Part shown: piece by piece, positions 1 to 64,000 of the stretch
Layout of the letters: the number at the start of each line of letters is the position of its first letter
Numbering within the stretch: the first letter of the stretch is position 1
Assembly: GCA_050084515.1 (NCBI GenBank)
Contig: CM114271.1
Location: 42,842,001-42,906,000 of the forward strand
Length of the DNA: 64,000 nt
Direction: 5' to 3'
Source of the DNA: Blasia pusilla
Taxonomy: Eukaryota
Position numbers and translations under genes: made by a program
The notes under the pieces: generated by a model
The model's database searches: none
The model's input: the letters and a program-made list of their open reading frames with translations, nothing else
What the model was told of the DNA's origin: nothing

Positions 1-300
1 TATGGATATAACACACATCATTACGAATCAACTCCAATATCTTGAATGCTCTTCTACCTTGCTTTGGAAATAAAAAGCTAGCTTATTTTCCAAATTTCCA
101 AGAAGGGCATACCTCTAACATAGTAGGATTCGACACTTTAGGAAGTCCTATCATTAGATTAGATGATGAAAGACTCTACAGTTTTTGAAGATTCATATGC
201 CCTATTCTCTCATGCCAGACATTGAAATCTTTGACTTGTTGGATAGTTTGACCATACATTGTTGTTTGAATCTATGACATGGAAACATTTAATTTGATCG
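1..300 (-). mobile_element. Ty1/copia remnant: GAG-pre-integrase and start of integrase (degenerate)
   Basis: Manual minus-strand translation around 181-224 gives NVWHERIGHMNLQKL, matching the copia WHxRLGH motif. It is followed by GLPKV...VCPSWKFGK* (degenerate CxxCxxGK). Stops are present. Confidence 0.6.
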
Positions 301-329
301 TTGTTTTGAGATCTTATTCCAACACATTC

Positions 330-3240
330 TTAAATTACGTTGTGATGGAGGATAAGAGTATCTCTCAATAGAGTTTGACAACTACTTACATAAAAAATAA
401 CATCCAACAACAAGTCACTTATCATTACATCCCATAACAAAATGAAATGGATGAGTAGATGAATTAATATATTTCTTAGGCGACATATGCTATGTTGAAT
501 GAAAAGAACATTCATAAGGTGTATTAGGTAAAGACTATAATGTATGCAGTCTTTTTAAATAATTTAATTCCAATAGCATGAGTTCATGATAAGATTCCAT
601 TCGAAATCTTTAGAAGAAGTATTCTTTAGGAAGACTTTTATTCTTGAAAGTTTTTGTTTGTATTTATTATGCTTATGTTCTTTCTGAAAGACGTCACAAA
701 TTAGATCCTAAATCATAGAGATGTATCTTCATTGGAAGACCTGATGAAAGTAAGGGATATAAGTGCTACATTCTATCCTCTAGACAACTTATTAGTAGTT
801 GCAATGTTATTTTTTATGAACTTAAGTCATGAAATGCGCCATCTAAACCTATTTCACCTTTAAAGATGTTTGTGGAGAGGAAGAATATTACTATAATGCA
901 ATAGACATTGCCTAAGTACTAATGTAGGGTTAGGAGAGGTCTTAGACTCTTAAATTAAATACATCAATCCATGGTTGGAAAGAGTATGTATTCACTCTAT
1001 TGACACTAGTCAAAACTGAATTAAGATTTCATAGACATTTACCTTTTAAAAAAACTTTCAATATCAAGTAGGGTCACACAGCCTGGTCATAAATGAAGGA
1101 TTTCTTGCAACACATCATGTATATATGATAATTTCCCTTCAAAATCAAGAACCGAGTTGTTTTAAAGAATCTGCATGTAAGGTTGAATGGATTTGTTGTG
1201 CGCCTACTTCCTTGAACATCGGTCTCACTAATAAACATCCAAACACGCTCACATAAGCCTTGATTTGGATCAACGAGCCTTGTATCTCTGAAGTCTTGGT
1301 CTCAGGTCATCCTTCAAGCTCAACCGATCTAGGCGGGTTCAATTATCAACCCAACCCCTCACTCCCCAACATAGGCAAGTCTTTCAAGACCTTGCACAGA
1401 CTACCTTGATAGTTTAGGAACCTAAAAGGGTGCTTGTACGCCGGGCGGTCCTAATTTCCCAATTGACCTCGAACGAGTCTCTTACTAAGACTCAATATCT
1501 AAATGACGCGTCAAGGTCCAAGGTTGGTGTCCATAATTGGCCCATATGGACTTGGAATCCTATGCCCTTGGTTCATCCCGATGATTCCAAACGAAGGGTT
1601 CAAGTTCAAAACACTCTTGAAGACCCTTTCCCTTATATGTAGGTCTAAAGATCCCCACCTAGAGCCCGTCCCCATGGAGTGCACGACTGAAGGTCCCACT
1701 AGGCCTAGGCCAACAATCCTATAGGTTAGTCACATGAGACAACCACTTTCATCCAGTATCACAGGCGTGCTCTACCAATTTCTGACGTTTGGTTCTGATG
1801 GGGCTTAAAAAATGACTAGCTATAGTTCTTTTATTTCCCAAGGATTGTCCCTGATGTTTCTGTGTCGTAAATTTCTCAGCGCTTAAGGACCAAAGACCCA
1901 CCTATGGTTTGAGAAATGATAACTATTGATCGTACATCAGAAGGATCCCGTGATGATGGAATTTCTCCATGGGGACTTGCTCCTACTCCCTACCTTCAGG
2001 AAAGTCCGCTTGGGCCGCTTCTTGTGACCCTCTCCCCAACTATCATCCTAGTAGTTTGGGGTGGCTTCTAGATCTCCCCTCATGCATTTATCTACATCTT
2101 TTGTACATTCGATTTGTCTTCTCATAAGATTTATGATATCTTCTTATTCATCCCAAACACATCTTGGGTCTAGTCGTTATGACTTCAAACACTATGTCAA
2201 GTTCCAAGCCAGATTACATTCACCTTTGTGCCCAACTCTTGTGGGACTTGAGCTCCTCTCAATTCCCATTTGACGTCTAGTCTTCTTATGCTATGTCATA
2301 ATCTTCATCATTTGAGATACCCCTCAAGGTTTGCATATCACTTGTGGAACTCATGTCTCATTCGTGAGACTCCTACGCTCTTCTATCCTAGTGTGAGTCC
2401 ATTAGAATTCAGATGTCCCATGTTGGCACATGTTTGGTTATGAGCTATGGAGGAAGGGCTTGTTGCATTAAGATATCGATAAACTCGGGAGCTAGTTAAT
2501 ATACATTCCGCTAAGGAAGTCATTGATAGGTTTACAAGGTCAAACACAATCAAGATAGTACATTGAATAGATAGGAAGCAAGGTTTGTAGCCAAGGGCTA
2601 TGCATAATAATATGGTATCGACTATGAGGAGACATTGAGCCATATTATAAAGATGATAATTAAGAGAACAATGGTTGCAATTGTAGTAAGTAAAAAATGG
2701 AGACTACATCACATAAATGTCAAGGATGCCTTTTTTAATGTAGATTTGCATGAAGAGGTATATATGGCTCAACTATCTAGATATGAGCATCTAGAGTTTT
2801 CATTCCGCGTATGTAGATTAAAGAAAGCTATATACATGCTCAAGAAAGTCCCAAGAGCTTAGTATGTCAAGATTACAAATGTCCAACAAGAGTTTGGTTT
2901 TAAGGTCTGTAATTCCTCACCTCCTTGGAAATCCTACCTTGATGTTTTGAGGAGGATTATATGGTATATGAAATTCTATGTTCATTTTGGACTTCAATTT
3001 TAATCTTCTCCGACTTTCTAGTTGCAGGGATTCACAGATGATGCTTGGGTAAGAAGCATATCTAATAGACAAACTAGATCTTGTTATTCCTTCACCTTGA
3101 GAAGCACAATTATAAGTTGGGCTTAAAAGAAGCAGCATAAAGTTGTTTTATCTTCAACAAAGATTGAGTACAAAGGAGTAATCAATGTGGCATGTAAAAT
3201 GATGTGGGTTCATTAATTATTTACTCAGATCATTGTTAAG
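330..3240 (+). mobile_element. Ty1/copia pol remnant (integrase core, RT, start of RNase H), interrupted by an insertion at about 1194-2430
   Basis: Plus-strand fragments: LRCDGG*EY (about 336), P*QNEMDE, KLDPKS..CIFIG (about 700-735), EPSCFKE..EW (about 1150-1190), then AMEE...ARFVAKG...GIDYEET (about 2445-2635). ORF 2635-2862 KWRLHHINVKDAFFNVDLHEEVYMAQ...VCRLKKAIYMLKKVPRA is copia RT. An RNase H-like stretch lies near 3130-3200. Many stops and frameshifts. Confidence 0.8.
1194..2430. mobile_element. About 1.2 kb non-coding insertion splitting the copia pol, probably a solo LTR
   Basis: The copia frame stops at ...EW (about 1190) and resumes at AMEE (about 2445). The intervening DNA starts TG(TTG)TGCGCC and ends GGCACA, which is TG...CA-like. 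A clean target-site duplication is not evident. Confidence 0.45.
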
Positions 3241-3368
3241 TTCATCGCATGCATAAACTCTTATATTTAATTTTATTACTCACAAGAAAATCTAATCTTG
3301 ATCAATTAGTTAAGCATGATTATCTTAACTATAATTAGTCAACCACAATTAGCGTAACTTGAGATTAT

Positions 3369-3517
3369 TGTAAGGGTTAGGGTTGCTTGAACATACCCTA
3401 TATAAATGAGAAGGGGATCAATCCCCACTTATTCTCTTGTTGAAAAAAAATTCCACGATGGTGTATATGTGTGAGAGTCATATTCCATCAATCATATTTG
3501 TTTAGCAATTTTCTACA
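3369..3517 (+). repeat. LTR-like repeat, homologous to 62421-62574
   Basis: AGGGTTAGGGTTGCTTG-ACATACCCTATA...TTTGTTTAGCAATTTTC(T/C)ACA occurs here and at 62425-62574. It contains a TATA-like element and ends in CA. Confidence 0.6.
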
Positions 3518-3725
3518 AGATGGTTTTAAATAAACCTCCACAAGTATTTTTTTTAACACTATGTATAATCCATATGGTTTTTTGACCCAAGGTGGTGAAG
3601 TTTAGCCAAGATTATTATGTTGAGGTCATATTGTCAACATTTCTTCTTATAATCTAGATTGTGTGAGATTGACAAGTATACATCTTGACCTTATATCAAA
3701 TCAGTAGCAGTAGTAGTAGTAGTAG

Positions 3726-10672
<6,947 letters not shown>

Positions 10673-11399
10673 ATTTTCCAACAAATGAGATGTGTGTGGA
10701 GACCATAAGTGCAACACATTAGCTTTCTAATAGTCATATGTTGCATATTAGTAACATGAGCTTTCTAATAACCATGTGTCCCACCTTTCTCATTATTCCC
10801 TCGGATCTATGGTTTTTCCCTCAACCCAAGTATGGTCCTTTACCTGCGGACGTACGTTTAACAAGTTATCCATAAAGGTAGTATGGTAGAGGCTTCATGC
10901 AGATTATGAAATTCTTGGCTTTCTATACACATCTCGGAGCTTGGAATCGCATTTCATGCGTCTCACGGCTAATGACTGTCTTGACTCCCCGTTTGGCCTC
11001 TTATGGTTGTTTAGCAGTCCTTTTCGTTTCGTGGCTATTCTCCTGGTATCATGTCCATCTTGACTACTCATGTGTTCTTTGCTTCTCGCCCTTCTCTAGG
11101 CGCTTGGCTTCAAGGTCTCAAACCTTGCTTGCCTTGCCTTCGTCCCCATGAGTAGCTACGCCTTTTTCTCACCTAAGGCTAGTTATAAGACATGTGTGCG
11201 TGTATGACCTAACGTTAGTCCCATGATCGGTTCTGCCACCCTTCCTAGTTTCCACCTTTGGGTGGGTCATACCAAGGTCTTTTGTCGTGCGCATACACAT
11301 CACTGGTCATATCCACACCACATAACATCGATCTTCCCCACACACGGGTAGATCTATACATGTACAAAATCATCATGTAAAAATAAAGAGTAGTAAAAA

Positions 11400-11940
11400 T
11401 TGCACACCCGGCCTAAAACTCCACTCCTCAATCTACATCAACATATCAAGCCTTGTCCATCCTATGTTATCAAGGAATCCAGACGCTATCACCCAGTCCT
11501 AACTCACACACACGAGTAAGAATGGTATTCCAACAACCCAACATGAGAAAGATGGCTTGGGAAAGCCATCTTCCTCCCTTATATAGGGTTGGGAAGAGCC
11601 AAATGGCTCTTCCCCTAAAAATAGCTATCCTTCTGGTAACTTGCACGCACAGGTTACTAAGGGCGGATGACCTGCTCAACAAGTGACCCGGTTGTGAAAG
11701 ACTTCAATAGGAAAGTTGTCAGAAACAACGTTCCTGACACAACGAACTTATCCTCAATCCCATCCGACACATCGGGACAAAGTTACACTCAAGACTGTCC
11801 GCTAGCTCCAATGCCCTATCCACGATGGATCTCGACCTAGCGACTACTCAGATGTGACACTTTCCTCCTTGGATCCACGCTCGTGACTTGATTCTTAGGC
11901 CTTTGCTAGCATAGATGTCGTAGAGTTAGTTATTAGTCAC
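11400..11940. repeat. Dispersed LTR-like repeat, related to about 41640-42110
   Basis: Shared blocks: AAAGCCATCT...TTATAT..TTGGGAAGAGCCAAA.GGCT..CCCC.AAA.ATAGCT (11560-11630 vs 41805-41868) and CATCCGACAC.TC..GA.AAAGTTACAC.CAA (11761 vs 42001). Boundaries are approximate. Confidence 0.5.
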
Positions 11941-14483
11941 GAAGAGGGAGAAAACCTGAAAAGCATGAGCACTAGAGGCTCAAGCAACATAGAGAGTATT
12001 GGAGAAAAATACCCAAACATCATTGTTATTGAAAATGAAAAAGACATATAACGTAGAATCCGACAAAGGAAGTCCAACGAGATATATGCCAATATTTTGA
12101 ATGTAGTAGATGTGATTTCAAATCTAAAAACTGTTGCTCTTGTATGCCTCGGAATATCCCATATCTTCACCCTAGCCTCTCAATCACCTTTGAGGAGGAC
12201 AAAGAAGGGGAACCTCAAGGAAATGGCAACAACTAATAATCTTTTCTTGTAGATTTACTAATTCTATAAAGAGGAGAAAAAATGAGGATTGACATAAATG
12301 TGTGAAGGAAAATGGTTTGAAGAGAGGAGAGATTCTTCTTATTGTCATAGATGGGGAGGTACATGGCTCCCAAGAGTGTTGATTGATCTTGTTGCAACAT
12401 AAAATTTCCTTTCACAAGCCATAACTACGAATTTCGGGTTAACTTTACATAGGGATCAAAATGAAGAGGTATAAATACCAAACATGAAAACATAAATGAT
12501 TATAAAACTATCTCCAAAAGTAGAGTTTGGGATAGCTGAAGGTTATTTGATTGAAACATTATGAGAAAAAGGTTTTTGTGTATGGTAAGATCCAAGGACA
12601 GCAGCTCTAGGCAGAAAAAGGTACTTAAGATCCAAGGACAGTAGCTCTAGGCAGAAAGAGTTAGTTAACGTGCTAGAACTCCACCCCGATATGTAATAGA
12701 AAAATTGTCATAAAATATCAAGATGTATGTTTCCTTAGTCTAATAATGAGTTGATAGTATAATATGGAGGGAAATCTTGTTCATCATAGCCATCCACACG
12801 CTGTAGATGGTGTGAGATAAAGATGACAATTGCAATTAACCCTAAATAAAAAAATTCCTCTCATAAATTACGATAAACTTAGAGCATGATGGATCCATTT
12901 GCTTCAATAAATTCAACTCTATCTCCATAGAAGCGAACACAATCCACTTGAACTAGCCCTTTTTTATTATAATTCTTGAACTAGGTAGAACTCTCTTGAT
13001 GCTATAGAGCAAAACCTCCCCTCGTGCATTTTGTCTTGGTTGTAAATACAAGGACAAAGTTGAGAAAAAGGTACCCTACACATCGTCTCCTTCATAACGT
13101 GCAATAGGAGTAGGAAGTAACTTGATCCGTGTATGGAAGGATGAAGCAAACCACTAATTAGGCCAGACTTGAAATTCTAGGTGCAAATGAATCACTAGGT
13201 TGTGTAGAATCTACAATCAAGAGGTCAAATGTGTCAAATGTCCCTCTAACCCACCAAGAAGATCTGGAGCATGAGAAAAACCATAAGAGTATAGTCCACA
13301 TGGTCAAAAAACACCGAAGAACACAAAAGATACAAGCTACAATGGCATGTATATACAAACAAGACAAATACATGAACGAGAACATAAATCAAAGCATGAT
13401 CACAACAGACAAGAAATCAAGTTTAGAGAAATAGCCTCGCTTTCAGGTTTTTGTCCTCCAAAAAGTCTTTCCTATTCAAACATGTCCTTAAGGTTTTCAC
13501 CCTCCAAAACATCCCTCCCATTCGAACTTCTTATAGGGATGGCTCCTCAAATAGCTAAGAAGGAAAGTGGGAAGCTCAAGAGGAGCCCCACTCAAAAGCC
13601 ATAAGAAGTCGATTGCAAGCATTCGGTGCAAGTTGGAACAACTTGGAGGCAGGTACCTATTTTCGAAGCGACGAGGAAAGGATAGGGAAGGAATAGAGAC
13701 TCATGCCACATCGCCCGCACTCCATGACCCACACCTCTATCTTGCCGCTGATTACAGCCCCTACACACTTTCCCCGTTCGTTTTCCTCTCCAATTAGGTT
13801 GTCCACATGTTCACTAATAGCAATCATAATTCTCTAAAAAATGTTGATATTGTCTCCGCTTTTGGTGAGTTTAGTCGATAAGGGGAATGTCCTTTTTCAG
13901 GGCCGGTTGTGGCCTTTGGGTACTTGACTATTGGAGTTCCCCTCTTTTATTGAGGTTCATCAATTTTCTACCCTCATGAGTGGAAGGGTATATAGAAATA
14001 ATTTTTAGTGAAATAAACTAAGAACAAAAAATTTGTACCCTAATTTCCAACGGATGGCCCTTACGGGGTACACCCCACCGGAGTATCGAAGGAGGAAGAC
14101 CGTGAAGTTACGTCCCCGGACGTTGGGGTTATCTGAGACCCCCTATTAAAAACTTTTTCGGGTTCCCTCTCTCGCCAATGCATTAAAACCCTTTTTCTCC
14201 GCTGCGAAGCTCTCGGAACAGATATGGTAAGTACGCATTGGTCCTCTCGTGGAGGGGTGGGGATTCGGGGAACGGCAGTCATCCGAAAACTCGAAGGTCG
14301 ACAGAAGCGAGCAGTCCGGAATTACACATTGGTTCGAAATTTCCGAAACTCGAGCGATCACAAGCGAGTCTGGACTAAAACAGGAGGAGATATGAGGCGG
14401 GGGACTCACAGATTGCGGAGAGACTGAGCACGCGAGTTCCAATTCCGATTCGGTCGTTCGATCTGACGACGAGTCCCAAGGCT

Positions 14484-16232
14484 ATGGCGGGCCTCTGTGT
14501 CGCCTCGTGTGCCTACGCTGCCCCGATGCTGCATTGCCGACTGCCTTCGGTTTCCTCCTCTTCCTGCTCCGCTCCCAAACAACCCCAGCGTCATGCTCTG
14601 AGCCGATTCCGGCTGACATGCTCCGCTGCATCCTCGCTCAAACATCGGCCTCTTCAATTACGCGCAGGCAAGCTCCGCTTCGAGAACGAGTTCAGAGGTC
14701 AAGAGGTGGTCGTCTTCAGGAAACGGAGCAGTGGCACGCATAAGCAGTTGCGCTTGGGAGTACGCGCTTCCGCTGTCTTCGACCAGCTCAGTACCAGTCT
14801 GGAGGCAGCGTGGACGAAGCTCAGGAAGGAAAATGTGCTCACGAAGGAAAACGTGAAAGAGCCTATGCAAGAGATCCGACGAGCGCTGTTGGAGGCAGAT
14901 GTGAGCTTACCAGTGGTGCGCAAATTTGTGAAGTCAGTTTCGGAGAAAGCCGTGGGTGTAGGAGTCATCAAGGGGGTCCGACCGGATCAGCAGCTGGTGA
15001 AGGTCGTCAATGACGAACTGGTCGAGCTCATGGGAGGAAGCATGGCTGGAATTGAGTATGCCAAGTCAGGGCCGACAGTAATTCTGATGGCTGGGCTCCA
15101 AGGAGTGGGGAAAACCACCGCCTGTGGCAAGCTGGCTCTGTACTTCAAGAAAAAGGGTCAAAAATGTATGATGGTGGCCACCGACATCTACAGGCCTGCT
15201 GCCATAGATCAGCTGATCACTCTGGGTAAGCAGGTAGAGGTTCCCGTGTTTGAAGCGGGTACCGATGTAAAACCTGCAGAGATTGCGAAGAGGGGTTTAG
15301 CGGAGGCGAAGAAACTGGGAATCGAGGTTATCATAATCGACACAGCAGGGCGCCTGCAGGTAGATAGAGGAATGATGGAGGAGCTGAAGCAAGTGAAGAA
15401 TGCAGTGAATCCTAGTGAGGTGCTGCTGGTTGTAGACGCAATGACAGGGCAGGAGGCTGCAGCTTTGGTTGCCGCGTTCAATTTGGATTTAGGGATCACT
15501 GGTGCTATTCTTACCAAGCTGGATGGAGATTCCAGAGGAGGAGCCGCGCTCAGTGTGAAGGAGGTGTCGGGAAAGCCCATCAAATTCGTCGGAGAAGGCG
15601 AGGGCATGTTAGCACTGGAGCCGTTCTATCCCGACAGGATGGCTAGCCGGATACTAGGGATGGGAGATGTGCTCTCATTCGTCGAGAAAGCTCAGGAAGT
15701 AATGGTGCAGGAAGAGGCAGAGGAGATGCAGAAGAGGATTATGGAAGCGAAATTCGATTTCAATGATTTCCTGAAGCAAACCCGCAATCTCGCGCGCATG
15801 GGATCCATGAGTGGCCTCATTAAAATGATTCCCGGCATGAACAAGATCACTCCCCAACAGGTTTTAGAAGCGGAGAAGAGTCTCAAAGTGATGGAGTCGA
15901 TGATCAATTCCATGACTCCCAAAGAAAGGAAGGACCCAGAACTCTTGGCAAAATCTCCCTCTCGGAGAAGAAGAGTGTCTATTGGCTCTGGAAGGTCTCA
16001 AGAACAGGTGAGTCAACTTGTTTCACAACTCTTTCAAATGCGAGCGCGTATGAAGAATCTGTCTGCAATGATGCAAGGAGGATCGATCCCAGGGCTGGGT
16101 GGTCTGGAAGAGTCGCTCCAAGGACGCAAGGCCCCGCCTGGCACGGCAAAGAGGAGAAAGCAAAAGTCTGCGTTACAGCAGCAACTGTCAACTTCTGCAA
16201 GAAGCTCTGCGAAGGGTTTTGGAAGTAAATAG
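14484..16232 (+). CDS. cpSRP54: Chloroplast signal recognition particle 54 kDa subunit (cpSRP54/FFC), intronless, with N-terminal transit peptide
   Basis: 582-aa ORF with a Ser/Arg-rich transit peptide of about 95 aa. N domain [12 protein letters not shown]...[10 protein letters not shown] GTPase motifs [36 protein letters not shown] domain with SM and GSG; C-terminal [10 protein letters not shown] (cpSRP43-binding tail). Confidence 0.97.
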
Positions 16233-19111
16233 GTGTTTTGCTAGGTAGAACTAGAACAAAGCTCCGAACATAGTGAACGGATTTAGATATGAATTAGATT
16301 CAATTGGAAATTTGGAAGGGCTTCAGTCATAGAGGCCTTTGATCGCATATGTTTAATAAGCTCTGATCTTCAGGACTTGCTCATGAATTCATGGATGTTA
16401 GATTGACTGTTATCAATCTAAGTAATTTAGTGACTCCTTTGTGCTGAAAATGGTTACACTCATTCCCACAAGAACGGATCCTTGCACATATGGCAGCGAT
16501 CTATTCACGTGCCTTAGACTATGTTCATGCGAGGTACCTGTGGCATGGAAGCAAACTGAGTTCGTCTGTCTGTAAACTTCTCCCACTGGATCCAACCCTT
16601 CCAATTTCTTGTCCTCAAGCCGAGTATTACAGTAATGATCGTCCTCTTCGCGTCGTCTTGAGCCCCATTTCATCATTCCCCTGAAGGTTTAAGTTGGAGT
16701 TAAGAATTCGCGTGTGTGGGAGCAACGCAGCAAAGCTCGGGTCTGGAGCTGAGTAGTCAGCCGTTGGTTCTGTGCAGTCCGTCGAGAACTGGCGTAGCAT
16801 GTCCATCCCGTTCGTCGCTGTCCATCTTCAATTCATCGGTGAAACATGTCGGGAATTGAAGCACCTGTAAAAGACCGACAAGCACACGACACAGGTAATG
16901 AATGTTAAGCATGATCCTAAAGGCGGAGTCCTGCCTGGATCTACTGATGCTTGCTTGGCGGGTATGGGGCATTGTAGACACACTCCGTGAAATTAGGGAT
17001 GCGGAGAGCGCTCTACAACAGGGAAGACAATTGGGGCAAAAATACCGATCGGAAGGAGCGCATTGCACTCAAGAAGCACTGTGTACGTCATAGTGAAGAG
17101 CAGCGACTGGCACATCACTGAAAGGGAAGACTCCCGCCACTTTTTCTGCTCCAGACACTGAATCCGAACCTGCTGATGCTCTCACACTCTGAAGAAGTTG
17201 TGCACTCTACCGACCCGTGTGACCTTCATTCTGTGGGAAAAGTGATATCGAGTCCTCATATGATTAGCAGAGCTTATCTGGAAGCTGAGTCGAGAAGGAA
17301 TTGCATTTTTTGTGAGCACCCTTGCAGCACGAATCCATCGTTCCAGAGATCGCATCCGTCCAACGACAACACACACGAACTGTAGGGGAAAAGAATTCGG
17401 GAATGAGAAGTCTTTTCCAACCAACTAGGCACACTCGTGCACCAGACGACTTGCCTACATGGAGGAGCAACGCCCCACTTCCGATTATAGTAGTAAGACC
17501 CTCTAAAATGACTGCTTTAAAAAACACGTCCATCAGCCGGTAGGTAGACATGCCAAGCAACAGTGGTAGCCTGCATCAAACGCGCACGTTTCGGCCTCCA
17601 AGAACATTCCAACTCCAAACACAGCAACGAAAAGGGAAAAGGTAACACACACAAAATTCGTAGATCAAGTATGAAATACATGTAACATTCAAACTCGGGC
17701 TCATGATACAAGGACCACTTCTTTAGTCAGAGCAAAATGGTGCTCCCACAGATCAGAAAGTGTCCAAACCACAGATCAGTAAGTCGATTATTCATGGACC
17801 TCACTCGCGATAGTTAAAGACAGTTCAGTCCTACTTCTATACCCACCGAAGTGATTCACCAAGAAAGAACCTCCAGATACTTCACTTCCACGAGCCTACT
17901 TACAACCACAGAAGATCGTGCAACTCAAGAGCTCCCGCTTGCATTCTTGCTTTGTCATGACATACGTGGCATTTGAGTGCGACCCTCCATGGGTTCATGC
18001 CATGACAGCTTGAAAGCTCGTAATTCCAGAATGCCAAATTTTACGTCTGCAGTTTCGAGACCAGTAAAAAGTGGAAGTCGTCACGCCCGCATCTCTGCGT
18101 ACAGTGCTCAGCACGCAGTATTTGAACCTCAAGCACCACTTCATCAGCACTCACAAGGCATCCTCCCTCCCTCTGGTTCTGGTTCCCTCTGGAGAAGCTG
18201 CCAAAATGTTGGTCCCTCAAAATTCAAAAATGTTTGGATTTGTCGAGGATCTTCCATATGATCCACTGGAGCCCAGAATTGGCAGGTCCCTCAAATGCAA
18301 AACTGGTTAGATCCGTAAAGTCCTTACTAGATCTATATGTCAAGCCACCTACATAACCCGAGGATCCTTCCGCCTGAACTGAATGTCATCCTCTCATACA
18401 ACCTGGTTGACTTCTGATAGAATCAATTTAGAATTATCCTTGAACCTCAAACAGAAAGGAGATAGAGACTCCTCGCCAAAGGCTGAATCCCGCGTTGAGG
18501 GCATCAGACCAACTACCCTATTCAACGCCCATGTATTTCATCCAGCTCACCATCCACGTCCGCCATCCCACTGTCCTTTCTGTCCTTTGACAAGTTGCCT
18601 GCTGTGGACATCGTGTGGAAATCTTCTAACAAGCCCTTCTAGAGTGGAACTAGAAGAAATCTAATCCTACAGCCTGCCACTCAATCAACAGGTTTGCTTT
18701 GGTCTTATCAGAAATTAGATGTAGATGATGACTAGCGTGTTTATGCAGGGCAGAATTTACAAGATCTTAATAGATTCACACTATCTCTGTTCATATCACT
18801 TACAGAGATGGTGGGGACCTTCACAGTGCCTTCAAATAATCAGACTCACCGAACGGTTTAGAGCACAGTTGAGTCTCAAATCTGACAAATTTAATTTAAG
18901 CTTTACACAAGTCCTAGGAAAAACTCTTTTGATACATTGGTAGAGGCATCACTATGGAAGTGGCCCCATACAACAGCATTACTTTACTCCATAAAACCTG
19001 ATGAGGAGAACAAATCCTCTGCTCACTTTGTGAAACCGAGATTTTCTTACCCCACACCACTTCAAAACCCTCTTAGGAAGGACAACCGGCATTGATTACA
19101 TTGTTCCAGAC

Positions 19112-22100
19112 TCATTTATTGTCTCCTGATGGCTCAACCTCGGATTTCCAGACAATGTCTTTGAGACCATGGGACAGGTTTTTGTAAAACTGCAGTTGAG
19201 GCCCCGGTCACAGACACAAGAAAACAAGTCAGTGCCGAACAAACAATGCTCTAATGACTCGTAAGAGGCAAGTTGAAGTGAAGTTGTGAGGTTGACTCGT
19301 AAGTCGAGTCAACCTCATAACTTCACAACCACTAATAACATGTTACAGACTAATAAATCTTAAACCTTACATCTAACCAGCCACTTTCCTTACGCAGGGT
19401 ACTGAGAATCTTTCCATCTCTTAACAGCAATAAGAATGAAATGACACAGAGAATACCTCCGAATCTTGACAACTGTCTACTTGAAAACATAAAACCTATC
19501 CATGGGCAGGAAGCAGGCAATTCATATGCTTTCAGGCAAAGCAATAGATAAATAACTTGTTTGATACCATTTCATCTACACATAAAGCTCAACCGAGTAT
19601 GGAGTACAAGAAGAATAAGCACTGTAAAGTAACTTTTATCTCACCTTGTGATATTCCAGTGTGTCTCCACCAGCCTTCCGTAACTCTACCATGAAAAGAG
19701 AAGGTGCCACTTCAAATACCTGCATTCACTAGAATCTTCTTAGTTGTCCGGTTTAGAATCAATTATCATACCTCAATAATCATACCTTGTGGATCCGGTC
19801 CGACTAACACAGGACAGACATTAATTACTAGTAGTCAAGCTCCAAATCTTCCCATCTATGTACCATGACCGTCATTGATATGTTTTAGTGCAATGAATTT
19901 CTGAAAAGAATTGCCACATTAAAGATGAGGCAATTGACTCCCTCTGATTTTTGATGTAAAACTGCTCTCTCTCTTCTCCAACTTCAGCACCTCGCCCTCA
20001 TTCACACAAGATCATGTTTGGGACCGTTGCCAGTATTGTGAACAGGAGAAGATTAAAGAAATTCAAGGAAGTGCTTTTCTTCTGTTGTACAAGGCCACCA
20101 GGGAGTGGGGAATCACAACTTTCTTTTTAAATAGGAACCCTGCTACCCACCATCTCAGTTGGAGAGTTCAATAATGCCTTCATAATTTACCAACAAGGTG
20201 CTATGATTCAGACCACCAAAAAAACATTTTTAAGCATGGTGAGTAGAGAATTCAGAATATTGGCCGTTGGTGGACTTGATTTGCTCTTAATTAGGCCTTC
20301 TGGTGCCTGGTTTCTGAGTCTTCTTGGCAGTCCCTTGATGCTACATTTTTCCCCTCCATTTGTTCATCCTCCCTCCTCCCAAACTATGTCTTGGGTATCA
20401 GAAAAAGTATATGAACTTACCTCTGTGGCAACAGAGAGGTGTCCTTTTCTGCCCTGCCTATCCCCTTGCAGCTTCATCTGATTGCACATTAACAAGAAAG
20501 ATTAATATTCTCAACTTATCGCTTGCTAGCTTGTACATTATTGCTCCCGTGAACTGCATATATATATATATATATATATAAAATATTTTCCCCTTCCAGG
20601 ACTACTATACAAGACTCTTTTATCTACGGTACTCATTTTTCATCTCTTATTAGGAAGAAATACATAGCTTCGGGTTCAATAGGGAAGCTTTCTCAAGAAA
20701 CGCTTACCTTGTAATTTCGCTTTTGTACATTAAAACCCAGAGGTTTGGCTGCTTCCTCTATCTTTGAGACAATCTCATTGGCAGGGTGTTTAGAGGTGAA
20801 TCTTGTTTCCCGCTTTACCAAATCCTGCAATAAAATGGATAAATTTGGCAAAATCTTACATTCTGTCACACCATCAAAGATAATACAAGAGGCAGTTTTC
20901 TAACAACTTTGGGGCTGTGCACAGATTCAATTTTCACTCTTGAGAGAAAGATTCATACCGGATGCTCTTCAAAGAGCCCTGAAAGATTGAGACCTCGAGA
21001 CAAGGAGATTAGCTCAAAAGCGTTCATCACTATGGGTTTTGTCTCCTTCTTTTCTTGCACCAAATGCTCCTGAAGGACAACCAAAAGTTTCAAAAGTAAA
21101 TAAGGACATCCAAAAATGTATGGCACTTCCAGGGTAGCCACAGTTGCCAAAATTGCATCTTTCTCCCTATCAGCCAACACACTTACTGTTGAATCATTGA
21201 AAACTGCATCAATATCTGCCAAGTCAGCACCCTCCTCTTCTTTGAACTTTGCACGCTGATAACCCTTCTTGAACCAATCATTTTCTAGTATCTGAGGGAC
21301 GGTGATACGCTGCCAATTTGAAGATGAAGTTCATGTAAGACTTCCACATCAGACAACCGCTTCTTTCAACAAATCAGATACACCCCAGCACACATGAGAG
21401 CTCACAGTCAACAAAGATTTCTGTGCAAAAATTGCTATCAAACTTGAAAGCACTTCACCACTTTCATCAGGGTGCGATCAAAACCAGTGATGGAACCAGT
21501 GACAGATATGTGAGTACATGTTACTCACATTTTTAGGATTAGGCTCAAGTATTCTCAAGATCAACTTTCTAGCTCCAGGGGAGAACCAAGAGGGACACGT
21601 GAAATCCGCTCGATAAATCTGCAGAGACAAATTTGTGAGATTTTATCTTTGTATCACTAATGCAGGCATCTCAAAGTAGACAAGATGGGCAGAATCACAA
21701 TAGATCTGGAAAAGTTCACTCACAAAGCTTCAGTACTTATTGGAGAGCAGAATCACTACAATTTTTTTGTGATCCAAGGGCAGAAGGCAAAGAATGCACA
21801 TTCAGAATCTTCCACTTGACAACATTTACCTTTTTGTACAGGGTCATGAGGTTGGACTCATCAAAAGGTAGGTAGCCTGCCATTAAAACATAGAGAATCA
21901 CCCCGCAGGACCATAAATCAGCAGTTGCTCCTTTGTAACCTTTGTCATTGATGACCTGCATCACCATTGGGGAATCCACTATGTTGAACGACACAGATAA
22001 ATAACACGAACTGGTTTCAGTTCGAAACCAACAGTTGCAACTTCCCTATGTATCTTCATCAACTGGAAAGTGTCAGATCCGACTTTTTTTCAAAAGCACC

Positions 22101-25100
22101 TTCTTGCATATCACAGATCCACAAACTTTCCAAAAATGAAAAGATGCTTATGAGTGTTGTAACATTAGAAAACAACTCATCATGGTCCCAGTAGGTGTAC
22201 CTCTGGTGCAACATAGTTAGGAGTGCCACAAGTAGTATGTAACAGGCCATCCTCCTGAAATCAATCAAATTTCAATCACTTCACGTCAGCAGATAAGCAG
22301 TATATTTCTTACTACAAGTATTCATTTATGGCCACATCTAAGAGTACTGCTCTTGCAGAATTCTATTCAGACTCAACACCAAATCCTCTAGTATAAGTGT
22401 GGATGGATATAGCCTAAACTTCAGTGAAGGGGAAATCACCCTAATACTTCAGCACAGTCAGATAGACAGGAGACTCTGAACGTAAAAAGAGGAGCATATC
22501 AAACACACCCAACAGTTGCACTATGAAGACCAATCAAGCATATTGAGGTTTCCACAATTTTTTTATTAATTGATACCCTAAACACACAGGCGACAAAAAC
22601 TTCTTTTGCAGACATTTAGTGAAGGTGGGAACTACGACTTTTGGGGATTTCTGAATTTAGCGGCCACAGCAGTGTTGGTAAGACAATCAATGAGCTCAAT
22701 TGATCCACTGAATGATTCAACAATACAGGAGAAGTGATCCCGAACAAACATTAAACAACTAGCAAGCAGTTGTTGAAATGGTCAAACAGCAGTCCATGTT
22801 GATGTATAAAATTGGGCATTACAGTCAAGGAAATTAGTAAACTAAAGATGACTGACAGTGCAAAAGTGCAAAAGAGGTGTAACATGACAGGAGATTAATA
22901 AACTAAAGATGAGGACTGACAGTGCAAAAGACATGTAACTTGAAAATGTCTGCTACAAAGGGCCGACCAAACCACCTATGGTCACCACAACATTATTTCA
23001 TTGTCACATACCTGTAACACGTTAAAGATTACTCACCCTATATTGTTGTGGAAGGGCGCTCAACCCAAAATCGGAGATTTTAAGATTGCCATTTGCATCC
23101 AGGAGCAAGTTTTCAGGCTGGGAGACAGGCAGACAGTATGGTAAGCCATTACTGAAACAAATGTCACACCTGTGCAATGAGTGGACATGATTACTGCTGA
23201 GAAATGAGAACTTGAACACTTTCAAAAGCTTAAGCTCGGATTTGTCACATTCATGTAGTACAATAGTACCCGCAAATTTTGATAGGGTTTCAAGACACGG
23301 GCAAATCATAGACCAAATCAAGAATCTATTGCATGACTTGAATCTATTGCACTTGGAATCAAACACAAGTGACATGCTAACATGAATATATAAATAATAT
23401 GTCAAGACCAACAAATGGAGTTGTTATACCTTAAGGTCTCTATGGTACACACCACGACTGTGGCAAAAGTCAACAGCGTTTATGAGTTGTTGAAAATACT
23501 TTCTTGCTTCGTCCTCCTTCAAACGACCTTGATGAACCTGCAACAAAACAAAGGTCATCACAGCAACACATTAGAACCTTTTAGTCTACCATTATGATAC
23601 ACCACGTGTAAGTCCCATAATCCCTTGCCTGGATGAACCGATGGAACCATCATACCAAGATTCATCAATCAATGACTAAATTGCAGTTCTGAACAGAAGA
23701 TTGTGCTCAACTCTCCACTATGAAAACTGGGGCCTTACTATGCTATACTTGGCACTTCAACCAGTAGATCACTTACAATCTTATCAAAGAGTTCACCGCC
23801 TGTTACAAATTCAAGAACTATGTATATTTTGGTCTTACTGGCCAACACCTGCCATGATCATCAAATGAATACATTAGATTGCCTGGTAACACATCCTTGT
23901 CTCTCCATGACAATTTCAAAAAAATGATGAGGCCTACTCCGTAAGTATGCTGTAGTTGGTCATTAAAACTTGAATTGAAAGAGTTCTGTGGTCACCAAAT
24001 CTCCAGATCAAGTTCTTGGAAGAGGCTGTTGAGGTCAACACTCACAAGACACACAGGGGGTGACTTACAACACAACTGGGACAATGAAAATGAAAATTTG
24101 CAGACTCCCCAAAATCAATTTTTTGTGCTCTGCTGACAAAAATGGAAGAGACCTCCATGAAACCAAGCATCCATACCTCTTTCAGTTGTACTATATTTGG
24201 ATGCTTCACAAGTTTCATCGTAGAAATCTCCCGCTTTATCTGTAAATAGGGCATGGTAAGTCTTGATAAAGAAACTTCTAGTACAACTAGAAGTTATTTG
24301 TCCAGAATTACAAGTCTGAGAAAATAAGAAATCTACAGGTCACTTGATGTTCATCTTGCTCTCTCCTGCCAAGTCTTGCCCGGGAGTGGTTAGCAAACTT
24401 TGACCACAAATGAAGGCCACAACCATGTAGTCCTGTACAGTCCTCACCCAAAACACATCATCTGCAACAAGCTTTTGCATGGAGTACACAGATCATCAAA
24501 CAGGTTCTATTTATCTCACAAACCGTCAGAGGCATACACTTAAGGCAGGAAGATACAACCATTAATTATAGTACCACTGCTTGCATAACCTTTGGACTGT
24601 CATCTGTATCTCACCAACTGAAAATAGGCTAGTTTAATCACAGATTCTATTCATCGTTTTAAAATTATACAAAGAAGGATTTCTGTTCAAATGGTGTTTT
24701 TTGAAATACTCAAAACAGTTCAAGATAATTCTCAAAATCAGCCCAACTTTTCCTCACAAAGAATGTCAGAACTCTCCAAAAGTTGGGAGTACCTTTGGTC
24801 ACTCAAGCTCCCCAATACTGAGTTTTAAGGGAACACTGCCTGATTCAACTTGACCCCAACCCCAAATACACTATTATGATGACGTGTGGTGTACTTGGAA
24901 ATGACTTAACACGCATATACAACCTCAGAGGATACTTAATGGAAAAAACGGAACAAACTACCTCTGATTGATAGTAACGAGTTGTTCACCCCATTATGGC
25001 GCAGACTTCTAACTTTGCAAGGTAGGGCAGAACCGTCTGGTTAAAGAAAACCTTTGGATCATTGAAAATAAGGTGGTAACTGCACCACGTACTAAATCCT

Positions 25101-26458
25101 GAGCATATCTTCCAGGTGCAGGGGCACCAGTGAACTTCGGGGAGCTGGTCGCCATTGTGACATTTGTATTTGTAATGACGATTAAAGATAAACCCCCAAC
25201 CCCCTCAATGACAGAGAGCTCAAGAGGAAACCTGATCAGTATTCATCTTAAAATCGTATGCGTTCGTGCCCATAATCAATTACAAGAGAGACTACCTTCT
25301 TCATCCAGGTATCAGCAAACTTGTGCTGCACAAATTCCCTAAATCTAAACCACAACGCAAGAATAGTTTTAGAACTCGTGCTCTGTATTATGATTTCAGG
25401 CCAGTCGGCAGAAAGGGCGTAAGGTGCCCAATTAGAAATTTGGTAGTTGATTCTCCCATCGGCCTCCGAGCAAAATCTACTTCTAGAGGAGTGGGAGGAA
25501 ACGAGAACTTTCATTTCTGACACACAGTTGAAGTGGAGAAGAGAAGGAGCAGTACGGGGAAAGAATGCGCCCATAGAATCCCTGAGACCCTCAACATCGC
25601 CGAGTATCTTAGTGGTAGACATAACAGCCCTAGAGACTTCGTCAACTCCCCATAGAGGCTCTGAGAATATGCTAGTAGCAGAATCAACGACTTGAGTACA
25701 GATGCCCTTATACCGACAAACTAACCCAAAACGTTCAGGGTCCCAAGAAACTGGAACCATTGCAGCTCCATACAACACTTCTTCAGCCTTCGTAAGCACT
25801 CTTGATGCGATTCCAGACGCTGACATTTACAACTTCACCCAAAAGACGCTCCTTTTCAGACTTTCTCGCACTCGGTGAAAGAAACCTCGCCGAGCGACAG
25901 CCCCCATCGAAGTCCTATGGTGTCCTGGCAGTATGAATACATTTATCTGATCTTGGCGGACCCATCCACGCTCCTAATCCTAAGTTCCCTGTTTATCTTC
26001 CGGATTACTACGATTAACATTGAGAAACACGACGGTTCGATGGGAGTTGCTAAAATGAAGGAAGACACATATGATAGTGAAGCACTCGAATGGAAGATTG
26101 AATGCCTAACGTCGCCAGGGCACACCTTCGGATTTGAAGAAAGTGCTCTGGAAGGTGAGTCTCCCACTCTATTCGGGTGAAATTCGGTGTATATTCAGGA
26201 TCCCCTAACATATCACCTACATCCCGACCAGTCGAGTCCTAGAAACGAAATTGTAAGAAAGTTAGGCATGGAGAAAAGTACCTGCTCCACCATCTTATGC
26301 TTCAAAATTTTCTCCTTGTCCAGAATTTTAATGGCTACACACTCCTCTGGCGACGTGTCAACAATCCTGGCGAACTTGACCTTGGCAAACGTACCCTCTC
26401 CGAGCGTGCGACCAAGTAGATACTTCCCCACACGCGTGGTCCCTTGAGAGAAGGCCAT
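19112..26458 (-). CDS. CIPK: CBL-interacting serine/threonine protein kinase (SnRK3/CIPK, intron-rich CIPK23/9/3-like group), 14 exons, 443 aa
   Basis: Exons read with GT-AG boundaries (minus strand): 26282-26458, 24177-24239, 23777-23848, 23430-23537, 23037-23117, 22201-22254, 21830-21955, 21529-21618, 21187-21309, 20959-21069, 20708-20824, 20421-20477, 19645-19719, 19112-19189 (1332 nt including TGA). Motifs: [35 protein letters not shown], the NAF domain ([19 protein letters not shown]) and RFTS. Confidence 0.95.
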
Positions 26459-27540
26459 CTCCCGTAGCTTCTAAACACTAGACCTCGATGGTTTATAAGT
26501 CGCCCATATTTTCGTAAATTTCACGGTAGATCTTGAGAGTTAGATGATCGGGGTGTGCGTTGACGACGTCCAGGAATTGATTATTCCTCTGGAAAGTAAG
26601 CAAGCAGGTTCAGATGATGTCAATTTCCCTTCGGACGTTCCGCGAAAACTCGGAGACTACGGTGAATGCCAGTACTGTCGATATTTGAGGAGTTTCTCCA
26701 CTACCAGCTGGTGAAGAGAGAGCATAAACATGAGGTACCGCGCCGTGCTGATGAGTACGAACTTTCCGCAAATCTTGGATCAGTCTGGCAAGATCTAGCT
26801 CGGGATTTTCGACTGATGACCGAGGATCTGATAGGTCATCGCACAAGGACGAACACGGGGATCGGCGGATCACCCCAGTCCGACAGCGTATGCACGGCCG
26901 TGACTCGGGCAGCAATAATGACACTCCGAAACTGTGCAGCAACAATCGATTCGCTTCAGCGGAATGTTTCCGGGTGTCACCCGCAATCGTTGAAGTCGTA
27001 TGTCCTACGCACGCAGCAGCACTTCGAAGACCAAATCGAGATTGTAAGCCACCACAAAACACCTCCTCCTCCTCCTCCTCGAGCTCACTTGCAGGAAAGC
27101 TCTCCAAAATTCGGCCCTCGCTCCTCCTCTGCAAGCACACACACGCTCTGATCGACCAATCAAGTGCGGAATCTCGGCATAAGCAAACTTCCTCGCATCC
27201 CGATTTCCAGGGCAACACGCAATCAATCCCAAACCTTGCTCTCCCACCACCGCTACACAACCCGGTCGGCCAAAGTCAAGCGTCCATACATCTCTAGAAG
27301 ACAAACCAACAGAACAGCGAGCGCAGCTCCCGGACGACAGTTGAGAACGTACGCGTGGAAATTGAAAGACGCGCACAAAATACACACCACTGAGACCCAA
27401 GATGGCAACCCCCAAAGCCGACGCCCGACTTCAAGCGCACAAAACTACACTACTAATCCTCCTCCTTCCTTCCTTCCATCCTCCCCGTCCGTCCGTCCGT
27501 CCGTCCCTCCCTCCTCATCAATCTCCCGTGCGCGTGCGTG

Positions 27541-27643
27541 TCTATACTGCACCGGCATCCGATCCATCCATTTACCGCTACTGTCCACGTGGGCCCCCCT
27601 TTCCAGACTCCCCCCTGCCCGAGGCCTTCGGATTGTCACGTCA
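27541..27643 (-). promoter_or_regulatory. Putative CIPK proximal promoter: G-box CCACGTGG (27585-27592), TGACGTG (27637-27643) and a weak TATA-like TATAGA (about 27541-27546)
   Basis: The motifs sit at the upstream edge of the GC-rich, 5'UTR-like region about 1.1 kb before the ATG. Motif matches only. Confidence 0.35.
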
Positions 27644-28514
27644 ACCTTGCACATTAAAGCTCACGCCCGCCCTTCGCCGACAACTTCTCTGAGTGTTATA
27701 TTTTATCGCATGGGCCCATCCAGCGAAATTGTTATAACATCTAATAAAAACGATGTTATACGGAAGAGTTTAGTGAAGTATATCCTCGTACCGGAAATAT
27801 ATTTTTATCCGGCCCATCTAGTAATCCGCGGATGCATGTTTTCCTAGCGTTCCCCTTCGACACATGCAATCTCCACAAAAAAAAATTTGCATGGTGACTC
27901 AAAATTCTTATGTATCGTAACAGGCCCCTACTAGTAGCAATGATTCAATGCAACTCAAAATCACAAAGTTTAGCATGTTAGGAGGTAGCGTAATAAGAGA
28001 GTTCTTGGGTCATTTTGGGTTCGAAAATGTAATGAATAACCAATATGCATCCCTTGAGAAGGGTGGGAGAGAAAGTAATCAAGTGTGGAGGACAAATGGA
28101 TAGCCTAGGTGGAGAAAAAAAATGGTGTCTAGGGGTGGTAAATAATTATCGTATGAAAAAAGATGTGAATGGAGACTTGAGGATGAAAAGATGAAAAGGT
28201 ATATATATACATATTAATCTTAGGATGCCATTTGCTGAATGTTTTGTCTATCTTGATGCTCCAAAAAATATTTTTGGACATGATCATCCAATTCCAATGG
28301 AAAACCATTTTTTAGCTCCAACTGAAATTTGGAAAAGTATGAAAAAAATATTTCTCTAAATTTAATTCAAAATATATATTCTAATTATAGGATGCATTTT
28401 CTTTAAGCTTCTCCTCTGTTTGGCACATGTCACTAGACGTCTCTCAAAAATACTTTTGGTCAAGCGGAATTGGGGTCACATTGAAACATTTAATTATTAA
28501 CGGGCCCGTAAGGG

Positions 28515-29020
28515 ATTGTGCTTCGCATGGGTCCTTACTAATCATATGTATGGAGATGCACCAACACAACCTTGCTGCCACATTTTAAGAGAAAAGCTTT
28601 TTAAAGAGAGAAAACATTAATTTTTTGAATAAATGTATTCAACTAATTACTCATGATGTTTGGTGAAATTTATCCATTAGGATGCACACTCCCTTATGGG
28701 TCCTTACTAGTCATATGTACAATGAGATGCACCATCACAACTTTACTACCACATTTTAAGAGAATAAGGCATTTTCAAGAGAGAAGGATTTAATTTCTTT
28801 GATTATACACATTCAACTAATTATTCATAATGTTTGGTGAAATTTATCCACTGTGATGCACCGTGCCTTACTAGTCATATGTGTGATGAGATTTACTAGC
28901 ACAACCTTATTACCACATTTCAGGAGAATAAGGGGTTTTTAAGAGAGAAGATTTTAGTTTTTTAAATATATGCAGTCAACTAATTATTCATAATGTTTGG
29001 TGATTTTTTTCCATTGGATG
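28515..29020. repeat. Degenerate tandem repeat, about 3 x 168 bp
   Basis: CCTTACTA(A/G)TCATATGT...CACAAC.TT..T.CCACATTT.A.GAGAA...TCAACTAATTA.TCAT.ATGTTTGGTGA recurs at about 28533, 28702 and 28867. Confidence 0.85.
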
Positions 29021-29639
29021 GGTCTTGTACGCTTTGACCTTGTACTCTAGTTCCCTTGTTGGCATTAATACTCGTTCTTACAATTCTTTTCCCTAGAAAC
29101 GCGGACTATTGTATCACACTCACTAGCATTATGCTTGTGCACGGATGAAAATCACCTATGAGAAAAGGATGGGCACCTTATGTTAAATTAATTTTTATAT
29201 TACATGTGTCATCACCACATGGAACCAAAATGATTGTATGTCGACACCATAAGGGGTTTCCAAACCCTATCCTCTTTTAATAATATAAATTTTTAAAATA
29301 ATTAAAAATTAATATTTTAAATTTTGATTTCAAAATAAATTATTTTTCACTCGCTCTTCATATTTTGAAATATATTCTTCAGATCTTTCCATCTACTTGA
29401 TTTTTCCACATTTTATGATTGAAGCGTAATAAATAGAATTGATATAAAGAGACGTTGAAGTTCTGAACGCCTTTTCTCCTTTCATGAAGACCCGGGCAAT
29501 TAACCCTTCACCACGTCAAGCCCGTACTACGGGCCCACCGGCCCCACCCTCGCACGAACCTTCGGCTCTCACTTACGTTTCGAGCCCTGGAACCTTCGGC
29601 GCCGGTCTGCAGTGCCGTCGGGAACATGGGCCGTCTTTC

Positions 29640-29885
29640 TCGACGGCTGATAGCCAGTTCCCCGGTGCCGGGACCCTGGCTACCAGGAGTGAACGAACCC
29701 TGATAGCCAGTCTCCATGTGCAAGGACCCCAAAGCGCACCGGCTACCAGCGGTGAAAGAACGGTAATAGCCAGTTCTCATGAAGTGGGACCCCACAATTC
29801 ACTGACTACCACCGGTGAAAGAACACCAGAGCCCCTGTTCCGGGACCCCACAGCGCACCGGCTACCAGCAGTGAAAGAATACTGG
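29640..29885. repeat. GC-rich tandem repeat, about 4 x 60 bp
   Basis: The unit GGACCC...GGCTACCAGC(G/A)GTGAAAGAAC..T.ATAGCCAGT recurs at about 29678, 29741, 29804 and 29860. Confidence 0.75.
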
Positions 29886-32800
29886 CCTGCAGTACCGAAC
29901 TGGGGGGCCCGGAAACCCATTTGTGATAGTAGATGGCACCTTCCCATTAGGCTAGACGATCTTATCGCGAAACTAAAATAATTAAATTAATAATATAGAA
30001 AGAAGGATACGGTTCGCTTATTCCCTGGCTTCGGCACCATTTGACTTTAGAAATAGATCTATAATATCCTGCGGCACAGGCGCACACAGACGTGAGCATT
30101 TGTTCGTCTCCGTCTCCATGCAGGCTTCAACCTCGTAGACATACATACATCGCAGCATTATGCATCCATACACATGTATGCATACAAAGCACCACGTGTT
30201 CTCGCTGCCCACTTATAAAATCTCCCCTAAGGCTGCCCCGGTTCAGCAGCGGGAGGACATTCTTAAAGCCAAGATTCACGGGAAGGGTAGGACCTCGTAT
30301 CGTAGTTTAAGTCGGTGGCTACGAGGGAATCTCAAAGGTATTTGTGGAACATGTTTGTTTGAAAGGTTTGGCTAAGCTTAATTACGAGTTAATAACCACT
30401 TAGTTTGACGTGGAAACTCCTAAGTCTTTTATCAACGTGGATGAAAAGGGAATAAAAAAATCTAAGGAATATCCTTCACAAGTTTAGTTTGAAAGGGACT
30501 CACTTTATAAAAATTTATAGTGAGTGGAGTAGGGTCCATCACCACGGGGGCTTAACTCTTAGCCAAGAGTTAACATATGACGCAAAGTCAAAATGGAACA
30601 TATGCATCCACCTTGGAAAGTGATGCAAAATTGGTAACTCCAACTAACTACATATGTTGAATTCTATCCATTACATGGTATATGTTGAATTCTATCCATT
30701 ACATGGTGTGGTGGATAACCATGGGGTTGTGTGATATTATCATGATTCTTATTATGATTCTTATTATTACAATTCAAAGGGATATTCTTGGTACTTCAAA
30801 AAATTTAAACTCTTTTCATTGGCTTATTTACCACTATCGTGTACAATAGACCTAAGCGAGTTTCAATTCTTATTGAAATTATCAAAATGTTACGATGGAA
30901 TATTCCGTCACCATGATCCTACTCATCCATGCACCATATTCTCAATTATAAAGCTAAGAACCCTCCTCTCCTACCGAAAGGATAATATTCCCCTATGGGC
31001 TCAATTGGGAAGCTAAACAATTCCCCTCCACGATTGAAATGATAATATTCTCTTGAGTATATTAAAATAATAATAAAATATTTTTCATTGAAGATGAAGT
31101 TTGAGGTGGCCACTAGAAAGTATGAGCGTTTCAAAATCAAACAAGTATGGTTTCTTCATACAAACAACTTAGATAAGACCATTTCTAAGGTAAATATATA
31201 ATAACGTAAATACAAGTGAAAAAAACGAATTACTCAAATTATATTCCTTGTGACTAGATACCTTAAGTAACTTTCACTCAAAGAGATAAAACTCCATTCA
31301 CTTGATATTACTAACACCTTTATGGCCATAACAAAACAAATTGAAAACCATATTAGTTCATAAAATGCATGCTATTCTTTCTCTTTCCTTTGAAAAAAGA
31401 CCTTTAGGGTATTCTAAGTCCGAGTTCTTTTCTCAAGTGCACCCAATTTCTTTCTTACATGTCCCCCTTCTCAATTCAATTTCATCCTCCAATTGATAGT
31501 ACACAAACTTATTTCATTCCATCCTTTCATACATACTACAATCAAATTATGCTTCTTATTATACAAAATCATTCTACAACACAAATGCCCTCATCTCTAT
31601 TTATTAGTTTTGGAAAGGATAATTTTTTAATTTGAAATATTTGAGTCCATAGAGAATTAATTTTGATCCTCTCTAATATTTGTTTCTTAAAAACTTCATG
31701 TTCAAACTCTTTACTTTATCATCTCTTTAGTTCCTAATAGATCAATTATTCATGAAGGAAATCACTAAAGTTTTTTCTTTAAAAAATAATTTTGGGGACA
31801 TAACTAATATCTTGACATATTTTTGTCTTATATTGTAATAAATTATGAGCGACATTCAAGATTTATTGCTGGTTAGAAAATCATAGACACTCTATGTTTT
31901 GAAAGAGAGCATTACCTCCATCTCAATTCTTTTGGCCTACCCCAAGGTCCTACGGACACAATCATACGCCAGAGAAGTTCATTTTGCTAATTTTTTTATT
32001 ATAGCTCATACTAAATACAATAAGGAACCAGCTAATAATGAAACAAGACTTGCTAATCTTTTGATAGCTCATCATCTTTATAAGCTAACTCTCCTCTTCG
32101 TATATGTGTGTATGAAAATGTAGGTCTTACAAGGTTATACTTTTTCTACATGGTATTAGAGTTATGAAGAGTATGGATAATCCTTTGTCAAGTGGGAGAT
32201 TTTCAAGAGGAGTATGAGGCTTCGTGGAGGAGAAAATATGAGAAGTTGACTTATTGAGGCCTAAATCCTCTTGTAATCAATCCATTATATATTGATTACC
32301 ATCATTACATTTATAATAGGTCATATTTAATACTAGTGTAAAACACGTATTATGCATAAGGCCAATAAAAATATAATTTTGATCACATAATGAAATTCAT
32401 TACATCCCATTTCTCCTATTAATATCTCAATCCACCATAAATTAAAACCACATTCTCCCATGAAACCCCATATATGGGGATTGAATTAAGGGCACACAAT
32501 GGATTATGAGGTTGGTCTTAGAATTTTGACACTAAGCCAAAATCGATTAGCCTATTTTTGGATTGTGTCATTGCACCTCAATCCCAAACACTTACATTGA
32601 GTCCCACAAAGAGAGTTGTTGAATATCCATTGGCATGGGAAATTGGGATCTCCATGCATGCTAGTGGCATTTCAAATCCCTATATTATCAAGGAAGTTTA
32701 TCCCAAGTCCGAAATGTCTTGCATGTATTGGGGAGTTATGGGTTAGTTTGGTATCTAACCCTATGTAGGATTATTGAGATTAAGGCATGACTCAAGACCT

Positions 32801-33569
32801 AAACTTAAGAGATGCAAGATGGTTGACACAAACATGGCTAATATGAGTATGTCTGGGTGCAGATCAATAATAAGAGGATGACCTAAGGAACGCTCGCTTC
32901 CACAATACACAATATTGACATTGAAGACAATAGGTGCACAATACGTGGTACCCAATGCAATCCTTCATGAGCATGAAATCAAGATAATATGTGGTGAGTA
33001 GACACTTAAGGTGAGCTTAAGAGACTAGCTAATAACTAGATGCTTGAGATTAGCTCAAGGTAGTAGCCGACGAAAGGATGCTTGGGAGAACACAAGGAAG
33101 CAGTTGAGTTATGGATGCTTAGGAAGGGATGCAAGAAAAAAGAGAAGGATTGTAATAGACCGGGGCTTGAATATAGCAAAAATAGATGGATAGTCATTAA
33201 GAGCACTTAATTAAGCACCAAAAACCAAGACAGTAATCGACACCTAATTAAGAGTCGGAAAAGGAGACATAAGTCCCTTATAACCCCACATGTAAAAAAC
33301 AGCAAGTACTTTTCCAATTTCCAAGTTATGTTGGAGCCTCCTTGTATTTCCAACCCTTCTAGGGTATGAGTGCTCCTCAAGTTTGATGATCCTCTTCCAG
33401 GTGAAAACCCTTATCGTTTGGGATGGCCATTTAGGCTTGCATCTCATGTTCTACAACTCATGCCTTATGTTCAAGACTCCAATACATTTCCATCATAGTG
33501 TGAGATCACTACAATTTTCATGTTCTAAATTGGCTTATGTTTGGCCATGATCATGAGGATCGTGATACT

Positions 33570-36550
33570 TGCCCCTTTTTTTAAAGAGGTTGGGGCTATC
33601 ATCAACACAGACCTTTCATGTCAAGTCTTTTTTAGGAATACAAGTGGATCCCTTGAAATCCAATTGCATTCTAATAGCTCACATACAATTTCTCTTCAGG
33701 TTTAAGTTAAAGGTTGTCATACCCAACTCTTAGAAAAATTTAGTTCTTCTTTTAGATAACCCTATATTGGCTTCCATGAGTCTAAGCTAACATACTAATC
33801 TTACTAAGAAAGCATTCTTTTTAATACCTCAATTGCTCATAAATGTAAACATCCACCTATTTTACAAGGTTCATATGGCGAATTAATTTTATTATTATAT
33901 TTTAATTTGACTTGGGCTAAGTTTACTTATATCTTCATAAGTAAGATCATCCAAATCCAAGATAAATTTACATGCCTTTCCAATGCTAGTACAAGCCATT
34001 GGTCCAACACTTAGTCATGTCGTAGGTGCTTATCCACATCCAATCACTCTCCTCAAATATTCCTTGCATCTGCACTTTACATATATTCTAAATACATGAA
34101 GAACTATTTATTGTTATGCACTATCACAAAAAAATAATGATCAACCAACCATGCATTGAATCTCCAAACCCATACACAAATTTACTATTAATATAGCAGA
34201 TTCTACTTACAACGACTCTAAAATCCTAAGCTTCCGATAGTCTTAAGTCATGTCTCTTGTATCTCCATGTATAATTGTAGGTCCTTCCCTTGCAAATGTT
34301 TGAATTCTTCTAATATCTCTTGAGAGTGTTCAAAATAATACTACTCAATCCAAGTCTCCTTCTTCACATGGTAACCCTTTTACTTTACCAATTAATCGTA
34401 CTTATTGGTCCTACGTCTCAAACGCAATATGGTCTCTACTTCAAACTCCAATTTATCTTGGATGATCATCGATTAGGTCTCAGCACTTGCCTCCATTTGT
34501 AATACATATCATATTTGAAGGATTTATTAGCAATAAAATATGAAATCTAAAAAGGAATCATTAACTCCTATTGTAACTCCAATGTGTAAACGTCCTCAAA
34601 AAAGTTCCTTAATTACACATGGTTTGACATACTTGGTAGAAAACTTTAAAGATAAATCCTTTGGAAGAGTGGGATTTTTCACACTCAACCTAACTTGGCA
34701 TCGTCTTCTATCAATCTACTTAATGTACCTTAGCCACCAAACCTTCAAAAAACTCTATCTTGCTTATTTTTCATGTTTTTGTGAGTCCACAAACAAACCC
34801 TCTAATGTTGCTTGTTATGTTTGTATTGAGGTAGAATCCTTTGAAAGTCACAAGTAGAGAGGCCCTAACTTCTATATCAAGTCCATAAGCCAAAAGAAAA
34901 GAGATTATTTTATTACAAAGTACTTAGTCAAATTGTACTCATACTAGATCAGGTTTATCCACTTTGCCCAATCTCATTAGGAAAAATAGCTTAGCATGGC
35001 TAAGTTTCCCTTAAGGAAGATTTACCATTTATCACTTGTTCTACAACCAAATGTTAACCCCAAGACTAGATCTAGTGTTTTGTGGTATTTCCTTCTAGCA
35101 AAGCCCACTTGAATGGATTCATTAGCCTTTGTGGTTAACAAACCCAACTTCATCACTAACTGCATACTAAAGAAGGAATGCAAAGCATATGTATCAACGA
35201 GAAACATAACATTATTATTAGAGTTCACTGCTCTTAGGTACATCAAACTTTGACTCCTTTTGGGGACTTGAAGGAATACCTCTACATCACACAATAAAAA
35301 AAATGGTTAGCAAAAAATGAAATCAGGCTCCACTTACTAATCTTAGGCTTCTAACATTCTTTAGCTATGTTCCTAGACTCACCACAATTGTAAGAAGTTG
35401 CTTTAGCTTCCATACCCTTTGGATGCGCAATCCCTTTAAGTGGTTGGATCCACCCTTCCTATGGTAACGTTCACGATCATTCTCGGTCCTCTTGAATGTT
35501 CCCTTGTTTTTTCAAGCCTTTAAAATAAATTTTATACTCAAAGGATCTTTTTACTTGATCTTCAATGTCACCAATGTGCTCCGCAAGTTTCAAGCATTTG
35601 ATGCATAGTTTTGGTCGCTCAAGAATCCAAAAGAGCACCTTTTCAACTCTTAATGCAAGCCCACTAACATAAAGAAGATTATTTTCTTACAAAAATCATC
35701 TATGTTAGACAATGATGTTTTCTTTGCACTAAACTTACAAACATGAGTGCTTAAAGATCCTCCTTGCCTGAAATGAAAAATTGAGTGAATCAATAATCGA
35801 GCAAATTTTCAAACTCCTCCCAACTCTAATAGGACATGGTGCATAAATGTTCCTTATTATGGGCTATCCACCATTGGAGAGCATGATCCTTTATAAATGC
35901 AACTACCATACTGACCTTATCCTCCTCCTCGACATGTTGCACTTCAAGAACAACTTGAGTTTTATTAGGAACTTTGCGACTTTACATGAATGTCCCATTT
36001 TTATGGATGGTGTGGGAAAAAAATTTATAACAAAGTTTCTAGTTGGAGATGGATGCTTAATTAGTTAATATCCAACTTGGAAATCTACTCGCTCTATTGG
36101 GTTAGTTGTTTCAACATGATTTTCATAAGTTCCATCTTTTGAACATATAATACATGGTGAAAAGGTAGGATTTTGTGGCCTTAGTGAAGGAATTGTGTTA
36201 AGGATATTTTCATGCCTTGAAGGTGTTGATTGTGCTCCAAACCGAGTCTCCTTGTTTGGCTCTTGGTTAGGTGTCGATTCATCTATTGGTTTTTGGCATT
36301 TGACTTGATGCTTTGGTGGCAATCTATTCACCACGTACCATTATCTTTGCTCTAACATGCTCTAATCCTTTTCTTGTCTCTTGGGTCCCTTCCCAAGTGT
36401 TTCGACATCAATTGCTATTTTTTCATTTCTCAAATGTTTGATACTAGGCTGCTACCTTGAGTTCACCTTACGCGTTAAGTCGTTGGTTGCACCCTTGAGT
36501 TTACCTCAAGCTTCCAAATGACACATGCTATTTTGAGTTCACACTCACTA
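33570..36550 (-). mobile_element. Highly degenerate Ty3/gypsy internal region (gag zinc knuckle, protease, integrase remnants)
   Basis: SYNCGESRNIAKEC zinc knuckle at about 35355-35398; aspartic protease MFLVDTYALHSF (35022-35294), similar to 63224-63619. A polypurine tract at about 33571-33585 precedes an LTR-like start. Boundaries are approximate. Confidence 0.6.
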
Positions 36551-37884
36551 AATATTGCCTCTCGTACCACATGTTATATGCCTCTATCAAGCAAATACAT
36601 TAGGTCGTCAACAAGGAAAACAAAAATTTCTCACGATCTTAAGATTTCAAGAAAAGGATCTTCTGCGGCCCCAATTTAATCCATCTTTGCAAGATGCTCT
36701 TTGTCTAACAAAGTGGTATCACTCATCCAAGAACTCTTCTATTCCTCTCAACCCAACTACTCACAAGCAGCATATTCATGCATCTCTGATCAAATCAAGA
36801 CAATCACCTCCAAATGCACAACATAACAATATAGAAAATTGCTTGCCTCATTAAGAGGTTAAGCGGTCCTTAAATGCACACACAACTCCTCCTAGTTGTG
36901 GTTGAGCCATTGATTAGGACGTTATCCCCTACAAGGAATGGTCAAAATGCTACCTATTACTTTCTACATTCTCTTTTTATAGTACTCCTACATCCTCCTA
37001 TTCTCAAGACGAGAAAAAGGTCTCTAATTAGCTTCCTACCTATTCGATTCTTAATGCCTAACTAGATCAATGATCCTCCTACTTCCAAATCCACGATCCC
37101 TTCATATCCGCCTCCCTAGCTAGTCCCTACATATCTAACTTCTAAAGATCCAAGTGGTTGCGCTAGCACCTCTACCTACTCTAACAGGTCTACTTCTCTA
37201 ACTACCTATCTTTCCCAAGCATGTATTCATCAAGATGTCTTCACGAAGTACTGTTTCAAGAAGTCCTCTTACAAAGTCCTCTTCAAAGGTCTTTACTCCT
37301 CATAGTTTGCATAGTCCTCGCAAAGTACTTTTGTCTTTGTCTTCCATTGCCATCTTCTCAAAAGATCTTCATACAAAGATCTTCTTCGTCATACCCTTGT
37401 CTTTATAAAAACTATAGATTCTTCTTGAAGAGCTTCTTGATCTTCATGGAAGTTCTTCGCACCTCATATAGTCTTCATGAAGACTATACAAAGTCCACAT
37501 GTTTGCAGTCTTCTTCATAAAGAGTCTTTGTTTGGACAGGTCCTAAGTCTTTTTCTTTGTTCCTCACACTATCTTCGTCTTCGTTCCTCACAATGTCTTC
37601 ATGAAGACCTGAAAACTCTCTTCGTTGCTTATTTGGAAGAGTTCTCTCTTTGCAAAGACTAATTTTATAGTCTTCATGACTTCTCCTCCTTAGGGCCTTA
37701 ACTCTAAATAGTCTCCACTAGGATTAACTTCACTATTTTTCATGAAGATTCTTTAACAAACACTCCTTCCTATATTCTTTCCTTCTTTCTAAAGTTCTTC
37801 TTACTAAAATACTTCCCTATATTACTTTTGACTTACAAAAGATCTTTCTAGAGTCCTATATATTAACCAAAATGAAACTTCTCA

Positions 37885-40090
37885 AAAAATTTCAACACCA
37901 CATTATGGGATTGGTGAACCTTTATTGACAATACATTAAGGGTTCTAGTTCAATTGTAAATCCATTGATCTTGTTGACCAAGGTGGATCACTAGTGGCAC
38001 GCGTGAATGAGCAAAAGAGATCATTTCAGATGCTCAAGGAAAGGTTGATTCCTGTGCCCATACCGAGGAAACTTATCAGGGTACGTCCTTTTGAGTTACA
38101 TACACATTGGAGTGTGTTGGAGCTTGGAGTAGTGTTCACCCAACATGACGATGAGGGTAGAAAGTTCATGGAGGCTTATATTAGTCGCTCAAACAATATT
38201 GCAGAGACAAAATATGGCTCCTATGAGGGTGAGTGCTTGGCTATAATGTGGGTTGTCAAGCATTTCAAGTGTTACTTATTTAAAAACCCCTTTACCATCT
38301 TTATTGACCATCAACCACTTAAGTGGTTGACTTAGTAAGCTTCCTTGTAAGCTTGCGAAGTGGGCTCTAGTGGTGCACGAGTATGACTTTCAGGTGGTAC
38401 ATCGACTTAAGATGCTCAACTTAGATGCAGATACTTTGAGCTGTAATCCATGCTTGAGTCAACAAGATGCAACTTGAGCTCATTGGCATGGAGAGAGTGG
38501 TGACGAGATGGTGTCATGATGGCACGCATCAATCTATTTGGGCTTGTTGGCTACGGAAAACCAAAGTATTGAGACTTCGAAAATAATGTCTAATGGATAG
38601 CCCTTAGCTCCAAAGGCCGATAAGGAGGCAACAAGTGGCCAAGATATCCACGAGGATGGATAAGTCTTGGAGTACTTGCATTTTGGCGACGTCGCAAGCA
38701 TAGTGGTTGCTAGAGAGTGGGATCGGATCCTACAACAAGCTAGATGGTTTTGGTTGGAGGGGACGCATATATTGCAAGTTTGGGAGGATGGTAGAGTATG
38801 CGTAGTGCCTCATCATTTGCAGAGAGAAAACTTGGTGCAGCATGCCCACAAGGAGTTGGGTCACTTTGGAGTAAAATGGACGTATGTACAACTTCCTTTA
38901 GATTGAGTATTGTTGGGGAGGCATGCATGACGGAGATCAATAGGTTGTTTCTAGATGCATGGTGTGTGATTGGGTCCAGACATTGTTGAATGCTCTAACT
39001 CCATATTTGCATCCATAGTCGATCATGGGTTTAAGTTATAGATGGAGTTTGGATTTTTTAGGACCTTTACCTTTAACGGAGTGCCATACTTGTTATATGT
39101 TGGTGATGGTCGAGCCCTCATCGAAGATGATAGAGTTGGTTGCATTTCTCAATGAAGCGAGTGAGGGAGTAGCGTATGCCTTCCTAGATCGAGTGTTGAG
39201 TCATTATGGCGCATAAGCTAAAGTGTTGACACACCACGGTATGGAGTTTCACAAGAAGTTTTAAGCCTTGTGTGCACATGATCAGGCATTGATGGACCAC
39301 CGCACTACTTTGCGAGATCATCCTAAGGTAGATGGATTGGCAGAGAGTTGTGTAGACGGTGAAGAGAGGTTTAAGCAAGTATGGGTTACAAAGAGGTCAC
39401 TTAAGAGATTGGGACCTATAATTATAGTGGTTGGCGCTAGGATACAGATGCAACAAGCAAACATCCTTAGCGTCTTTCTCACCATACTCACTGTTATATA
39501 GCTGAGAGCTTGATTTACCTATGACCATTTATTACAATGTTGGTGAGGTATTGAACCTCGATGACCCTAATGAGTGGATGCAAGCATGGTTATTTTGGAG
39601 AGTTATGCCCATGGCATTTGAGAACTCGGCGATCGTGCAGTATTGGGATACTTTGAGATACGCAACTATTTGGGGAAGTGGTCGGTTATCGATCGATGAT
39701 CCGGAGGTTTCATCGGGAAGAATATGTCTACTTGCAGCATACGGTAGCTATGGTGTTGGATGTGACCATATGATGCACAATCTTGAGAGTGTGAGATGTT
39801 TTTCCATTTTCCGTTCTTTTATTGGAGGGATGCAACGGTATTGTTTGGAAGGACCATGTGCGTAATTGTGTGCCATGTCAGCTTTGTAACATTAAAATAC
39901 AGTTGATCCAAACTTAGCAATGGTTCCTAGAGGCTTACGTACATTGGATCTTGTATTATTCTGCCCGTGGTGGAGCCATGATGCTAGTTTAGGATGGGTG
40001 TTTGAAAGGGTGACATATGGCATGTCTGACATCCCCTTTCACTAGGGTTCCTTGCGGACGATGGATGTGCCTCAGATATACATAAAGTAG
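37885..40090 (+). mobile_element. Ty3/gypsy pol remnant: RT end, RNase H, integrase and C-terminal PHD finger
   Basis: RNase H RPFELHTHWS...SRSNNIAETKYGSYEGECLA...DHQPLKWL (37994-38335); integrase HHCC region HAHKELGHFG (38667-38906); core RWSLDFLGPLP (39025-39216) and DHPKVDGLAE; PHD-like MLV*DGCLKG*HMACLTSPFTRVPCGRWMCLRY (39978-40079). Confidence 0.85.
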
Positions 40091-40348
40091 ATACTAGGTA
40101 GTCATAGATCCTGAGTTATATGTGTAACATGGATGACAAGAAGGCAACTAATGATGGGGCCATATGAGCATCCAACTTTTTTTCTCTTAGTGTCCTAAAG
40201 ATGTGAGCCATGGTAGGTAGGGATAGATGGCTATCTGGAGTAAGAGGGACTTAACCACCAGCTAGGGGGAAAATTGAAGATATTTTGGTACTTGATCATC
40301 TCAATGTTTACATGTCATGAGTAAGTATGGTATCTTGTTGATGAAATC

Positions 40349-41510
40349 GTGAAATCACTTAAAGAGCATATGTTACCCCAAAGGAACATAGTGCCAAAAA
40401 TTCTCTATTTATCCAAAAAGCGAGTGGGGAAGTTGGGTTTAGATTACAACGTGATCCATATCCACATGGGTATATATTATTTCATGGAGATTTTAAGTAC
40501 TCGTGAGTTAGACACATGGAGGACTCAAAGGCATGGAAGCATGTGGAATACCTATATTCTTCCTTTAATAGAGAGAAGAGGGATTTTTGGTTTGGCTTAG
40601 ATGGCTTAAATCCTCGATGAAAAAACGACAAGTTCATGGTCGACTTGGCATGTATTGTTAGTGAATTACAACTTGCCCCCGTGGTTGCAAACCAAACTTT
40701 TTTTTTCCTCCAATTGAAACTAATCATCATGAGCAAAGAAAGTATCACTAGGAAGAACATCCACACATCCTTGGCTCCACTTATAGAGGAGTTTAAACAA
40801 TTGTGGAAGGACGTTTAATTTCACGACATGAGACAATTGAATGGTGAGTGGAAAATTACTTTTAGAGCCCTCATATATATTATGAACCATCAATAACTAC
40901 CCAAGTTATGGATTAATATTTGGACAAAGTTATGGTGGCAAGCTTGCTTGTACCTTATGTGGGAAAAATGTTGATTCCAACTTCTCCAAAGAGTGTGGAA
41001 CACCAATATATGGTGGTCATCGGCATCATTTCCAAAGGGATCCTAACTATAGGGGCATAAATTATGCTTCACTTTTTGAAAGAAAGAACTTGAACCACTT
41101 CTACATAGAATTGAGGTTGTAGAAATTCTAAAATGGGCGAAAGAGAAGTACATGTACGACAAGAGTGAGGGTCGAGAAGATGGTCCTCTAGACCCTTCTA
41201 AGAGAACATATGTGAAGCGAAAAGGAGTGTTGTTTGATCTACCTCATTGGGAAGTATCCTTCAAAAACAAGTTGAGAGAATCGTAAAGTAATTTTGAGGT
41301 TTTTTTTTGTAAATTAAATATTTCATATGGTCTATCCTTGATCGTGATGAGTCAATAACACTACTAATTTGATGTACTTTAGATATTATGCACGTGGACA
41401 AGAATATCGTAGAGAATGTAGTAAGAAAAATCTTTGGGGTTAAAGACATAGTGGAAGTGCGTCAAGAATTGGAGAAGAGGGGAATCCAACGCTGCATATG
41501 GACAAAGTTT
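40349..41510 (+). mobile_element. CACTA (En/Spm) Tnp2-type transposase fragments
   Basis: MLPQRNIVPK..YLSKKRVGKLGLDYNVIH; AWKHV; FGL.DGLNP; LVNYNLPPW; LAPLIEEFKQLW; LFDLPHWE; DIMHVDKNIVEN. These are the ordered Transposase_21-type motifs, frameshifted. Confidence 0.85.
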
Positions 41511-41639
41511 GTGTCTATAGACACGTCAATATCCGTGGACTTACGGCTGTCCTATAGAAATAATTTTCCATGTGGGCCCCATATCCCCACAAAAAAATGC
41601 ATTCATGCATATACCTCGAGACCACATAACAAAATCAAC

Positions 41640-42110
41640 GTAAAAATGGCTCACGCGGCCAAGTCCACTCTCAAATCTACATCAGTATATTGAGCCACAT
41701 CCACGCTATGGTATGAGGGAATTCGAATGCTACCATCTTAGTTCCCACACACACACAAGCAAGAGAGGTACTCTAAAGGCTCAACATGAGAAATATAGCT
41801 GGAGAAAGCCATCTCTTTCTCTCTTATATCCTTGGGAAGAGCCAAAAGGCTTCCCCCAAACATAGCTTCTACAACAATAACCTACGATCACGGGTTATCG
41901 GATGACTGTTGACTCGGTCAATGGATCACCAAGACAAAAATAGCAAAGAAGAGGATTTTTCATAAAAAATTATCCCAACGTAATGGATGTGTGATAACCT
42001 CATCCGACACCTCAAGAGAAAGTTACACCCAAATCACATGTTGACCATCTATCTTGTTGACGTGGTAGAACTCTCTACATGTCTACTTGCTAAGATGTGG
42101 CAAAGTAGAG
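41640..42110. repeat. Dispersed LTR-like repeat related to 11400-11940
   Basis: Shares sequence blocks with 11400-11940 and lies just after the point where the CACTA coding remnant breaks off. Confidence 0.5.
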
Positions 42111-43839
42111 TTTGTTGTTGTGATGACTCAAGATGTTGCGAGAGTGACTGAGCCATAGAGAGGTGAATTTGAGATAGACCATGGGAGGAGAATAATGGCC
42201 GCTAGTCCAGGATTCCCCAATCTTTCACATTATTGAAGGTACTACACACACTGTCAATGGTGCGTGGATGAACAACGATGCCCATAGGTGGCACATATAT
42301 ATTGACATCACAAGGAGTTGGAGAGGCAAGGTGATGCAACGATCACATTGGCAATATTCGCCGATAGTGTTAGCTAGCCATGAGAGTTTTTGAAAGGGAG
42401 CATCCATGCAAAGGACATCCCAATAGCAGATAATCCTACTGGGGGACATGCTATAATTGGTGTCTGGTCCCATGGTATTGGTGCTAAGATCTCTTCATCA
42501 TTGTGGGATATGAGCAGGGATGTGTAGATGAGTTCCGACAAGGTAATGAGTTAGGAGTGGATCCATACTTCTATTCTAGGATAGAAAAAAGCAGGTGGTG
42601 ACGAGAATTGGGGATGTCGTCCCTACCTGCGGCCACTGCATCATAGAGCAGACGTAGATCTTTCTTGGTTATGTCCTCAGGGTTGTTGAAGTCCAGCCAG
42701 ATCGGGCAATTCTCCACCTTCCAATCAGACATGCTTTGAGCCATCTCCATGTCGTACATGGAAAATGTCTCTCCATCAGGCAAAGAAGCCCACAATTTGC
42801 AGGCTGCCGGTATTTTTTGCCATATACCTGCATTCTTACAATGGACGAGGTACCTGAATACCATAAGTTGGGTAGCTCTTAGTTTAGATGCATCGGCCGT
42901 CTGTTCCTGAAGATCTCGCTTATTCTTTGCGAAACCCCTTTTCTTCGCCTCTATTTCTTCATCAAGGTTTGCCTGAGGGTGGATCCTATCCTTGAACATC
43001 GTCTTGAAACCTGGGTTTTTTATGGGCTTGTCCCGCATGTCATACAGCCAAAGTTCAAAATCTTCAACACTCTCTAGGTTTGCTTCCTGCGGAACTGGCT
43101 CTATTCTTTTCAGCTCCACTTGGAGACCCGCCAGCATGGACTTCCCGAGAAGCCACAACGCGTCCTAGAATGACCGATCACGGAGCCAGTGGGAGATCAC
43201 TGGATTAGAGACACCCGGAGGATGGTGTACCTGTTTGGGCCTCTATGCCCTCGAGAGTGATTTTCATCAGTCGGATTCTCCTAAATTCCGAAATTCCAGA
43301 CAAGGAAAATCGATGCACGCAATTGAGAGACACTTTCTCCCCAATCTGACCTTGCGGATCTTCATCCCTCTTCCGGTGGCGCTTGATTATCGCTTTCAGC
43401 TCCTTGTAGAAATCGGGGCCAAGTTTGGGGTTGAGAATGGCAATGTAGCGCTGCATCTTGCTTCCTGTGTACTTCGTAGCTGCAGATACTGCATCTTGGA
43501 TGAACTTAGCATGCTCATACACAGACATTTTCTCCCTCCGCTCCAGCTCCAATGCAGCGCTCTTCTTGGCGGCATGTATCTTCGACCAGCAAAGGATTGT
43601 CACTACTGCATCTTGGGAAATAAATGTATTTGCCCAAGTCTTTTTTTTTTATTTGAGCACCCTTTGCCAACATCTCATTTACAAGGGCGTCGCCCAAGAA
43701 CCCCTTGTACTCTACCGGGTGCGTCGTTAGCACTTTCTTCACCTGATCGTAATCTTGGATCTAGTGGTGGGTGACATTCCCCTCTGATACAATCCTGCAC
43801 ATCCAAACTCAATATAAGAAATTTTGCAAGCTACATGGG

Positions 43840-44490
43840 TTCTTGCAACCCGTCGAACTCCGACAGGTTGTCACAGCTCATGGTCGAAATGGTAGCTACG
43901 AGCTAAATTTTGCAACCCATCGGAGTCCGACGGATTGCATTCAGATTTGTGATTGTGTGGTTTCAAGCTGTCGGAATCTGACGGGTTGTCTGATAATTTG
44001 TATGTAGAGAGTGGTCTCCACGAGAAAAGTGAACATATCAACCCGTTGGAGTCCGACAGGTTGCGCAATTTCAATTAAAACTGCAATTTGACGCCAAAAA
44101 TCTAGCTCCCCTACTACAATCACCTTCCCGTGTCAGCGAATGCAACCTGTCGGACTCCGACAAGTTGGTTTTGGCCAAAAACATCCAAAAACAGCTGCCA
44201 GTCAAGCAACTTGTCGGACTCCGACGAGTTGCTTTCTTCCAAAAACATCCAAAAACAATGGTTAGTCGAGCAACTCGTCGGACTCCGACAAGTTGCTTTC
44301 GGCCAAAAATATCCTAAACCAATGGTCAATCGAACAACTCGTCGGACTCCGAAGAGTTGCTTTCCGCCAAAAACATCCTAAACCAGTGGTCAGTCGAACA
44401 ACTCGTCAGACTCTGACGAGTTGCTTTTGACCAAAAACATCCCAAAAATAGTGGCGTGTGAAACAACTCGTCGGAGTCCGACAATTTGCA
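43840..44490. repeat. Intronic array of the 25-bp palindrome CAAC(C/T)(C/T)GTCGGA-N-TCCGAC(G/A)(G/A)GTTG, including six units at 64-65 bp spacing
   Basis: Palindrome starts at 44143, 44207, 44271, 44335, 44399 and 44464, with further copies at about 43846, 43914, 43968 and 44039. Confidence 0.9.
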
Positions 44491-44601
44491 GCAAGAGGAA
44501 ACTTACGTGTTCATGGCATGCATGGCCATCTCCACCGTCGCCATGTGATGAGGGTATGGATGAAGCACGACCGCCTTCACGCAAAAATGCGCCTCCAATG
44601 A

Positions 44602-45083
44602 GTTTGGGCGCTCCTCTGCAAACTGGGTCCACGACATGAACCTTTGGTTTCCATCCTAGATGAAGAAATACAGGTTCGACATCCAGTTGAATTTCGTCCC
44701 CTCAATCACCCTTATGAATTCCTGATCTCTCATCCTCCAGAATGTGTCGAGCGCTTCTAAGTCCTCCTCCGTAACCAGCGCTTGGGTTCCATGTTCATCG
44801 TAAGGCTGAAAATAGAATGGAGGGAAGCTGTCGACGTAGGATGTTTGGGCGCTCCTCTGCAAACTGGGTCCACGACATGAACCTTTGGTTTCCATCCTAG
44901 ATGAAGAAATACAGGTTCCACATCCAGCTGAATTCCGTCCCCTCAATCACCCTTATGAATTCTTGATCTCTCATCCTCCAGAATGTGTCGAGCGCTTCTA
45001 AGTCCTCCTCCGTAACCAGCGCTTGGGTTCCATGTTCATCGTAAGGCTGAAAATAGAATGGAGGGAAGCTGTCGACGTAGGAT
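44602..45083. repeat. 241-bp direct tandem duplication inside the ParB-like exon of copy A
   Basis: GTTTGGGCGCTCCTCTGCAAACTGGG... begins at 44602 and again at 44843. The segment is single-copy in copy B (about 53981-54221). Confidence 0.95.
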
Positions 45084-46194
45084 GTTGTCGCTGCCGATTG
45101 TTTCAGCTTCACAATATCCTCGTTAGACTGAATTTGGCGGACGTACTCCATTGTTCACAATCGGCAAAGTGGAATTCTCGGGGCGTTCTGGCCCTCCATC
45201 ACTGCCATCTGCTTTACCACCTCTCACAACGAGGACAAGGTCAATAAGCTACACTGAATTGCCAATGAATTGCAACATGGGTCTTCACATAACTCAAAGA
45301 ACAAAGATCGTATCTTACCCGCTCTAAGACTGGGTCGGTGTCTTGGCTAGCCAACTGCTCTGGGACAGCAGCTGGCAAGTCCACTGGAAACTTGTCGATC
45401 CGATAGAGGTCAATTTCTTCCGCCGGGCTTAGAGACAAGGAGGATCGCTCTCATGCTTCTTCAGCGATGTCCACCATCTCCACGCTGGCGGTCCTCATGA
45501 CCTCATCGTCCGTCACTTGAACTTCGGCTGTTTCCGCTATATTGATTGTGTCCCCGGACTTCATCGGGGACATTTCCTGCATCTCAACATTTCGGTTGGA
45601 CGGCCGGGCTTTCTTCAATGGAAATCACTTTTTCCCTCCGAGCTTTTGCCAATTCTGCTCTTCTCACCGACGCGTCCAGACGCTTATTTTCACGCTTTTT
45701 GTCGACGATCCTTTTCTTCAAGGCCTCTGACGCCTCAGCCTCTGCATCCTACTTTTCGAGTGCCTCCTTTACACGTTTTGCAAGAAGCTCTTGCTTGTGC
45801 ATCTCTGCTTCCCTTTCCCGCTCCTTGATTTCTTGCTGCCTTATCTCATTTGGCCAAACGAGGCCCTGGAGATGGTGACGTAAGAGTCCTCATGGAATTG
45901 GGAGTGAAGCTCCCAGCCTTGTTTCCTTGAGATTTTTTCCTTGTCATTGTTCCCAAAAATGCCTCCTATGGACAAGGAAATTGCTCTCTGTGCACGAGGA
46001 GTCGCCTTGCTAATGTCGTGATGAGTTGCCTTGATGAGTAGCTTGAATCGTCTCGCAATCGTCTCGCGATCGTTTGCTCGAATCGTCTCGCGATGAGTCA
46101 CGGTGTAAAGCGCCCCTTGGTATCTAGTCAGCTGTTGCGCGGAAGAGCAATTGAGATCGCGAAACAAAAAACCGGAAATGAGCGAACCCTCGCC

Positions 46195-47317
46195 TATTTA
46201 TACTTTTCAAGCCGTTGGGCTGAGTGTTGGGTCGCATTGTCGTTCCAACGGCGACGTGTCGGTCGTTATGGAAGTCTGGACGTGAAAAACACCAACCCGA
46301 CGGCTTCGACGGGTTGCACGCTTCCCGCGGATTTGAGGCATCCATCCTCCTGGCAACCCGTCGGAGACCGACAGGATGCGCGCCTTCGCCGTCTTCCGAC
46401 AAGAACGCGAGGTACCCGCGCAACCCGTCGGAGACCGGTGGGTTGCATGCTTCCCTCGTCTTGGGATAACAAGGCGGGCTACCCGCGCAACTCATCGCGG
46501 GCCGACAGGTTGCACGCTTCCTTCATGTAAGCGTTACAAGGCAAGGCACTTGCGCAACCCATCTGAGGTCGACGGGTTGCGCGCCTCCGCTGTCTTCGGG
46601 CAAGAAGGCGCGGCACGCGCGCAACTCGTCGGAGACCGACGGGTTGCACGCTTCCTTCATGTAAGTGTTACAAGGTGAGGCACTTGCGCAACCCATTTAA
46701 GGCCGACGGGTTTCGTGCCTCCGCCGTCTTCGGGCAAGAAGGCGCGGCACCCGCGCAACTCGTCAGAGACCGACGCGTTGCACGCTTCCTTCATGTTAGC
46801 GTTACGAGGTGAGGCAATTGCGCAACCCGTCCAAAGCCGACAGGTTGTACGCTTTGCTTATCTTGGGGTTATAGGTGAGGTACCAGGGCAACCCGTCGGT
46901 TAGCGACAGGTTGCACGCTTTTCTATCCCTTGCGACAACGCATAGTTCCGAGGCAACCCATTGCAATCCGACGGGTCACAAGATCTACCTTGAGTTGGAA
47001 AATCCCGCAAAAGTCCCCAAAAATTGGTTGCCTTAGCATATGCAAGCGATATCTCATGTTTGATGCTAGCAAAATCGACTCAAAAGACCATTGGTCAGCA
47101 AGAAGGGGGTACCAACCCAACGGACTCCGACGGGTTCCAACAAATAGAGGTGGGTGCTTCGCAACCAACGTCTCTGATTCCCAAATTTTGCAACCCACCT
47201 GACTCCGACAGGTTGCAAAAAAATTGAATCCATTGTGTCAGACATTCTCACCTACCAAACTTCATCTTGTCAGTCAAATTCTGTCAGGAGAATGTGAGTC
47301 CCTATTCACTATAAATT
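46195..47317. promoter_or_regulatory. Divergent promoter region between the two element genes, filled with palindrome repeats
   Basis: TATAAATA on the minus strand at 46195-46202 (TATAAACA at 55269-55276 in copy B) and TATAAAT on the plus strand at 47310-47316, upstream of ATG 47404. More than ten CAACCCGTCGGAG.CCGAC(G/A)GGTTGC-type repeats lie between them. Confidence 0.55.
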
Positions 47318-47403
47318 AAACATTCTCATTCTCATTCTCATACCCATTCCCATTTTTATCATCATTCTTATTCTCAATCTCCTCCCGGTGGAATCTTCTG
47401 GGA

Positions 47404-50283
47404 ATGGATAATTATGTGAAGCTCACTTGTGGCAGTCATCTAGCGGCCCTTCCTCAATCAGAAATCGTTCAACCGCAAGCTCGTGAGTCTTTCATAGCAG
47501 TGGATGAAATTTTTCTCTCTGTTCGATTTCTTCTCCAAATTGGAACCATCTTTGTATCCAAGGATGTTAGGGTGGACGGTACGGAAGACATAATAGTGCT
47601 TCAATTCCAGTGAAGACTAGTGCTTCAATTCCAGATGGTCCTTGAATTTTCTCCCGCCGCCAATGCGTTGGAACCCTCGAGTGTAGAAGTCCAGCATGCC
47701 CAGATCTAGAGCGCAACGGGCGGGTCAATACGTTGCAATTCCCCCCAAGAATGCAGAAACTCCATATGAGGTCGGTGCCACCACACCGCCGGGAGGCCAT
47801 CGATGTCCTCATTGTCAGGCATCCCCTTTCTGCATTGGAGCGTGTCCTGCATACATATTTTTCATTGTCCACGACTTGGGATCCACGTCACACTACACAA
47901 GGTTGGCAGTTCATGTTGGCTCCCACGCTCATCTTGTGACTGATGCAATTCAGAGACACATCAAGGAGGATGTGGCGAAGAAAGTGATCAAGCTCACAAC
48001 ACCATCACAAATTTGTGAACAATTGCTTGGAATCCCTAGACAGGGCGAGATCACGGCTGCAGAGGAGAAACAACTCCGGGAAAATCTCGCATTTCTCGCT
48101 AATCCTTAATACTTCCAGAATTTTTGCTACGTCAAATACTAGTACTGGATGGAAAGACGGCCAAAATGGATGCCATTGTCAGAATCAAGGCCAACTCTAG
48201 ATTTCCATTCATTCATAGATGGCAGTTCATGGGCCAGGGAGTCGAAGGATCCAGGGCCTATGTCTTCAAAATATCAACGACAGGTCCGTCAAGTGGCCTC
48301 GATCTTATAGATTGAATGAGGGAAGGGGAAGATCTTTACGGCAGCTGGGTAAGCTTTGATATTTGCTATAGAGTGCTGAACGGATAGTTGACAATGGGTG
48401 CTCACGCTTATGACCATGTGGAGAAGGGACTCAAAACTATATATTTATTTGAAGTAAAAGCAGAAGACGTTGGCAGTTTGAAGATGTGCTCGTTACTCTT
48501 ATTGGAGGTGGTGAAGGAAAAGAAAAGGCCACCTCCGGAAATTGATGGGTTCATGGCGGACAATGCACAACGTGGGTGGATTGCTATCAGGGAAGTATTC
48601 TAGGGTGGAGAGGTTCAACCGGAGAGGGAAAGGTCGGATGCTTTCCATTGGCAATAGTGTGTGACCCGGTACACCAAATCTTGCATCAAGGAGAATGAGA
48701 GGACAAAGCATGTCACTGTACTCCAACGCTGCAAGGATAGCAAAACCTTGAAATAGGCCAAGGAATGCCAAGAAGAACTTGATGGGTGGTGGAGGAAGCA
48801 TGCGATTGAGGGGAAGTACAAAGAGTTATGCTCTTGGCTGAGTTGGTGGACTATACGTATGAGACAATGGGGAAACTTCATACGGCAGGTGAGTTCACTA
48901 TTTTGTCTTGTCAAGCTCACGTTGAGAATTGCTTGAAAAGTTGCAGCTCAAGTTCAGAAGTGTGGGCACTATAGGGATTTCAAACCAAAGAAACCAAGCA
49001 ACTTGACGGATGCGACAGGTTGCCCGAGTGTGCAACCTATCAGAAACAGACAGGTTGGCCGAGTGTGCAACCAGTCGAAAACCGACAGGTTGCATCAATA
49101 ATTTTGGTGCAACCCGCATACAAGTATGCAAGTTGCATGTATACAAGGCCTGAAAATAGTTCGACCCGGATGGGTTTCGGATGACTTGCACTTGGATCTT
49201 CCAGCCCGGAGTGGCCAAAGGTTCTTGCAACCTGTCGGAATCAAACGGGTTGCAGTAGGTGCTTCCTGGGTGTTGCAACAGATTGGGACCCGATGGGTCG
49301 CAGAGTCGTTCATGGGATGCCTCGGCCTTGCAGCCCGTTTGGTTCCGACAGGTAGCTGATTTCTTTGACTTTTGAGTTATTTTCATTCCCTTCTCACACT
49401 GCCGTCGTTGCAGGGATGGAACATTTATGAAAATGCCCTCTGCCCCAACACAAGTGGAGCAAAAAGTGTTCATTCCTCCTGGAGGTCGTCACAACCATGC
49501 CAAAGAATTTCACTTGTGGAGGCATGCCGACAAGACCAGGCAAGAGCAATGCTACAGTCTGCAGCATCCCATATCTTCCTCACAAAAGGCATAACAAAAG
49601 GAAGGGGGCCTTCGATCTACGAGCTCTATGTCAGGGCGGCTATGAGATCGAGTGATGAAAAACTCTATGTGGAAGCCTTCAACCAGTGCATAGCAAGAAC
49701 TCCCCTCGAGCAAGACGTACACATTGGTGGGGATATTCGTGGGCGCGTTTCAAGACGTCCCATACAGATGGTGGTAGAGCAGTCCGAGCGAGACTCGTGG
49801 AGACCAGATAAGTATCTTGACTTCAGGAAAGTGAAGAGGCATCATCGAGGAACGAATCCGGTGATTGATTTGGATGAGGAAATCACGCTGCCCAAGTATT
49901 CGGGGACCCCGGACTGCTCCCAAATCCATGATGGAGTAACTTCTCCAAAATCAGTGAATGTTTTATTTCAAAAGCCAAAAATGGAGATCATCGCCACCAA
50001 AGATGTACACAGTGGCAATGGAATAGGAAGGATGTATTTGGTGAGGAACAACACTATAAATTCAAGTATCATAGGGATGTATGTGGTGCACATCTGTTGC
50101 TTTCCCACATGTTCATGTGATGACTTTGTCCAAAGAGAGACAAGTGGCAAAAGGTATTTCCCTTGTAAGGCCATGTACTATGTGTTGCTTGTAGTTTTAA
50201 GAGAGTCGGAAGTAGGAGTAGGAATCCACCAACCAATTCTGTCCCTCAAAGAAGTGCGAAGTACTTTAAACAAACCACTTTGA
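47404..50283 (+). pseudogene. Mutator-like (MULE) transposase with N-terminal GCM/WRKY-type zinc finger and C-terminal SWIM, copy A
   Basis: RRQCVGTLECRSPAC...HRCPHCQASPFCIGAC...RLAVHVGSHAH (GCM-like); VSFDICYRV, EVKAED, FMADNAQRGWIAIREVF, SDAFHW (MULE core); intron 48889-49413; PNTSGAKSVH; SWIM YVVHICCFPTCSCDDF...PCKAM. Has stops and a 633-bp in-frame deletion relative to copy B. Confidence 0.85.
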
Positions 50284-51012
50284 GGATGCAAAATAAAGTT
50301 TTAGATTGTACTTTCATTTGTCCAGAACCTTCACTTTGAGCTTGAACTCCATTCAACCCAGGGCAAATGATAGATTTTTTCCAGACCTTGGATGGAAAAA
50401 GTGATTGGTTCCACACTTATGATTCCACTGATTTTTCAGTTTTTTAAATTTGGTGCAATTTGCAACTCGTCGAACTCGGATGGGTTGCCAAAATATGGAA
50501 TAGGAAAAAAAAAACTGTGGGAGTGCTTAAGAACTGAGCAAAAAAGTGCAAAAAAAATCACACAAAAAGTTTCCTCTCTTCAAATCACATGAAACTCTCT
50601 TCAAAAAAAAGTATCTCTTTGGGTTGAAGGTAGTTTCCTCTCTCCTCTCTCCTTTCTTCCTCTCTTCCTCTCCTCTTACCGCACCTCACGTGTCGAAATC
50701 CGACAGGTTGCTTGGAAGTGGTTAAGAAGAGGCAGTGGTCAAAAAGTGAAAAGTTGCAACCCGTGAGAATCCGATGGGTTGCAAAATAAACTCTTGGAGT
50801 ACATAGATGATCACAATCGACAAGACCAAAAAAGATATTCAGCAAACTTTTACAAACACCATAATCGTTCAAAAAAATCTTGTGCTTTATAACATCCGAA
50901 GGAAGCTCGGAACTGTACATTTGATCTATTCTATGAATTCTTGTGCCTCATCATCAAATAAATCCCTACTCCAAAACGTTGTAGTCAAGTTGGGTCCTTG
51001 AGTTCTTTAAAT

Positions 51013-51402
51013 TCACTTGTCATCGTCCGAGAGCTTTTCCATAATTACTCTCGTTCTTGCCCTCCCGATTTTCGGAATCATGGGAAGTGACAATGGTATC
51101 ACTACCAATGGTGGGTATGGAACCAGAGCTCTTGGCTTTGGAGGAGAGTTGAACGCCCCAACTAGCCTGTCATAATCTGCCTTTGCCTCTTTGAAAAGGT
51201 CAAACAGGTCCTGCCTTCCCTCAAGGCAGAGAATGTTCCTGCCACTTTGCCAAACGCCTCTAATACTCGCCCCTGAAAGGCCCACTAAGTCGAACACTAA
51301 GTCACCCGGCCTTGAGCAGAGCTCGATGAGCGTTTGCATCAAGGCTGGCGACTTTTCCCTTCCTCCAAGTAAGGGGGTACCGTCTTGAATGTAAATTCCC
51401 AA
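51013..51402 (-). other. DNA amino-methyltransferase (N6_N4_Mtase-like) SAM-binding segment
   Basis: EKSPALMQTLIELCSRPGDLVFDLVGLSGASIRGVWQSGRNILCLE aligns by eye to the beta-class consensus QKPxxLxxxLIxxxSxPGDxVLDPFxGSGTTxxAAxxxGRxxIGxE (motifs X, I and II). Confidence 0.7.
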
Positions 51403-53399
51403 GGGGGGGGATTTTATAAACTATCTAAGTTGTACCCATCGGAGCATGGATCCACTAGATCCAGGATCTTAAACACTTGGAAGTTGTGCTCAGGCCGAAC
51501 AAAGCACTAAACATAGGAGTGGTCTATCTGTAAAGAAGTAGGTTGGAAGCAATGTCAGCAACAAGAAAGAGCTACTTCACCGCTGGTCTACTCTCAGTAT
51601 GGTGACACAATCTGCAACACGTCCCCAAAGAACTTCGCTTAACCCTATAGAACTTTATTATAGTCCTAACATTAGAGAAACCTGTCAGAGTCCGACGGGT
51701 TGTTTTATAAGTGTTAGTGATTTTTTTTGCCATGAGCAACCCGTCGCAAGCCGACAATTTGCTGGCTTAGAGCAACCCATTGTTGGCTAAGAGCAACCCA
51801 TCGCTTTCAGACGGGTTGCATCATTCCAGAAACACAAGGAAAAGCATAAGCATTTGCACCCGTCTGATTCCGACGAGTTGCAAGTGCTTACGCTTTTCCC
51901 GAGTCTGAGGTCGGCTTGTTGGGGTCTCTATTACCTCGGACTCTGTTGGAGTTTTCTTGGCGGAGGACCTGATCCGGCCCTCTCTCCCCGCTCGCCCGGA
52001 CAATTCCGCCTCTCGCCTTGAATTCTCAACCTCTTTTTTGGAAGACTCCGCCTCGAAATTCTTCGATCCCCTCGCCTTTTCTTTCGGACCCGCTGTAGAT
52101 TTGTCCTTGGCGATGACGACCTTGGACACCAACTCCCTTGTCTCGAGGGCTTGCTCCTCCGCATCTCCTTCGAAAAAGTCTTCAGGCTGCACAAAATTTG
52201 GGATGTCGTCCCTACCTGCGGCCACTGCATCATACACTCGTCAAAAATTATTGTCGGTGATGTCCTCGAGGTCGTTGAACTCCAGCCAGATCGGGAAATT
52301 CTCCACCTCCTAGTCAGACATGCTTTGAGCCATCTCCATCAGGCGGAGAAGCCCACAATTTGCAGGCTGCCGGTATTTTTTGTCAGATACCTGCATTCTT
52401 ACAATGGATGAGGTACCTAAACACCATCCATTGGGGAGCTCTTTGTCGAGATGCATCGGCCGCTTGCTCCTAAAGATGTTGCTTCTTCTTTGCAAAATCC
52501 CTTTTTTTCGCCTCTATTTCTTCATCTTGGTCTGCCCGAGGGAGGATGTGATCCTTGAACATCGTCTTGAAGCCTGGGTTTTTCATGGGCTTGCCTCGAA
52601 TGTCATCAAGCCAAAGTTCAAAATCTTCAGCACTCTCCAAGTTTGCTTCCACCGGAACAAGCTTTATTTTTTTCAGCTTCGCTTGGAGACCCACGAGCAT
52701 GGACTTCCCGAGAAGCCACAACGCGTCCCAGAATGACCATTCACGGAGCCAATGGGAGATCACTGGATCAGAGGATGTTGTGCCACCCTCTTTTGGGCCT
52801 CTATGCCCTCGAGACTGATTTTCATCAGACGAATTCTCCTAAATTCTGAAATTCCAGACAAGGCAAATCTATGGACGTGGTCGAGAGACACTTTCTCCCC
52901 AATCCAACCCTACGGACCTTCATCCCTCTTCCGCTGGCGCTTGATTATCGCCTTCAGATCCTTGTAGAAATCGGCGCCAAGTTCAGGATTGAGAATGGCA
53001 ATGTAGCGCTGCATCTTGCTTGCAGTGTATTTCATAGCTGCAGATACTGCAGCTTGGATGAACTTAGCACGCTCAGACGCAGACACGTTCTCCCTCCGCT
53101 CCAGCTCCAATGAAGCGCTCTTCTTGGTGGCCTGTATCTTTGACCAGCAAAGGATTATCACGGTTGCATCTTGGGAAATAAATGTATTTTCCCAAGTCTT
53201 TTTTTTTATTTGAGCCCCCTTCACCAGCATCTCATTTACAAGAGCGTCGCCCAAGAACCCCTTGCACTTTGCCTGGTGCGTGGTCAGCACATTCTTCATC
53301 CGGTCGCAATCTTGGATCCAGTGGTGGGTGACGTTTCCCTCGGATACAATCCTGCACATCCAAACACACTATAAGAAATTTTTGCAAGCTACAGGGGTT

Positions 53400-53850
53400 C
53401 CTGCAACCCATTGGACTTCGACAGGGCGCTACACCTCATGGTCAAAATGGTAGCTAAGAGCTAAATATTGCAACCCATTGGAGTCCGACGGATTGCATTC
53501 AGATTTGTGATTGCCTTGTTACAACCCGTCGGACTCCGACGGGTTGTCAGATGATTTGTATTGTGAGAGTGGTTTCGGCGGAAAAAGTGAACATATCAAC
53601 CCGTCGGAGTCCGACAGGTTGTGCAATTTCAAGTAAAGCTGCAATTTGATGCCAAAAATCAAGCTCCCCTACTCCGATCACCTACCCGTGACGGCGAATG
53701 CAACCCGCCGGAGTCCCACGAGTTGCTTTCGGCCAAAAACATCCTAAAAACAGCGGCTAGTCAAGCAAGTCGTCGGACTCCGACGAGTTGCTTTAAGGCA
53801 TACGATGTTTTGTTACCACTAGTTAAACAACTCGTCGGAGTCCGATGGTT
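53400..53850. repeat. Intronic palindrome array, copy B
   Basis: Perfect copy CAACCCGTCGGACTCCGACGGGTTG at 53522-53546; others at about 53404, 53471, 53597, 53701, 53764 and 53828. Confidence 0.9.
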
Positions 53851-55669
53851 TGCAGAAATTAAAATAAAGGAAGAGGAAACTTACGTGTTCATGGCATGCA
53901 TGGCCATTTCCACCGTCGCCATGTGATGAGGGTATGGATTTAGCACGACTTCCTTCACGCAAAAATGCGCCTCCAATGAATTTGGGCGCTCCCCTACAAA
54001 CTGGGTCCACGCCATGAACTTGTGGTTTCCATCCCACATGAAGAAATAGAGGTTACGCATCTTGCTGAATTTTGTCCCCTCAATCACTCTTCTGAATTCT
54101 TGATCTCTCATCCTCCAGAATGTGTCGAGCGCTTCCAAGTCCTCCTCTGTCACGAGCGCTTGGGTTCTATCTTGATTGTAAGGCTGAACATAGAACGGAG
54201 GGAAGCTGTCGACGTAGGATGGTGTCGCTGCCAACTGTTTCAGCTTCGCAATATCCTTGTCAGACTAAATTTCACAGATGTACTCCATTGTCCGTAATCG
54301 GAAAAGTGGAATTCTCCGGGCATTCTGGCCCTCCATCAATGCCATCTGCTTTACAATCTGTCATAAAAGGGACAAAGTCAATAAACTACACTGAATTGCC
54401 AATGAATTGCAACATGGGCCTTCACATAACTCAAAGATCAAAGATTGTTTCTTACCCACTCAAAGATTGGGTTGGTGTCTTAGCCCACCAATTTCTCTAG
54501 GACAACAGTTGGCAAGTCCACTGGAAACTCGTCGATCCGATATTGGTCGATTTCTTCTGCCGGGCTCAGAGACGAGAAAGACTGCTCTCCTCCTTCTTCA
54601 GAGATGTCCACCATCTCCACGCTGGCGGTCCTCATGACCTCATCGTCCGTCAGTTGAACTTTGGCCGTTTCCTCAGTCGATTTTATACTGATTGTGTCCC
54701 CGAACTTCATCGGGGAAATTTTGTGCATCTCCACACTTTCGGTTGGACGGGCCGTGCTTTCTTCTATGGCAATCTCTTTTTCCCTTCGAGCTTTTTCCAA
54801 TTCTGCTCTCCTCACCGACACGTCCATACGCTTCTTTTCACGCTTTTCCTTGGCAATCCTTTTCTTCAAGGCCTACGACGCCTCAGCCTCTACGTTCTAT
54901 TTTTCGAGCGCCTCCAAAACACGTTTTGCAAGAAGCTCCCGCTCCTCGATCTCTTGCAGCCTTATCTCATTGGTCGAACGAGGCCCTGGAGATGGTGACG
55001 CAGGAGGCCTCATGGACTTGGGAGTGAAGCTCCCAACCTTGCTTGCTTGAAATTTTTTTCCTCATCATTGTTCCCGAAAATGCCTCCTCCTCGACAACGA
55101 AGTTACTTTCTGTGCACGATGAGTCGCCTTGCTGATGTCACGATCAGTCGCTCGAATCGTCTTGCGATGAGTCACCGTGTAAAGCGCCCCTTGGTATCTG
55201 GTCAGCTGAAGCGCGGAAGATCAATCAAGATCGCGAAACGAAAAACCGGAAATGAGCAAACCCTCGCATGTTTATACTTTTTGAGCCGTTGGGTTGACTG
55301 TTGGGTCGCACCTTTATTCCGACGGCGACGTGTTGACCGTTATGGAAGTTTGGATGTGAAAACCACCAACCCGACGGCTCCGATGGGTTGCACGCTTCCC
55401 ACGGGTTGCAGGCGTCCGTCCTCCTTGGGTTAAAAAGCTGAGCTATCCTGGCAACCCGTCAGAGACCGACAGGTTGGGCGCCTCCTCCGTCTTCGGGCAA
55501 GAACGCGAGGTACCCGCGCAACTTGTTGGAGGCCGACGGGTTGCACGCTTCCCTCATCTTGGGGTAATAGGCGAGGTACCTGGGCAACCCGTCGGTTATC
55601 GACATGTTGCACGCTTTTCTATCCCTTGGGTAACAATGCGATAACGCATAGTTCCGAGGCAATCCCTTG

Positions 55670-58600
55670 CAATCTGGATGTCGTCAACCTCAGTGGATTT
55701 GGCCGACACCAACCTAGACCTCTGTCCGCCTACTCGTTCCTCTTGCGAGTATCAGGCAATATTTTGCTATCGTCTCTGGCCTTGAAAATGTTCAAGCACA
55801 TTCTTCTCGACGAGCTGGCGCCCACGTACGATGGTAATTGCATTTTTGAGTTGCCTCTACTTGCTGCTCCTACTCAAAAGAAAGATGGAGGACGCTTGAA
55901 GGGTATGGACAGAAAGTCTGATTTGTCATCGATGGTGTAGGCTTCAACAAACTAGTGCTTCAATTCCAGATGGTCCTTGGATTATCTCCCATCGCCAATG
56001 CGTTGGAGCCCTAGAGTGTAGAAGTCCAGCATGCCCGTATCTAGAGCACAACGAGCGGGTCAATACATCGCAATTTCCCCCCCAAGAATGTAGAAACTCC
56101 ATATGAGGTCGGTGCCACCATACCGCCGGGAGGCCATCGATGTCCTCATTTTCAGGCATCCCCTTTCTACGTTGGAGCGTGTCCTGCATACATATTTTTC
56201 ATTGTCCACGACTTGGGTTCCACGTCAGAGTACACAAGGTTGGCAGTTCATGTTGGCTCCCACACTCATCCTGTGACCGATGCAATTCAAAGACACATCA
56301 AGGAGGATGTGGCAAAGAAAATGGACGAGGTCTTTAGAAACTCTCCAGGTTCAAAGCCCGGAATGATCAAGTTAACAACAACATCACAAATTTGTGAACA
56401 ACTACTTGGAATCACGGCTGCTGAGGAGAAACAACTCTGGGAAAATCTCGCATTTCTCGCTAATCTTGAATGCTTTCGGAATTTGTTGCGTCAAATACGG
56501 GTATTGGAAGGAAAGGCGACTGAAATGGATGGCATTGCCAGAATCAAGGCCAACTCCATATTTCCATTCATTCAGAGATGGCAGTTCATGGGCTAGGGAG
56601 GCGAAGGATCCAGGGCCTATGTCTTCAAAATATCAACGACATGTCCGTCGAGTGGCCTCGATCTTATAGATCGAATGAGGGAAGGGGAAGATCTTTACGA
56701 CAACTGGGTAAGCTTTGATATTTGCTACAGAGTGCTGAATGGATAGTTGACAATGGGTGCTCACGTTTATGACCATGTGGAGAAGGGACTCAAAACTATA
56801 TTTTTTTGTGAAGTAAAATTAGAAGACGTTGGCAGTTTGAAGATGTGTTGTTACTCTTATTGGAGGTGGTGAAGGAAAAAAAAAGGCCACCTCCGAAAAT
56901 TTATGGGTTCATGGCGGACAATGCACAACCTGGGTGGATTGCTATCAGGGAAGTGTTATGGGGTAGAGAGGTTCAAAGGGAGAGGGAAAGGTCGGATGCT
57001 CTCCATTGGCAACAGTGTGTGACCCGGTACACTAAATCTTGCATCAAGGAGAATAAGAGGATAGAGCATGTCACTCTACTCCAACGCTCCAAGGACAGCA
57101 AAACCTTGAAATAGGCCATGGAATGCCAAGAAGAACCTCATGGGTAGTGGAGGAAACATGCGATTGAGGGGAAGTACAAAGAGTTATGCTCTTGGCTGAG
57201 TTGGTGGATTGTACGAATGAGACAATGGGGAAACTTCATGCCGCAGGTGAGTTCACTAATTTGTCTCATCGAGCTCACGCTGAAATTTTTTTGAAAAGTT
57301 GCACTTAAAGTTGAGAATCGTGGGCACTATAGGGATTTCAAACGGAAAAAACCAACCAACTTGTCGGATGCGACAGGTTGCCTGAGTGTTCAACCCGTCG
57401 CTAACCGACCAGTTGCCTAAGTGTACAACTAGTCGGAAACCACGGGTTGCAAGTCGCATGGCCAAATTTACTTGCAACCCGTCTGAATCCGACGGGTTGA
57501 CGGGTTTCCTGAATGTGCAACCGGTCGGAAAAGGACGGGTTGCAAGTCGCATGGCCAAATTTATTTGCAACCCGTCAAAATCAGACGGGTTGCACTAGGT
57601 GGTTCCTAGGTGTTGCAACACCTCAGGAACCGACAGGTCGCAGAGTCGTTCATGGGATGCCTTGGCCTTGCAACCCGTCTGGTTCCGACAGGTAGCTTAT
57701 TTCTTTGACTTCTGAGCTATTTTTGTTCCCTTCTCAGATAAGGGTCGTTGCAGGGATTGAACATTCATGAAAATGCCCTCTGCCCCAACACAAGTGGAGC
57801 AGAAATTGTTCATTTCTCCTAGAGGTGGTCACAAGCATGCCAAAGAATTTCACTTGTGGAGGCATGCCAACAAGACCAGGCAAGAGCAATGCTACAGTCT
57901 GCAGCATCCCATATCTTTCTCACAAAAGGCATAACAAAAGGAAGGAGGCATTCAATCTACGAGCTCTATGTCAGGGCGGATGTGAGATCTGGTGATGAAA
58001 AACTCTATGTGGAAGCCTTCAACCAGTGCATAGCAAGAACTCCCCTCGAGCAAGACGTACATATTGGTGGGGATATTCGTGGGCGCGTTTCAAGACGTCC
58101 CATACAGATGGTGGTAGAGCAGTCCGAGCGAGACTCGTGGAGACCAGATAAGTATCTTGACTTCAGGAAAATGAAGAGGCAGCATCGAGGAACGAACATG
58201 GTGATTGATTTGGATGAGGAAATCACGCCGCCCAAGTATTCGGGGACCCCGGATTGCTCCCAAATCCGTGATGGAGTAACTTCTCCAAAATTTATGAATG
58301 TTTTATTTCAAAATCCCTCAGTTGCTGGAAGTTCGCAACATCCAGTCGCTGGGATGGTTCAACAATATGGGATTCCGGTCATGGAGGTGGATTGCAACCT
58401 GAAACGGTGGCATATATCTCGTAGCAACCCTGGACGTGGACCCACTTGCAGGGCAGGATCTGATGGCATTAGGAGAGCATGCGGCACTTTCCTAAATAAG
58501 AACTGTACAAGGACTGGACGACCACTGCTTGGGTTTTGGGGACTCAAAACCTTTGATTGTTTCACGAGGACCGGAGATCAATTGAAGTACTTCTTCTGCC

Positions 58601-59256
58601 CAAATGAATCTTTCGCTTTACGGAAGTCTTATTCGGTTGCCATTGGAGCTCCGGGGAATACCCCCGTGATTTTGCCCATCGCCGTAGGTACGAATTGCAC
58701 TCAAGATGAAGTGGACAATCTTACAAGTGTCGGTTTTAGACTCATAGAGAGAGGAAGTTTAGAGCATATTTGCATTACAGAGACCTTCGCATTTTGTATT
58801 CAACCCAAGATTGATGTCAACATGTACCTGGAGAAGATGGATGATCTCAATCCACTATTTCTGTTTGAGTCTAGAAATGGGGTGAAGAGAAAAAGAATGT
58901 GTAGGCCAACGGTGGAGAGAGCAAAGCGAATTGCATCAGCTCTAGAGGAAAAAATGGAGATCATTGCCATCAAAGATGTCCACAATGGCAATGGAATAGG
59001 AAGGATGTATTTGGTCAAGAACAACACTGTAAATTCAAGTGTCATAGGGGTGTATGTGGTGCACATCTGTTGCTTTCCCACATCTTCATGTGATGGCTTT
59101 GTCCAAAGAGAGACAAGTGGCAAAAGGTATTTCCCTTGTAAGCACATATACTATGGGTTGCTTGTAGTTTTAAGAGAGTCGGAGGTAGGAGTAGGAATCC
59201 ACCAACCAATTTTGTCCCTCAAAGAAGTGCGAAGCATTCTAAACAAACCACGTTGA
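55670..59256 (+). pseudogene. Mutator-like (MULE) transposase with GCM-type zinc finger and SWIM, copy B (5' end deleted)
   Basis: PTYDGNCIFELP...GMDRK; HRQCVGALECRSPAC...RLAVHVGSHTHP; VSFDICYRV; FMADNAQPGWIAIREVLW...SDALHWQQC; intron 57247-57753 (GTGAGT...TTGCAG) full of palindromes; PNTSGAEIVH (candidate catalytic E); 466-aa ORF 57856-59256 ending in SWIM (PTSSCDGF...PCKHIYY). Confidence 0.85.
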
Positions 59257-59671
59257 GGATGCAAAATGAGGTACTAGATTGTACTTTTATTTTCCAAAAC
59301 CTTCACTTTGAGCTTGAACTCTATTCAGCCCAATGCAAATGATAGATTTTTTCCAGACCTTGGATGGAAAAAGTGATTGGTTCCACACTTATGATTCCAC
59401 TGATTTTTCAGTTTTTAAAATTTTGTGCAAATTGCAACTCGTCGGACTCACATGGGTTGCTAAAATGTGGAAGAGAAAAAAATTATGTGGGAGTGCTTAA
59501 GAACTGAGAAGAAAAATGCAAAAAAAATCACACAAAAAGTTTCCTCTCTTCAACCCAACAGAAACTCTCTTCAAATCATAGGAAACTCTCTTAAAAAAAA
59601 AGGTATCTCTTTGGGTTGAAGGTAGTTTCCTCTCTCCTCTCTCCTCTCTTCCTCTCCTCTTACCGCACCTC

Positions 59672-62420
59672 CCTTTCCTTCCTCGCTTGGGAGTGCGGTG
59701 GCGTGTACGTCTCTTCCATTTGGATTTTGGGTCCTCTCCGGAGTCTGTGGACCTCGTCGTGCCATCCGTGGAGGCTTCGGTGTCTATAGGGGACGCTTTG
59801 TCTTGTGAGGAAGAGCTTGTGTGCGAAGAGCCTTGCCGTTGATGACGCCATCTTCACATTTTTTGGGACTTCTTGGAGGCTTCGTACGCCTGTGCTGATG
59901 CGATGACTGCTTCTAGAGAGTCTCGTTGGCCCCGACACCGATACTTATCCATCTCCTTGGAGAGTTCCGACACAAAGTAGACTACCAATTGTGAGGTGGT
60001 TGTGTGGTCGAGTTTGTTAACAAGACTTCGGAACCTTTGGGTGTATTCCCTCAGGGTTTCCTTCTTTTTCCGTTTCAAATCCCGGAGCTTCGTCAGAAGC
60101 GTGTCCTCGAACTTCAAGTCGTAAAATTCATGAAGAAAGGCCTCAAGTACCCTCTTCCAGGTTTCAATGACCTCCGCTCCTAGACCCTCGTACCACTGAC
60201 TTGCCCGCTACTTTAGGAGGTCCGAGAATACCTGTAACAAATCCTCCTCCGAGCCTTCCCCATTAGCCTTAGCTACATGGGTAAACTCAAGCACAAAGTT
60301 ATCGACGTCATCTCTTTGTCCTACCGTGAACGTAGGATATCTTAGCAGCGTCTTTCTAGTGTTACCCATTGGAAAATTTCAGAGGCTAGGTCTCGGACTT
60401 GATGTTCGGGAAGGAGGAGGTAGAGGTTCCCATCTGATCGATCTGGCCAGCCCCTCGTCTCCTTCGTACCCAAAGGGATTCTAGGTTGACTCTTCGTCCG
60501 ACTGCAAAGTGGCAGGAGACGTGCTGGGGATAGCACTCATGTCCCTCTTCTTGATCTTCGGCTTTGTTCAAGGACAAAGTCTGGGAGATACACCCGTCGG
60601 TCTCCAAGACGAATGATCTTTGTGTTGCTTATTGCGTCGGTCAGCTTGCTGATCCCAAGCGGATGGCTGGGAGACTTCCATGAGTCCCTCTTGGGATTCG
60701 GGAGCTTGCTTCCGCATCCACGATTGCAACAAGGTATGGGTCCATGGGGAGAAATTGGATCTTCCTAATTCCTACGGGAGTGTGAAGGTGCTCTCAATCT
60801 ACCTGCCAGGTTTTCCGCCCATAAATAGAAGTATCGGGTCATCACCAAGTACAATTGACGTTCATGGGCAAAGCATCGTTCGGCGACGGGTTCTTTGACA
60901 ATACTAATTAGTTGTTCTATCTTCTCTAGCACTAATGCAGCAAAAAGATTGCTATCTTCTTCTATCCATTGTCTCAGGGGGATAGCTAGAGATAGGAGAT
61001 GATCTTCTGTGAGAACTAGAGGGTTGGATCTCCTAGGCGACGAGGCTTCTTCCCCCGGCCGGGGGTTACCTATCAGTCTCTCTCTTTCCAACAAATCTTA
61101 TGATCCCCGGCAGTGGCGCCAAAAGTTTGTTGCTATATGTAATATACAGGAGGTATAAGAATTGATCTTTTACATTAATTTAATGAGTTCGATCCCCAAG
61201 AGGATCATGATTATGTGGAAAGAGAGGTCAAGATGTCGTTTATCTTGTAATAGTTGTTATTAAGTGTATATAATTCAGATTCAATGACTTATCAATGTGT
61301 TCAGATCTCTCTTAGTACCAAGATTTCTTTCCTTGATTCTCTGTAGTGGAATTGAAATCACGCTCAAGTATATCTTCACTCAACATCAAAGAACGTCATA
61401 GAGACCTCAACAAGAAGATGGCTTCTCCGACTTTCGGAACTCAATCCGTCTAGGCACGCTACTCTCTGTCGAACAAAATTCTTACAACTCCGTATTGATT
61501 ATTCTAATGATGAAAGTGTTCTCTTGATTGACTCTTCACTCTGCAGACCCAATGAGAATACTCAGGCATATGCATCGCACATCAGAATGAAGAAATGAGT
61601 ACTTTACTACTCCATCAAGAATGACAAAGCTTCAAAAAAGTGTACAAAAACGAGAGGGTACTACTCTCTTGCTCGGACCATTCCTATAGCATAAGGACTT
61701 CGTAAAAGAATGATGGGGATAGCTACTTTCATGCCTCTTAAATATTCTCCAAAGTATGAGTGGTTCTAAGGATTCGAAACGTTCTTGAGGAATATGGTGT
61801 CTCTTCAAAATTTGTAACTACCTAGATCTATGGTGCTCTTTTCTTTTCCTATGATCCCTGTGAATCCGCTGAGCGTAACTATACTAACTTCCTATTTGAT
61901 AAAAAATTCGTGCCTCTTCCTACTCTAATTGTTCTAAGAGTGTGCCGCTTGAAATCACTTCGAGTCTTAGCTTCGCTTTGCTGCGAAGTCTGGACCTCTT
62001 GTGCTTCACTTGAAGACGAAGCTCTTTCTCCTAATCTGAAGACGAAGCGCTCCATTCTTCGCTCTTATTCCAGGGGCTTCGTTCTTCGTGCTTCGATAAA
62101 GAGCAAAGTACTTCTTCCTCTTCTTCTTCATCATGTTTCGTTCAAGAGTGAAGCACTTCATAAACAGGTTCTTAATAAGGCTTTGTTGTCTTTTCCAAGC
62201 TTCGCTCTTAGTCTTTAGACTTCATTATTGCATTTCTATCTCCTCTAAGGCAAATCCTTGATTTTTCATCTCTCTGCCTTTTCTTAGGAGCTTCATGATT
62301 TCTTTCAATATTAGTCATTCTTCTACTACACAAACATAATATCCAAAATCATTATGTATACACAAGTTTTCTTCGAATAAAAAGCTCTAAATCTTCAAAA
62401 GTACAAAATTGCGGGCATCA
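59672..62420 (-). mobile_element. Athila-like Ty3/gypsy 5' part: LTR (61128-62420), PBS and truncated gag
   Basis: The minus-strand LTR runs TGATGCCCGC...AGCAACA. The PBS TGGCGCCACTGCCGGGGAT (61103-61121) is of the Athila type. Retrotransposon gag KFEDTLLTKLRDLKRKKKETLREYTQRFRSLV (59854-60117). Truncated at 59672. Confidence 0.8.
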
Positions 62421-62574
62421 CAATAGGGTTAGGGTTGCTTGCACATACCCTATACAATTGAGAAGAGGACCAGCCTCCACTCATTCTCTCATTGCAAATT
62501 TCGTTCTCCATGGTGGTGTGTGCGTGTGTGAGAGCCGTTTTCTACCAATTATGTTTGTTTAGCAATTTTCCACA
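62421..62574 (+). repeat. LTR fragment (same family as 3369-3517) between the Athila-like LTR and a gypsy RT
   Basis: Sequence similarity to 3369-3517. It ends CCACA at the point where the gypsy RT frame is cut. Confidence 0.6.
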
Positions 62575-64000
62575 AGAAGAGCATAGTAGTTCCTAACTAT
62601 CACTTTATTCGGCACTCGATAATCAACACAGAGTGTCAAATTTCCATCTTTCTTCTTCACAAAGAGAACGGGCGCTCCATAAGGTGACTTGCTAGTTTGG
62701 ATGTAACCTCTCTCTAGGAGTTCACCCAACTGTTTCTTCAACTCAACAAGTTCTTCTTGATTCAACCTATATGGCACCTTTGAAGGTGGTTGAGATCCGG
62801 GTATCACCTCTCTCTTATGATCAACCGCCCTATGTGGTGGCAACTCAGTCGGAAGCTCCTTAGTCAAGACATCTCCAAATTCTTTCACAACTCTCTTGAG
62901 TGTTTCAGGGATTCCCCTTGACGCTGAGTTCTGATCTTTGCATCTCGTGCTTGGATCATCCTCTACTTGTCTCATCAAGCAAAGTTATCCTTCCTCTAAC
63001 TTGGTCAAACTTGTCCTCGTGATGGCACTCAACAACTCCATTTTTCTAAGAACCTCACAAACCAATTTGACGTTCGTCCATTTTCCCTTAACCAAGACGC
63101 TTAACCTCAAAGGTCTTTGCCCCAGTTCCACCTCATACGCATCCAAGACTCCATCGCTTCCGTCCATGTCGCAAATTGTGAAATTCTCCTTCAACTCGAA
63201 TACTCCGCATCCCACACCTAGTCTTAAAACCAGCTTGAGGTCTGGTGGGAGTTGCCTCCCGCAAATCCTACCCTAATGGGTTCATCTGCCTTGGTGGTTG
63301 GCAATCCCAACGTCTTCACGATTCTCGGGCTTAAGAATGAGTGTGAAACACATGTATCAACGAGCAACATCACATTGTAATTACCGATCTTGGATCCTAG
63401 GTAAACCAAATTGGGCGTTCTCTTGGTGATTTGGAAAGATGTATCTAGGTCTTCCGCCGATAAGTGCTTAGTAGCAAATGCAATCATCCTCGGTTTACTA
63501 ACCTTGGGCCTCACACATTCCTTAGCCATATGCACATGTTCGCCATAATTGTAGCAAATCACTTTGGCGTTTGCTGACTTCGGGAACGCTGGACCTCTTG
63601 GCTTCGTGTTGAGTTCCACTCATATCGATGCTAGGGCAAGAGACCCTCCGTAGTCGCGCTCACCCCCATTCCAAACCCTCTTGTATGCCCCTTTGTTTTT
63701 TGGTAACTTAGAAAATATTTTCGGCTCAAAGGGTTTTTGGTTTTGGACTTCATCATCCCCTATCCGCTGTGCTAACCTCAGAAGCTCCGCGCACGTCTCT
63801 GGAATGTGAGGCATACGAAAGAGGGCCTTTTCGGCGCTCGATTAGAGTCCACTTAAGAAGATCAACTTCTTTGTAAACTCATCCATGGAAAGTGAGCTCA
63901 TTTATGCTTTGAACTCTTGCACATCAGCGCTAAGGGATCCGCTTTGGCGCAACCTCACAAACTCCATGCCATCGCGATACTCCTGATATTCTGGAGTGAA
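62575..64000 (-). mobile_element. Ty3/gypsy gag-protease-RT remnant running off the window
   Basis: Zinc knuckle ICYNYGEHVHMAKEC and protease LLVDTCVSHSF (63224-63619); RT start [53 protein letters not shown] (62559-62978). Confidence 0.9.

Follow-up and report, generated by a model that had tools for sequence, protein, structure and literature searches.

What kind of element brings together a large transposase-like gene, a divergent gene for a ParB-like and methylase-like protein, and tens of copies of one palindrome? This combination is found at positions 42606-59671 of a 64,000-nt stretch of Blasia pusilla DNA (GCA_050084515.1, CM114271.1, 42,842,001-42,906,000, forward strand), which we refer to as the window. 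A preliminary description had presented it as a candidate undescribed Mutator-like transposon in two tandem units. The tandem arrangement was confirmed by self-BLAST, in which 42606-50664 and 52195-59656 aligned in nine collinear blocks with 80.5-92.7% identity; boundary refinement showed that the homology stops at 50687 and 59671. The copies, A and B, lie head-to-tail, each with two divergent genes (Table 1). The single-copy segment between them contains the 3′ part of the copy-B minus-strand gene, that is, its charged linker and methylase-like tail, together with six palindrome sites (two near 50685-50782 and four at 51677-51881). The divergent pair of a ParB-like/methylase-like accessory gene and a DDE transposase gene is present in both copies; the pairing is seen in these window copies only, and A and B do not count as independent cases. 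Neither copy retains an intact version of either gene, a point that the preliminary description had not mentioned. The two copies are thus pseudogenes and cannot act themselves, so that their value lies in pointing to a family and not in this locus.

With moderate confidence, we interpret the region as a pair of degenerate copies from a plant-type family of eukaryotic DNA transposons that has divergent intron-bearing genes and whose palindromes would be targeted by its accessory protein. The best explanation of the layout would be that gene 1 encodes a large DDE-type transposase and that gene 2, divergently transcribed, encodes a ParB/methylase-like accessory protein. Shared ends and 9-11 bp TSDs had been named beforehand as a check on the element; long TIRs with TSDs of that length are typical of Mutator elements. 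At the homology boundaries of the two copies, the inverted-repeat search returned no TIRs, only palindrome-to-palindrome matches, and a TSD was not found; the true ends were not located.

Table 1. Features of the region, in positions of the window.
Feature	Position	Strand	Remarks
Copy A	42606..50687		left side cut off within the minus gene; self-BLAST, homology end refined
Copy B	52195..59671		self-BLAST, homology end refined
Single-copy segment between repeats	50688..52194		1,507 bases, no second copy in the window
Transposase-like gene, copy A	47649..50283	+	five in-frame stops in the DDE region; lacks 636 bp present in copy B and L005
Transposase-like gene, copy B	55815..59256	+	Cys/His finger, D..D..DALH, 477-aa last exon with SWIM-like finger; tblastn of L005 exons
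Accessory gene, copy A	42574..46000	-	tblastn; truncated at 42606; start near 46000 approximate
Tandem duplication in copy-A ParB-like exon	44602..45086		242 bp, 98% identity, breaks the frame; self-BLAST
Accessory gene, copy B	51016..55061	-	intron-bearing; broken by an in-frame stop and frameshifts; tblastn, ORFs, splice sites
ParB/Srx-like domain, copy B	53884..54354	-	WDGNHK motif; one in-frame stop, at 54265-54267
Methylase-like tail	51016..51420	-	motif X and motif I, AdoMet-binding part only; PF01555, M.RsrI, P0083 residues 1092-1175
Palindrome cluster, 10 sites	43845..44489		intron of copy-A minus gene; partly 64-bp period
Palindrome cluster, 12 sites	46353..47216		copy-A divergent intergenic region; includes 67-bp-period array
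Palindrome cluster, 4 sites	49032..49356		gap of copy-A plus gene
Palindrome cluster, 3 sites	50462..50782		around right boundary of copy A
Palindrome cluster, 4 sites	51677..51881		copy B, between linker exon and methylase tail; expected place of the methylase catalytic half
Palindrome cluster, 7 sites	53403..53853		intron of copy-B minus gene
Palindrome cluster, 3 sites	55451..55610		copy-B divergent intergenic region
Palindrome cluster, 6 sites	57390..57696		gap of copy-B plus gene
Palindrome, 1 site	59434..59460		near right boundary of copy B

Is the plus-strand gene a transposase gene? The preliminary description had read it as a GCM-finger/MULE-DDE/SWIM gene. Because it is matched by an uninterrupted open reading frame on another contig, L005 (E 2.4e-37, no stops in a 719-aa frame), the gene is real. 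The L005 homologue, of ~1,195 aa or more, carries in order an N-terminal Cys/His finger, D..D..CxxH..E and a C-terminal SWIM-type finger. A DDE core, a C/DxxH after the second D and an N..E(S/T) at the third acidic residue can be read in the alignment, the motifs being MFDH..., FMADS..., CLFH and NLAETVHN in L005 and SFDI..., FMADN..., DALH or DAFH and SLVEAC in the window, where the DDE region of copy B, in read-through translations, is interrupted by three in-frame stops and a frameshift. MuDR-type transposases are organised as an N-terminal zinc finger, a DDE core with C/DxxH and a C-terminal SWIM finger, and the order of motifs seen here fits the Mutator superfamily. The plus gene has the same order but, in contrast to MuDR-type Mutator/MULE elements, it gave no match to the Pfam GCM, MULE, FAR1 or SWIM models, and no TIRs or TSDs are seen at the window boundaries. 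The GCM, MULE and SWIM labels come from motif reading. The sole profile match was that of an L005 exon to PF00872 (Transposase_mut), at E 0.038 and 13.3 bits against a cut-off of 21; in the genome search the same model matched L005 at E 0.0157, covering the D2-CxxH region. Window read-through translations matched neither PF00872 nor MULE, and hhalign of the transposase family against four IS256-type transposases gave a probability of 1.4%. Mutator membership is therefore unproven. Homologous proteins were found neither for the 477-aa last exon nor for the read-through P0088. The Protein Atlas lead for the plus gene was SWIM, with a score of 0.85.

In the case of the minus-strand gene, tblastn aligns copy B collinearly with residues 165-746 and 1092-1175 of a Riccia protein (P0083), and copy A offers a single ORF at 42574-43164 where the copy-B gene is frameshifted. 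The gene does contain introns, as had been proposed: canonical GTAAGT donors and a CAG acceptor flank the palindrome-bearing intron, and L001, a distant second locus, has the donor that follows its ParB exon at the position seen in the window copies. A homology search with the ParB-like exon returned 80 relatives at E <= 1e-3; 12 of the 30 that were looked up belong to Riccia sorocarpa and one to Adiantum nelumboides, and many diverged, fragmentary paralogues occur in one liverwort genome. The two longest Riccia members have 1,191-1,207 aa and consist, from the N-terminus, of a ParB/sulfiredoxin-like domain, a conserved middle and a charged linker, ending in a methyltransferase-like domain of the beta class (PF01555 type). 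Judged by these homologies, the minus-strand gene belongs to a genuine family of eukaryotic proteins some 1,200 aa long. Some Riccia members are named 'Trimethylguanosine synthase'; no Pfam match backs the name, and it was discarded. The bacterial or phage origin suggested earlier for this gene is not supported: the only contig matched in prokaryote genomes carries introns and was binned into a cyanobacterial assembly. Metagenome contigs gave no relatives of the ParB exon, and IMG/VR contigs none of the accessory family (two query proteins, P0108 and P0109).

The ParB/Srx-type conserved glycine-histidine/arginine motif (GxxR or DGHHR type) is present in the N-terminal domain, following the central strand. 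Across 57 sequences D78, G79, H81 and R82 are conserved at 90% or more and N80 is invariant, giving a nearly invariant WDGNHR, of which the window carries the variant WDGNHK. The structural model of this domain (pLDDT 91.2) retrieved with VIA, at ranks 1-7, KorB, PadC, Spo0J, two sulfiredoxins, a serine kinase and the pNOB8 ParB-N, and the weak top rows of Foldseek in PDB and BFVD were also ParB-type; the model thus resembles ParB/Srx at the level of the fold, with low scores. Pfam ParB models matched none of the 57 members (ParB_N at E <= 0.1 in 0/57), the DndB profile matched two of the 57 (E 0.028), and family alignment profiles searched against PDB sequences recovered no ParB chain. Protein Atlas leads for the ParB-like exon were ParB_N in 11% of one cluster, DUF6551 and DUF3723.

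The tail of the accessory protein resembles beta-class methylases in part. The ORF at 51016-51420 matched PF01555 at E 9.5e-4 (19.6 bits), covering positions 165-220 of the 221 in the profile; its match to M.RsrI, at E 0.0065, spans tail residues 22-69. Together with three Riccia proteins (P0083, P0081 and P0084), the window tail gave PF01555 matches of E 9.5e-4 to 9.4e-6, all over positions 165-220 alone, the AdoMet-binding end, and all below the gathering cut-off of 26.7 bits, the best being 26.2 bits for P0081. NCBIfam PRK13699 matched the methylase-like domain at E 0.0025 and the family profile of the domain matched M.RsrI at E 0.17; P0084 had no phmmer match among PDB sequences, and its AF2 methylase-domain model, from a 6-row alignment, reached a pLDDT of 35.1. 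The C-terminal end carries motifs X and I, which come behind the catalytic region as in the beta order, with a motif IV-like strand upstream in P0083. The catalytic half is absent from the window copies (tblastn with P0083), and in intact relatives motif IV, (D/N/S)PP(Y/F/W), is replaced by DLPTG, DMPSG, DVPFG or DVPED, a placement made by eye. Of the C-terminal segment described for copy B as resembling beta-class methylases, the motif X-I resemblance stood.

How closely are the palindromes tied to this unit? With three mismatches or fewer, a 25-nt pattern matched 24 times in the whole window, always within 43846-57592 (0.00 matches expected from 100 shuffles). A 27-nt consensus allowing at most 7/26 mismatches found 50 sites, all in 43845-59460, and 0 in each of five shuffled sequences. 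These sites form nine clusters, in the minus-gene intron, the divergent intergenic region, the plus-gene gap and the 3′ regions. Every non-coding part of the unit bears the 27-bp palindrome, which carries four CpGs. The claim that the palindrome fills the non-coding spaces and is confined to the unit within the window was thus upheld. The two arms vary independently: 448 of 600 pairs are Watson-Crick, compared with a null mean of 447.5, and 976 of 2,000 shuffles reach the observed value. Independent variation of this kind is more in keeping with a dimer site recognised by its sequence than with a hairpin under selection, and a hairpin or RNA-structure reading was dropped because the arms do not covary. 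No metagenome contig contained an exact match to the palindrome. At L001, an intact ParB-methylase gene is preceded, 150 bp upstream, by an array of four copies of a ~60 bp palindrome. An accessory gene with a palindrome array beside it thus recurs at this distant second locus; the linkage of the two genes is seen in the window copies only, L001 and L005 being separate contigs of the same assembly bin.

From this arrangement we infer a palindrome-binding role, an enzymatic activity and a purpose for the accessory protein. Its dimers would recognise the palindromes, and this binding would gather the methyltransferase-like domain along the DNA of the element itself. Modification of its own DNA would then mark the element or protect it against silencing by the host, an idea already put forward for transposons of algae. 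A stronger form of this idea, which we consider quite improbable, is that intact bryophyte and fern members are active self-targeting DNA amino-methyltransferases, in which the element's CpG-rich palindromes would be both the loading sites of the ParB-like module and the place where the tail writes 4mC/6mA, blocking 5mC-based silencing. If true, it would be the first system of amino-methylation encoded by a transposon in land plants, and a possible reservoir for host recruitment, for instance of the Marchantia N4-cytosine methyltransferases.

The accessory protein might not be an active DNA methyltransferase at all. Its methylase-like domain could be a degenerate AdoMet- or DNA-binding module, and the protein would then work on the palindromes as a scaffold, an NTP-dependent clamp, a nuclease or an anti-silencing factor, a possibility that we judge somewhat unlikely. 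The altered motif IV and the recognition by profiles of the motif X-I end alone speak for it, as does the DGNHR motif, which resembles motifs of ParB-like nucleases and NTPases. On the other side, the domain is kept in Riccia, in Adiantum (a partial gene model), at L001 and in the window tail, and its retention in distant members suggests a conserved function; Adiantum also retains the aromatic residue in the motif. Nor do the palindromes have to belong to the ParB-like protein. Many transposase superfamilies bind repeated subterminal motifs, and the palindromes could be sites of the transposase Cys/His finger, or a short foldback repeat spread in the element, unrelated to the ParB-like protein; sites do occur close to the two 3′ regions of the unit, and no result here assigns them to either protein. 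We find this distinctly unlikely, given that the sites occupy introns as well as the central intergenic space instead of being confined to the ends, that the L001 array is directly upstream of the ParB-methylase gene and the L005 transposase contig is without palindromes, and that, in red algae, arrays are reported beside the ParB-like gene specifically (bioRxiv 10.1101/2025.02.11.637652).

As to the transposase, it could belong to another superfamily (CACTA/Plavaka-, Zisupton- or Sola-type), the accessory gene being a cassette that moves between transposon families. The succession of finger, D..D..CxxH..N..E(S/T) and SWIM is the signature of Mutator-type transposases. That order fits the plus gene to Mutator-type enzymes, and the sole profile lead, Transposase_mut, is placed on the expected region; we therefore regard another superfamily as fairly unlikely. 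It would, on the other hand, agree with the lack of a significant Mutator profile match and of a long TIR, and with the report of red-algal families that were first misclassified as MULEs through common accessory genes, the cassette occurring in several superfamilies (bioRxiv 10.1101/2025.02.11.637652). Finally, the copies are adjacent and ends, TIRs and TSDs were not found, as would be expected of a tandemly duplicated and decayed host gene pair with no transposon involved. This seems very improbable, since the plus gene has the DDE/CxxH/SWIM layout, the accessory family has its many diverged and incomplete paralogues in one liverwort genome, both genes are pseudogenes here, and close analogues sit in transposons (PMC12477816). 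Our preferred reading is accordingly a decayed unit of transposon type that has palindromes of its own and carries a gene for a DDE-type transposase together with an intron-bearing accessory gene in divergent orientation, and these parts of the preliminary description were retained; the Mutator assignment is unproven, and the term 'undescribed' was dropped.

How does a transposon family whose accessory protein would target its own palindromes compare with known systems? In Arabidopsis, VANC of VANDAL21 is an accessory anti-silencing protein thought to act on repeated motifs in the non-coding DNA of the element, changing its epigenetic state; it is not known to carry a ParB or methylase domain and causes 5mC loss. 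The likeness consists in a transposon accessory protein combined with repeated motifs in the element's own DNA, and no homology is implied. Transposon-encoded sequence-targeted DNA-modifying proteins were proposed only in 2025, in brown and red algae only, and 'undescribed' is too strong a word in view of these published parallels. Sola1-1_Ec32 of the brown alga Ectocarpus is a 21.5-kb element with a Sola1 transposase and, on the opposite strand, a gene for a 1,104-aa protein with a ParB-like domain and a methyltransferase domain predicted to make N4C or N6A, whose product the authors propose to bind and modify its own transposon (PMC12477816). Compared by description, the accessory proteins agree in length (~1,100 aa there), in combining ParB-like and methyltransferase parts and in lying on the opposite strand; the transposase there is Sola1, and a palindrome array is not mentioned in the accessible text. 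In red-algal Plavaka PAG2/PAG3 (Bostrychia and others), the published account describes a ParB-like N-terminal domain seen by remote homology alone, a PF01555 methylase among the accessory genes, inverted-repeat tandem arrays adjoining the ParB-like gene and mostly degenerate copies; it advances the same self-modification idea and states that homologues occur in Chondrus Mutator elements (bioRxiv 10.1101/2025.02.11.637652). There, two separate proteins are described, a ParB-like domain joined to a 2OG oxygenase and a methylase joined to a SET domain, whereas here ParB-like and methylase-like parts are in one protein in land-plant-type genomes, again compared by description; as in Plavaka, both the window clusters and the L001 array place the palindromes by the accessory gene.

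ParB-type domains also work with DNA-modifying enzymes in the ParB-terminase locus methylases of phages and plasmids (PMC4738411) and in ParB-dependent thymine dioxygenases (PMC13229309). Those modules are prokaryotic and intron-less, and sequence-level relatives of the present family were not found in prokaryote genomes or IMG/VR contigs. In bryophytes, MpDN4MT1a/b of Marchantia are N4-cytosine methyltransferases of the host, with sperm expression and a canonical TSPPY motif (bioRxiv 10.1101/2021.02.12.428880). By description, they and the present family are both prokaryote-type amino-methyltransferase-like proteins; the accessible text on MpDN4MT1a/b mentions no ParB domain or transposon link. 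Our literature search found no description of such an element in land plants, and the supplementary tables of the algal papers may list more taxa. Since the self-marking idea has been published for brown and red algal transposons, the window element would be the land-plant counterpart of a known design. The Riccia and Adiantum relatives and the gene-array locus L001 support this extension of the algal design to land-plant-type genomes, and one protein family together with one defined palindrome provides a testable pair for asking whether plant transposons mark their own DNA.

Comparison of the window with itself resolved two tandem units, copy A (42606-50664) and copy B (52195-59656), which align in nine collinear blocks with 80.5-92.7% identity. 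No terminal inverted repeats were found at the homology boundaries of the two copies. The last transposase exon of copy A lacks, in frame, 636 bp, a Cys-rich segment that is retained in copy B and in L005, a contig carrying an intact relative of the plus-strand gene. About 180 bp to the right of the copy B boundary starts an ORF with a Retrotrans_gag/Ty3-capsid match, and the unit may have been cut at this side by a retrotransposon insertion. Elsewhere in the window, the SRP54 ORF is probably a host gene without introns, which we infer to be of plastid type, and the two related reverse-transcriptase ORFs are likely two non-LTR retrotransposon copies.

Features of the window, with positions and strands where available
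Feature	Position	Remarks
Long GA-type microsatellite	3689-4156 (+)	One frame encodes a glutamate-arginine repeat run
Reverse-transcriptase ORF	4457-5554 (-)	RVT_1, E 1.8e-26
Reverse-transcriptase ORF	9445-10380 (-)	RVT_1, E 1.4e-13
SRP54 ORF	14379-16229 (+)	Uninterrupted, 617 aa; SRP54_N, SRP54 GTPase (E 3.5e-74), SRP_SPB; long N-terminal extension
Tandem duplication, copy A	44602-44845 and 44843-45086	242 bp; 98% identity
End of A/B homology	50687 (copy A), 59671 (copy B)	Last bases in common
Segment between copies	50688-52194	1,507 bases; single occurrence in window
ORF with methylase-like tail	51016-51420	
ParB-like exon	53884-54264	
Alignment to L005 exons	55815-57258 and 57763-59241	
Cys-rich segment	58314-58949 (copy B)	Copy A equivalent, 49973-49977
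Gag ORF	59854-60207 (-)	Retrotrans_gag/Ty3-capsid, E 4.4e-12
Palindrome cluster		Intron after ParB-like exon
Palindrome cluster		Divergent intergenic region; 67-bp-period array in copy A
Palindrome cluster		Gap in plus-strand gene
Palindrome cluster		3' regions

We read the N-terminal region of the minus-strand gene as a divergent ParB/Srx-fold domain. An exhaustive representative search with the ParB-like exon recovered 80 proteins at E <= 1e-3, and for six of these E was <= 1e-10; among the 30 that were looked up, 12 were from the liverwort Riccia sorocarpa (hypothetical proteins) and one from the fern Adiantum nelumboides. The window gene runs collinear with residues 165-746 and 1092-1175 of a full-length Riccia protein (P0083, 1,207 aa), and a WDGNHR motif is near-invariant in the aligned members of the family. 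Not one of 57 scanned members matched a Pfam ParB model. For the window exon, an AF2 model built from an alignment with 56 of the 80 matches (the 24 left out being the longest proteins and short fragments) reached a pLDDT of 91.2. Foldseek found no match to it in PDB and BFVD at E <= 0.001, the weak top rows being Noc, Spo0J, ParB, KorB and phage ParB-like proteins. The splice sites of the intron after this exon are GTAAGT (donor) and CAG (acceptor) in both copies.

The methylase-like tail matches the last 56 profile positions of PF01555, the beta-class N6A/N4C DNA methyltransferase family (E 9.5e-4), and M.RsrI (E 0.0065). The corresponding part of three Riccia members of the family (P0081, P0084 and P0083) matches PF01555 with E-values of 9.4e-6 to 5.2e-5, always just below the gathering score. 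The catalytic half of the methylase was not found in the window, the expected motif IV position reads DLPTG, DMPSG, DVPFG or DVPED in the relatives, and an AF2 model of the methylase-like domain failed. UniRef names the three Riccia proteins 'Trimethylguanosine synthase', which looks like an automatic mislabel, since the DNA methylase family PF01555 is their sole Pfam lead.

Scanning prokaryote genome contigs for the motifs of a small ParB alignment gave one further locus, L001, a 4,691-bp intron-bearing contig binned in an assembly titled uncultured cyanobacterium. Its gene has an intact ParB-like exon (552-1184), whose donor shares its codon position with that of the window gene, and a 548-aa ORF that includes the methylase-like region. 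Four ~60-bp palindrome copies with a period of ~107 bp lie directly upstream, within positions 1-400, and no other contig of the assembly has this array. The plus-strand window gene had no match in Pfam, PDB or word-based homology searches. When the copy A read-through was compared with the assembly of L001, it matched contig C80, the L005 contig (E 2.4e-37), through an uninterrupted 719-aa frame, the first of two exons (719 and 476 aa). In the family alignment a Cys/His finger comes first, followed by D and D, by CLFH, for which the window reads DALH, by N..E(S/T), and last by a CxC..CxH finger of canonical form, an order that fits Mutator-type enzymes. The sole profile lead was Transposase_mut (E 0.038 and 0.0157, below cut-off), and hhalign of the family against four IS256-type transposases returned a probability of 1.4%.

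How did such genes come to lie in a cyanobacterial assembly? L001 (1-4691) and L005 (1-4101) both carry eukaryote-type genes. The introns of L001 (GTAAGT) mark it plainly as eukaryotic. We regard L005 as a stray contig of eukaryotic origin as well, because its two exons align to the plant-type window gene and its protein is absent from 400 other genomes of the assembly's phylum. Together they look like mis-binned eukaryotic DNA and, though they are separate contigs, the orientations at their ends would fit the divergent layout of the window.

The 25-nt palindrome pattern has 24 matches at <=3 mismatches, all in 43846-57592 (0.00 expected from 100 shuffles), and its 27-nt consensus has 50 sites at <=7/26 mismatches, all in 43845-59460, and none in each of five window shuffles. 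These sites form nine clusters at corresponding places of copies A and B. Does their symmetry reflect a selected hairpin? The arms form 448 Watson-Crick pairs of 600 (null mean 447.5, with the observed value reached by 976 of 2,000 shuffles), and 11 changes are compensated against 146 one-sided. The arms vary independently of each other; the symmetry thus belongs to the motif itself and not to a selected hairpin, as expected of a candidate binding site for a dimer. Departures from the consensus are C>T or G>A in 112 of 206 cases, 63 of the 112 at CpG, a pattern that fits decay of methylated DNA. The palindromes of both loci have a common centre with TCGGA/TCCGA half-sites and a different remainder; at this centre the window has GTCGGA-N-TCCGAC and L001 has CTCGGATCCGAG. 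The likeness may come from related DNA-binding domains or from chance.

Both genes are decayed. Scored against the open L005 frame, the DDE region carries five in-frame stops in copy A and three stops plus one frameshift in copy B, and the zinc ligand missing from the last finger differs between the copies. The minus-strand gene is truncated at 42606 in copy A; in copy B its ParB exon has one in-frame stop, and it is frameshifted at the place of a single ORF in copy A. The dN/dS between copies, 0.38-0.85 over eight segments, indicates relaxed constraint and hints that part of the A/B divergence may be older than the loss of function.

The preliminary description had observed tandem units with palindromes only within them, and this is borne out, both genes also having relatives outside the window. 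Its interpretation, an undescribed Mutator-like transposon with a ParB-like/methyltransferase gene and palindromic sites of its own, stands in part; the idea is already published for algae. A full-text literature search, covering main texts, found no land-plant description. Iyer et al. report ParB-linked methylases in chlorophytes, chytrids and haptophytes, and a small number of N6A methylases in land plants (PMC4738411). A survey of Ectocarpus transposons describes a 1,104-aa gene with ParB-like and N4C/N6A methyltransferase parts opposite the transposase of Sola1-1_Ec32 (PMC12477816). According to the Bostrychia preprint, Plavaka elements carry accessory genes for a methylase of the PF01555 family and for a 2OG oxygenase with a ParB-like domain, inverted-repeat tandem arrays adjoin the ParB-like gene, most copies are degenerate, homologues occur in Mutator elements of Chondrus, and shared accessory genes led to a misclassification as MULEs (10.1101/2025.02.11.637652). 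The locus of Blasia is a dead, land-plant-type member of the kind of element in print for algae.

Follow-up and report, generated by a model that had tools for sequence, protein, structure and literature searches.

A palindrome restricted, within the window, to the non-coding DNA of an undescribed transposon-like element of Blasia pusilla as a candidate binding site for an element-encoded protein

The window analysed here, a stretch of 64,000 nucleotides, was shown by self-blastn to contain two adjoining copies (A and B) of an undescribed, DNA-transposon-like plant mobile element, which are 81–89% identical to each other and both defective. Copy A (42606–50687) is truncated at its left end within a minus-strand exon and harbours a 241-bp tandem duplication at 44602–45086, as detected by tandem repeat finder, while boundary alignments, which together with self-blastn delimited both copies, revealed that it is without 633 bp that copy B (52195–59671) has. 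Segment L (50688–52194), which is present once in the window, contains a continuation of the copy B minus-strand gene, together with six palindromes and a methylase-like ORF; the full unit is likely represented by L plus copy B (50688–59671, ~9.0 kb). Copy B contains an in-frame stop at 57820–57822, a site encoding Trp in copy A, and both copies are dead. No terminal inverted repeats were found for the element, and none of the 148 ORFs of the window produced a Pfam match of any kind.

The minus-strand gene of copy B includes upstream ORF blocks (51824–54872; individually 51824–52240, 52473–52838, 52913–53368, 53884–54264 and 54483–54872, all on the minus strand) to which no family was assigned. 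In the methylase-like ORF (51016–51420, minus strand), residues 22–77 are similar to beta-class N6/N4 DNA methylases at the end that carries motif I (SAM-binding), with matches to PF01555 (E 9.5e-4; 19.6 bits, below the cut-off of 26.7) and M.RsrI (E 0.0065). A ParB-like protein, put forward in the earlier note as a candidate binder of the palindromes, could not be upheld, as sequence searches of Pfam and PDB gave no match for it.

The plus-strand gene of copy B consists of one or more N-terminal exons (55656–56593), located by tblastn of homologues, and a C-terminal exon (57733–59256) with a 477-aa ORF from 57823. ORF 56045–56593 specifies a Cys/His-rich finger, for which the first atlas match was 'FAR1 domain-containing protein' (score 0.95) at a recognition value of 2253, slightly under the atlas mark of 2300. 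The GCM finger previously proposed for the element is thus plausible as a FAR1/WRKY-GCM1-like finger, although it had no Pfam match. The 477-aa ORF, for which 79 homologues were found, has named relatives among liverwort proteins that are multi-copy in one liverwort genome, and is predicted to contain a helical hairpin, a PARP-type zinc-finger-like fold (residues ~190–306) and a SWIM-like CxC...CxH finger; SWIM was detected in six of 46 family members. The top seven of the 59 chains with Z>=2 in a fold search were all PARP-type zinc fingers of PARP-1 or DNA ligase III (3odc, 3od8 and 1uw0; Z 5.6 to 3.3), the best being 3odc_A (rmsd 3.2, 86 of 93 residues aligned), whose Z of 5.6 falls short of the value that the tool recommends for reliable matches. 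However, sequence identity to these fingers is only 4–14%, Pfam zf-PARP was undetected and the protein is without a catalytic PARP or ligase part. The putative zinc ligands also differ, with a family consensus of WFCPN where the PARP-1 finger has W-aromatic-H. All domain assignments of the element proteins are weak; those for the plus-strand protein, made from sequence and a predicted model, tentatively suggest three zinc-binding parts, i.e. a FAR1/WRKY-GCM1-like finger, a PARP-type-like fold and a SWIM-like finger.

The non-coding DNA of the element is populated by a palindrome with the consensus CAACCCGTCGGA-N-TCCGACGGGTTG. A strict catalogue, allowing three or fewer mismatches and using 100 shuffles as control, contained 24 matches, all within 43846–57592 (expected 0), while none of the 100 shuffled sequences yielded any. 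A looser catalogue (six or fewer mismatches over 24 positions) comprised 49 palindromes, every one of them inside 43846–59459 and none in the remainder of the window. Approximately five additional palindromes are 24-mers with a 6-nt centre (starts near 46293, 48999, 55367, 57357 and 57426). The palindromes occupy ten non-coding pockets, represented by introns, the divergent promoter gap and the 3' flanks of copies A and B; all nine clusters described in the earlier note, the perfect consensus copy at 53522–53546 and the variant at 44399–44423 were recovered where that note had placed them.

In copy A, ten palindromes (43846–44488) lie in an intron of the minus-strand gene and include a six-unit, 64-bp tandem array, whose reported spacing of 64–65 bp was measured as 64, 64, 64, 64 and 65. 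Twelve 25-mers and one 24-mer (46293–47215) are located between the divergent genes, in an array for which tandem repeat finder reported a 67-bp period and a 134-bp higher order, and helical phasing was not confirmed as a general rule. TATA-like boxes were seen by eye near 46198–46207 (minus strand) and 47311 (plus strand). Four 25-mers and one 24-mer (48999–49355) are situated in an intron of the plus-strand gene. The next three palindromes (50463–50781) comprise one at 50463, 3' of the copy A plus-strand gene, and two at 50686 and 50757, at the A/L junction and 3' of the copy B minus-strand gene. Further clusters were found in the spacer that separates the methylase-like ORF from the minus-strand ORF upstream of it (51678–51880, n=4), in a minus-strand intron (53404–53852, n=7, including the perfect copy), in the divergent promoter gap of copy B (55367–55609, three 25-mers and one 24-mer) and at 57357–57695 (five 25-mers and two 24-mers), while a single palindrome (59435–59459) 3' of the copy B plus-strand gene is the orthologue of that at 50463. 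Intron placement is supported by splice signals, the pocket at 53352–53884 having GTAAGT (~53884) and TGCAG (~53352) at its minus-strand borders, and by the stretch 56500–57733, which holds the cluster at 57357–57695 and which homologue P0076 skips in tblastn. The sites turn over by tandem duplication, with unit numbers in copies A and B of 10 versus 7 in the intron and ~12 versus 3 in the promoter gap.

Half-sites with one or fewer mismatches numbered 86 in the window, 66 of which lie inside catalogued palindromes, and the majority of 13 others in the element are parts of 24-mer variants, indicating that the full dyad is the unit. Outside 42606–59671, only seven such nine-base half-sites occur, where our arithmetic gives a chance expectation of ~10. 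Flanking sequences are related only within the tandem arrays (identity 0.60 and 0.54 for the 64- and 67-bp arrays, respectively), whereas identity between pockets is random (0.256; 446 pairs); the palindrome itself is therefore the recurring unit. Each palindrome folds into a 9–12-bp hairpin, and the five tested as DNA gave energies of -7.4 to -14.9 kcal/mol (z -2.1 to -6.5).

The conserved parts of the palindrome are its outer half-sites, GCAACCCGTC and the mirror GACGGGTTGC, on either side of a tolerant centre of 6–7 bp; across the 49 copies, the seven central positions hold the least information. GANTC, earlier regarded as a constant centre, is the commonest centre type but occurs in only 23 of the 49, and the 67-bp array has GAGAC-type centres throughout, without GANTC. 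Co-variation of the arms was likewise not borne out: the covariation score was 0.128 compared with 0.123 ± 0.010 in shuffles (150 of 500 as high), and paired cells between the arms amounted to 79.7% compared with 79.6% (211 of 500 as high). Double changes were in excess at pair 5/21 only (n=7); six are T:A, of which five belong to a single 64-bp tandem array and the other is the orthologue in copy B. The palindromes decay by C>T, with 99 of 177 deviations from the consensus being C>T or G>A, and, since the double changes were inherited within one tandem array, the templated repair that had been invoked for symmetric changes is not needed. The arms decay independently, as expected in dead copies, and offer no positive evidence of constraint. 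Between copies A and B, palindromes (400/475 identical, 84.2%) are hardly better kept than the adjoining spacer (917/1120, 81.9%); the corresponding value for ORF blocks is 89.7% (4526/5045).

We consider the chances about even that these palindromes are family-specific cis-elements, and candidate sites for an element-encoded DNA-binding protein. The earlier proposal of sites for a dimeric element protein, shorn of its ParB-like candidate, remains the best available reading of their appearance as clustered recognition sites. One 25–27-bp dyad would have accumulated in every non-coding pocket of the element and would be bound by a sequence-specific protein, for which the plus-strand zinc-finger protein is the best candidate, either as a dimer on two half-sites or on an extruded hairpin or cruciform. 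A rigid dimer would not easily accommodate the 24-mers, in which half-site spacing is shifted by one base; PARP-1 has a preference for cruciforms and hairpins, according to the available part of PMC3176155. Binding could allow the protein to single out its own element copies within the genome, and might serve to activate transcription or counter silencing from the central divergent promoter or, perhaps, to assemble a transposition complex.

A competing explanation assigns the palindromes no protein-binding role and views them as a hairpin-prone sequence, akin to a minisatellite or tiny palindromic insertion unit, that spread by slippage, unequal exchange and short-patch conversion and persists since non-coding DNA tolerates palindromes. 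Such spread would be consistent with two arrays that are plain tandem repeats, with conservation between copies equal to that of spacer, with arms that decay independently and with a predominance of C>T and G>A deviations, which any methylated repeat would show. We nevertheless regard it as unlikely: ~20 of the 33 palindromes of A and L have unrelated flanks and therefore cannot be explained by duplication of a larger unit, 0 of 49 occur in the other 47 kb of a repeat-rich window, and half-sites that are retained around a drifting centre are what a recognised site would show, rather than a hairpin under selection for stem strength alone.

Less probable still is a role at the RNA or single-strand level, in which hairpins formed by intronic or 3' copies would influence splicing, termination or stability, or would supply small-RNA pathways. 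Although all palindromes fold as hairpins and most clusters are within transcribed introns or 3' flanks, the largest array is upstream of both divergent genes and probably not transcribed with either. Stems of 12 bp are also, as far as is known, too short for Dicer-type processing, arm covariation is absent, and outer-arm sequence is conserved beyond mere pairing.

The idea of methylation targets, whereby an element-encoded beta-class methylase would act on the central GANTC, is weak, and we hold it to be very unlikely. The motif I resemblance of ORF 51016–51420 and the prevalence of GANTC among the centres speak for it. The Pfam score is nevertheless below the cut-off, catalytic motif IV, (D/N/S)PP(Y/F/W/H), is absent from all frames of both copies, and the FxGxG-equivalent position aligns DLVGLSGAS with DFFAGSGVT of M.RsrI, the former of which we take to be degenerate. 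GANTC moreover occupies the least conserved part of the palindrome and is missing from the entire 67-bp array, the similar palindromes of a metagenome contig (L019) have TTTGAAA as their centre, and beta-class methylases have many different specificities.

Baculovirus homologous regions carry an imperfect ~30-bp palindrome in ~70-bp direct repeats, in several dispersed clusters, to which a dimeric activator binds. An integrated virus-like element whose arrays serve as replication origins or enhancers would match this geometry, but is highly improbable here, given intron-containing genes in a non-viral context, no sequence or protein similarity to those regions, no viral hallmark gene in 148 ORFs, only five single and unrelated hits in a viral-contig scan, and named relatives encoded by a liverwort genome.

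The binding-site reading finds a close parallel in the VANC arrays of Arabidopsis VANDAL elements (Mutator superfamily), as described in the available part of PMC5735166. VANC21 sites are densely distributed in tandem repeats over the non-coding DNA of VANDAL21 (introns, intergenic and terminal parts), and these repeats gain and lose units between copies; the analogy drawn in the earlier note is apt, as the palindromes share both layout and unit turnover (10 versus 7; ~12 versus 3). In both systems, a family-specific motif is dense only in the non-coding DNA of the element, here as seen within the window, and accessory genes lie beside a transposase-like gene. However, according to the same text, VANC sites consist of a 9-bp asymmetric motif in one orientation, in contrast to the 25–27-bp dyad found here, and no VANC-type protein (domains DUF1985 and DUF287) was detectable among the 148 ORFs, none of which has a Pfam match.

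TnpA (En/Spm, CACTA) and the AtMu1 transposase bind dense motif clusters only, and cognate clusters decide which copies are activated, a likeness to the recognition proposed here, but their clusters are at element termini with motifs of 8–10 bp, and TnpA has paired helix-turn-helix domains (bioRxiv 10.64898/2026.08.24.746577, available part). No CACTA transposase domain was found in the 148 ORFs. MULE/FAR1-type transposases, as characterized in the accessible portion of PMC1702500, combine a WRKY-GCM1 finger, a catalytic core and SWIM; the plus-strand protein is similar in its N-terminal Cys/His finger (FAR1-named atlas cluster) and C-terminal SWIM-like CxC...CxH, and a second gene lies on the opposite strand. 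Pfam MULE, FAR1 and SWIM did not match any window ORF, no RNase-H-like core was seen in the modelled part of the plus-strand protein and, unlike the MULE/FAR1 architecture, an extra PARP-type-finger-like domain is present and terminal inverted repeats were not found.

Among 77 loci, the metagenome contig L019 was the sole one with more than one copy of the palindrome. Its proteins exhibited no similarity to those of the window apart from a SWIM finger, the best additional match having an E of 0.026 over 18 residues, and the likeness may therefore be coincidental. L019 may, alternatively, represent a second family with such palindromes: it contains ten, placed between ORFs, with the same outer half-sites and a different yet symmetric centre, and one of its ORFs gave a sub-threshold SWIM match.

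Self-comparison resolved two adjacent, defective copies of one DNA-transposon-like element, designated copy A (42606-50687) and copy B (52195-59671), which are 81-89% identical and flank a 1.5-kb segment, L (50688-52194), present only once in the window. The homology ends sharply on the right, and on the left it ends inside a minus-strand ORF, the frame of which runs on into L for copy B and not for copy A. The simplest reading is that L and copy B together represent one full unit of about 9.0 kb with putative termini at 50688 and 59671, abutted by a left-truncated copy A. Two genes diverge from a central gap of the unit, one on the minus and one on the plus strand. An inverted-repeat search of 50300-59800 found no terminal inverted repeat, with the 25 listed of 66 pairs all being palindrome-to-palindrome. 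Copy A lacks a 633-bp stretch of its large plus-strand ORF at 49976/49977 (58317-58949 in copy B), while copy B carries an in-frame stop codon at 57820-57822 in place of a Trp codon of copy A, so that both plus-strand genes are broken, albeit differently. Copy A also contains a 241-bp tandem duplication (44602-45086, 98% identical) inside a minus-strand ORF block, which is much younger than the split of the two copies.

Within the window, the palindrome was found to be confined to this element. The 25-bp consensus proposed in the earlier note yielded 24 matches with at most three mismatches in the 64-kb window, all at 43846-57592, compared with none in 100 dinucleotide-preserving shuffles. Allowing up to six mismatches over the 24 specified positions increased this number to 49 copies (43846-59459), with none in the remainder of the window. 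The perfect copy at 53522-53546 and the variant quoted for 44399-44423 were both exactly as described. A scan with the 9-base outer half-site (at most one mismatch) located 66 half-sites within the 49 catalogued copies and 13 further ones inside the element, most of which represent approximately five more palindromes with a centre reduced by one base (starts near 46293, 48999, 55367, 57357 and 57426). Only seven half-sites were detected in the window outside 42606-59671, where by our own arithmetic ~10 are expected by chance for that length. Queries of the published literature with four 10-11-mers of the site returned primers and constructs only.

The earlier assertion that all copies are non-coding was borne out, as the 49 copies occupy ten non-coding pockets, each located between ORF blocks: introns of the minus-strand gene (two or three), the central gap, a single intron in the plus-strand gene and both 3' flanks. 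Two of these introns have direct support. The minus-strand interval 53352-53884 starts with GTAAGT and finishes with a pyrimidine run and TGCAG, and the plus-strand interval 56500-57733 is skipped by a homologue of the plus-strand protein, residues 305/306 of which bridge both sides. The central array of copy A is flanked by two TATA-like boxes, as read by eye. Palindrome numbers differ between the copies, with ten units in copy A versus seven in copy B for the intron, and about 12 versus three for the promoter gap. The array at 46353-46847 has a 67-bp period, a higher-order period of 134 bp and two alternating unit types, indicative of expansion in two-unit steps. The 67-bp period of this larger array also led us to reject the suggestion that a spacing of six helical turns serves as a design rule.

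Alignment of the 49 copies extended the site to 27 bp (GCAAC...GTTGC). Ten columns were conserved in at least 90% of copies, corresponding to positions 1-4, 8, 17-18 and 23-25 of the 25-mer, and positions 22 and 9 (C) were likewise above average by information content, whereas the seven central positions were the least informative. As copies were picked by their similarity to the consensus with all positions weighted equally, these absolute conservation values are inflated, but outer and inner positions can still be meaningfully contrasted. The constant GANTC centre proposed previously was thus not upheld: GANTC was present in 23 of the 49 copies, and other centres were found throughout the 67-bp array. 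The comparison of 18-nt flanks was restricted to the 33 copies in A and L, thereby avoiding double counting of orthologous pairs. Between pockets, their mean identity was 0.256 over 446 pairs, which is the random level, and within non-tandem pockets it was 0.27-0.33. Related flanks were observed in the tandem arrays only (0.60 and 0.54 for the 64-bp and 67-bp arrays, respectively). The unrelated flanks between pockets indicate that the recurring unit is the palindrome itself rather than a larger repeat.

The two arms had also been described as co-varying. When a 13-pair dyad was imposed on the 49-row alignment and the 3' letters were shuffled among copies (500 shuffles), the covariation score was 0.128, compared with 0.123 ± 0.010 for the shuffled alignments (150 of 500 as high), and standard pairs filled 79.7% of cells versus 79.6% (211 of 500 as high), so that the described covariation vanished against this background. 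An excess of double changes was seen only at pair 5/21 (seven double versus 13 single; Fisher p = 0.025, uncorrected). Six of these seven doubles were T:A, five of them located in copy A, within its 64-bp tandem array, and the last being an orthologue in copy B, indicative of one or two events multiplied by duplication. The other pairs showed mostly single-arm changes, as exemplified by pair 7/19 (17 single, none double). Among 177 deviations from the consensus, 99 were C>T or G>A and nine were the reverse transitions, a spectrum that is expected of cytosine deamination in methylated repeats. Identity between copies A and B was 84.2% for the palindromes (400/475 columns), 81.9% for the surrounding spacer (917/1120) and 89.7% for the ORF blocks (4526/5045); the palindromes of these two dead copies are simply decaying. 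Despite the C>T-dominated decay of the palindromes, the CpG observed/expected ratio of the element (42606-59671) was 0.74-0.80, compared with 0.54 in the first 42 kb.

Two candidate proteins were considered on the minus strand, neither of which was substantiated. A ParB-like protein, for which the ORF at 53884-54264 is possibly the one meant, had no Pfam match and none among PDB sequences better than E 1.8. For a beta-class methylase of the CcrM/M.HinfI type, the Pfam scan (148 ORFs of at least 60 aa in 41264-60207, E up to 0.05) returned its only element match of interest, between the ORF at 51016-51420 (-) and the C-terminal part of PF01555, the model for N6/N4 methylases (E 9.5e-4). This match is sub-threshold (19.6 bits versus a gathering cut-off of 26.7) and covers only profile positions 165-220 of 221. 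The best solved relative of this ORF was M.RsrI, through the SAM-binding motif only (E 0.0065). Catalytic motif IV, (D/N/S)PP(Y/F/W/H), was found neither in the minus-strand frames (all three) of 41000-46400 and 50688-55400 nor in any plus-strand frame of 42000-60000. Searches for homologous proteins with this ORF or with the 197-aa minus-strand ORF returned nothing. Further Pfam matches with E values of 0.002-0.04 (ParE_like, TPR_17, FancD2, EAR, Myosin-VI, Defensin, PLA2 and Clathrin-link) were considered to be due to chance.

The plus-strand gene of copy B encodes a Cys/His-rich ORF (56045-56593) and a 477-aa ORF starting at 57823. The latter has 79 homologues at E ≤0.001 in a representative library, eight of which were at ≤1e-30 with about 30% identity; another homologous-protein search with this ORF returned nothing. 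Six of ten homologues looked up are multi-copy proteins of the liverwort Riccia sorocarpa annotated as 'SWIM-type domain-containing'. Pfam recognized SWIM in six of 46 aligned family members (best E 1e-4) and not in the window's own ORF, where the CxC...CxH pattern is complete only in a combined reading of copies A and B. Pfam identified no transposase domain in the 46 members, and the family profile had no matches among PDB sequences. For the Cys/His-rich ORF, which had no Pfam match, the first match in a protein cluster atlas (score 0.95) was a cluster named 'FAR1 domain-containing protein', and the cluster in row 15 had GCM in 12% of members.

A structure model of residues 176-477 of the large ORF, built on 51 sequences (mean pLDDT 85.9), was compared with representative chains using VIA-align. 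Just 59 chains scored Z 2 or more, the top seven of which were all PARP-type zinc fingers, including PARP-1 Zn2 (Z 5.6, rmsd 3.2, 86/93 residues aligned), PARP-1 Zn1 (Z 4.7) and DNA ligase III (Z 4.2), with the SWIM proteins Shu2 and ZSWIM8 ranking next (Z 3.1). In a whole-protein VIA search, the rows were filled by a helical hairpin. Foldseek placed the ligase III finger 1uw0 first among PDB entries (E 0.29), with no match at E ≤0.001 for either of two models, and zf-PARP was not found by Pfam. As these Z values are under the trust level advised for the tool, the predicted PARP-type zinc finger is a good lead rather than a finding. A combination of zf-PARP, SWIM and transposase was not found in the published literature searched. 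The family consensus (57823-59253, +) contains the strongly conserved words WFCPN and GT.LTQ.EVD.L...GF.L, the latter with nine positions that are at least 90% conserved; both lie in the region separating the PARP-like fold from the SWIM finger.

Known transposon systems with parallels to the element include VANDAL elements and MULEs. In VANDAL21, a dense VANC21 motif occupies introns, intergenic stretches and non-coding parts at the termini, as reported in PMC5735166, and the Blasia element similarly concentrates its 49 copies in its own non-coding parts and nowhere else in the window, with motifs in tandem repeats whose unit number rises and falls from one related copy to another. Unlike VANDAL, no VANC protein (DUF1985/DUF287, as named in PMC5735166) was identified by Pfam among the 148 ORFs at E up to 0.05. 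The same clustered-site logic is described for TnpA and the AtMu1 transposase in bioRxiv 10.64898/2026.08.24.746577, and recent work on VANC and TnpA has shown transposons to carry their own sequence-specific regulators, with clustered cognate motifs deciding which copies respond. The order of the putative modules of the plus-strand protein, a FAR1/WRKY-GCM1-type finger followed by SWIM, is that described for MULE transposases (PMC1702500). In contrast to MULEs, neither the window ORFs nor the 46 family members contained a Pfam MULE catalytic domain, and terminal inverted repeats were likewise not found. Stretches such as F..D.A...WIA and A-E-S-x-H resemble MULE sequences by eye, which does not constitute evidence, and the element was not filed as a MULE because a catalytic core could not be demonstrated. 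A CACTA identity, suggested by the CCGAC core of the half-site, was dropped, as no CACTA transposase domain was present among the Pfam-scanned ORFs.

By analogy with these systems, the palindrome is most likely a recognition site for the element's own sequence-specific protein, which is predicted to bind it. This interpretation is based on a single dense dyad site that is element-confined within the window and fills all non-coding pockets, on its turnover by tandem duplication, and on the conservation of outer half-sites around a tolerant centre. Having observed the site together with its placement and dynamics, we infer that binding occurs, which protein binds and what binding would bring about. 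The dyad symmetry suggests a dimer on the palindrome, with one finger per half-site. Alternatively or additionally, the protein might recognize an extruded hairpin, as suggested by the PARP-type fold and the preference of PARP-1 for cruciforms over linear DNA, reported in PMC3176155. The one-base spacing variants fit the hairpin mode better than the dimer mode.

Possible relatives were sought with the outer arms around any 7-base centre, which gave 72 loci in a metagenome collection and five in a viral collection. All but one of these 77 loci were single copy and mostly in GC-rich or AT-rich bacterial-like contexts, and these 76 were taken for unrelated hairpins. The remaining locus, metagenome contig L019 (1-4101; 4.1 kb, 54% GC, eukaryote-like ORF layout), contains ten palindromes of 25-29 bp with the window's outer half-sites, extended to TCCAAC...GTTGGA and located in gaps between ORFs. 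Their centre is different yet symmetric, being TTT-G-AAA versus GGA-N-TCC in the window, and GANTC is clearly not needed in this contig. One of its ORFs gave a sub-threshold SWIM match (E 0.0053) and could be aligned with the SWIM portion of the family profile (hhalign E 2.8e-4, probability 41%); tblastx, blastn, BLASTP and hhalign comparisons with the window revealed no similarity beyond this SWIM finger. Either the contig is a remote relative in which the half-site was retained, or the resemblance is coincidental.

If recognition of the palindrome by the element's own protein holds, it would broaden the regulator and motif-cluster principle, so far based on a small number of families from Arabidopsis and maize whose motifs are short and asymmetric, to a bryophyte-type element with a long dyad site in every non-coding pocket, and thereby to another plant lineage and another recognition mode, dimeric or structure-specific. 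The candidate protein is of particular note, as it would combine three putative zinc-binding DNA modules and belongs to no curated family. With a single site made up of two half-sites, its tolerant centre and its natural spacing variants, the element would also make a clean system for testing. Should the PARP-type finger be real, a DNA-structure sensor fold would be linked to transposon self-recognition. A far more speculative scenario, which we consider improbable, is that an undescribed plant/algal DNA-transposon lineage labels the whole of its non-coding DNA with palindromes able to form cruciforms, which its PARP-type-finger/FAR1-finger/SWIM protein would read by structure and sequence, as a self-recognition code with outer half-sites old enough to be found both in an element of a land plant and in L019, an unrelated contig of marine type, the inner stem having changed symmetrically from GGA.TCC to TTT.AAA.

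The element is surrounded by remains of retrotransposons that match gag, RNase H and protease. Fragments of a Ty3-type RNase H, gag and aspartic protease were located on both sides, at 37949-38332 (+), 59857-60207 (-) and 63227-63619 (-). Elsewhere in the window, two 1.8-kb direct repeats (3729-5539 and 8771-10585) that are 87% identical and each start at a long (GA)n run may represent the LTRs of a retrotransposon.

Follow-up and report, generated by a model that had tools for sequence, protein, structure and literature searches.

Probable decayed 3′ end of a methyltransferase-domain gene in a transposon-like repeat of Blasia pusilla, with intact relatives in the moss Ceratodon purpureus

Does a stretch of repeated DNA from Blasia pusilla encode a methyltransferase of bacterial type and, if so, is it an enzyme, a relic or something else? 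The question was raised by an earlier note on a window of 64 kb (the whole stretch of DNA analysed here), which reported a prokaryote-type β-class N4C/N6A methyltransferase-like domain in what appeared to be transposon DNA. To our knowledge, PF01555 methyltransferases of bacterial type have been described from the nuclei of very few eukaryotes, the cases being N4CMT in rotifers and DN4MT1 in Marchantia. We consider it likely that a gene on a repeated, transposon-like element has left its decayed 3′ end in the flagged stretch and that its intact relatives in the moss Ceratodon purpureus encode a PF01555 domain with altered motifs. In these relatives, a large protein would end in a circularly permuted β-class N6/N4 domain that may serve as a binding module.

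The 49-residue peptide GGREKSPALMQTLIELCSRPGDLVFDLVGLSGASIRGVWQSGRNILCLE on which the earlier note was based is indeed encoded on the minus strand, inside a stop-to-stop ORF of 135 residues (51013–51420, minus strand) in which motifs X, I (DLVGLSGAS) and II/III of a methyltransferase-like domain can be read. When a family HMM was built from eight sequences, with the window's own sequence left out, it matched this ORF alone (residues 11–74) among 3861 six-frame pieces of the window, with an E value of 4.6e-18 and a score of 63.4 bits; the second-best piece had an E value of 3.4. The only match in the 64 kb window for seven of seven family proteins used in tblastn was the peptide site (E values of 1e-11 to 2e-14), far beyond chance. 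In the tblastn alignments the homology starts near 51462, crosses an in-frame stop (51421–51423) and can be followed down to 51133–51199.

One alternative is that junk DNA resembles a methyltransferase by chance or through its composition, and the single-sequence scores are marginal enough to suggest it. PF01555 was the only Pfam family found for the ORF (E value of 9.5e-4, profile positions 165–220 of 221), with a score of 19.6 bits that falls below the Pfam gathering score of 26.7 bits, and the best solved chain for the ORF alone was M.RsrI (E value of 0.0065, PDB). An exhaustive protein search with the ORF gave eight proteins at E ≤ 1e-3, three of which (P0001, P0002 and P0006) also speak for chance, being repeat proteins matched in 7–21 stretches each; these were dropped as artefacts. 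Against this, ORF residues 8–76 were aligned in a single stretch in the other five (P0003, P0004, P0005, P0007 and P0008), so that the same block of 60–70 residues is common to five independent relatives, and PF01555 is independently the top family in four of them, reaching 26.5 bits in P0004. A search for longer homologous proteins with the ORF alone as query found none, and neither P0007 nor alignment A3 retrieved a relative from metagenomes. The HMMER comparison with PF01555 proposed in the earlier note gave a divided answer, with the window piece below threshold and P0012, a full-length relative from C. purpureus, above the cut-off over the full profile. In our judgement, this full-profile score and the family HMM result already refute the chance reading, to which we give a negligible probability. 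The β-class likeness is a real homology: judged by sequence, the ORF is a homologue of the C-terminal (motif X/I/II–III) part of β-class N6/N4 amino-methyltransferases.

The annotated intact relatives in C. purpureus are P0012 (1147 residues) and P0005, P0009 and P0010 (758–803 residues), four paralogues located on three chromosome-scale contigs. Their layout opens with a 'WDGNH(R/K)' domain at the N terminus, continues through a helical middle part and a linker rich in charged residues, and closes with a PF01555-family domain at the C terminus. Residues 903–1119 of P0012 match profile positions 2–217 of 221 (30.4 bits, E value of 4.9e-7) in a single collinear match with the permuted order, DTPF being located at 908 and DLSASTGAS at 1089. 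The β-class motif order claimed in the earlier note, and with it the fold class, is therefore supported for the family, while the window itself is without the N-terminal half of the domain. AlphaFold2 models of P0005 (alignment A1) and P0012 (alignment A5) had mean pLDDT values of 35.8 and 40.6, respectively, too low for fold comparison. A phmmer search of PDB sequences with the whole of P0012 gave a weak match to DpnA (E value of 0.053) plus unrelated incidental matches, and phage records searched by tblastn with P0012 yielded only two weak methyltransferase matches (30–34% identity), neither of them over the N-terminal part. No match to the N-terminal domain was found in Pfam, NCBIfam or PDB sequences. 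Its WDGNH(R/K) motif may resemble the 'DGQHR' domains of ParB/Srx type, a reading of the motif only; no match to ParB-like or DGQHR families was found in these three collections.

Among known methyltransferases, the family resembles the bacterial and phage β-class N6-adenine enzymes, with which it shares the motif order IV … VIII, X, I, II/III: DpnA-type M1.HpyAVI (PDB codes 5hek and 5hfj), CcrM (6pbd), M.RsrI (1eg2) and PRK11524. The family block 'xEKS..l.q.lI...s.pGDiv.D......AS...a..sgR.f.g.E' aligns with the bacterial 'HPTQKS..L...iI.....p.DiVlDpF.GSGTT..Ac....R.fiGiE'. A profile from alignment A2 gave DpnA-type 5hek as the best solved chain (E value of 5.8e-6), with β-class methyltransferases making up five of the seven chains listed; for alignment A1 they were eight of the 11 listed. 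The best solved or curated relatives (5hek, CcrM, RsrI and PRK11524) are adenine-specific, as are the NCBIfam models matched by P0012. Unlike the bacterial enzymes, the family has DLSASTGAS (DLVGLSGAS in the window) in place of DPFxGSGTT in motif I and DTPF or DAPE in place of (D/N/S)PP(Y/F) in motif IV, and its domain forms the tail of a multi-copy eukaryotic protein of 750–1150 residues, with low identity to them. The earlier note had framed the domain in terms of 4mC writers, a framing that the comparison does not favour: with the family profile from alignment A1, DpnA-type adenine enzymes were found at an E value of 1.5e-5 and rotifer N4CMT, the sole representative of the N4C side, at 0.54–0.58; on this comparison the family is not closer to N4C-specific enzymes of the N4CMT/DN4MT1 type than to N6A ones. 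Rotifer N4CMT (8s9m and 8s9n) and Marchantia MpDN4MT1a/b likewise place a PF01555 bacterial-type domain in a eukaryotic nuclear genome, and the eukaryotic domain described as added to N4CMT (PMC8885841) is comparable to the multi-domain build of the family. However, these are single or tandem host genes of demonstrated activity, whereas the family described here is multi-copy and repeat-borne, with degenerate motifs.

Several further pieces of a P0012-like gene can be followed upstream of the flagged ORF, all on the minus strand. One is the N-terminal conserved 'WDGNH(K/R)' domain at 53842–54360 ('FFMWDGNHKFMAW'), which is homologous to P0012 residues 225–400 (E value of 1.3e-17, and 3e-20 in a second comparison) and has two in-frame stops. 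It shares strand and order with the match of P0012 residues 1041–1118 to 51444–51202 (E value of 1.4e-12). Between the two lie a middle region at 52955–53107 ('...MQRYIAILNPELGADFYKDL'), collinear with P0012 residues 468–517 and P0005 residues 1–61 ('LAIANPANGKNF' and 'VAVANPALGVPF', respectively) and weak in itself (E values of 0.057 and 0.041), and an ORF of 139 residues at 51821–52240, a charged low-complexity linker that is weakly collinear with the linkers of P0012 and P0005 and not significant alone (E values of 2.9–23). The flagged fragment would thus close a P0012-like gene at its 3′ end, joined to its upstream exons by collinearity with P0012 alone. A second broken copy of the N-terminal domain is located at 44509–45223 on the minus strand, in the first copy of the repeat (E values of 3.8e-12 and 1.8e-10); this copy, too, is interrupted by in-frame stops, and a segment of 244 bp is duplicated within it.

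What survives of the methyltransferase domain in the window is only its last third (motifs X, I and II/III). Immediately upstream, at 51421–51462 on the minus strand, the tblastn alignments with P0003, P0004 and P0012 show a same-frame continuation, 'GSSGSMLRWVQLR*', in which the stop at 51421–51423 falls where the relatives read LRYLTLTN. The minus-strand stretch expected to hold motifs IV–VIII (51463–51690) is interrupted by stops in each of the three frames, and all of its pieces score between −2 and −3 bits. HMM positions 1–169, the N-terminal half with these motifs, have no match in any frame of the window (best E value of 3.4); a 12-residue look-alike, TPMFSALFGLST, at 51520–51485 is weak and collinear but lies in another frame. 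Four half-sites of the palindrome motif (CAACCCGTCGGA type) are found at 51691–51880, where collinearity with P0012 would place the missing N-terminal half. The earlier note was right that a catalytic motif cannot be placed with confidence in the window, the N-terminal half being absent in all six frames. Two of its tentative placements, both within 51463–51690, find no support. IDHSYV*CFVRP, read as motif VIII, lies in a different frame from the peptide, contains a stop and is separated from it by stops between the frames, and the family HMM gives its piece (51506–51417) no more than −2.5 bits; IVSPY, a candidate for motif IV, lies in a piece (51638–51597) that scores −3.0 bits and ranks 1576th of 2372. 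Because of the in-frame stop, the missing catalytic half and the further stops in the N-terminal domain, the window copy makes no working protein; on its sequence it is a dead remnant, a pseudogene fragment with no function. It is therefore neither a reservoir nor a vehicle of such enzymes, as the earlier note had supposed that transposons like this one could be.

The setting in transposon-like DNA was correctly recognized. The window contains two copies of a repeat of 8–9 kb, rich in 25 bp palindromes (87 matches to the palindrome motif against 2.5 expected). Copy 1 spans 42606–50688, with its left end cut inside the gene, and copy 2 spans 50689–59672; both end in '...CTTACCGCACCTC'. The part of copy 2 from 52195 to 59672 is 77–93% identical to copy 1 in aligned blocks, and we infer that 50689–52194, with the flagged ORF, is the gene 3′ end of copy 2, which we extend to 50689 because the linker ORF crosses the 52195 boundary and because of the collinearity with P0012. 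The fragment could instead stem from a non-mobile host gene or from a different, older element lying between two transposon copies. No second copy of 50689–52194 is present in the 64 kb window, the end of copy 1 at 50688 exactly adjoins its start and the annotation of the relatives in Ceratodon is that of ordinary hypothetical genes, all of which would suit such an origin. However, the minus-strand ORF of copy 2 spans the 52195 boundary, at which copy 1 is cut, 50689–52194 itself has the palindrome motif of the repeat, and the N-terminal domain, middle, linker and methyltransferase tail follow the order of P0012 on one strand within 3.4 kb; a separate origin is thus rather improbable. The repeat also carries a second, divergently oriented ORF of 477 residues (57823–59256, plus strand; a shorter version in copy 1 at 49369–50283) with a CxC...CxH (SWIM-like) end, for which a protein-feature atlas gave a weak lead to SWIM clusters (0.85). 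Neither this nor the other plus-strand ORFs of the repeat have a Pfam match or a Pfam transposase domain. The search for terminal inverted repeats and target duplications of the repeat was negative, and there is no inverted repeat of at least 80 bp between its ends. A Mutator-like (MULE) identity is not supported, the repeat having only the CxC...CxH end and the 0.85 lead, without inverted repeats, a target-site duplication or a MULE transposase/SWIM match in Pfam.

Returning to the decayed 3′ gene end and its intact relatives, we consider what their motifs imply. In PF01555 enzymes the consensus of the motif I glycine loop is DPFxGSG(T/S) and that of the catalytic motif IV is (D/N/S)PP(Y/F/W), and an acidic residue ('GiE') located one strand beyond motif I serves in binding the ribose of SAM. 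Motif I is divergent, as had been noted: the window has DLVGLSGAS and the family DLSASTGAS, DWSA(N/S)TGAS or DLSDGCGAS, in which only the Asp and the position of the last Gly are kept. In place of the DPPY or SPPY that the earlier note proposed to look for upstream in intact homologues, one of two states is found among the four proteins of this one species, DTPF at 908 in P0012 and DAPE(G) in P0005, P0009 and P0010; the DTPF and DAPEG regions align with each other in BLASTP (E value of 3e-29). The invariant columns are G1064, Q1074, G1084, D1089, A1096, S1097 and E1112 (P0012 numbering). Since nine of nine sequences, the window included, share both the Asp of motif I and the Glu that follows the next strand (E1112, aligned with the GIE of DpnA), the cofactor pocket has probably been kept in the intact family, and the strict conservation of DLSASTGAS, identical in four of four close relatives, suggests a working rather than a dead loop. 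With DLSASTGAS as motif I and either DTPF or DAPE as motif IV, methyltransferase activity of the intact relatives is doubtful. The likeliest role of the domain in the intact family is that of a SAM/DNA-binding module with weak catalysis or none, belonging to an accessory protein of the transposon and perhaps directed at the palindrome arrays of the element itself. The earlier note had allowed for a dead SAM/DNA-binding module; with motif IV being DTPF in one intact relative and DAPE in three, this part of its reasoning suits these proteins better than its reservoir or vehicle idea. For the intact members we would put a binding module at about even chances, an active adenine or cytosine amino-methyltransferase well below that and something else lower again.

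The strongest competing view is that the intact members are active, transposon-carried DNA amino-methyltransferases (6mA/4mC) that mark their own DNA, for example the palindrome arrays, and that the window copy is a dead relic of a gene for such an enzyme. P0012 matches the whole PF01555 profile above the cut-off, its DTPF still has the Asp and the aromatic residue of motif IV as well as one of the two Pro, and the invariant Asp and Glu, together with the uniform DLSASTGAS, suggest selection on the cofactor loop; bacterial-type PF01555 enzymes are moreover described as functional in eukaryotes, as rotifer N4CMT (PMC8885841) and Marchantia DN4MT1 (bioRxiv 10.1101/2021.02.12.428880). It is nonetheless unlikely, although to be taken seriously: the FxGxG loop and the (D/N/S)PP(Y/F) motif are non-canonical in every sequence, DAPE in three of the four full-length proteins is without the aromatic residue, and the catalytic half is wholly missing from the window copy.

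A multi-copy, repeat-borne moss family with a PF01555 domain ending a large protein appears to be undescribed; a literature search for PF01555 or N6_N4_Mtase together with moss terms found no description of such a family. Few N6A-methyltransferases are ascribed to land plants in one review (PMC4738411). Were any member active, plants would have in it a mobile source of 6mA or 4mC. One conceivable relative outside plants is DUF3723 (PF12520), described as a conserved accessory gene of the fungal Starship giant transposons (bioRxiv 10.1101/2021.12.13.472469). In a language-model feature search, residues 200–720 of P0012 adjoined DUF3723 clusters at a score of 0.96, with 191 of 256 features and 13 of 30 matches; with HMMER, PF12520 was absent both from the whole of P0012 (E ≤ 1) and from residues 200–720 alone (E ≤ 10), and we treat the kinship as a lead only. 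Both are accessory proteins of mobile elements, but P0012 has a methyltransferase domain and none is reported for DUF3723 in the Starship literature covered. It would be a long shot to suppose that mobile DNA elements of mosses carry an accessory protein in which a DNA-binding part like that of Starship DUF3723 or ParB is joined to a working bacterial-type amino-methyltransferase writing 6mA or 4mC on the element's own 25 bp palindrome arrays; if true, land plants would possess an epigenetic writer borne by a transposon and akin to accessory genes of fungal giant transposons. If all members are inactive, the family would instead be a further case of a mobile element retaining a methyltransferase shell as a binding module. 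In the account given of the methyltransferase-like domain in the DIRS1 retrotransposon polyprotein, catalytic and substrate-binding residues are substituted and the domain is judged likely to be inactive, possibly a binding module (PMC4738411; Iyer, Zhang & Aravind, 2016). As far as descriptions can be compared, it is, like that of the moss family, an amino-methyltransferase-type domain with altered key residues within a mobile-element protein; the DIRS1 domain is described as belonging to a PCIF1-derived clade and a retrotransposon polyprotein, whereas that of the family is a permuted PF01555 domain in an accessory gene of a DNA repeat.

The methyltransferase-like peptide is encoded where the earlier note placed it, on the minus strand within a stop-to-stop ORF of 135 residues (51013–51420). 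Against Pfam, this ORF matched one family only, PF01555 (N6_N4_Mtase, the beta-class amino-methyltransferases), with an E value of 9.5e-4 and 19.6 bits where the cut-off is 26.7 bits, the match pairing ORF residues 22–77 with positions 165–220 of the 221-position profile. The top solved chain for the ORF alone was M.RsrI (E = 0.0065), and taken by itself its methyltransferase likeness is marginal. An independent family HMM, built from eight non-window sequences over the region corresponding to residues 885–1130 of the Ceratodon purpureus protein P0012, was run against each of the window's 3861 six-frame pieces. This HMM matched solely the ORF (E = 4.6e-18, 63.4 bits, HMM positions 170–233; runner-up E = 3.4), so its homology to the methyltransferase family is real on sequence comparison; the earlier note would have given up the domain for want of a significant HMM match, which is not the situation here.

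When 1.84 billion representative proteins were searched exhaustively with HMMER, eight came back at E ≤ 1e-3. Three of these (P0001, P0002 and P0006) are internally repetitive, were matched in 7–21 stretches and were dropped; the other five (P0003, P0004, P0005, P0007 and P0008) align to ORF residues 8–76 in a single stretch. PF01555 is the top Pfam family in four of the five, and P0004 scores 26.5 bits against it. P0005 has two close paralogues, P0009 and P0010; all three are annotated as 'hypothetical proteins' and are encoded on three chromosome-scale contigs of C. purpureus, the one species from which all full-length relatives come. A profile search for longer proteins yielded P0012 (1147 residues), of which residues 903–1119 match the whole PF01555 profile (positions 2–217 of 221; 30.4 bits, E = 4.9e-7), so that the PF01555 check proposed in the earlier note falls below the cut-off for the ORF and above it for the full-length relative. 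Profiles of the family alignments A1 and A2, each taking in the window ORF as one row, matched the DpnA-type adenine methyltransferase 5hek (E = 1.5e-5 and 5.8e-6, respectively), followed by RsrI, CcrM and the TTHA0409-type 2zie, whereas the match to rotifer N4CMT was far weaker (E = 0.54).

The canonical motif IV consensus is (D/N/S)PP(Y/F), and the intact homologues, to which the earlier note had looked for this motif, carry DTPF or DAPE instead. This assignment follows from a BLASTP alignment of P0012 with P0005 that begins in the middle part and covers the entire domain (E = 3e-29); it sets DLIIIDTPFDS opposite DMIFADAPEGL; DTPF occurs in one protein (P0012) and DAPE in three (P0005, P0009 and P0010). 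Motif I is DLSASTGAS in all four close relatives of alignment A3; the P0005 group has DWSA(N/S)TGAS, and the window DLVGLSGAS. All nine sequences share seven invariant columns, among them the motif I Asp and the Glu aligning with GIE of DpnA. The intact family may have kept the cofactor pocket. Its catalytic loop appears to be non-canonical, with the aromatic residue apparently lost in one subgroup, and for this reason we favour a binding module over an enzyme for the intact members, although P0012-type members could still be active. There is a precedent in DIRS1, a mobile element whose protein carries a methyltransferase domain judged likely to be inactive; the account describing it also reports few N6A-methyltransferases in land plants (Iyer et al. 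2016, PMC4738411). Eukaryotic PF01555 enzymes are described as rare in a Marchantia preprint (bioRxiv 10.1101/2021.02.12.428880) and a rotifer paper (PMC8885841), the latter describing repeated evolution of 6mA and 4mC specificity in this domain. Among the papers listed in literature searches, none connected PF01555 with mosses or plant transposons.

The ORF appears to be the 3' end of a broken P0012-like gene. On the same strand, 53842–54360 matches P0012 residues 225–400 (E = 1.3e-17), with FFMWDGNHKFMAW aligned to FYVWDGNHRLVAW, and contains two in-frame stops; the middle part of the gene (53107–52955) gives a collinear but weak match (E = 0.057), as does the charged linker. From these collinear matches we infer that the gene runs from about 54360 down to 51013; in intact form it would end in a divergent beta-class amino-methyltransferase-like domain. 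Upstream of the ORF, tblastn homology extends to about 51462, interrupted by an in-frame stop (51421–51423) where relatives have LRYLTLTN. The N-terminal two-thirds of the domain gave no match to the family HMM in any frame across the 64 kb, and palindrome-motif sites at 51691–51880 occupy its expected place. 'IDHSYV*CFVRP', previously read as resembling motif VIII in the same exon, does not share the peptide's frame, contains a stop and belongs to a piece scoring −2.5 bits against the family HMM; the piece with 'IVSPY', suggested as a weak catalytic candidate, ranks 1576th of 2372 at −3.0 bits. The window copy is a dead remnant of a repeat-borne gene, without function. A 12-residue string resembling the motif VIII strand of the family, TPMFSALFGLST (51520–51485, third frame) opposite P0012 TYMFSALLLLKT, was likewise not significant (−2.9 bits).

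The repeat that carries this gene is present twice (42606–50688 and 52195–59672, 77–93% identical in blocks), both copies sharing the end '...CTTACCGCACCTC'. Copy 1 is cut within the gene at 42606; since the copy 2 ORF continues past the equivalent point, 50689–52194 is probably the remainder of copy 2. Another broken N-terminal domain is present in copy 1 (44509–45223, minus strand), and within it lies a 244 bp tandem duplication (44602–44845/44843–45086, 98% identical). The repeat is full of a 25 bp palindrome, CAACCCGTCGGA-N-TCCGACGGGTTG, with 87 half-site matches at ≤2 mismatches against 2.5 expected, in arrays at 43846–44475, 46293–47215, 49011–49355, 50463–50781, 51691–51880, 53404–53852, 55367–55596 and 57357–57695. 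The spacing is often about 64–67 bp, arrays lie within and between the repeat's genes, and in translation the palindromes give recurring 'NPSDSDGL / QPVGLRRV' strings in many ORFs. At both right ends (50630–50688 and 59620–59672) a CT-rich tract (TCTCTCCTCTCTCC...) precedes CTTACCGCACCTC, and in copy 1 this end mark adjoins a palindrome without its left half. Long inverted termini were not found for the repeat.

A second, divergently oriented gene (plus strand; 57823–59256 in copy 2, 49369–50283 in copy 1) ends in CxC...CxH. Its C-terminal motif, CSCD.F...PCKH, is SWIM-like, with a language-model atlas lead to SWIM clusters of only 0.85, and copy 1 lacks about 640 bp present in copy 2 between 58313 and 58950. 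An upstream plus-strand ORF (56045–56596 and 47687–48109) resembles a C/H zinc finger in sequence (GGHRCPHF...VHVGSHTHP). The repeat's other ORFs, these two included, had no Pfam match.

The WDGNH(R/K) motif of the N-terminal part of the P0012-like protein may resemble ParB/DGQHR-type domains, an association for which the searches gave no support. The atlas neighbours of P0012 residues 200–720 (window counterpart 54360–52955, minus strand) are fungal DUF3723 clusters (0.96, 191/256 features), a link without support from HMMER. DUF3723 is described as an accessory gene conserved in Starship giant transposons, without established function (bioRxiv 10.1101/2021.12.13.472469). If true, the likeness could represent a cross-kingdom link between mobile-element accessory proteins.

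Just to the left of the copy 1 truncation point, a plus-strand ORF (41373–41693) contains 'LDIMHVDKNIVEN', which we take to resemble CACTA/TNP2-type transposase motifs; it had no Pfam match at E ≤ 10. Directly right of copy 2 are minus-strand LTR-retrotransposon ORFs (59854–60207, 62559–62984 and 63224–63619), comprising a gag ORF (PF03732, E = 4.4e-12) and others that resemble reverse transcriptase and protease/zinc knuckle, one of which had no match in Pfam. Two related minus-strand ORFs (4454–5554 and 9442–10380) share the string 'KQGCPLSPTLFGLYIDELE...LLLYADD' and read as non-LTR reverse transcriptase-like. An uninterrupted plus-strand ORF of 617 residues (14379–16232) is consistent with a plant or algal nuclear origin of the window: it encodes SRP54_N, SRP54 GTPase and SRP_SPB domains, is extended far at the N-terminus and has the appearance of an intronless chloroplast-type SRP54 gene.
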